A stretch of DNA of 64,000 nucleotides from Hemiscyllium ocellatum (Eukaryota). Positions 1 to 64,000 of the stretch are shown here, piece by piece. The stretch is from positions 4,543,479 through 4,607,478 of the forward strand of contig NC_083450.1 of assembly GCF_020745735.1 (NCBI RefSeq), read 5' to 3'. The position numbers and the translations under genes are program-made. The stretch's first letter is position 1. Each line of letters begins with the position of its first letter. The notes beneath the pieces were generated by a model. That model saw nothing but the letters and a program-made list of their open reading frames with translations, did not search any database and was not told the DNA's origin.

Positions 1-13246: not shown

Positions 13247-13545
13247 GGGCAGCACGGTGGCACAGTGGTTAGCACTGCTGCCTCACAGCGCCTGAGACCC
13301 GGGTTCAACCCGTGGAGTTTGCACGTTCTCCCCGTGTCTGCGTGGGTTTCCTCTGGGTGCTCCGGTTTCCTCCCACAGTCCAAAGATGTGCGGGTCAGGT
13401 GAATTGTCCATGCTAAATTGCCCGTAGTGTTAGGTAAGGGGTAAACGTAGGGGTATGGGTGGGTTGCGCTTTGGCAGGTCAGTGTGAACTTGTTGGGCCG
13501 AAGGGCCTGTTTCCACACTGTAAGTAATCTAAATCTAATCTAATC
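13247..13545 (+). mobile_element. tRNA-derived shark SINE (HE1-like)
   Basis: GGGCAGCACGGTGGCACAGTGGTTAGCACTG head, GGGTTCAA B-box, CR1-like tail TGTTTCCACACTGTAAG(TAATC)n. Confidence 0.9.
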
Positions 13546-13906
13546 AAAATGTATGGTACTTACATACACAAAAGTTGCATCACCATCGCTAGGTGGCGCT
13601 CTACCTGAAATATATGTATGGTAAACACGTGCGTGCACAAGCGCGTGCACGCACACATTCTCCACCCTGCCGCTGAGTAGTGTTGTAATTGAAACACACA
13701 TATAGTGCATGCTCACGCACACACAATCACATCCCTGCTGCTGGTTGCACTCTAACATGAAATACATTTATGATACACATGCAAATGCACACATAAACAT
13801 TCCTGCCACTGTGTCGTGTGGTAACTGAAGTATATGCATGGTATACCTATACAAACATACACACTCACATACACACACACACACACACATACACGTGTGC
13901 ATGCAC

Positions 13907-14526
13907 TGTTATGGATTAAGCCATACCACTCAAAACATTCTTAAGAAGGCAGCGCAGGCCATACATTTGCAATTAGTTTCAGTGAGTGTTAAGTACAAAT
14001 TACCCAGAATAAGATAACTGAATTGACGACTAGGTTTTAAAACAGAGAAAACATTTATTCAAAAAAAATTACACTATGAAACACAAAGACCAGAATAAAG
14101 AACCCACACAGAACTCAGTCTATCCAATTAGACTTAATAATGCTGTTCCATATAGACACAACAATGCCAATCAGCAAACTCCCTTTGAAAAACAAGTATA
14201 AACGGAACACATGCTTACAGATTAAAGTGGAAGAGCAGAAAAAGAGGGAGCGAGTTTCCACAGAGGACCCTGTTGAACTCCTCGCTAGTTCAGACTGAAC
14301 TAAACTGCTCAGCTCAACTGGAGAGCTGACCACACCCCTTCCTTTATACAGGTGACTTCTGAAAAGTGACCACTTTGGTCTGAAGTCTCATCTGTTTGCT
14401 AATAAACAAAACATCTCTCAAAATCATTTTCATCTCTATGCCAAACTCGACTGATTGGAGCCCATTACCATCTGAAAAACATCAAGGATAGAGCTTTGAG
14501 CACAAAAAATGAGTAGCTTTGTGACA
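13907..14526 (-). mobile_element. Probable solo LTR
   Basis: TGTTA...GTGACA termini and TTTATT on the + strand; no clean TSD. Confidence 0.5.
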
Positions 14527-15469
14527 CACACACGTGCACACACACACGCGCGCGCACACACACGTATACACACAGATCCCTGACGCTAGGTGGCGTTATG
14601 TTATACTTTTCCCCAAAATTCTTGCATTCTCAGTAGTTCTGTATACCAAAAATGATCGAAAAAATTAATCGTGCAGTACTTGCGTGAAATGAATTAAATG
14701 AGATAAAATACATGGTCTGAGGAAGGCTCCAACATGGACCCAAAACATTAAGTTTGATTTCTCTTCTCAGATGCTGCTAGATCTGCTCATATTTTCCAAC
14801 AAATTATGTTGCTGTTTCTGTTTTACATCAGTCACAGTTGTTCCGGTTTTTATTTGTTATTTGGGGTATTTGAGTTCATAATTTGTTGTCACATTAGACC
14901 TTTTAAAAGTTGCTTTGTTATTGGCACATGTATCGAAGTACACTGAAACTTTTTGCATTGCGTGCAAAACTGATAGAATGTATCATTTAAAGTGTACTAG
15001 GGTAATAAAGCGAGTAATATAATGTTGTGGATGAAGAGAAGTTGCACAAGGAGCAAAATCATTATTATATTTATTATTGGAGCGGTTCATTCAGAAGTCT
15101 GATAACAACACGGAAGAAGTCATTCTTAAATCTGTTCCTGCGAATGTGCAAACCTTTGTATCTGCTGCCCGATAGAATAGATTAAAATCGGGATGGGAGG
15201 GTTGTTTGATTATGTTGGCTTTCCTTCCGAGGCTGCGAGAAGTATAGATGGAGTCAATACATGGAAGGTGGTCTTATGCGCTGGACTGGACTTTGATCAC
15301 AACTGTCCATATTTTCTTACAGTACTGGGCGGAGCGGTTGACACACAGTGGTTGGATGGGGTTAGTGGGCGGGGTGGTTTGGACGGGTTTAGGGGGCGGG
15401 TGGGGACGGGGTTGGATGGGGTTTGTGGGCTGGGCGGGGGGGGGGGGGGGGCAGCGTCCGTGCGCTGTC

Positions 15470-15615
15470 TGCTGCTGCAGTCTCCTGAATGGGGAGCAGA
15501 CTTTAAAAACTCCGAGCCCCAGAGGAAAGGCATTTAATCAATTAACCGAATAGTCGATTATCCAAACGAAATAGTGCCCACCCATCTCGTTCGAATAATT
15601 GAGGTTCCCCTTGTA
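15470..15615. mobile_element. Possible pogo/Tigger-like DNA transposon end
   Basis: Ends ...CGAATAATTGAGGTTCCCCTTGTA, resembling the Tigger-type TIR; the other end was not found. Confidence 0.35.
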
Positions 15616-15881
15616 CTGCATATTATACACACTGCCCTAATCCCTGTCGGTAGGTGACGATGTGAGACATGTATATCCCTGAGTGTCTGTGTACACATAG
15701 ACATCTGATATAAACCCCAAGCCCATCGCTAAAGACTGCAGATACATAATGCCATTCCTGATAATAGGAGGTGCAATGAATGATGTACATCTTCATCTGA
15801 GATGTTGGGTGATGCTCCGACTGACGATTTCATTTTCCCCATTCTCATCACAGCCCTTATATTCTTAACAGTTTTGCATAC

Positions 15882-16790
15882 TGTTAGGACACGGGTAAAC
15901 CCTCCTGCTTAATTTAAACCAGCAACACAGAAAAGATATACCCCGTGCAGTAATCTGTGAAAATCGAGAGGTCAGGAACTGAAAGAAGTAAAAATTAATA
16001 ACTTTCTTTCTTAAAGTATAACACAGAATAATTAACAAACATCCATTAACAACTCTTTTCTCTGACTTATCTTTTACTTTCCCTTCTATAAAACTAGTCG
16101 AATACAACCCCCCGATTAAGATTTACTGAAAAATTCAAATTTCAAAACCAACTAGCTGTCGAATTTTCTCTTTGCAGATTCTCTCTCCAGGTCAGAGTCG
16201 ATTGTTTTTTCTCTCTGTGCAAACTCCATCTCCAGACAGGTACCTCTCAGACAGTTCTGACTAGGAGTCTACACCTGTTGGTTTCGTGGCAGTTGTCCTC
16301 CCAACTGTTCCATTTTCCCCAAATACACCAAAGCATCAGCTTTTAAGATTGCCAATATACTAAATTCAAACTTGATTGGAATTTGGTATTGTCGGGATAT
16401 AATTTAAACTGATTGGCCTAATTCGAAACTGTTTTATCGTTTCCAGGCAACCCAGATAATATAACTTTCGACTAAGTGTTATGTTGTTGCCTTATTGTGA
16501 AAATGTGTTGCTGGTTAAAGCACAGCAGGTTAGGCAGCATCCAAGGAACAGGAAATTCGACGTTTCGGGCATAAGCCCTTCATCAGGGCTTATGCCCAAA
16601 ACGTCGAATTTCCTGTTCCTTGGATGCTGCCTAACCTGCTGTGCTTTAACCAGCAACACATTTTCAACTGTGATCTCCAGCATCTGCAGACCTCACTTTT
16701 TACGCCTTATTGTGAACACTTGGTGCTGTCAAGTAATCCTGCTAGCTTCTAACTCTCTTAAAGGTGCAGTATCCCCACATCTTCATAACA
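15882..16790 (-). mobile_element. Solo LTR, same family as 12395-13095, carrying a Penelope palindrome insertion
   Basis: The reverse complement aligns with 12395-13095; TGTTA...TAACA ends; flanks ATAC/ATAG. Confidence 0.75.
16502..16703. mobile_element. Penelope pseudo-LTR inverted repeat with 13-bp TSD GCCTTATTGTGAA
   Basis: 79-bp arms (16501-16579 and 16585-16663, 1 mismatch, 5-nt loop); TSD at 16489-501 and 16704-16. Confidence 0.88.
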
Positions 16791-19237
16791 ATAGCTTCAG
16801 CGGTGGAAATAATTGATCATGCAGCACTAGCTGTCCTGTTGCAAATCCTTCAAATGTCCTGAAACGTTTCTTTCTTGTCATTGCAATTTTTAATGCATAC
16901 GTTTCAGGGACAAATTCATGGAGTCAGGAAGGGAAAAAGCTGGACAGGACAGAAACAGATCATTCGATAGAAGTTGTCCATGCCAACCAGGTGCCCTAAT
17001 CTGATCCAATCCCATTTGGACCATTCAAAATCCTTCCTATTTATGGGCCCGTCCACTTGAATGTATCATACTTAACTACTCCCTCCGGCATCTCATTCCA
17101 CACACCTACCAGCCCTTGTAAGAAAATGTTGTACCCTTGTATATCTTTCCTCTCCTACTATAAACCTGTGCACTCTTGTTTTGGATCTCCTACACTGGTT
17201 AAGAAAAAGACATTGAATATTCACACTATCCATGTTCCTCATCATTTTATATATCTGAACAATGTCACCACTTAGCCTCAACGATTTACAGAGGCACTTT
17301 CTTTCATCTGCAGTGTTACAGACCCAGAGCTGGAACGTGAGATGAGGCCAGCTACATCTGTTTGTCACTATGGACACCACATACCACATTCAGTCAACTT
17401 TCCAAGTCTGTGTCACCTCAAATCGAAATTGGTGCAGCAATCCTTCCACATCCACGCAGTCTAGCAATATGTCCAATGAGCGAGTCTGGGTCTTTGACTG
17501 GAAGGCCAATTTCACAGATATCATCAACTACAGTTGAACTGATTACGTCAACAGTTTTGATGAGGGCATCAACTTCTCAGCCATTCTGAGTCACTGAATT
17601 GCAGCATGAAACATTTCTGTGTCCGCAAGAACAAATAACACAAGCAAAACCCTTCTTACCCAGATTTGTCCCCCTTGGATTAGCAGGAAAATTGTTTGCG
17701 TCCTGACTCTTCTTATTTTACATCTTTTGTACTGCTCGGTGGCACTTTGGTATGCATTTGCCCTGCCAAGCTGACCTGTCTGATTCCAACACTTGTAGTT
17801 GCAATCGACTGCCATTAGATGGAGTCGGTTCTACTATGACGGCATCATTAGTAAACTTCAATCTGGCTGTCTCCTTCTGTCCATTACTTGAGCTCGCCAC
17901 CTTCTCTCATCTACTTTCTCTCCTCAAACGTTTTATTTTACCATGCCTCCATCTGTACCCCCTCTCACTCTGTTGTCACTGGATGCTTTGCTCAATCAGT
18001 GGCACTCTGTTCCACTCCTCCCTCCCTTACTGCCACCATCTCTGACTCCCATCTTTTTCTCTCCCCCTCACTGCTTTTATTACACTCTCTGAATCCCCTT
18101 CTCTCCACCTGACTCGATATCTCTGCCTTGCCATCTCTCCCTTACTGTCTCCCTCAATTCCCTTTCTCTCCCATGCACTGTCCTCCCATTTTCCCTCCCT
18201 CTCCCTCTCTTCTCCGTCACCTCTGTCTTTCTAAAATCTCTCTCTCTCTCTCATCCTATCTGTTCCTAAGCCTCTCTCCCCCTTTCTCATCACTCCAAAT
18301 GCATCCTCTCCCTTTTTCACAGCACTTTTTCACAAAACTCCCCTCTCGCTCCTTCCCCGTCTTTATCTCTCCCTTTCTCTCTCTCTTTCTAACACTCTTT
18401 CACACATTTTCTTTCTCTTACTCAGTCGCAACTCTACATGTCTTCCAGTCCCTATGTCTTTCTTTTTCTCTCACCCTCCCCTCTCACGTTTGGTTCTTCT
18501 CACGCTCTCATAAACCATTTATCACCCGCCTCACCTCAATTTCTCTCCCTCTCCCTTTCTCTCTCTCCACATCTCCCATGCCTGTACCTATTGAGAAGCT
18601 ATAGCCCGGTGCCAACTTCCTCCTCACTTGCTTCCCCATATGTCGAAACTGAGGCACGTTGCACCCACTCTCGCCATCAGTTTCATTCACTGTCCTCATG
18701 ACTTGAGCTCTGAAATTGGAGCTGCCAGATCTATTTGGGCCTGAGTGAGGGTAGAACTATCAGTGGTGTCATCCAGCTGCCTCCGACTATGAAGTTTAAA
18801 CCCAGAACCTATCATTTTCATGTGCGCTGATAAAACTGATGGTGGGGGAGGGGGTGGGGAGGTGAGGACAGGGAATACCTTTAGTACAGCCAATGCATTT
18901 CCAAAAACCTGTGCCCCTGTTTTGATATTAATGCCTGCAATTGGCTTCCTGATGATATCACGGAACTAGCAAAACAGAGTTCAATGAGCTTTGTACATGC
19001 CCAAACTTGTTTAAATACCACCATAGGATTAATCAATATATTCATCAGTTCATCTGGAATCTAATCTGATTCATGGTTATGGAGACAGCTATCTTTGAGC
19101 GTCACTAGCAATAAATGTTACAATTCTTTGTTCATTAATTGAAGAAATAAATTTCTGTGTTCATTAATTGGGGAAATAAATTCGCCTTCCATAACCTTGT
19201 CTGGGCTAACTCCAGACAAGCTCAATGATTGGAGGGA

Positions 19238-19895
19238 GGGGCAACACAGTACTGCCCAGTGAGAAAGTCGAGGAATGAAGTGCATAACAGTGAAGTGGAG
19301 GGGGGAATACATTCTGGCAGTGGGATATTCCTGTGTTTCTGCCTTCTGTGTGGAGTTTGCACATTCTCCCCGTGTCTGCGTAGGTTTCCACAGGGTGCTC
19401 CGGTTTCCTCCCAGTCCAAAAAAAAATGTGCAGGATTGGTGAATTGGCCATACTAAATTGCCCATAGTGTGAGGTGAAGGGGTAAATGTAGGGAAATGGG
19501 TCTGGGTGGGTTGCTCTTTGGAGGGTCAGTGTGGACTTGTTGGGCTGAAGGGCCTGTTTCCACACTGTAAGTGATCTAATCTAAGTAATCAAGGTGGGAG
19601 AGTGAAGGAGACGGTGCTCTGAAATAGAGCTGCGCATTGGGCTGCTCGTGGCTCAGTGGTTAGCACTACTGCCTCACAGTGCCAGGGACCCCGGTTCAAT
19701 TCCTGCCTCAGGCGACTCTCTCCGTGTCTGTGTGGGTTTCCTCCCACAATCCAACAATGTACAGGAATTGGCCATGCTAAATTGCCCGTAGTGTTAGATG
19801 AAGGGGTGAATGTAGGGGAATGGGTCTGGGTGGCAGGTCAGTATGGACTTGCTGGGCCGAAGGGCCTGTTTCCAAACTATAAGTAATCTAATCTA
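19238..19895 (+). mobile_element. Two tandem HE1-like SINEs (about 19238-19585 and 19639-19895)
   Basis: Shared body GTGGAGTTTGCACATTCTCCCCGTGTCTGCG and (TAATC)n tails. Confidence 0.8.
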
Positions 19896-22800
19896 CTTCC
19901 CCCAGTTCCTTCTTCATTTGTTGGCATTGGTACGCACCCTCCCCAACTCTCTTGTGCTTCCTTGAGCAGTAAAAATATGTGTTTTGTTTTTGTTTAGATA
20001 ATGAAAGCACAAATGGAGAAAGAAGGAATGTGACGTTGAGGTCATGGTAAGATTGAATGGCTAAGCAGACTAGAAGGGCCAAATGGCCTCCTCCTGCTCC
20101 TAGCTTCTGCGTCACCCTCATTGTCGCTCTCTGGCTGTTCCCTGCCTCAGGGATGTGAAGAGGGCCTGAGAAATGAGGCTCAATGATGTGGTGTTGGTTT
20201 GTGTTCATCCCTAAGCAAAACTTTCACTGCTGTGGCAAGTACACTCTGTGCCACGCCAACTATGTGCGGTCCTATTATGTGAATCAATGCAAGGAGTGCT
20301 TCAGCTGGCTTGTCCCGTAGGGTTTTTACCTGGTTGGGGTGTACATTCCGATTACAGTGACAGTTGTATCAACCTCTATCCCCTCCCCCCATTGTAATCC
20401 TTTTGACTCAACTGTACACGTACACCTCCATTGGCATTGCTTTTCTTCCAAACACACGCACGTTCTCTCGTCTCCATACCCATCATCACACATTGGATAG
20501 AAAAACTATTCAACTGTGGGAACCGTCACAATACGACCTGAAGTAGCTCTCTCTCTCGCTCTCTCTATGTCGTGTTCCAGCATGGGGGCAGGACCAAATA
20601 GCCTCTGAGCCTGCGGATTCAAAATATAGTGAATTAAAATCTTGGATGATCATCAAAATTGACCCCAATGAAACCTAAGCAGACATATACGAATATGAGT
20701 CTCAGACTTGGTGAATAAGCAATTCTCAACACTCTTTTCTATCTTAAACAAAAGGCTCAGTAACCCATTAAAAATCCACAAACTTCAGTAGAGCAAGATT
20801 GAATAACAAAGTAATTGGGTTATGTGATAAACCTGATGCTTTCATTCCCATTTACCGAAATGACAGGCCGACAATGGAATATTTGCAAGGCATAACAAAA
20901 CTTTGAAAAAAAAAACGAATCAGATTGCATCACTGTTTTTCATGATGTGCTGTTACACAATCATAAGATTATGTTTTTTTGGTTGATGTCTGAAAGTGTG
21001 CAGCAAGGCCACTTCTCCATTTCACTCAGATAAAGGTAATTAGAACGATGACAGAATTCTCTATTCTCTGAACTTCCAAAATTTGATAAAGAAGGTTAGA
21101 CAGGGAACCTTCAAACCTTCATGTTGTAGCATCAACTGCAAAAAAATCCTTTTGTTCTTAGAAGACACAATCTAAAACACAATTGGAATTCCGACCTCTC
21201 CTTGGATGTATGACCATCTCACCCTCGAGGTCCCAGTTAACATTCACCAAAAAACATCTGGTTGAGCAGGAGGTGTTTTCCAGACGTGTAGGAAGAAATT
21301 ACCAGCTATTGACGTCAGTAATGGTCAAGTTCTGCTCTCTGTTTAAGCATAGTGCTCTCCCTGTTTATGAATCAACTTCTGAAACATTTGATTAGGGACC
21401 AAACTGCAGGAACCTCCAGGCTTGGCCTCAGAAATTGTCCAAACCTTTTTTTGGTCTGTCCTCCTTTCAATACAAGATGTTACCCAGAGTCGGAATGTCA
21501 TCTTTGCCTCAGGGATCATAGTTCCAAACCAATATTGATAAAAGATTTCCAATAAAAGTGATGAAATATCATGGAGGGTTCTAAGAGTTGGAGAACTCTT
21601 TAATGTTCCTTCAGTGAAGTAAGTGTCCTTCTGATGTTTTTGATTTCGCTTACAGCAAACGCCATACTGATTTTATGTGATGTTCCCCAATGTCCTGCCC
21701 ACACATTTATTGCATTACGAGGCTAAAGTCGTGAGAAGAACAATGATGAGTCCACTGTAGCTGGGTTACCCATATTGATTCATTACGATGTCCGCTTAGA
21801 ATGGCGTCTGGCTAGCGTGGTCGAGCTCTGTATGGATCTGGAGAGGGAGCGTTTGACAGTATTGGTGGTTAGTGAGTGGAGGAAGAGTGACGATAGGCAG
21901 TTCGGGGAGCTGTTATTAGTGGGAGATGCGCAGTTAGAGATAGTTGATGTGAGGAAGGGCCAAGAATTATCCGGTATGCTTTTTACCAAAATGCACCTAA
22001 CGATTGGTGGATTGCATCCAACAGTACATCTCTTTGCAAATACACAGGATATTGACGTAACTCAATAAACGTAAGTAAAACATAGCATAGAATATCTAAT
22101 TTCAAATGTCATTGCACAGTTGGACAAAAGTGGCTCAGTGATCACAAGTGAACAATGAATTACTCATGCAACCAATTTAGGGTCAGCAGTGGAGCGTGGA
22201 AAGTGGTACAGACATGCATACTAGCTCCACGCATGTACATAGGTAGAGACCTATCCTCTGCAGCCAGATCGAACTTTTGCTGTCTACTCTTTTAACAGCT
22301 ATTGTCGTTTTGTACTCCTCACAGAAAGGCAGTTAGAGATGATTGGACCAACGTCTATGACTTGGATATTGTTGGAAATTAAACCTAAGTATGGGGTGGA
22401 CTTGGGGGCGTGAAGTGTTGTGTGGTGGGAGAAAGTTCCTGGGGAATTCTCTATGGCAATGCGTTTGCCAAAAGGAGCTGGCAGGAATCCAGTTGTACCC
22501 TGCTTCTCTTGTCATCTAAAGTATTGTTCCCTTTGAAATGTGATTTGCATCTTGTCCTGCTGAATGCATGATGAAAGTTTTTGACAGGTTCAATAAGACA
22601 ATGCATTATATCGGATATGGGGCACAAGGAGACCATTCAGTTGATAACAGACCACGTCAGTGCTGATGATCCAAGTGAACCTTTTTGCATCATTTCTCAT
22701 TTATATCTACTATTGGGGCCCTTTCTTTGCATGTCTATCCCACTTGTCTATATTCCTCACAAATGCTTCGATACCCCTCACTTTGGGACCAATTTCTACA

Positions 22801-23049
22801 TTCTCACTACTCTTTGACCAGATTGACTCAAAAGGTGTAGAAGGAGACCGTTCAGCCCCGTGAACCTCTTCTGCCCTTTAATACAGGATTGAGGCTGATT
22901 TGTGTCTCAACTCCCTCAAACAACATGTATGATTCCTGAAATGTTGAATCTCTTTACCCAACCCAATCAGTGCAATGAGTTGGGCTGGGGTGGTGACTGG
23001 AAAATAGTGATGCTTGAAAAGTAGCAAAATACAGAGCTTCCAAGACCAG

Positions 23050-23580
23050 GTCAGAAATCGGAAATTGTGCAAGGAGTGACTCACCTCCTGACTTTCCAAA
23101 ACCAGTCCATCATCAACAAGGCACAAGTCAGGAGTGTGATGGAATATATCCTAACTTGTTTCGCTGTGTGCTCGACACCATCTAAGGTAAAGCAGCCCAC
23201 TTTAGTGGCACCACCATTCCAAATATCCATTCCCTCCACCACTGACGGTTACTGGCAGCAGTGTGTAAAATCTACAAGGCAAACTGCAGCAGTTCATCAA
23301 GGATACCTAGTACCTTTCAAACCTACAAGCTCGAACCTCGAAAAGGACGAGGGCGGCAGATACACGGGGGCACCACCACCTGTAAACCACACATTCTAAA
23401 TGGGAAATCTAGCCGTCAATCCTACAGTGTGACTGCGTCAAAGCAGTGGAATTATCTCGCTAAGTGTACTGTGGGTGTCCCTATATTACCTAGTGACATT
23501 TCAAGAAGGCGTGTCACCACCACTGTCTCAAGGGTGAGATAGCATTAGATAGGAAAAGGTACCCAGACAACAACGCCTAC
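23050..23580 (+). mobile_element. LINE RT C-terminal fragment (CR1/L2 group); paralog at about 41030-41570
   Basis: VTHLLTFQNQSIINKAQVRSVMEY motif; degraded; shared by units 1 and 2. Confidence 0.6.
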
Positions 23581-24179
23581 AACCCCTGAAAGAATAATGC
23601 AAACTAAAAAGGGTTGAGTCTGTGGAAGATTACTGTGCACAGATGGGCTACCACGTTAGCGTCATCACAAAGTGACCACACGACTAAAAATAATCCATCG
23701 GCTGTAAAACACGCTGGGACATGTTGCGGTTGTGACAGGTGATATATGAACGCAACTTTCTCAAATGTTCTGAGTGAGCAGCCTGCAAATCATCAGGCAT
23801 GACATCTTGGACAACAGCGAGTGGAACTGAAAGTCAGAGGGAGCGAAAGAAAGAGCTACTGACAGCTCGTGACCAACACTGATTTTAGAAATTATTCTTC
23901 CTTAAGTCACAAAAGTAATTGGGTTTTGATAAATGCAGCCCCTGGCGGTTGCACGGAGGGCAATTGACGAGAATGGGACCATGGATGAGGGGCTTCAGAT
24001 TAAATTTCACTCTCCCCCTCCTCGCTCATGAAAGCAACTTTGCAGATTTGAATCTCCTTCAATAACACAGACACTTTAGCAAAAGGCGATTATTTCTAGA
24101 AGAGAAAACAAACATGATTTCTCCGGAGCATTTCAACAGTTTTTTTTTAGAAAACACTTTACATCAAGTAAAGACTTCT

Positions 24180-26050
24180 TCAAGACTGGTGAAGAGTATA
24201 GAGATGGCGAGGGGTGAATGGGCTTAGGGAGGTGAAAGAGGTAGTGAGGGATGAAAGGTTAGAGGAGGCAAAATATTGGGAAGGCTGGGAGAGGATGCAG
24301 ACATAGGGAGCACCTGAGCAGCGACAACAGATCACAGAGATTGGGAAAGATGTAGGAGCTGGGGAAGGCTTGAGAGATACAGAGGGTCTTAGGTGATGGA
24401 GGAGAGCACGGATAATGACAGGCGTGCAGAGGCTGGAGGAGGTTACATATGAAGGAAGGATGTAGGAGCTAGAGGAAGTTACAGACACAGTGATCCGTTT
24501 TGAGGCTGTAGGGGATACAGAGATAGACTCATAGAGTTATGCAGCCCGGATACAGACCCTTTGGTCCAAATCATCCAGATATGCTGATTTAATCTATTGC
24601 CTTTTGCCAGCATTCATCTCTAATCCCTCTAAACCCTTCCTATTCGTGTACCCATTGAAATGCCTTCTAAGTACTGCAATTGTTCCCACTTCTGCCAGCT
24701 GTTCTGACAGAGTATTACATGCACGCACCACCCTCTGTGTCAAAACGTTGCCCCTCCGGTTCCTTTCAAATCTACGTCTCACACAGTAAGACTGTGCCCT
24801 TTATTTTTGGGCTACTTTGCCCTGGGAAAAAAAGACTTTGTTTTTCACACTATACGTATGCCTCGTGATTTTATAAACCTCCATTAGGTTTGCAAACCTC
24901 TTAGCTGCTAAAGTTCTGGATTCAATAGCCTCAGCTTATTCGGCCTCTCCATGCAGCTCAAATTCTTCAAGCCTGGTAACATCCTCGTGAATCTTTCCTG
25001 AACCCTTTCAAATTTGACAACATCATTCCTGTAGCAGAATTCAATACAGTATTCTAAAGTTTGGCCCAACCACTGACCTGTTCAGCTGCAACATTATATC
25101 CAAACTCCTACGCTCAATGCACTAATTAATGAAGGCAGACATGCCAGTGGCCTTCTTCACCACCCTGTCAAACTATGTTCCAGGATCTCTACACCTATAG
25201 CCTTAGGTCCCTTTGTTTGGCAAGAGTCCCCAGGTTTTCCCATTGACTTTCAGTCCTATCCTGAATTGCCTGGCCAAAATGAACACCATTTTGGGATGTA
25301 GGGGCTGGAGGTGTTTATATTCTTAGGGACGGTTTGTGACTGGAGGAGGTGAGAGAGAGGAGTAAGCTGTCGGAGATTGCAGTGATAGGGAGGCGTGTAG
25401 GGCTTCAAAAAAGCTTACTATTTGGGACAGAGTGTCTCAGTTGGAAGAGGGCTTAGAGATAAAGTGATAGTAAGGTCCTGGAGGAGATTGAAGTAATAAG
25501 TAGATGTTTCGGTGCTGGAGGGGTTTGCAGACGGGGAGGATTTGTCGGCAGACGCAAGGGCTCGGGGACGTTACAGAGACGAGGAGGTAAGAGATTATGA
25601 GACCAAAGTGATGAGTGACGCTGCAGAAGATGGAAGATTTAGGCAGTGGTATATGTGCTGCAGGAGGTTTCTGAGGTGAGGATGGATGTAGGGCTGGAGT
25701 TACGTCCAGAGTTAGGGAGAGGTATAGGGATTGGAGGGTGAGACAAAGATCATGAGACGTGTAGGAGCTGGGGGGCATCCAGAAGATAGAGACACGTGTA
25801 GCCGTTGGAGGAGGTGACAGAGATTGGGAATAGTGTTGATGCTAGAAACAGTTACAGAGCGATGTAGGAGCGATTAGAGATATCTGTGGAGCAGTATTCG
25901 GATCTGAGGTGGCTACAGAGATTGGGATTGGTGCAGGCACTGGAGTTTTTATTCTGAAATAATGAGGAACCTTCGGGTCTGGAGGAAAAGGCAGAGATAT
26001 TAAGGCATGTAGGGTCTGGAGCAGCTAACAGATCTCGTGTGGTGTTAGAG
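24180..26050 (+). repeat. 37-bp G-rich minisatellite, unit 2 (interrupted by a CR1 fragment at about 24530-25280)
   Basis: Same repeat motif; aligns with 700-1600 and 42590-43000. Confidence 0.8.
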
Positions 26051-26613
26051 TGATTGGAAACAGGAGTAAACTGCAGAATGAGAGATTCCAGAGGATAAAC
26101 AGAAGATGCCCACTGTGGGTATTTCGATTGCCTCTGTCTTTCATGGAACTGTTTGTGTAAATGCGCGAGATGTCTGAGAAGGTGAGTGTTTGATGGATCC
26201 TCTGCATTTTCCCTCCTGCTCGTGGGTGAAGCTACAGCTGCCTGTGTGACGTTTTGGAGCTGATGACTGATGGTGCAACGCAGTGCTGCTGCTGCTGCTA
26301 CTGCTGCTTCTAATCGCTCAGTGATCAGAGAGGTTTCAGTTCCTCCGCTGACATGCACCTTCCCTTCCACTCCATCTGGACGCCAGGCCACACCATCTGC
26401 TGCCCCTTCACAAACAGGCCAAAAACAGCATCGCTTCAGCTCTCGGGAACTAAAATGAGGAACTTGAAATGCTTCCCCCCAACCCCACATCTCAGGCCAC
26501 CCGGCGTCAAGGGAGTGCATTGCATTGAACTCAGATGCAGAGGCAACCTTGACACTGGCTCTTTGACTCTGTGATGCATCATTGAAGTGGCTTTAATCAG
26601 ACTGCTAAAGGAT

Positions 26614-26880
26614 TAAGACCATAAGACCATAAGACATAGGAGTGGAAGTAAGTCCATTCGCCCCATCGAGTCCACTCTGCCATTCAATCATGGCTGATGG
26701 GCATTTCAACTCCACTTACCCACATTCTCCCGTAGTCCTTAATTCCTCGAGACATCAAGAATCTATCAATCTCTGCCTTGAAGACATTTAGCGTCCCGGC
26801 CTCCACCGCACTCTGCGGCAATGAATTCCACAGGCCCACCACTCTCTGGCTGCAGAAATGTCTCCGCATTTCTGTTCTGA
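26614..26880 (-). mobile_element. Young CR1 3' end inserted upstream of V2 only
   Basis: (TAAGACCA)n tail; RT C-terminus RRHFCSQRVVGLWNSLPQSAVEAGTLNVFKAEIDRFL in ORF 26684..26968. Confidence 0.85.
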
Positions 26881-28087
26881 ATTGTTGTTGTTGTACAGCA
26901 GCTTTCAAAGCAACAAATTTTAAAATAACCTCGAAGACTTCATCAAAGAAAGAGAAAGAGAAAGCCATTCAGCCCTTCCACGTTTCTCTGCCATTCATTT
27001 CAATGAAGTGTGATTCTTTCCACAACTCCAATTTCCTATCCCATATCTCTCGATTTACTTAGTGTGCAAAGTTTATTTGAGTCTTCCATATGCACAGAGA
27101 CTAAGGTACCTTCATCAGACTCTGAGCGAAAGAATTTCTCTTCATCTCAGCCCAAATTAGTTGCTCTCCATCCCAGCCCTTTCAGAATTGTCCGGTTTAT
27201 CTATTTTGCCAATCAAAACAACTGATTCCACACTTTCCCACATCAAAGACCATTTACTACTTCCTTCCCCAGTCACTGCAGTCTGTATCCCGTTTCAGCC
27301 TTACTATTCCACGTCAAAGCCTACTCTCTCAATGAGTTTTATGTCTTCATTTCCTCCATCTGCCGAGTTGTCTTCATTGATCATTGTACCGTTACAGATG
27401 TAAAATCATTGCAATACAGAGGCCAGCAGTCCATCTCCTCTGCCGAGGGTGCAGACTTGAAGCTGATCTGTGAATACGTTTTTGAAAGGCAAATGATTAA
27501 TATTTTGAAAAGATTTGGAGAGGTCAATCAAAACCTAATGTCACAAAGTCATAAAGGTACCCAACACAGTAAAATATCTTTCAGACCTTGAAGGCTGAAT
27601 TAATCAAAAATGATCCTCAAACTATTCTAATCCCATTTTCTAGCACGTGCAGAACTAAATACTTATGAGAGGTTCTGCCTCTACCATCCTTAGAGGCGGT
27701 GTATTCCACATACCCAACACTCTGTGACCCAATGACACTAATGAAGCTCAGAGAAAGAATGGACAAGTGCAAATTTTTAAAAAACCTGCATGTTTTCAAG
27801 AGAATTTGTTCACAGTTCTTTGGGCTAAAGGGATCAAAGGGTAATGGGGGACAAAGTGGGAACAGGAGACTGATTTGGATGATCAACCATAATGCGATGG
27901 AATGACAAAGCAGGCTCGATGGGCTGAATAGTCGGCATCTGCCCCTGTTTGTTCAGTTACGATGAACTCAAGGTCACACGTTCACTGTTGGTAACCCCGG
28001 AATTTCAGGTGATGGAAAACGATGTGAGAAGCCAGAAATAAATCAGTGAAAACCCGATGTGCCGATTTGCCTGGTCACTGTCCCTTC

Positions 28088-28110
28088 ATTTGCATTCCAG
28101 TGAATAAATA
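28088..28110 (+). promoter_or_regulatory. Octamer ATTTGCAT (28088-95) plus AATAAATA TATA-like box, cluster 2 promoter
   Basis: Perfect octamer at the homologous position. Confidence 0.8.
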
Positions 28111-28221
28111 GAGGCATGAAAGCCTTCTCTGGTTTATCAGCACTTGGTGGAGGTGTTCTCGGCTGTTCACAACAAATGGTTCAACTCACAGCTGAATGTT
28201 TCCACGCATTCTCCAGCGGAA

Positions 28222-28677
28222 ATGTCTCCAATGATGCGTCTGCTGTGGGCTCTGCCACTCCATGTAACTGATCTGAAACTGCTCTGGATTAATGTCTGAC
28301 CATTAAATACCACTTGATTTTGTTTCACACACGCTGGCAAACTCGCTTAATGTGTATTTTTTTTTCTTTCATTGTAGGCACTTTAGCTGTTCCTGTCCTC
28401 AGTCAGAGTCCAGTGTCCTATTCAAGTGTGCGTTGCAGAATGGTAATGTGTGCAGCTACGCTGTGCATTGGTACCGACAGAGTCCCGGAGAAGCCCCGGT
28501 GTGGGTGATGAGGTACAGTACTGGCGGTGACATAAACAAGGGGCATCGATTTCACTGATCGTTTCCAACCTTCTTGGAACTCCTCCAGTCACAATTTCAT
28601 CCTAACCATGGGAAACCTTGCTTTCCAGTGACTCTGCCGTCTATCACTATGTTGTGTGGGATAGGTCAGCTGGTTAT
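28222..28677 (+). pseudogene. IGLV: Cluster 2 type II V pseudogene (leader 28222-28270, V 28378-28677), unrearranged
   Basis: Leader MSPMMRLLWALPLHVTG has its splice donor mutated GT>AT at 28271. There is a frameshifting deletion in FR1, further single-base indels in CDR2/FR3, and the YYC codons read CAC TAT. Confidence 0.92.
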
Positions 28678-28703
28678 CAGTGAGACAGGCTAATACAATA
28701 ACT
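28676..28703 (+). other. Damaged 12-RSS of V2 (heptamer has lost CA)
   Basis: TTAT|CAGTG + AGACAGGCTAAT (12 nt) + ACAATAACT; homologous to 5313-5340. Confidence 0.85.
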
Positions 28704-29431
28704 CAGGGTGCAGAACCGCTCCAATTGAAAACAGTGTCTGAAACATCACAGACTAAAGGAATGTCAGCCCTTCTAGAAATATCTTTCTGTGCAGTTCCTT
28801 TCCCAGCCCAACTGAAATTTCAAAGGTTCCTGCCAGATCTCCAGAGTTGTTAGGCTCTGTATCGACCCTGTACTGCCAAAGTCCTCAGAGATGAGAGGGG
28901 TTTAGGGATCGCCCTTTCGTCTGTGAATTGGTCCGAGCCACATATCCCTTATTTCCCCGAGAAAGGCAGAATGTGGAAAAGGATTGATTACTAATACTCT
29001 CTACTATTTATAATACTCTCTTTCACACAAACATCAGAGTTTATCAATAATTGTCGCCCACATCCGGGTCAATGGTGTATTAATAGTTCTCTCTCTTACA
29101 AACACACATATCAGAGATTATTTGAATAATTCTCTCACACATCAATAATTCTCCCTCAGACACGCAGCTAAGTATTATATTCCCAAACTCTCGCTAAAAC
29201 AAAGACATAGCAGTCATAATTCTCTGTCTTGCTCTCACTCTCTCTCTCTGTCTCTAACACACATACATATACAAAGGTCAGTGCATTATGTACGTTAATA
29301 ATTCTCTATCCCTACAAGCACACAGATCAGAAGTCATAAGAATATTATTCTTTCACCCAAGGCAGGTCAGTGTTACGTTAATAATTCCCTCACACACACA
29401 AACACGTAGAGATTAGAATGGCCTTTACATT

Positions 29432-29568
29432 NNNNNNNNNNNNNNNNNNNNNNNNNNNNNNNNNNNNNNNNNNNNNNNNNNNNNNNNNNNNNNNNNNNNN
29501 NNNNNNNNNNNNNNNNNNNNNNNNNNNNNNNNNNNNNNNNNNNNNNNNNNNNNNNNNNNNNNNNNNNN
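29432..29568. other. Assembly gap (137 N)
   Basis: N run. Confidence 1.
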
Positions 29569-30940
29569 CCTCTCACACACAGGGCATGATTATATACGTA
29601 TTTTCCTCGTTTGCAAACGCATACAGGTCAATTAGATTGTATCAATAATTTTCCCTCACATAGGTCAATGTTTTATGTGTAACTCATTGTCTCATACGCA
29701 TCAGTCAGAGTGTTACATATGTTTGAAATTATTTCTCTCTCTCTCTTTCTCTCTCTTACACACACAAACATATACACACACATACACACCGATGAGTATT
29801 GTACTATTAACTGTCTCTCATAAAAATACACAGGTTAGAAGCAAAGTTATACTAATAATTCCCTCTTTTACAAAAGCATACAGGCTAGTGTATTATTTAT
29901 GCTAATAATTCGCCGACTCCCTCTCTTGCTCACACACAAAGCACACGTAGGTCAGAGATTCAATCAATAATTCTCCCTGTCACGCACTTAGTTTGTTATT
30001 TATATTAAAAATAATCTGTCTCCCTCTGTCTCGTTTACACACACATGCACATTAGAAATTACAACAATGATTCTCTGCCATGCACGCAATCAGATAGATT
30101 ACATTAATAATTTACTTACACAGGTAGGTCAGATTTATATTAACATTTCTGTCTCACGCAAATACCCCGATTAGAGTGTTATATACGTAAGTAATGTTCT
30201 GTTTCTCATATTCACGCGCATAATACACAGATCAGTGTTTGCATCAATAGTTATCTCTCACACACAAGTTAAATAGCTCATCTTTATCAAAAACAGAAAC
30301 TGCTAGAATGTCTGAGCAGGTCGAGCAGCAAATGTATAGAAAAATCAAAGTTAACAGTTCGGGCCCAATGACCCTTCTGCAGTCCCCATCTTATTTTCTC
30401 TCACACAATGGTCAGTGTTGTATATATTTTTCATCATTTCTGATGCGCAGGTCAGAGAGTTATATTAATAACTCTCTCTCTCTCTCTCTGTATCTATCTA
30501 TCTCGCTGTCTCTCTCTCACACACACACAAACATATATATACATATGTATAATATAATATACAAAATCAGATCGTCATATTAATAATTGGGTCTTTCATA
30601 CACATTTGCACATACAGGACAGCATGTTATATATGTCAATAAGTCTCTCTTTTTCACACACACACACACGTCAGAACGTTATATATAGAAATGATTCTTT
30701 TTTCCCGCTTTATATCTCTCCCATATAAACACATAGCTTGAGTGTCAGTCATTGATAATTCTCACTCATAAACATATTTAAAATCAAAAGTAGAGAGCTT
30801 TCTATTCATAATTTTAAGTCACTGGCCCTCACACACGTAGTTCAGAATCTAATATATTTAGTAATTTTCTCTGGTATCCATTGATTAGAATGGTTTATTC
30901 ACACAAATAATTGTCTTTATCTCTCTTTCCACGCACCCAG

Positions 30941-31262
30941 GTAATGATAATTGGAAACCATCTGTCCTTCTACTCCCACCTTCACGGAACAACTAGACAC
31001 AGGATCAGATACTCTGTCCTGTCTGGTGAGTCGCTTTAAGCCAGGTTTTGTGCAGTTCCTGTGGAGCGTGAATGGGAAAGAAACAGACAGTGGGGTGACC
31101 ACAAGCTCCGTGTCGCGGGACAGTAATCAAAGCTACAGCCTGAGCAGTTACCCGACAGTCCTGACCATTGACTGGAAAAAAGGCTCCAGATATTCCTGCA
31201 GTGCGAGGCACGGTTCACTGAACTCACCTCTCCTCAACACCATCTCCTCCAGAGAATGTTAG
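30941..31262 (+). pseudogene. IGLC: Cluster 2 constant exon with a 1-nt deletion frameshift
   Basis: CCAG acceptor, then NDNWKPSVLLLPPS. The deletion (TCA CG GAA versus TCA CCA GAA in cluster 3) gives TAG at 30994-96; the rest of the C domain is in the shifted frame (ORF 30951..31262). Confidence 0.92.
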
Positions 31263-32170
31263 CTCGGAACCATGAAATGTGCCATGTGGTGTTTTGTTGT
31301 TTGTTCTTAGTTTGCAATGTAATTTTTGAAGCAAATTTTGTGAATAGCTCGAAAATTGAAGGGTATCAGGAGCGGGTGAAATGAGTGTTCAGTCCAGCGA
31401 GTGGCGATTCTCTGCTGCAATTGTCCCCAGCATGTTGTATGTAGAGGTTCGTGAACTTTGTAAACACAGATCCGAATGAATCTGAAATGGCAAAACGAAA
31501 TGACTGTTCCCTATTTATGTTTGAAAGAGTCATTGAGGTGCTTGTCAGTGGATAATTTTCACGTGTGATAACATTACACGGATTTATATCAAATGATGGC
31601 ACGGTCAACATGTTCCCCCCAACCACTCCCATAGGGGCGAGTCGCCCATTCACACCCTACTTTATTGGGAGTGATTCCTCATTCGTCTCCGCCCACCATG
31701 GTAGGAAGTCTCTTCATCTCCCTGTCTGGGGAGGTTTTTCTTGGATTACTAACCAATTTGTTGGGACTGGGTGATGTTGAACAACTTTGGCATTGTTTGT
31801 TCAAGAAATGGAATATTCAACTCTATTAAACACGCAGAGATTTAAAATGCCTCAATCAGGTAATATTGCTCAGCTCTTAATTTTCAAGAGAGAAGTGTCA
31901 GGCTGGTCATGCTGTCCTGATACATCTAACATCCCAGACATATCATTAATCTTGTCAATGTACACCCGTTTCTGACTGGGTCTGTAATTGTGATAGAACT
32001 GGATGCCTTGAACTCTATACAGTAGTGTAATCTAATTAATTTATTTTGTTAGTGGGTGCACTATGAAAATTGCATGCTGTGTCAAGGACAGCATGCGGCT
32101 GGTCACAAACAGGAAGCCTGTACTGCCACACTGTTTCTCAGCAGAGATCTTTATGTGTTTAGGTGCATAC

Positions 32171-32171
<1 letters not shown>

Positions 32172-32241
<70 letters not shown>
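32172..32241. repeat. (CA)n microsatellite
   Basis: Uninterrupted CA run; others at about 11946-12007 and 36500-36568. Confidence 0.95.
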
Positions 32242-32244
<3 letters not shown>

Positions 32245-33540
32245 TGATTCCATTCAGCTTGCAACGTTCCACTTACCAACAAGTTCCCAGTGAGATTTTA
32301 CCACCTTGCCTCTAAATCTCAACGCCTGAATGATGGACAATGAGCTTTCTGTAAGAGTATGGGGTCTTTGTCCTGTCCCATGTCACCCAGCGTGAACTAT
32401 CCCTACTTCCTCAGATAAACGTTTGTAAGATACAGGCAGAGGTAGTTGGGGAGACTTGTCAGGAATGGACTGTTGTTAACCGAATTTGGAAGGGGAGGGT
32501 AGTTGGAAATGGAAGTTTTTTCTTGACCCAATGATGCATTGGGATTTCGGATTCAAAATAAACGTTTAACAGGTGGGTGGGATGAAGAGTAAGGCTTTGG
32601 TAGAATGAACGGTAGGGGCATATAGGCTATGGATGAGCCCAGCTGCTACTTCACTCACGGTCCCATCTTACAGCAGGATGAAGATGAGAGAATCTCGCCG
32701 AAAATGTTTTCACTTATTAATACATTTAAAAAGGTTTTACCACCAAAGGCTGCAAGCTTCATTCTGAGTGCTACCCTCATCTACATTTTATCTTTTTTAC
32801 ATGCTTAACACCCTCTCTTGAGCACACACTTTCCCTATTTTTGATAGACTCCCTTTCTCACTTGCATGGACATTCACAAACACTCTGTCACACACACATA
32901 TTCATAAACACTTACTCATCCTCTCACTCTCACACACACTCTCGAATTCACCCCTCACGCACATTCACCTTTTCACTCAAACACGCACTTTCGTTCTCTT
33001 ACACATATCCTCATTAACTGTTTCACTCACACATGATTCTTCAGGAGGTGTAATCTAGTCCGAGGGGTCGTGGTTTTTGGATAAGTGGTAGTAGATTTAA
33101 AACAGAGATGAGGAGGAGTGATTTCTTTCAAAAGGTTGTGAATTTATGGAGCTCCATGGACGCTGGATCTCTGAGTAACTTTGAGGAAGAGACAGAGTTT
33201 TAATTAAGAACGGATTGAGGGGCTGATGGGGAGAGGGGAGGAAAATGAAGTAGTCCATTATCGCAGCGTATGGTCGAATAGGTAAATGACCTCCTTCTGA
33301 CCTTGTGTTCAATCTTGTGTTCTCATGAGACACTCTGCAGAGACTAGACCACCTTATAAAGGTTGAGTGTCTGTTACCACAACAGAAACAGCTGAGATAA
33401 CATGGTAGACAACCATCTGTCATCAAAGCATGACCAACGATAATCTAAATAGACCTCTCTGAATGCGGATGATATTACAGTATCTGCATCCTTTGGAGGT
33501 AAGAGAGATGAAGAATGATGACTACAAACTACAACTGTCC

Positions 33541-35335
33541 TGCATAACATGGCAAGGAAGATACAGGTGAGGATGATAAAATTATCGGGTTCTTATGAAA
33601 TATAAGGAATCCAAGGTATGACTTGCAAAGCATTGAAACAGCCAAATACCAATTGCAATCCAAACTGGAGACCCAGACAGACACCCAGCAAGTATGGCAA
33701 GGCCTGAATGACATCTCAGGTTTTAAAAAGAGACAGCGCAAAATAGCATAACATGACACATTCCTCCCATTTCAACACCTTATATCCTCGCTTTGAACAG
33801 AATTTTGGCGGAGAGGTAATACCTATTCTGACAAGTCCTGTCGAACCTATCACAACAGTCACTGCATCAGAGGTCAGATCAGTTTCCTTCATGTGAATCC
33901 AAGGAAAGCAATGGGGCGGAGTACCAGGCCGCGCAGGCCATCCACAGGTCAACTAGCAGAGGTCTTCTTGGGAATCTTCAAACTGTCACTGGAGCAGACT
34001 GTTTAAAAGGGGCCAACATCATCCCTCTGCCCAAGAAGGCCCATGCAGCATGTCTCAATATATACTGCCTAGTGGCCCTAACTTCAGTTGTCATGAAGTG
34101 CTTTAAAAGGTTGATCATGGCATTTACCAACTCAGCCTCCTTACTGCTCTTCACCCACTCCAATTTACATATCTGTCTAACAGATCCACGTCAGAAGCCA
34201 TATTACTAGTCCTGCACTCCTCCGTAGAACATCTTGACACCAAGAACAGATACATAAAAATCCAACTCATTGACTACAGTTCAGCCTTCAACACTATTAT
34301 CCCCACAAGTCTGGTTAATATTTTTATTGATCTTTGACTAAGCCCCACTCTCTGCAACTGAATCCTCAGTTTCCTGACCATCAGGCCACAATCAGTGAAG
34401 TCTGGGGACAATAGTTTATCCTCACTAACACGCAACACTGGAGTCCCCAGGGGTGCATACTCAGCCCCCTACTGTACTCACTGTATACCCATGGCTGTGT
34501 CGTAAAATACCAGACTCATGCCATTTACAAGTTCGCTGATGACACCACCATAGTCAGTCGAATCTTAGATGGTGACGAAACAGATTACAGACGGGAGATG
34601 GAAGACTTGGAAAAATGGTGCACTGAGAACAATCTAGCGCTTAATGCTGGCAAACCCAAAGAACTCATTATTGAGTTTCAGCGGGATATTACTCATGCCC
34701 CCCTACACATTAACAGCACAGAGGTGGAACGAGTGGAGAGTGTCAAGCTCCTGGGAGTGGTTATCTACAACAAGCTTTCATGGACTCTTCATGTAGCCGC
34801 ACTAGTTACAAAGGCCCAATAACTTCTCTTCTTCCTCAGGCAGCTGACAAAATTTGGCATGACGGCCATCAAGAGCATTCTGTCTGGCTGTATCACGACC
34901 TGGTATGGCAACGGTTCGATTCATGATCGGAGATGGTTACAGACAGTGGTGAACTCGGCCCAGACAATCACAAAGGCCAACTTCCCAACTGTGGAATCCG
35001 TCTGCCACCACAGCTATCAATGAAAGGCTGCCAGCATTCTCAAAGATCCATCCCACCCTGGCAATGTTTTTCTACAACCTATACCATCGGGAAGAAGTTT
35101 AAGAAGCTTGAACACCCGCACCAGCCAATCTTGCCATAGTTTCTACACTACTGTTGTTAGAATTCTGAATGAATTCACAACATTTTAACAATCATTTGTA
35201 CCTTTATTTTTGTTTTTGCTGGTTTACTTATTTACTTCTCTATGCTACTTAACTCTGTGTTCAGCCTGTATTGCTCATAAGACAACGTTTTTCACTGTGC
35301 CTCTGTACACGTGACAATAAATTCAATTCCATTCA
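33541..35335 (+). mobile_element. 5'-truncated, decayed Rex1/Babar-like LINE, specific to unit 2
   Basis: Motifs [31 protein letters not shown] and LGVVI; it interrupts sequence that is contiguous in unit 1 (about 10710). Confidence 0.82.
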
Positions 35336-36031
35336 AATTGCAGAACAGATTCGATGGGCTGAACAGCCTACTTCTCTTCCTCCGTTTGAAAATCCTTCCA
35401 AGGCAAACTGTATCAGTCTAACGCTATAAAATTTTGTTCAACTGTGATTGGATATAAAAAATTGTTCCGTTGACTCTGAGTCAGTCCTGAGACCTTTCAC
35501 GCATACCATAAAAAATAGATTGCAGAAAAAAAAAGTGTTGGAATCAGTGTTGGTAGTGAACTGTATTTCACTCCATGTCAGTAAACTGCAGAAAAAAAGG
35601 AAGTGATAACTACACAGTAAAGCAACACACTAACTGTGACAATGGCTGTCTAATTTCTCCTTGAGGCCTTGGAAATAGCGGAACCCACTGGCATACATTC
35701 TGAACAGTATGAGTAAGGGTCTGGTAACGGTGCACAGAATATCTGAGCAGTTTCATATCTCCCAGCTCACACTGAAGATGCTCACATAAGATGATTGGCC
35801 CATCGGGATTGGCTGCATTGGTCGGCAGATGGTGGGGGAGTCTGTTCCAAATGCTTATTCAGTTCATTTTTGTGGATATTACTGAGCTCGAGTTTGAAAG
35901 ACAGTAGACTCTCTGGAATAGTCAGAGCGGTGCAAACATTCCGAGGTGTGTTTCTAGTTGATGGGTTCGGAGCCCAGGCTCGACATTTTCTCAGATACAT
36001 TTTCTGAAAGTGCACACCATCCTCATCCCTG

Positions 36032-36595
36032 ACGCTGGTTGGCACTGTGACTCATGTACGTCCTGAACAAAATAGCTGTGCGGTGCTGTGACTGACATGA
36101 TACTCTTCCCTGCCGCTGGGTGGTGCTGTAACTGAAACATGTCTGTGCCATGCACACACACAGATATGCACACACACTCACGGAGAAAATACTGGAAAAT
36201 CTCAGCAAGTCTGACAGTATCTGTAAGGACAGAAAATAGCTGACGTTTCGAGTCTAACTGACCCTTTGTCAAGGCTCAGTTAGACTCGAAATTTCAGTTC
36301 TTTTCTCTCGTTACAGATGCTGCCAGACTTGCTGAGATTTTCCACCATTTTCTCTTCTGGTTTCAGATTTCAGCATCCGCAGTAATTTGCTTTTATACAC
36401 ATACTCATCCCACCACTAGGTGGTGCAGTAACTGAACTACATTTCTCTCTCACTCGCTCTCACTCTCTAACATCCTTGCAGCTGGGTAATGCAGTCACTG
36501 ATATACACACACACAGACACACACACACATACACACATGCATACACACACACACACACACACACACACTCAGATATCCCAGCTGCTGGGGACAGT
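36032..36595 (+). promoter_or_regulatory. Array of CTCF-like motifs 3' of cluster 2
   Basis: Cores at 36032, 36073, 36113 (CCGCTGGGTGGTGC), 36413 (CCACTAGGTGGTGC) and 36479. Confidence 0.55.
36182..36395. mobile_element. Penelope pseudo-LTR inverted repeat
   Basis: Arms GGAAAATCTCAGCAAGTCTG / CAGACTTGCTGAGATTTTCC around a degenerate hammerhead-like core. Confidence 0.75.
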
Positions 36596-36789
36596 GGTAA
36601 GTTATTTTTCCCCCTGTACACATTACTCCCTGAGATTTATCAACACTTCTGTATACTTTCAGTGATACTTCCATGTAGTACAGACAGATCATATTTTGCA
36701 AAGTGTGCCAGATAATAGAACAGGGCGAGGAACATAATGCTAAGGCTGAAAAGAAGGTGCACAATGAGCAAGATCATCATTGGATTTAC

Positions 36790-37765
36790 AATTTGAGAGA
36801 TCCATTCAGTCATCGAGTCATACAGTCATAGACATGAACAGCATGGAAACAGACCATTTGGTCCAACCTTCCCATGTCGACCGGATGTCCCAATCCAATC
36901 TAGTCCCACCTGCCAACACCCGGCCCATATCCCTGCAAACTTTTCCTATTCATATACCCATCGAAATACCTTTTAAATGTTGCATTTGTTCTAGCCTCCA
37001 CCACGTCCCCTGGCAGCTCATTCCATACACGTACCACTCTTTGCAAGAAAGGTTTGCCCCTTTGGGTATTTATTATATCTTTCCCCTCTCATCCTAAACC
37101 TATGCTTTCTAGTTCTGGGCTCCCCTACTCCAGGGAAAAGACTTTGCCTATTTATCCTATCCATGCCCCTCATGATTTCAAGGAGCTATGAACCTGCACT
37201 TCACGGTCTCTTTGTTCAGCAACACTCCCGAGAATAGTACCATTAAGTGCATGAGGCCTGCTAAGATTTGCTTTCCCAAAATGCAGCACTTCGCATTTAT
37301 CTAAACTAAACTCCACCTGCCAGTTCTCAGCCCATGTCTGATCAAGATCCCGTTATAATCTGAGGTAACCTTATTCGCTGTCCACTACACTTCCAGTTTT
37401 GGTGTCATCCAGACAAATGTGACGTGATGCATTCAGTCAAGTCTAATTCTACAGCGAATTATACATTGAACGGAAGAGCCTTGGGAAAGGTTGATGGGCA
37501 GAAAGATCTGGGAGTGCAAGTCCATTGTATCGTGAATGTTGCTGCACAGGTGGGTACAGTGGTCAAGAAGGCATATAGTATGCTTGCCTTCGTTGGACGG
37601 GGTATTGAGTATAAGAGCTGGCAAATCATGTTAAAATTGTACAAGACATTGGTTCGGCTGCATTTAGAATACTGTGTACAGATTTGGTCGTCACATTACC
37701 AAAAGGATGTGGACGCTTTGAAGAGGGTGCAGAGAAAGTTTATGAGGATGTTGCCTGGTAATTAG
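36790..37765. mobile_element. CR1 LINE fragments in both orientations
   Basis: ORF 37424..37765 encodes the CR1 RT C-terminus (DLGVQVH...LEYCVQIWS...RVQRKFMRMLPG); a minus-strand 3' end lies upstream. Confidence 0.8.
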
Positions 37766-39611
37766 GAATCAATGGTGGGTGCTGGGCTCAGCTGACAAAA
37801 GTCCTGTGAAAGTTGAGGCGGGAATACACTCTGTCAGTGCAATCCTTCTGTGCTTCTGCCTTCCATGACCTCCTTCAGTTTTGGTTGGCCATGCTACACG
37901 CCCTCCCTCACACTCTTATTCTCCTTCGGCCAGTGAAAAGACAGATTTGTCAATAAATAGTTAAGGCATCAAGGGAGAAAGGGGGGATGTGACACTGAGG
38001 TCATGGCCAAATTGAATGACTGAGCGGGCTCGAAGGACCGAATGGCCTCCTCCTGCTCCTAGCTCCTGTGTCTCCCAAACCGCCATTCTTTGCCTGTTCT
38101 TCTGCCTCAGGCAAGTCGAAGGGGCCTGACAAATGAGAATTAAAAATGTGCTGTTGGCTGGTATTCACCACCTGGCAAGAACATGTACTGGGTTGGCAAG
38201 TACACAATATGCTACGCCAACTACGTGTGGGGCAACTATTTAAATAAGTCCAAAGAGGGATTTTACCTGGTGGGAACTGTAAGTTACCATTACTGTGATA
38301 GCTCCATTAACGCCTACTCCTCCTCCCCCTCCCTCATTGCAATCCTTTTGACTCAAATGTGCACGTATGCCTCCCATTGGCATCTCTTTTCTTTCCAAAC
38401 ACACACACACATGCTGTCTCTTTTCCTCACACCTATAATCACACACTATTCAAACGTGGGCAACGTCACAACACAACCTGAAGTGGCACTCTCACTGAAA
38501 GATGTAGCTTGGTGCCATGACGCGTTACAGCATGGGCACAGAACCAGACAGCCTTTGTATCTGCAGATTTAACATGCAATGAAATTAAAATCAAGAAAGA
38601 CCCTCAAAATTGATTCCAGTGAATCCTAACCAGGCGTTTTTCAGTACGAATCTTAACAACCACAGTTTTGATCAGGAAGCAAACTGCAAATAATTTCCAG
38701 GCCTTACCTCACAAATAAACAAAAGCATGTTTTGTCTGTTTTCCTTTAAACACAAACTCTTACCCAGAGTCGAAAAGTCATCTTTAGCTCACAATTCACA
38801 GCTCCAGAACAACATTGATAAAAGTTTTCACATACAAACGATGAAAAATCATTGAGGTTTCTGAAAGGTGGAGCTGACCGACTGAGTTTGCATGGGTGAG
38901 GTAGTACTCAACAGTGCTGGGGAATGGATGGTCGGGGTAAGTGTGAGGGCAGGTCGATCTGGGGGCTGTTACATGTGAGAGATGGGCAATTAGAGATAGT
39001 TGCTGATATATACGCAGAATACTGACCCAACTCAATAAATATATGCAAAACACAAAACAGAATATCTATCGTCATATGTCATTTCACAGTTTGACAGAAC
39101 TGACTCATTAATCGCAAGTGATCTATGAATTGCACTAGCAGCCAATTTAGGGTCATCAATGTAGCTTGGAAAGTGAGTCAATTATGCATGCCAACTCTAC
39201 ACATGTGGATAGGAAGGGAACAGTCCTCTCCAGCCAAAATTAACATCGCTGATTACTCTTGGACCAAAATCCACTTCCTCTTATTCACTCCCCATAGAAA
39301 GGCATATAGAGATGAATGTATCAACGTCGAGGCATTGGTCCTTGTTGCAATCCAAACATTCCCCTTTCCTCTTGTGATATAAGTTATTGCTCCCTTTGTA
39401 ATTTTGTATTCTTGCGTCGTGTTCTGACGAATTCAAAAAGCAAAAATATCATAAGATACGATATGATGTTGGCTGCAAGTCACAGAATGTGGCCAATCAA
39501 ACAATGCCAGATTATAGCCGTGCTGATGCTCCAATCGAGTCTACCTGCATCTTTGCTCATCTAAGTTTTTCGATGTGACCCTTCATAACCTCTTGCCCCC
39601 TAATTTCCAGG

Positions 39612-39910
39612 TTAGATTCCCTACAGTGTGGAAACAGGCCCTTCAGCCCCACCAGTGCACATCGACCCTCTGAAGAGTAACCCAACCAGACCCATTTCCC
39701 TCTGACTAATACACCTAGCACTATGGGCAATTTAGCATGGCCAATTCACCTGACCTGCGCATTTTTGGATTGTGGGAGGAAACCGGGTCACCAGGAGGAA
39801 ACCCACACAGATGCAGGGAGAATGTGAAAACTCCACACAGACTGTTGCCTGAGCCTGGAATCGAACCTGGGACACTTGCTTCTGTGAGGCAACAGTGCGA
39901 ACCACTGCCC
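39612..39910 (-). mobile_element. HE1-like SINE
   Basis: Reverse of the SINE body and tail (ACAGTGTGGAAACAGGCCCTTC). Confidence 0.85.
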
Positions 39911-42900
39911 AACAAGGGCAGGTTCCCACAAGTGCATCGAATTCATGCACTTCACAACCGTTCACTCCCTCTAGGAGCACGTTCCACCTTCTCAATGCTC
40001 CTTCCCTTTATGGATTTTTTAGGGCATTCTAAAGTCTCGTATGGTCCAACAGAACGGAGACAGGCCATTTGGACCAAATTGATTCATGCCAACAAAACAT
40101 TCATTCATGCTAACCACATTTCCCTGCATTTGGCACATATTCTTTAAAGCTGTCCTCTCCATGTATTTGTCCAAAAGCCTTTTAAATTTTGTGAAGGTAC
40201 CCACCTCAACCACTTCCTATAGCAGCTCATTCCATACGTGTCACATTCTCTGTGTAAAAGCGTTACCCTTCGGCTTCCCCTTTATTCTTTCCCCTCGAAC
40301 TAAAGTGTCCCAAACCTGGGAAGAATACTGAGTACATTCACTCTATCCATACCTCTCATGATCCTATTCACTTCCATAAGGTCTTCTCTCAGTCTTTAAT
40401 GATCTGAAGAAAATAATTCCTATCGTGTCCAACTTCATCCTCTAATTGTGACTGTTGACTCCAGGCAATATTTTTGTAAAATTCTTCTGCACTCTTTCCA
40501 GTATAATAACAACTTTCCTATAGTAAGGTTACCAACACTGCACACTATACTCAAGTGCTGCCTCATAAAGGTTCTGTCCAACTGATCAACTTGTCCGCTC
40601 AAAGCCCTGACATAGAAAGCCCAGTGCCAAAGGCCTTTTTCACTGCCCTGTCTAACCGTGACTTGTCCTTCAGAGAACAGTGCAGCTGAACTCCAAGTTT
40701 CCTCTGTTCCACTAGACTCCTTAAGGCCCGACTATTTACTATGAAGGCCCTACCGTTCACCAGCATCGATTCCACAGAGTTAGCAGGAGATCGCTCAACC
40801 CCTCAATCCTCTTTGACCTTTCAATCAAAGAGTGAGACTGAGTTACCTCTCAACTCCCTCAAAACACATGCATATTTTCTAAAGTATTTAATGTCCATAC
40901 CAACACAATAATTGCTAGGAGTTGGTTTGGGCTGGGGCGTGGGGAAATGGCGTTGCTCAGAAACTAAACAGGATCGGCCGCATAAATAGTGTAGCCACGT
41001 AAATATCAAGGGAAGGGCAGAAGCTGTGAACTCTGCAACAAGCAACTCACCTCTTCGCTCTCCAAAACCTTTCCAACGTCCACAAGGCACAAGTCAGGAA
41101 TGTAGTGGAATTTTCCCACTTACTTTGCTGGGAATGAAACATGGCATCGTTCAGGATAAAGCAGCCTCCTTGATTGGCACGGCATCCACAAATGTACATT
41201 CCCTCCGCCACCGACTCTTAGTAGCAACAATAAGTGTCATCTACAAGACAGACTGCAGCAATTCGCAAAGGTTCTTGAGACAGAACTTTCTAAACCTACA
41301 GGTCTAGCCTCGAAAAGGACAAGGGCAGCTGATACATGTGAGCACCACCACCTGCATGATCTCGTCCAAGCCACGCATTATAACTGATAAATACATCCGC
41401 CATTCCTTCAGAGTGGTTGTATCTAAATTCTGGCATTCCCTCCCGGACAGCACTATGAGTGTACCGCACGAGGACTGTAGCAATTCAAGAAGGTGGCTCG
41501 CCACACTATCTCAAGAGGGAACTGGCATTCTATATTAAAGGGTTGCCTAGCTAGCAGTGCCCATATCCCCTGACATGAAAATGCAAAATAAAATCATTGA
41601 GTTTGTGGAAGCCTGCTGTGTACAAATGGCGGCCATCTTACCACCTTCGGAACAGTAGAGTGGATTAGAGTAGCTTGATTTTTCTTTCTACCATATATAG
41701 CTGGTACAATAAATAAAAGAGAGAACGTTCCTCTAGGACCAAGGTACTATACGAACATATAGAATACACGAGAATACGGTCATACACAGGGCAGCATAAA
41801 GTGCAAAGAAAAATACAAAACATTCAAGACAGTGAATAATTCCTGACAAGACAAAACAGTAGGTACAATAGTAGACAAATTACAATGTAACAATGAATGA
41901 TCATTAATAAGACGCTGTTTTAGCATCAATTCAAAAAGTCGTCCGAAATTGCAAATGGAACAGAATGTGATCATGCAATGTTAAGGCGTCTGATGACTTG
42001 GGGGAAAGAAACTATTGCACAGTCTGGCCGTGAGAGACAGAAGTGACCGCATTACTGCAAGTAATTAATTGGCTATGAAGCACTTTAGGACATGCTGATG
42101 TTTTGACAGGCGCTATGTTAATGCAAGCTCTCAAACTTGTTCTGACGGCGCAGCCTGAAATTTATCAAGCATGAAGTGTTGAAAGGCTGCGAGTAGAATT
42201 GAAAGCCAGTGAGGGCACAATAAGGAAGTGTTACTGACAGCTTCTGATCAACACTGCTCATATTCTTTCAGCCACAAATTAGTGTAAAAAATTAAATGGG
42301 ATCTGATAAATGCAGCCGTTGGCGAGAGCATAGAGGGCGATTTGCTAGAATGAGAGCAGGGATGAGGGTCTTCAGTTTAAACTTCGTCCACCCCCTCCTC
42401 GTTCTGGACACCGCTCACGGATGTAACTTTGCACATCTCAATATTCTTCAACCCGACACAGATGTTTGAGTGTCCTTTAGCAACTGGCCATTAGTTCTCT
42501 GAAGAGAAATCCTCCATAATTTCTCCTTTCCACAGTTTTTTAAAAGCACTTTCCAACCATTAAAAAACTTCTTCAAGACTGTCAGAGCAAAGAGAAACGG
42601 AGGTGGGTGAATGGCCTGGAGGAGTTGAAAGAGGTAGTGAGTGATGAAGGGGCTAGAGGAGGTAACACATTGGGTGTGTTGGAGAGGCTGGAGTAGATTG
42701 CAGCTAGAAAAGGATTTAGCTGGAAGAGGTTTCAGCGATACAGTGGGTTGTAGGAGCTGGACGAGGTTTCAGAGATAGGGAGGGCTCTGGGTACTTGAGT
42801 AGGTAACCGAGAATGGGAAGTTTGCTGAGCTGGAGGATTTTACAAAACGAGAGAGAGCGACAGTGCTGGAAGAGGTTATGCAGATAGGGAGGAGTTTGCG

Positions 42901-45023
42901 GCTGGAGATGGATACAGAGATAGAGTTATGCAGCATGAACACAGACTCTTTGGTTCATCTCGTCTAGTTATGCTAAACTAGTCCAGTCCTATTTACCAGC
43001 ATTTGCCTCATAACCTTCCAAACTCTTCCTATTCACGTCCCCATTAAAATGCCTGAGAAGTATCATAATTGTGACTCACTTCCTGTGACAGATTATTCCG
43101 TGCATCACACTGCCCTCTGTGTGAAAAGATTGCCTCTCAGGTCCCTTTGAAGTCTTTCCTTTCACCTTGCAACTGTGCCCTCCAATTTTGGACTCCTCTA
43201 CCCTGGGATAATACCTTAGCTATTCATCCTATCCATACACCTTATAATTTTATAAGTCTCTATAAGATTTATAAAACTGTCAGCCTCCAACGGTCCAGGG
43301 AAAATAACTCCAAATCTTTCAGCCTTTACCTGTAGCTCAAAACCTCAAACCCTTGCAACACCCTTGTCAATCTTTTGTGAACTTCTTGAAGTTAAAGAAC
43401 ATCTTTCCTATAACAGAGAGACCAGAACTGAACATATTCTAAAAGTGGCCAAATGAATGTCTGTATAGCCCCAACTCTTATACTCATAGCACTGATAAAT
43501 GAAGGCAAAGATGCCAAAGGCCTTCTTCCCCAGCCCGTCTAACTGTTATTCCATTTTCAATTAACTTTGCACCCTTATATCTGTTGGTTTCGCAGCACTC
43601 ACCACTGTATCCCATTAAATGTCCAAGGCCTGCCCTGATTTTACTTACAAGGTGCAACACTTCATTGTGCTGTAGGGGTTGAAGGAGATTATAAAGATGT
43701 GGAGAAAGTTGTGGCTAGAGGAGGTGACCAAGATATAAGTAGTGCAGGAGCTCAAAAAAGATGATTTAGGAAAGGATGGGTTCAGGGCCTGAGGAAGGGC
43801 ATAGTGATACAGACGGATTGAGGGGCTGGGGGTGGTGACAGAGATAGGGATTGGGCTAGGTTGTGTAGGAGGTTGCAGAGGTGGGAATGGTGTATTGACA
43901 TTTTTGCTTCCAGAGGAACGGTAGGTGTAGGGATCGGTGGATTGATACAGGTACGTGAAGGGATTGGAGGCATTTGCACAGGTAAGTGGATTGTACGTGC
44001 TGGAGGAGGTGACAGAAATAGGGAGGGAGTTTTGGAGCTGGAATAGTTGACAGAAATTGGGAGGAATATAGGGCCTGGAGGAAGTGGAAGAGATAGAGAA
44101 GGCTGTAGGAACTGGAGGAATGTGTGGAGGTCGCATTGGACATCAGGGCAGGAGATCTGATAGAGATAAAGAGTGTTGTCCTTTCTGTTGGAGGTTACAG
44201 AGGGGTGGAGGCGGTTACCAAGATACGGAGGATTGTAAGTACTGGAGGATTTGATAGAGATAGCGAGGGATTTGCAGGCTGGAGGTGGTTACAGAGATAG
44301 GAAGGGAGAGTAGGAGCTGGAGAAATTGGGAATGATGTGGGGACTGGAGGAAGTCACAAAAATAGGGAGATAGTGAGGGACTGGGGTAGGTGAAAAAGAT
44401 AGGTAGATTTGTTTGTGCTAGAAGAAGATTCAGATACAGTGATCAGTGCAGGGCTGGAGTTGCTGGCAGAGACAGGAAGAGGTGTAGACACTGGATTGTG
44501 TGACAGAGATAGCTGAGTGGCGGAGCGACTGGAGGATATCAGAGATAAGGAGGGGTGTTGAGATGCAGGGACTAATAGTAATAGGGTGTGTAAACGTTGG
44601 ATGAGTCTACTAAGTTTGTGAGTGTTGTAGATGCTGGAGGTGGTCATAGCGATTGGGACAAGTTTTCCAGCTGGAGTTGGTTACAGAGATAGGGAGTCAT
44701 GTCGTGGATGTCGAGGATTGGATGTATTTGTAGAGATGCAGGGCATGGATTAGATAACAATGGAGTGAAATAAAGACCTCAGATGGGTACAGAGAGAGGT
44801 AGGAGTGTCGGCGCTGGAGGCATTGACAGAAATAGGGAGGAATCTTGTGGTCTGCAGGAAATGGCAGAGATAAGAAAGTGTGTAGGAACTGTTTGAGAGT
44901 GTGGAGATAGGGCGGGATACAATGGCTGGAGGAGGTGACAGAGATGTGAGGGTTCAGGGACTGGAATTGTTTACAGAAATAGGGGTTAAAGGGGTTTGAG
45001 GAGTTTAAAGTGACAGGGATTGA

Positions 45024-45333
45024 TTAGATTAGACTTACAGTGTGGAAACAGGCCCTTCGGCCCAACAAGTCCACACCGACCCGCCGAAGCGCAACCCACC
45101 CATACCCCCACATTTACCCCTTACCTAACACTACGGGCAATTTAGCTTAGCCAATTCACCTGACCCGCACATCTTTGGACCGTGGGAGGAAACCGGAGCA
45201 CCCGGAGGAAACCCACGCAGACACGGGGAGAATGTGCAAACTCCACACAGTCAGTCGCCTGAGTCGGGAATTGAACCCGGGTCTACAGGCGCTGTGAGGC
45301 AGCAGTGCTAACCACTGTGCCACCGTGCCGCCC
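45024..45333 (-). mobile_element. Full-length young HE1-like SINE inside the unit 3 minisatellite
   Basis: The reverse complement starts GGGCGGCACGGTGGCACAGTGGTTAGCACTG; (GATTA)n tail. Confidence 0.9.
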
Positions 45334-45829
45334 ACAGTTTCAGTTGCTGCAGAATTACGTGGTGAAACAATTTGTTACAGAGACTAGTGAGTGTTATTTA
45401 GATACAGAGTGATGAAGCTTCGAGAGAAGGTTACAGATTTGGTGAAAGTTCGTGCGATATGGAGGTTCAAGGGACTGGAGGATTATGTGGTGGAAGGCCG
45501 GGATACAGGAACTGAGTTTATAGAGATAGGTAGAGTTTTAGGGGCTGAAGGAATTGACAGAGATAGGGAGGGTTTTAGTGTCTCGACGAGTTTACAGAGC
45601 TGGGAGGAGAGTCAGAGAGATTGGAGATATCTGGAGAATGGTATTGGAACGTGTGGTGGTTACAGAGATAGGGATACCTGTCAGACCTGGTGACAATGCT
45701 AGAAAAAAAAAACAGGGAACCTAAGGACTGGAGGATGTTATCAGGATTAGAGAGTTTGAGCTATAGGGAGAGGCTGAAGTGATTGGAGTTGTTTTCCCAG
45801 GAACGTTAGAGGCTGAAGGATGACCTGAT

Positions 45830-46196
45830 ACAGATGTGTATAATCATGATGGGCATGAACAGGGTAAATAGAATGGTCTTTTCCCCAGGTGGAGGGTAGT
45901 GGTGGTTGTCCAGAAGTAGAGGGAATAGGTTTAGAGTGAGAAGGGAATATTTCAAAAGGGATCTAAGGAGTAACGTTTTCATGCAAGTGGGTAGTGAGTG
46001 TAAGAAATTAGCTGCCAGAGGAGTTAGTGGAGGAAGGTATAGTTGCAGCATTTAAAAGGCATTTGGATGGGTACATGAATAGGAAGGGTATACAGGGGTA
46101 TGGGACAAGTGTTTGCAAATGGTACTAGATAATTTAGCATATCTGGTCGGTATTGAAGGATTGGACTGAAAGGTCTGTTTCCATGGTCTATGACTA
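45830..46196 (+). mobile_element. CR1 LINE 3' end
   Basis: AGCATTTAAAAGGCATTTGGATGGGTACATGAATAGGAAGGG and CTATGACT tail. Confidence 0.75.
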
Positions 46197-49100
46197 AGTG
46201 ACAGCGGTAGAGCAGAATGTTGGAACTAGAGGAGGGAATGGTGATTGGGATTTCTGGATTGGAGGGGTGACAGAAGTAGGCAGGGGATCACGGGCTGAAT
46301 AAGATTATAGAGATAAGGAGGGGTTCATGGGCTGTGGAGGGTGCGGTGACAGGGTAGGATATGGTGTAGAGGAGGTTGCAGAAATTAAAGGTTCAGTGGC
46401 TGTAAATAGAGTGGCATAGAGTTTGAGGCGCATTGCAGAAATATTGAGGTGGGCAGGTCCTGCAGGAAGTAACATATCTCGGGATTGGTGTAGGGACTTG
46501 AGGAGGTGATATTGATAGGGAGGGATGTAGCCACTTGAGAAGGTGACAGGGAGAAGAATGGTTATAGGCCATGGAGGAGATTACAGTGATACTGAGGGGA
46601 TTGGGGGTGATGGAGTTCACAGAGACGGGGAGCGCTGTAGGATTGGAGGGGTCTGCAGAGATAGAGAGAGTATCAGGGCCTGGAGGAGGTGAGACATAAG
46701 GAATGTAGTGACTGGAGGCAATTACACAAATAGGATCAGGTGTCAAGTCTGTCAAAGATAACAGAGGAAGCGAGTGGCGTAGTGTCCAGAGGATGTCAGA
46801 GCAATAGGAAGGATTGTGGTGATTGAAGGGGATGGTAGAGGTATGGAGTGTTTTAGGGCCTGGTGAAGATAATAAGAGAGATTTATGGGGACCTGAGTTG
46901 GTTACAGCAAAAGGGAAGGGTGTATGCATAAACAGAAATCGTGAGAAATATAGTCTCTGGAGGAAGTGGCAGAGATAAGGAAGGGTGGAGAAACTGGAGG
47001 AGAATATGGAGGTAAGGCAGGATATAGGGGCTGGAGGAGATAGAAGAGATAGGCACGGGCTGAAATATAATATGGTGGTAGGGTTGGATTTATTGAGTGG
47101 AACACGTTACATAAAGAATGGTGTGGGATCTGGAGGAATTTACAGAGGGTTGGGGTTCAGGGCCTGGTGGTAGCTCCAGATTTAGGAAGAGGTAAAGGGC
47201 CTGAGAAGTTTGCAGAGATATTGAGGTGTGTAGGGCCTGGAGAAGGCAGGACCTTGAGAAGGTGAGAGGGATAAGAAGGATTTAGTGGCTGGAGGAGATT
47301 ATAAAGATGGCGAGGAGTTTAAGAGCTTGAGGTGGTTACCAAAACACGAATGGGTATTAGGGCTTGTTGAGATGTCAGTGCTAGGGAAATGTATATTGGC
47401 TGATAAGGTGACACAGATGGGGAGATTTGTAGGAGCTCAAGAAAGTTACAGAGACAGGGATGTGTGCAGGAGATGGAGGGAGTTAAAGAGATAGGGAGGT
47501 GTGAAGAAGATGGAATATGTAAAAGAAATAGGGAGGGTTATACGTGCTGCATGAATGAAAGATCGTGTGAGTTCCGGCGTGGGGATTGAGTGACTGGGAA
47601 CAGGAGGGAAATGGAGAATGAGACACTCCAGAGCGTGAACAGCAGATGGCCACTATTTAGAGTGACCCAGTCTATCACGGCTCTGTATGTGTAAATGTGC
47701 GATACGCCTGAGAAGGTGAGAGGTTAATGGAGTCTCTGCATTTTTCCTCCTGCACATGGGTGAAGCCATAGTTGTCTGCGTGGTGTTTTGGGGCTGACGA
47801 CTGATTCTGCCACGGGCTACTGCTCCTGCTGCTGCTGCTGCTGCTGCAAATTGCTCAGTGATCAGTGAGGTTTCAGTTCCTCCGCCGACATGTCCCTCCC
47901 CTTCCTCTCCATCTGAAATGAATAACCACACCACCTGCATCCCCTTCACAAACACGCTAAAAACAGCATTGCTGCGTCTCTCGGGGGGTAAAATGAGGCA
48001 TCTGAAACACCACCCGGGTCCCCGAGGTGGAGAGACTGCGTTGCTTTCAACTCAGATGCAGAGACAGACTTGAAACCAACTCTTCAACTCCGTGAATCAT
48101 CATCGGGATGGTTTTCATTAGACTGCTAAAGTGTCGTTGTTCTAAAGAAGCTTTCAAAGCAACAAACCTTAAAATCAAACCGAAGACTCCATCTAATATA
48201 GAGAAGGCCGTTCAGCCATTCCATGCTTCTCTTCTATTCATTAATGAAGAATGATTATTTCATAACTCCACTTTCCTATCTCACACCCCTTGATTCACTT
48301 AATCTACAAATGTCTACCTATTAGAATCTTCCATAGGCATCGAAAATGGCACAGATTCAGTAGGCACTGGGTGAAAAGAATTTCTCTTCACCTCAGTCCA
48401 AATTAGCTGCTCCATATCCCAGCCCTTTCAGAAATACCCTGTTTTTCTGTTCTGCCAACCAAAATGGTGGCCGCACATTACCACTTTAAAACCATTATAC
48501 GACATAGGCCATCTTCTAAACTAATGATTCTGACTCAATACAGAGCTATGATTAGGTTATTGAAAGGTATGAGATTAATATTTCAAAAATAATTGAACGG
48601 GGTCAAGCAAAAACTAAAGTCACAGAATCATAACTGTCGCCAGCAGAGAAAAAGGTCTTTCAACCTATCAAGTCTGAACTGATCAAAAATCATCCCTTAG
48701 CTATTCTAATCCCGTTTCCAGTACCTGCCTACGCAAATGCACAACTAAATATGTCTTCAATCTGACGGGCTTTCTACCTCTACCAACCTTACGGTTGTAT
48801 TTTCCAGATAACCACCAACCCCCGCATGGAAACAATTTTTCTCATACTGTCCTTGAAAACTCCTGTCCCTTGTTCTTAAATTTATGCCCCCCTCCCCTCC
48901 CCAGATCAGCATAGATGAGTTGAGTCAAAGGGCCTGCTTATGTGATATACGTCTTTATGACCACCAAGGAAGCACAAAGAAAATAGGAGCGTTTCTTTTT
49001 TGAAAATTCATGTTTTGAAGTCGATTTGGTTATTGATGTTCAACATGAATAGAACAAAGAGTATTGAGAGAGATAGTGCGAACAAGGAACTGTGTTAGAT

Positions 49101-49313
49101 TATCGATCATGATCCTATTTAATGGAAAAGCAGAATCGAAGGGCCGAATAGCCCCCATACACCCTTATCTGCTATGCCCCCATGAGCACAAAGTCCAATC
49201 ACTTGTTCAAGTATCATAAGCCCTGAAAGTTCAGATTTTGAGCAATGGTGTACGAAGCCAGAAATAGATCGGTGAAAACCCGGAGTGTCAATTTGCTTGG
49301 TCTCTACCCCATT

Positions 49314-49336
49314 ATTTGCATTCCGGTAAATAAATA
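49314..49336 (+). promoter_or_regulatory. Ig V promoter of cluster 3: octamer ATTTGCAT (49314-21) plus TAAATA TATA-like box
   Basis: Perfect octamer about 145 bp upstream of the leader ATG; same position in all three clusters. Confidence 0.85.
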
Positions 49337-49463
49337 GAACCCGGGGCTCACTCTCCAGCTTATCATCACTGGGTGCGGACCAGCTTCCAGGATTTTACAG
49401 CAAACTGTTCGACTGAGGATAACACCCTGACAGTTGATTGTTCTAGTGCATTTTCTAGTGAAA

Positions 49464-51978
49464 ATGTTCATGACGCTGCATCTGCTGTGGACTCTACTGA
49501 TCCATGTAATAGGTCAGGAATTGTTCTAGATGAACGTCTGTCAGTTAAGTATCATTCGGGTTTGTTTCAAATCCACTGGCAAAGTCACTCAATGTCTCTA
49601 CGTATTTCGTCAATTGTAGGTACCTTGGCTGATCCTGTCCTCAATCAGAGTCCAGTGTCCGACCCAGTCTCTGCCGGTCAGACGGTCCAGTTGAAGTGTG
49701 CAATGCAGAATGACGATGTGGACAGCTACGATGTGGACTGGTATCGACAGAGTCCCGGAGAAGCGTCAGTGTGGGTGATCACACAAGATACAGATGATGA
49801 TATATCCAGGGGCACTGGCTTCACGAACCGATTCCAACCTTCTCGAGACACCTCCAGTAACAATTTCATCCTAACCATTGAAAACCTGGTCTCCAGTGAC
49901 TCTGCCATCTATTATTGTGCTGTGTGGCATAGCTCAGCATGGATCTTCGGAGGTGGGACTGCCCTGGCTGTTCGGAGTAAGTCATTTTGTTTTATGTTTG
50001 TCTCCGTATTATTGTTCAGATTAGCTGACATTTTCTTCCTTCAGCGTTCTTTAGATTTTACCAAAATGCATTTTTCAACAAATCTATCGCATACATATAA
50101 GTCCAAGTGTTACATTAATCCTTCACTCAACTCTCACTCACTCACTTGCTCACTCATTTACTTTCACTCACACAATCACTCACTGATTCGCTCACGCACT
50201 GACTCACACGCACACCAGATCAACGTATTATTTATACTAACAATTCTATCACACACTCGCACAACTGTTTGTGTGGAGTTTGCACGTTCTCCCCGTGTCT
50301 GCGTGGGTTTCCTCCGGGTGTTCCGGTTTCCTTCCACAGTCCAAAGATGTGCAGGTGAATTGGCCATGCTAAATTGCCCGTAATGTTAGATGAAGGAGTA
50401 AATGTAGGGGAATGGGTCTGGGTGGGTTGCTCCTCTTTGGAGGGTCGGTGTGGACTTGTTGGGCCGAAGGTTCTGTTTCCACACTGTAAGTAATCTGATC
50501 TTATCTAAACTCAGTGCGTGTCATATGTATTAATTATTCTCTCGCTCTCTCACAACCGCACGCAATTCAGTGCGTGACATGTATTAACGATTTCTTCTCT
50601 CACACAAGTGTATATCAATGATACTTTCACATATTCTGGTCCATCTTACATTAATAATTCTCTCTTTCTCACAAATATACTCAGGCCAGAGATTGTATCA
50701 AATTCACTCTCATGCACACAAAGTAGTGTAACACTGATAATTAATTTTCTGATTCCAATATCCAGCGGTCTGAGTGTTTATATGTGTGTATATATATATA
50801 TATGTTATTATTTTTATTATTATGTTATTGTCGTTATTAATAATTCTCTATCTCACAGACACACTCAAGTAAGAGTGTTGCATCCATAACTCACACACGC
50901 AAACACATAACAGCCAGAGTGTTATTTATGTCAACAATTGTCTCTCACATTATCACAAACATAACTGAATTTATAACACTAGTTCAGTCACACATACACA
51001 CTGGGTTGGTATTATGCTAATAATTCTCTAACTCACAAACACACGCAAGTGAGGTACGTTACATCAATAATTCTCTTAAACACACATGTCAGTGTTGTAA
51101 TTATAATTCTCTGCCTCATGCACACATTGATAGTAATATATGTTCGCAATTCTTTCTGCCTTCATTTCTCTCTCGTCCTCAGACATATACACAGAGATGA
51201 GAGTTTACATCAATAATTCTCTCTCACATGCACAGTCAGAAAGTTCATCTTGCTATTTCTTATACATATAGGTCAGTGTGTTATATATGCTAACAATTAT
51301 CTCTCATGCAGGTCAGAGTGTTATATTTATTAATAATTATCTCTCACACAAAGGTCAGATAGTTATATTAAGAAATTTGCCCTGTCTCTCACGCACGCAG
51401 GTCAGTGTTACATTAATCAGTCTATCTCACACAAACAAATAGCAGTCAGAATGTTACTAATATCAATAATTCTGGCTCGCACCCGCCATCACCACTCCCT
51501 CCTACCCCTCCCAAATGCACATACACACACACGAAACACACATAGATCCGAGATTACATCAATAATGCTCACACACACAGGTCACTACTACATTAAGAAT
51601 TCTCTCAACGAGAGATACACAGAGATCAGATGGTTATGTATATTAATAATTTTATATCTTCTGCCTACTCACACANNNNNNNNNNNNNNNNNNNNNNNNN
51701 NNNNNNNNNNNNNNNNNNNNNNNNNNNNNNNNNNNNNNNNNNNNNNNNNNNNNNNNNNNNNNNNNNNNNNNNNNNNNNNNNNNNNNNNNNNNNNNNNNNN
51801 NNNNNNNNNNNNNNNNNNNNNNNNNNNNNTTCCTTCAGAATTATTCTCAGAATAACGCACAGGTCAAAGTATTGTTTATTTTCTCTCTTTCTCACATACA
51901 CAAAACACACATAGGTCAGATTTAAAATTGATAACTCACACACTCAGATCAATCTGTAATTCTCCCCCACATCGTCTC

Positions 51979-52010
<32 letters not shown>

Positions 52011-53144
52011 AACACACACAGAGGTTACTATTATTACTATTTATAATAATAATTCTCTCTCATACATTCAAATGCAGGACAAAGACTATAACAGTTCTTG
52101 GATATCAACTCACGGGTCAGAGTTCTATTATTAATTCTCTGTCTCACCCAAACAGACCTGTCACAGTGTTTGATGTGTATTAGTGATTATCTCTCTCTCT
52201 CTCTTTCTCTCATGCGCACACACATACACACAGGTCAAAATTTACAACATGTCACAAGCACAGGTAAGGTAGCCGATCTTAATATTTCTGTCACAGAGAG
52301 GTCAGCACAGAGAAATATAAATAATTGTCTCTGACACGCTGGTCAGGTAGTTATGTTAATGACACGCTCTCTGTCTCTCCTCTCTCTCAAACACACACAC
52401 ACGTAGAAAGTTATGTTAATGCTTCACTTATTCACTCAATCTTATAGGCACTCATATATCAGAGTTTTGTATATGTTAGAACAGCTCACACGCATCAGTC
52501 AGGTAGTTATATTAATAACTCATTATTTGCCTCTTTCACACATGCATACACAAGTCTGAGTGCTATATATACAAATAAATATCTGGCAGGCTCTCCATAT
52601 CGCTCACATGCATAGGTCAGAGCGCAATATAATTACCTTCCTCACGTGCACACACACGAATCAGAGTGTTGAATATTAATAACTTTCTGTTGGTATTCCA
52701 AGCACATACATAGCTCAGAGTCTTATTTATGTACAATTATCTTCGCACACATCGATCACAGCATTTTTTATTCATATACATACATATAAAATCCCCTTTC
52801 TCTGTGTTTCCCCACAAACAGGTAGTGATGATCAGAAACCATCTGTTCTTCTGCTCCCACCTTCACCAGAACAAATAGACACGGGATCAGCCACCCTGTC
52901 CTGTCTGGTGAGTCGATTTAAGCCAGGCTTTGTGCAGGTCCTCTGGAGTGTAGATGGGAAGGAGACTGGCAGTGGGGTGACCACGAGCCCTGTGTCCCGG
53001 GACAACGATCAAAGCTACAGTCTGAGCAGTTACCTGACAGTTCCGGCCACTGACTGGAAGAAAGGCTCCAGATATTCCTGCAGTGTGAGGCACGGTTCAC
53101 TGAACTCGCCTCTCCTCAACACCATCAGCTCCAGTGACTGTTAG
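49464..53144 (+). CDS. IGL: Intact germline-joined immunoglobulin light chain, shark type II (lambda): exons 49464-49512 (leader), 49620-49976 (VJ), 52822-53144 (C); 242 aa
   Basis: Leader MFMTLHLLWTLLIHVIG is followed by a GT donor at 49513 and an AG acceptor at 49618-19. The V domain has canonical Cys (LKC), Trp (WYRQ) and YYC and runs directly into the J motif FGGGT with no RSS; donor GTAAGT at 49977. Acceptor ACAG ends at 52821. C1 domain SDDQKPSVLLLPPSPEQIDTGSATLSCLVSRFKPGF...YSCSVRHGSLNSPLLNTISSSDC* has a terminal Cys. Exon lengths 49+357+323=729 nt are in frame. The C sequence closely resembles the sandbar shark lambda/type II C region as I recall it. An N gap lies in the J-C intron. 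Confidence 0.93.
49620..49976 (+). CDS. Germline-joined VJ exon of cluster 3
   Basis: Open frame GTLADPVLNQSP...YYCAVWHSSAWIFGGGTALAVR(S), flanked by AG and GTAAGT, with no heptamer or nonamer between V and J. Confidence 0.95.
50270..50508 (+). mobile_element. 5'-truncated HE1-like SINE in the J-C intron of the intact gene
   Basis: SINE body and tail; it accounts for the tail of ORF 49373..50383 (VCVEFARSPRVCVGF). Confidence 0.9.
51676..51829. other. Assembly gap (154 N) in the J-C intron of the intact gene
   Basis: N run. Confidence 1.
52822..53144 (+). CDS. IGLC: Ig light chain constant exon of cluster 3 (intact)
   Basis: Pyrimidine tract plus ACAG acceptor; open C1-set frame with Cys-Trp-Cys; TAG at 53142-44. 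Confidence 0.95.
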
Positions 53145-53419
53145 CTCTGAGGCTGACAATGTCACGGGTCAGTTACTGTGTGTCATGTTGCGTTTCCTTG
53201 TTTATTCTTGCTTTGCAATGTAATCTCTGCAGCAATGTTAGCGTTTGGTTAGTAACCTCAATATTGAAGATTATCGGGAGTAAGTGAAATGATTGTTCAA
53301 TTTGGTAAACGGTGTAATTGACCCCAGTATTTTGTGTGTCAACTCTAGTTCTGAGTGGAATGGGGAGCAATCTCCCCTTTTAGGCAATGACCATGTTGAA
53401 CTTTGTAAGCACAGCTCTG

Positions 53420-53425
53420 AATAAA
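53420..53425 (+). terminator. Probable polyadenylation signal AATAAA of cluster 3
   Basis: First AATAAA I found after the C stop (about 275 nt downstream); the homologous site in pseudogene cluster 2 reads AATGAA. Confidence 0.55.
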
Positions 53426-54058
53426 TATGAAATTTTAAAACGAATTGACTTTCATCATTGAACACGAAACGGGACACTGAGGGGCTTGGCAGTTTACACA
53501 GAATTACATCAAATGGTTCATGGGAACGTGCGTCAGTAATGTTCTCCTCAAGCACCTATTGGAGGAGCGAGTTCCCCCAGTCTCCCCCATTCCTCCACAC
53601 TATCTATGTGAATGAGTCCTCCACTCCCACCGACTCCCTGCGAGACCAAGTCCACTATTCTCCACACGGCCTGTGGGAGCAGGTCTCACATAATCTCAAC
53701 CAAAGGAAGTTTCTCCTCGAATCCTGACCGAGTTTGTCGGGACTGGATTATTTTGACCTGCTTTGGTTTTGTTTGTTACAGAAATGGAACATTCCACTCC
53801 ATCAAACTCGCAGAACTTTCGAAACCTCAATCAAACCTCACGTTCTATGTTTTCTGGAGAGGTGTCCAGGGCTGATCATTCCAAATTAATCTAAGCTCCC
53901 AGTTCTGTAATTGATCTTGTTAGTGATAGTGTCTTTCCCAATGCTTCTGTAATTCCGATAGAATTGGCTGCACTGGACTGCATATTTTAGTGTGGTCTAA
54001 CTGACAAGAGTAGAAAGCTGGTACACAGTGTAAAACACACACTGAAGATCATATATGG

Positions 54059-54208
54059 NNNNNNNNNNNNNNNNNNNNNNNNNNNNNNNNNNNNNNNNNN
54101 NNNNNNNNNNNNNNNNNNNNNNNNNNNNNNNNNNNNNNNNNNNNNNNNNNNNNNNNNNNNNNNNNNNNNNNNNNNNNNNNNNNNNNNNNNNNNNNNNNNN
54201 NNNNNNNN
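54059..54208. other. Assembly gap (150 N)
   Basis: N run. Confidence 1.
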
Positions 54209-54412
54209 ACACAGACATCCTGCACATAGACTAATACGCACACATGCCATTCCTCAAACACAGCTGAAAACCGTCTTCAAACCATCAACAATTTACAATG
54301 AGACATACCCCACCCGCCCACCTCTACGTCTGGATCATGGACAATGAGATTTCTCTCAGGGTGGGGGGAACTCATTCGGGGTGAACTGACCCTAATTCCT
54401 CAAGATATGGAG

Positions 54413-54622
54413 GTACCGGTGTTGGACTGGGCTAGACAAACTCAGAAGTCTCATGACATCAAATTATAATCCAACAGATTTATTTGAAACCCCAAGCTTT
54501 AGGAGCACTGCTTCTTCAACAGGTGAATACCTGACATTTCACCTGGTGAAGGAGCGGTGCTCCAAAACCTTGTGAACTTCAAATAAACCTGTTGGACTAT
54601 AACGTGTGACGTTTGACCTATG
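54413..54622. mobile_element. Penelope pseudo-LTR inverted repeat (third subfamily)
   Basis: Arms ATAATCCAACAGATTTATTTGAA / TTCAAATAAACCTGTTGGACTAT; core CTGGTGAAGGAGCGGTGCTCCAAAA. Confidence 0.7.
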
Positions 54623-56165
54623 TGCTCATGAAACTGGTGTAGGACAAAGGCAAGGGAAGTTTGGAGAGATTACTCCCACAGATAGTCATTGCATTCTGAT
54701 GGGAAGTTGGAAACAGATTCAACAGGAAATTTGAATAAGTGAGTAGGGTGAATGGTAGGGCTTTTGCAGGTAGAACAGTGAGAAGGTGTAGGCCGTGGGA
54801 TAGCCAGATCACTCCTTGAATCACAGTTCCAGCTAACAGCAGGATGATGGTTTGTCAGCTCTGTGTGTTTTCATGTTCAAATCTTCGGATTCCTTTATGC
54901 ACCATCAGTGTTCACGTGGAGCTGAGGACCACAGGCAACGTACACCCATCTCCACCCCACCCCCATCCCAAGGTCTATGAAATGCCAATAATTACTGCAA
55001 TCGCCGTAGACCTGGGAATGAGAAAATGTCTCGAGAAATGGAATTACTTATTGATGTATTTCAGAAAGCTTTCCCAATCAAAAGCTGAAAAGTTTATCGC
55101 AAGGACATGGGATTAAACGCTCAGGCACCTCATTTGTGGAGATACAAGCATAAATGCACACACAAATACTTTGACTTTTTACACACTTTCTCTCTTTTAG
55201 ACGCACTTCCTATTTACACACACATTTGTAAACACTCCTTCTATGATACATACACTTCCATACACACTCATTCTTTCTCTCCAATTTACACACACTCTCG
55301 CCAGTACCACTCACGCATATACACCGTCATGCTCACACACACAAACTTCCTCTCTCTTATACATAGTCTCTCTAACTCCATCACGCGTACACTTTCTCTT
55401 TTTTGCACACTCTCACTCACACAGGAAGGCAGAGTTTCTATCCCTTTCACAGACTATCTAACTCTCTGACTTACACACGCTCTGTAACACTTCCACACAC
55501 TCTCTGTCACTCTTTTACACCCGCTCACTCTTACTCTCTCTCACACACTCATATTTTCTCTTTTACACTGTCTCATATGTCTCCCTTCTCTCTTACACAT
55601 GCCCATCCTTACTCTTCACACAGACCCTCCCTCTCTCACAAATACAATTTCATTTCATCAGACGATCTCACTCACACAGATAAATTTTCTCTTCTTTGCA
55701 TGCACCCTCTTTATACTTTCTCTCTCTCACACACACACCTTCGCTCTTTTGCTCGCACACACACATACACACACACACATTCCAACCACTCCTCTCTCAC
55801 GTGTACAGTCATATAAACATTATCTTGCTCTCACACACTTTCTGTTTTTCGTACACTATCGTTTGCACACACATATCCAGAATCCAGTTTGAGGAGACGC
55901 AAACTCTGGACAAGAGAGTTGGACATTTTGGACTGAGATGAGAAGAAATTTCTTCACTTGATGCATGGTGAACCTTTGGGCATTTCTCCAAAAAAGAAAT
56001 GTTTTAGAAAGAAATAGTTTTCTGGAGGCGAAGAATGTTGTGGGTTATGAGGGAGAGTGGCATTGGGGTATAAATTGGGGTATAATCAGATTGAACAGCA
56101 GAGCAGACTCGTTGGACAAATGGTTAAATATAGTCCTTACATTTCCTGTGTTTGACCGAAGCACA

Positions 56166-56317
56166 NNNNNNNNNNNNNNNNNNNNNNNNNNNNNNNNNNN
56201 NNNNNNNNNNNNNNNNNNNNNNNNNNNNNNNNNNNNNNNNNNNNNNNNNNNNNNNNNNNNNNNNNNNNNNNNNNNNNNNNNNNNNNNNNNNNNNNNNNNN
56301 NNNNNNNNNNNNNNNNN
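56166..56317. other. Assembly gap (152 N)
   Basis: N run. Confidence 1.
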
Positions 56318-58469
56318 TCTCTCAAACTCATACATGAAGAACAAACATCTCCTGTAACACTTCAGGGTGGAATTTAAATTTCAGCATTGCTAAATTGCAA
56401 TTTCAATTATCCAGGAATTTATCTCTCATATTCGTGTACATAATAATCCTGAGGCTAAATGACTAGCAAGGGAAAACCGCTGGTCAGAGCAAGGAGTTAT
56501 TTTATGAGGAGAGATTAAGCAATTTCAGCCTGTATCATTAATGCTTAGACTGACAGGACTAGTTGGCGTGTATAAGATGCCAACCGAGATTGAAAAATTT
56601 ATCAGAGAGAGCAGCTTTCCTCATGTGGGGCATGAGAGGTCATGGTTTTAGAATAAGGGATATCAGATGTAAAAGAAATATGAGAGGAATGATTTTCTCA
56701 AAGCGTTGTGAATCTATGCCGTGTGATTGGTGCCAGGTCCTGTGATCCAGATCATGCCCCCTCCAAATATTTAAGAAGTTAGCCTAGAACCTACTTTTTT
56801 TTTCTTAATTTAAAGTGGAATGAAAATTGTCCGCCCTAGATGTAATGCAATTTGCCAAACTGCTCGATAATAAGCAAAATACAATTATTTGAACACTCTA
56901 ATTAAAATCATCCAAAGAAAGATGAACTTAGAATAATTTAATTCTATTGGAAAACTTAACAGAATAATGCATACAGGAACGGCTGCTAATTAATTGTTCC
57001 AATATAGTAGTATCTCATAAACACACTCCTTGGCCAAAACAACGAGAAAATTCAGCGTTAGTTCTAGCCAGGAGACATTTATTGAAGCTTCCAACTGTTT
57101 TGAGACCATAGCAGTTTTGATGGTACTCCGAAAACCTGATCAGTGTGAGCAGATCACAGCCATTCACGCAGCATTTTTTTTTAAAAAGCCAAAGGTCTCC
57201 AAAGCTGATTACTAAAGTGTTCTTCAGTAACCAGGTCTTTCCCCTCTGACTTATACATTCTCTTCAATAAAAAAGGACAAAATAACCCCTTTAGATGACA
57301 GCATTGTCACACAGGACTAAGCAACTTGAGGAGGAGACAGAGTTGTAAGTAAGAACTGTGGGACGGTGTCGTAATGGAGAGCAGTCAGAAAAGTGGAGTT
57401 GAGGCCGAGATGAGAACAGCCATGTCACATGTATGGTGACCAGGCTGGGAGGCTGAATGCATCCTCCTGCGCCTGAATCTTATCCTGAATTTTTATGAGA
57501 TTCACTGCAGAGACTGGACAACCTTGCAAAATATGTATGTCTGAAGCCAGCACACAATCTGCTGTGATTACACAGTGGATAAACGCTTGTTCCCAGGGCA
57601 TGAACCTCCATTCTTTAGCTAACCCTTTCAGAGGGAATATGACAGTATAGCATTGGGATTTGATTTGATATGATTCACTGTGGGATAACATCTACTTCCT
57701 GAAAGCGAGAAGCAAAATGAGGTGTGCAAGCTCGAACTACCTCCTATTAAAAGACAAGGAAGTGGGATTGAGTATAAGCAGATCATCCATTATCTCATTG
57801 AATGGCGGAACAGATTCGATGGGCTCAATCCTTCAGCCCATATGTCTAATAAATCTTCAAAGGCAAAACTGTCCCAATGCAAGATTCTAAAGTCTTGGTC
57901 AAGTTGATTGGGTAAAGAAAATGCTCAATTGACTCAGAAGTAATATCGAAACTGTGTGAATTATAGACTGAAAATAAAACAGTGATATGAAGCATGAGAA
58001 TCGCTGTTGAAGGTGAAATGAGTTTTACAGTGTGTCAGGAAACTGAAGGGAAAATGGGAAGCGATATCTAGTCAGCAAAGTGGTGCACCGACTGTGATCA
58101 TATTCCTTCCGCTCGGGGCTGTGAAAAGGTGGATGACACTGACTGCAAATCTAATCAACCTGAGCTGGGCATGGAGATGGCGGTCAGGGGGTTTGAACGG
58201 CTTCACATGTCCCCACTCTCACTGACCGAGCTGTCAGTGTACATCCAACACTGAAACCACACACACAAATAGTTTGCCAATTGGGTAGTTTAGGATGAAG
58301 TGGAGGGGGCATGCGACATGGATGTGGGGAGTTGAGTCAGATCGTTTGTTCTATTCATTTTTGTGAATACTGCCTGGCCTGACTTCAAAAGAAAACAATC
58401 TCATCCGAAAATCAGCGCTGTGCAAAGAAGAAGCGGAGACCTGTATGTTGATGAATTCAGAGCCCAAGC

Positions 58470-58695
58470 TCAGCATTTGTTGCAGGTGCTGGATCAGTGG
58501 TGCTGGAAGAGCACAGCAGTTCAGGCAGCATCCAACGAGCGTGCTTCCAGCTCACTGCCTTTTTTCCTGATGAAGGGCTTTTGCCCGAAACGTCAAAAGA
58601 TTTCGCTGCTCGTTGGATGCTGCCTGAACTGCTGTGCTCTTCCAGCACCACTGATCCAGAATCTGGTTTCCAGCATCTGCAGTCATTGTTTTTAC
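58470..58695. mobile_element. Penelope pseudo-LTR inverted repeat with an intact-looking hammerhead core
   Basis: Perfect 51-bp arms (58490-58540 and 58608-58658); CTGATGA-AGGGCTTTTGCCC-GAAACGTC at 58567-94. Confidence 0.85.
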
Positions 58696-58705
58696 CTATT
58701 TGCTG

Positions 58706-59295
58706 CCGCTGGATGGCGCTGAGACTGATCTATATCCTCAACCGAGCCATTGGATGGCCCTGTGATGGATACTTATCCCCAACCCAGTCACCGGGTAGCG
58801 CTGTGACTGATATATCCTGCATGCGCTGTCACCCCGGGTGGGTACCGGGCCGGGCTGTCCTAGAGGTGGTCGAAAGGTGTGTGAGGGCGGACCGAGAACT
58901 GGAAGGGGCACGGGGTGGACCGAGAACCAGAAGGTGGGTAGGGGTGGGCTGCCTTAGAGTGGTCAAAAGGTGGGAGGGGTGGGGGCTTGCTGGGTCTGTA
59001 TTGTCTGCACTTCTGTATGTAACCGTATTGTTTAATGTACAAATGTCATTGTCACACTCTTGTTAAATGTAGAACTGGGATTTGAGGTTTGTCCTCATCT
59101 CCCTGTAAAATGGTCAAACGGTAGGGTTTGGGGCCTAGCTTTTCTGCTCCTCTCCCTTGTAAAATTGCTGTCTCTTGTACAGCTGTAAATGTTTATTGTA
59201 AACTGTTTTGTAATTTATTTAATAAAATAAAAAAAGAACAGGGAAAAAAAAATATCCTGCATGCGCACACACTTATCCATGCCGCTAGGTGGCGA
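58706..59295 (+). promoter_or_regulatory. Array of CTCF-like motifs 3' of cluster 3
   Basis: Cores at 58706 (CCGCTGGATGGCGC), 58747, 58788 and 59282 (CCGCTAGGTGGCGA). Confidence 0.6.
58827..59251 (+). mobile_element. 425-bp 5'-truncated poly(A) retro-insertion with 15-bp TSD ATATCCTGCATGCGC
   Basis: TSD at 58812-26 and 59252-66; AATAAA and A-rich tail at the 3' end. Confidence 0.82.
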
Positions 59296-59609
59296 TGCGT
59301 TATTATAGTTTTTTTTGTCACACAGATGTTTTAAAATGTAATTTATTATTGTCATATTGCGCTCTGTACAGTGAAATCTCTGTATTGGTTTCAGACAGGC
59401 ACATCATATGATATAAAGTGCATCCGGATAATAGAACTGAGTGAAGAACGCAATGTTATGGCTGCAGAGAAGGTGCACAAAGAGTAAGGTCGACATTAAA
59501 TTTACAATTTGAGATCTCCATGCAGAAGTATACTAACAGCGGGAAAGAAGCTGTTTTTCAATTTGTTCATATATGTGTTTCAGTTTTTCTGTGTTTCTAC
59601 CAAATTGAA

Positions 59610-60960
59610 GAAGTTGGAAGAACACAAGAACATAACAGCTAAGAGCAGGAGTAGTCCATCTGGCCCTTCCAGCCTGCTTTGCCATTCAGTAAGATCCTGG
59701 CTGATCTTTTAGTGGCCTTAGCTTCACTTGCCCGCCCTCTCACCATAACCCATGATTCTTTTACAGTTCAAAAATTATCTATCTCAGCTTTAGAAACATT
59801 TACTCAGAAAGCTTCAATCACTTCATTGAGCAAGGAATTCCGAGGATTCACAAGAAGTTCCTTCTCAGTTCGGACCTCCATCTAGTCCCCTTAATTTTGA
59901 GGCTATGCCCTCTTGTCTTAGTTTCACCCACCAGTGGGAACATCCAATCTACTTCTATCTTATCTATTCCCTTAATTGTATTATGTTTTTATACTATCCC
60001 CCAATCATTCTTCTAGATTACAATGAATATAGTCCCAGTCTACTCAGTCTCACTCATAAACCAACCACCTAAACTCTGGAATCAACCTTTTGAAAATCCT
60101 CTGCATCCCTTCTCGTGCCAATGTATTATTTCTCAAGTAAGGAGATCAAAACTGTACACAGTACTCCAGGTGTGGCCTCACCAGCACCCAACACTACTGC
60201 AACATGACCTCTCGTTTTTAAACTCATCCCTCTAGCAATGAAATATAAAATTCCATTCGCCTTCTTAATCAACTGCTGCACCTGCAGACCGTACTTCTGT
60301 GATTCATGCTCAAGGACACCCAGGTCCCTCTGCTGAGCAACATGCTGCAATTTCTTACCATTCATGTAATACTCCTTTTTACTAATATTCTGACAGAAAA
60401 GGATGACTTCACATTTATTAACATTATACTCCATCTGCAAGAGCGTTGCCTATTGATTTCGACTACCTATGTTCCACCTGTAAAGTTTCACAGTTCTCTG
60501 CACACTTTGATCTACCACTCATCTTGGTGACATCTGCAAACTTTGACACACGGCGCGTGGTTCCCCAAAGACAAATAATCGATGCAAGCTGTGAATACTT
60601 GCGGTCCAAACACTGATCCCTGAGGCACACCACCAATCACTGATTGCCAACCAGGAGAGCATTTATTTATTCCCACACTTCGTGTGGTTTAATCAATCCT
60701 GTACTCATGCTCATGCACTGCCCGTAACACCTTCCATCTTTATCTTACCTAGTAGGCTTTTGTGCATTACCTTATCAAATGCATTTTGGAAATCTCGATA
60801 CACCATATCTACTGGGTCTCCATTGTCCACCATGTTTCTAATGTCTTCATAGAATTCCGAAAGATTAGTTAAGCATGACTGCCCTGCATGAATCCACGCT
60901 GCATCTGTCCAACGGCACAATTTCCATACTTTGCTATTCCTTCCTTGATGATAGTTTCAA
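59610..60960 (-). mobile_element. CR1 LINE, decayed RT to 3' end
   Basis: Minus-strand SCLTNL.EFYED, DMVY.DFQ.AFDKV, MEYNVNKCEV, QRDLGVL and LEYCVQFWSP-like motifs. Confidence 0.88.
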
Positions 60961-61129
60961 GCATTTCCTCTCCACAGAATTTAAACTGGTCTATAATTCC
61001 CCATTTTTGTCTAACTCCCTATTTCCCCTCTCACCTAAAGCATATGCACTCAAGTTTTAGACATTCCTGCCATTTGTTATTCATCACATTCATACCCCTC
61101 ATGATATTATAAGCTCTATAAAAGGTTGC

Positions 61130-63800
61130 ATTGATGGAGGGTGTTACAGAGATTGAAGAGATTTAAGTGCTAGAGGAGGTGCTAGAAATGGAAGTAAGAG
61201 AGATGGGGGTCATGTAGGACCCGGAGGAGATTGCAGTGATAGTGAGTGGTTTAGAGTCTGGACGAGGTGGCAGAGATGAGGAGGGGATTAGGGGCTGGCA
61301 CAAGTCACAAAGACAGGGAGTAGGGAGGAGCGTTCCGAGGTAGAGAGGGGTGCAGGGCCGAAAAAGGTGACAGAGATAGGAAGAGATTCAGGGACTGGAT
61401 GAATTCAGAGACATAGGGAGGAGTGTAGGGGATAGGGGAGATGGTCAAAAGTAGAGAATAGCTGAAAATGTGTTGCTGGTTAAAGCACAGCATGTTAGGC
61501 AGCATCCAAGGAACAGGAAATTTGATGTTTCGGGCCAGAGCCCTATCAGCAACACATTTTCAGCTCTGATCTCCAGCATCTGCAGACCTCACTTTTTACT
61601 CGAAAAGTAGAGATTAGTACAGTGTCTACATGCGGGTATAGAGGTGGGGAGGTGTATAGGGTTTGCAGGGCCCTACAGAGATTGGTGTAATGTAAGGAAC
61701 TGGAGGGAGTGACAGAAATACAGAATGGTGGATGGGCTGAAGGAGATTACAGAGATGTGGAAGGGGTCCATGCGCTGGAAGAAATCACAGAAATAGAGAC
61801 GGGTATTGGGCTGTAGTTGGTCATAGTCATAGGGAGAGGTACAGGGATAGGAGTGAATGTCAGCGATGGGCAGTAATGCAGAGGATGGACGAGGTGACAG
61901 AGATAAGGAGGAGTGTAGAAATGGATGGCGTTAAAATCATTGGGACGGCATTTATGGTGGGAGGGCATTTATGGTTACAGAGATATAAAGGAGTATTCCG
62001 AGTAGAGGGGATTGCATAGATATAGGGATGTGAGTGGTCGAGCAGAGATAACACGGGAGGTTATCGGAATCTGATGTGGGTACGGAGATATGATGAGGTA
62101 TAGGCACTGGAGACATTCGGGAAAACATGGAGGAAGCTTGGTCCTGCAAGAATTGGCAGAGAAAGGAAAGAGTTTAGGAGCTGGAGGAGGCAATGGAGAA
62201 AGGGTGGGAAATGGAGGCTGGAGGAGATGACAAAGATGAAGAGTAGTTCAGGGAATGGGAAGTAGTATAGGGACTGGAGGAGGTTCCACACATAAGGAGA
62301 GGTTCTGTCCTTAAAGGAGAATATGGCGAAACTGAGGGTTACCAGAACTGGAGGTAGTCATTTAGATAGGAAGGTGTGTAGCGTCAGGAGGAGGTGGCTG
62401 AAATAGGGAGGGGTTGGGCTGGAATTGGTTCTAGAATTAAGGACGGATATAGGGGTTGGAGCAGGTTACAGGAATAGGGAAAGGTATAGGGGCTGGGAAA
62501 TGTTACAGATGGAACATACAACATACAGCATTAAAGTGCAGTACATACCCTTTGGCCGTGGATGCTGCACCGACTTGTGGAACCAGTCTGAAGCTCATCT
62601 AACCTACCCTATTCCATTCTCATCCATATGCCTATCCAATGAATATTTTAATCCCCTTAAAGTTGGCAAGTCGTGAATTCCACGCCTCTACTGATATAGG
62701 GAGGAGTTTAGTAGTTGGTGGATGTTAAAGAGGTAGACGGACGAATTAGGGCTGGAGGAGGTGACAGAGGTTAGGAGGGATGTAGCTGAAGGAAGTCAGA
62801 GAGATAGGGATGAGTATCGGGATTAGAGTGGTTAACAGAAAACAGGGACAATGTAGTGACTGAAAGAGGCAACAGAGATAAGGAGATAACAGAGATAACA
62901 GCGGTGAGGAGAGGTTGCAGAGATTGGTAGGGGGTTCAAGGGCATTTGGCGATACCTGGGAAATTGGACTGTGACCTGAGGTATTTATAGAGATAGGGGC
63001 ATTGGAGACATTGTCAGAAATCGGGAAGTACCTAGGGTCTGGATGAAGTGGCAGAGATAGAGAAGGGTGTTGGAACTGGAGGAAGGTATGACAATAAATT
63101 AGGGTGGATGTGCTGAAGAAGGCGACGGAGACAGGGCGGTGTTCAGGAGCTGGAGGAATATATGGTAAATAGGTTAACTACAGGGAGTTAAAGAGGTTGC
63201 AAAGTTGGGAAGTGGTGACTTGTCTGGAGGAGTTACAGAGATTGAGAGGGGTTCTGGGGCTGGAGCTGGCTACAAAAATAGGGTCAGGCATAGGGTCTGA
63301 AAGGGAACTGTTGAGTTTTGAGGATCCTGGAATAGGTAACAGAGATAAGAGTTCTATGGGAACTTGAGGAGGTGATAGGGATAAGGAGGGATGCAGTGGG
63401 TGGAGGAGGTTATATAGATAGTGCAGAATGTAATGGCTTTAGGAGATTACAGAAAGATGAACAGGTGTAGGGGATTGTTGATGTGAGTGAGACAGGCAGG
63501 CGTGGAGTAAGTGATAACGTTACAGATTTAGGGAGGTGTATAAGAGCTGGACAGCATTAACAATAGGGATGGGTATGCATAATGGAGGATTTAACTGACA
63601 CATGGAGTCCTGTAGGGGCTAGAGACGTATGCAAGAGATAGAGTTAAAGAAATAAAGAGGGGTATAGGGATTGAAACTATTATACAGTGTTGGAGTGGTG
63701 TAGGGGCTGGAGAATGTTACAGATTGGCAGGGCAATATGAGCTGGATGATGAAAACTGGTGTGAGATTTGGTGTGGGCCTTGAATGCTTGGGAACATGAG
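61130..63800 (+). repeat. 37-bp G-rich minisatellite, unit 4
   Basis: Same motif, followed by the conserved block that precedes every V promoter region. Confidence 0.85.
61462..61602. mobile_element. Internally deleted copy of the 16.5-kb Penelope palindrome with a 15-bp TSD (14/15 match)
   Basis: AAAAGTAGAGAATAG at 61447-61 and AAAAGTAGAGATTAG at 61603-17. Confidence 0.75.
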
Positions 63801-64000
63801 TAAAATGGGGAAATGAGAGAGTCCAGAAGTCAAATAGCAATAATCCAATTTGGTTGTTTCGAGTGACTCAGTCTATCAAGGTCTGTTTGTGTAAATGTGT
63901 GACGTTTCTGAGAAGGTGAGGGTTTGATGGAACTTCTGCATTTTCTCTCCAGCTCGTGGGTGAAGCCACAGCCGCCCGTGTGATGTTTTGGAGCTGACGA

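Follow-up and report, generated by a model that had tools for sequence, protein, structure and literature searches.

The immunoglobulin genes of sharks are distributed over tens to hundreds of separate V-(D)-J-C miniloci, and we know of no account of how the autonomy of each minilocus is enforced. The locus described here raises the question of whether a tandem array of CTCF-like motifs, situated behind an intact light-chain gene, could take part in it. In the stretch of 64,000 nucleotides of Hemiscyllium ocellatum DNA that was analysed (hereafter the window), three light-chain cluster repeats were identified, with a period of 22-24 kb. Cluster 1 (V 5055-5303, J 5689-5763) has no detectable C exon, as tblastn with the cluster-3 C domain retrieved none in its region (1-11000). 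Cluster 2 contains a V segment (~28412-28671) and a C exon (30975-31262) with stops; over 30907-31266 we observed several stops or frameshifts. Cluster 3 is composed of a germline-joined VJ (~49658-49976) and an intact C exon (52821-53147, + strand) of a sigma-2-type light chain and, since no C exon was detected in cluster 1 and that of cluster 2 is broken, no other gene of the window is intact. A search with the C-domain protein (exon-only query, length-limited search) returned no homologues at E <= 1e-10. The J-C intron of cluster 3 (50600-52300) is largely a degenerate ~40-55-bp minisatellite, CACACA-GGTCAGAGTGTTA..ATAATTCTCTC, for which TRF gives a period of 40 at 51270-51369. Blocks with a strong G-over-C skew (+0.2 to +0.5) are present upstream of every V (1-4000, 24000-26000, 44000-48000 and 62000-64000); they are devoid of long ORFs and include tandem repeats of a G-rich 37-bp unit (45514-45607, 47420-47536).

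The first-pass annotation had placed four 14-mers behind cluster 3, at 58706, 58747, 58788 and 59282, and all of them were found there, as four units of one array (c3; the arrays behind clusters 1 and 2 are designated c1 and c2). Its claim of an exact 41-bp spacing of the first three was reproduced by a repeat search (41 + 41 bp), although the array escaped TRF (minimum score 30), its units having diverged too far: the identity among units 1-3 is 70-83% across 23 nt and 73% across the full 41 nt. Unit 1 (58706-58746, + strand; 19-mer 58703-58721) retains both ancestral CpGs and ends in the tail CTGAGACTGA. Unit 2 (58747-58787, +; 19-mer 58744-58762) has the tail CTGTGATGGA; its counterpart in c1 and c2 is the second unit, which is shortened there. 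Unit 3 has the tail CTGTGACTGA and is split into a 5' part (58788-58826, +; 19-mer 58785-58803), whose last 15 nt are the left copy of a target site duplication (TSD), and a second part (59252-59281, +), made up of the right TSD copy followed by the 3' remainder of the unit (59267-59281). The tails of these three units are of the type CTG(A/T)GA(C/T), in agreement with the TG(T/A)GA(C/T)-type tail annotated for them. The last unit, unit 4 (59282-59310, +; 19-mer 59279-59297), keeps both CpGs but, reading GATGCGTTAT at the tail position, is devoid of that tail and of the TGTGACTGA tail. With head-to-tail units in the range of 10-100 bp (41 + 41 bp in c3 and 41-42 bp for the first two units of c1 and c2), the array has the structure of a minisatellite.

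The array is interrupted by a poly(A)-ended retroposon of 425 bp (58827-59251, + strand), which belongs to a high-copy family (contig depth ~1e5) and lies outside the functional candidate. An exact 15-bp direct repeat, ATATCCTGCATGCGC, at 58812-58826 and 59252-59266, brackets these 425 bp with their terminal A-run, and this duplication together with the A-run is the signature of a retroposed element. Without the retroposon, unit 4 would begin 54 bp after unit 3, so that both the TSD-flanked insertion and the gap of ~54 bp that had been annotated are borne out. In a relative (organism B, ~5% diverged), a contig of 1056 nt joins 57787-58488 to 59252-59480 with ~125 nt between them; it is the empty site for the retroposon as well as for a hairpin MITE upstream, and organism B has the three units. 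Since the retroposon is absent in organism B, its insertion into unit 3 is lineage-specific. Rfam recognized neither a tRNA nor a 5S head in the retroposon, and for this reason a resemblance to the 3' part of 5S rRNA, noted by eye in units 2 and 3, was not upheld. The hairpin MITE (58483-58689, unstranded), with 58-nt arms that are 97% complementary, lies just 5' of unit 1 and is not part of the array. Further copies are present in the window at 16505-16689 and 61470-61548 and, with a summed contig depth of 1e6-7e6 in three shark species, it is among the commonest repeats of these shark genomes; Rfam gave only sub-threshold mir-90 and mir-2007-like matches to it. Another dispersed repeat (depth ~3e4; organism C match ~81%) is located just 3' of c3 and c2 (59395-59525 and 36680-36809), in an equal relative position, and was probably inserted before the cluster duplication.

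We were able to identify such an array in each inter-cluster spacer of the window (three of three, at ~11.8-15.7, 36.0-36.6 and 58.7-59.3 kb), which sustains the claim that the same-orientation array recurs behind the clusters. Array c1 (11820-15674, + strand) is stretched by insertions and comprises units at 11820 (16.2 bits), 12014 (7.7), 13583 (14.7), 14580 (13.1) and 15644 (8.5), in addition to decayed units at 13667, 13734 and 13803. Array c2 (36029-36600, + strand) is broken by a ~210-bp MITE and an (AC)n run, and comprises units at 36029 (5.4 bits), 36110 (13.0) and 36410 (17.6), and decayed units at 36476 and 36578. The first units of the three arrays correspond one-to-one (11820, 36029 and 58703 in c1, c2 and c3, respectively), as do the last ones (14580, 36578, which is decayed, and 59279), and the step from the first to the second unit is 41-42 bp in all three. 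All 16 units have the + (V-to-C) orientation. A unit-derived profile (nhmmer, 64-kb window) matched the three arrays only, always on the + strand, and gave no match in the J-C intron minisatellite at E <= 10. A further motif at 17809 (+, 10.0 bits) was considered as a stray unit and rejected, being without the tail and without the flanks. The single-copy flank upstream of c3 (58270-58482, + strand) is homologous to the 5' flanks of c1 (~11640-11810) and c2 (~35840-36020), and this alignment identifies the arrays as positional paralogs; the array is therefore older than the cluster duplications, and the non-coding DNA of the clusters is now ~70-79% identical (~25% diverged). Each array retains two or three strong motifs, the identity of the strong units varying from one array to another, which looks like turnover with retention. 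The arrays start 4.8-5.6 kb 3' of the C exon (clusters 2 and 3; 5.6 kb in cluster 3), and in the first two spacers the next V is ~13 kb downstream of the array. The c1-c2 and c2-c3 spacers share a block of ~5 kb (20012-24827 and 37971-43208) that is missing from the c3-c4 spacer (59500-62000), which is correspondingly shorter, the array being separated by ~6.7 kb from the position estimated for the next V.

The contig depth of 58712-58812 is 10.8 in the same species (X5) and 18.6 in organism B (X9), which is the level of unique flanks, compared with 1e5-7e6 for the adjacent MITE and retroposon; this depth counts copies at least 80% alike, and more diverged copies would go unseen. The array is thus single-copy by contig depth and not a ubiquitous dispersed shark repeat, an outcome that the first-pass annotation had named as one that would speak against its proposal, nor does it have, among copies at least 80% alike, the many genome copies of a dispersed TE-borne element.

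How CTCF-like the units are was evaluated with the matrix MA0139.1, whose counts were entered by hand (column sums of 908-913 and the consensus TGGCCACCAGGGGGCGCTA, both as expected). At a PWM threshold of p < 1e-5, the 19-mers at 58703 (15.6 bits, p 2.0e-6) and 59279 (16.1 bits, p 1.6e-6) qualify as CTCF-type matches, whereas those at 58785 (9.1 bits, p 5.3e-5) and 58744 (5.5 bits, p 2.3e-4) do not; the annotation of CTCF-like motifs is therefore well supported for units 1 and 4, which are strong matches, and less so for unit 3, which is intermediate, and unit 2, which is weak. Eight matches of at least 12.9 bits are present in the window, all within the three arrays and seven of them on the + strand, versus a mean of 1.69 and a maximum of 5 in 200 dinucleotide shuffles (both strands). 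The only strong match on the reverse strand of the window (12027-12045, 14.0 bits) includes an exact match to CCDSNAGRKGGHDS at 12029-12042; it adjoins unit 12014 of c1 and is absent from c2 and c3. The published IUPAC consensus CCDSNAGRKGGHDS (quoted in PMC2408620) served as a check independent of this matrix: with up to one mismatch it matches the window 30 times versus 16.2 +/- 3.8 expected, units 1 and 4 match it with one mismatch, units 2 and 3 fail, and unit 36410 of c2 matches it exactly (at 36413). Unit 4 is, in addition, an exact match to an older CTCF consensus, CCGCNNGGNGNC, and cores of the CCGC type are a long-used class of CTCF consensus (PMC2408620). The motif matches are not independent, because they all descend from one ancestral unit, and the enrichment therefore has to be read as a single event. 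The 19-mer of the family consensus scores 16.8 bits, a value that composition-matched 31-mer shuffles reach in 3.7e-4 of the trials, so that the CTCF likeness is not due to base composition.

The 16 units were aligned in the MA0139 register. The conserved block extends from ~-3 to +27 relative to the matrix (~31 nt, of which ~8 nt are beyond the matrix), with the family consensus CATCC-CTGCCGCTGGGTGGCGCTG-TGACTGA and the core variant form CATCC-CTGCCGCT[A/G]GGTGGCGCTG-TGACTGA. Conservation is flat across this ~31-nt core and does not have the shape of the CTCF contact profile. The information content of the units and that of MA0139 are uncorrelated (Spearman 0.006, p 0.98; 16 units, a small and non-independent sample), most units have G at A6 and A9, the most informative positions of the matrix, the consensus departing at two key positions, and the tail, outside the matrix, is nearly as conserved as the core (mean information content of the units 0.73 versus 0.90). 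Nine of the 16 units are below 12.9 bits, mostly by losses from CpG to TpG/CpA at two ancestral core CpGs, from which it follows that the decayed units were methylated in the germline. The core CpGs are kept in 15 of 32 cases versus 26.5% in the flanking paralogous alignments (binomial p ~0.01, cases not independent), and the observed/expected CpG ratio is 0.77 in the c3 array and 0.32 in the c2 array, with a window median of 0.44. This retention of CpG hints at protection, strongest beside the only intact gene, and falls short of proof. In simulations of decay from a 21-bit ancestor with 14% change per lineage, the retention of 7 of the 16 units has P = 0.78 with no CpG hypermutation and is unusual (P = 0.007) with a 10-fold faster decay of CpG; depending on which ancestor and which rate of CpG mutation are assumed, P ranges from 0.98 to <1e-4.

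These data have to be weighed between a binding element and other origins of the same sequence. The most serious alternative is a neutral minisatellite, which would have arisen once in the ancestral spacer with a chance likeness to CTCF sites and been copied with the clusters, the strong units being simply those that decayed least. Such an origin would leave conservation flat over the 31-nt core, unlike a CTCF profile, and a retention of 7 of 16 units that fits neutral decay under plausible parameters; it also agrees with the decay of more than half of the units, mainly by CpG loss of the methylation type, with the other ~40-bp minisatellites that fill the same clusters (e.g., in the J-C intron), with motifs in the dead clusters 1 and 2 that are as strong as those of the live cluster 3, and with the tolerance of MITE and retroposon insertions into or beside the array. 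It would, however, require a repeat consensus of such composition to reach 16.8 bits by a chance of ~4e-4, and it sits less easily with at least two strong sites having been kept per array after ~25% divergence, with CpG retention above the level of the flanks and with insertions that fall between the cores and never inside them. We regard the neutral origin as a substantial possibility, though one that we do not favour. The array might also be a remnant of an ancient TE carrying a CTCF-like site, now too diverged to show as a repeat: mammals offer well-known cases of CTCF motifs carried by TEs (e.g., mouse SINE B2), and MITEs and retroposons densely fill the surroundings of the array. Yet 58712-58812 is single-copy, at a likeness of at least 80%, in the species itself and in its relative, the unit profile has no copies in the 64 kb outside the three positional paralogs, and the array is not framed by terminal repeats or target duplications, which makes a TE origin very improbable.

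The extent of the conserved block raises a further alternative, that the units are a regulatory element for another factor, or for CTCF with a partner, i.e., a composite site, for instance a tandem part of a light-chain 3' enhancer or silencer. The upstream CATCC and the tail TGTGACTGA are conserved along with the core (block from ~-3 to +27), T12, C0 and tail positions are conserved at least as well as the CTCF contact positions, and units whose CTCF core is ruined (13667, 13803 and 36476) retain the tail, which in one copy reads TGACTCA, a sequence that we take to be an AP-1-type heptamer. The array is, moreover, ~5 kb 3' of C, where mammalian light-chain enhancers are situated. Equal conservation of core and tail is, on the other hand, also expected from common descent, and the tail was matched to no known factor, CTCF being the only motif compared, so that we consider a composite site unlikely.

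Our preferred reading is that the arrays represent an old single-copy minisatellite with a unit of ~41 bp, in which a conserved core of ~31 bp embeds a forward CTCF-type motif, and that the best-kept units (58703-58721 and 59279-59297 in c3; 11820, 13583, 14580, 36110 and 36410 in c1 and c2) are candidate CTCF-binding elements. Judging from the motifs, the chances that the strong units bind CTCF, and thus form a plausible element, appear evenly balanced. In c1-c3 the motifs have the V-to-C orientation and hence face downstream, towards the next cluster and away from the one that they follow, and no conserved minus-strand partner was found in the cluster unit. By the convergent rule, forward sites mark left anchors and point to the right, and divergent pairs are typical of boundaries (PMC7422557); the arrays, with forward sites only, do not form the divergent pair of a two-sided TAD-type boundary. 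The proposal that each cluster is fenced by an array of CTCF-binding elements (CBEs) holds in that there is one array per spacer, but the arrays are one-sided, with no minus-strand partner; this forward-only polarity would give each cluster at best a one-sided upstream barrier and no closed fence. As CBEs impede extrusion to some degree in either orientation (PMC10293834), a weaker two-sided effect is possible.

From the motifs and their orientation we infer the steps by which CTCF binding and cohesin stalling might affect recombination and expression. With every motif on the V-to-C strand, CTCF, if bound, would turn its cohesin-stalling face to the downstream side. The array of cluster N might then act as a one-sided barrier to cohesin extruding leftward from cluster N+1, by which the upstream RAG scanning and the enhancer reach of cluster N+1 would be kept out of cluster N. 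The two core CpGs would make this binding methylation-sensitive. In mouse, CTCF elements and cohesin extrusion delimit RAG scanning (PMC10293834), and the little skate, also a cartilaginous fish, is reported to show signatures of loop extrusion (bioRxiv 10.64898/2026.10.19.759930). In sharks, heavy-chain rearrangement stays within one minilocus, and only one or a few miniloci are activated per B cell (PMC2435157). Loop extrusion in the skate and rearrangement confined to the minilocus make the hypothesis biologically reasonable, and this confinement would provide such a barrier with a job. That the arrays do enforce cluster-autonomous rearrangement seems nevertheless unlikely. A more elaborate version can be envisaged, in which a downstream-facing, methylation-sensitive CTCF array before every sigma-2 minilocus, where unmethylated and occupied in a given lymphocyte, would select the cluster for looping to a distal anchor or enhancer that the clusters share, and would confine RAG scanning and enhancer action there. 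We judge this version improbable; if true, it would be a protocadherin-like stochastic choice device, explaining both rearrangement within the minilocus and light-chain exclusion in sharks.

Known CTCF-dependent systems share part of these features. Ten consecutive CBEs lie downstream of mouse Igh, in convergent orientation with IGCR1 CBE2 and the VH CBEs (PMC10293834), and the first-pass annotation had drawn the analogy with them. The analogy is sound as far as several consecutive CTCF-type motifs of one orientation are placed 3' of an immunoglobulin constant region; it breaks down on polarity, since the mouse CBEs face back into their own locus (PMC10293834) and the shark motifs face downstream. 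The mouse elements are also spread over kilobases and their CTCF binding is proven, in contrast to a 41-bp minisatellite, one per minilocus, characterized at the level of the motif. A closer parallel in function may be found in mouse IGCR1 CBE2 and the VH CBEs, whose motifs point downstream to the J-based recombination centre and impede upstream scanning (PMC10293834), which is the candidate role of shark array N for cluster N+1. IGCR1, however, is a divergent pair between V and D within one locus, unlike the one-way shark arrays, which are placed between whole V-J-C units, several of which are germline-joined or dead and would therefore need no scanning. The CTCF repeats of the H19/Igf2 ICR (CCGCGNGGNGGCAG class; PMC2408620) are likewise tandem, with a CpG-containing core that starts with CCGC, but the H19 sites are proven and methylated according to parent of origin, whereas in the shark the CpG decay indicates germline methylation of many units.

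Full-text searches linking shark immunoglobulin genes with CTCF or loop extrusion turned up no paper that describes elements of this kind. With two of its four units reaching the motif threshold, the c3 array is a candidate member of the class of CTCF-binding elements at antigen-receptor loci. If the arrays do not bind CTCF, they would be an ordinary minisatellite inherited with the clusters; if they do, the cluster-type loci of cartilaginous fish would already have followed the same extrusion logic as mouse.
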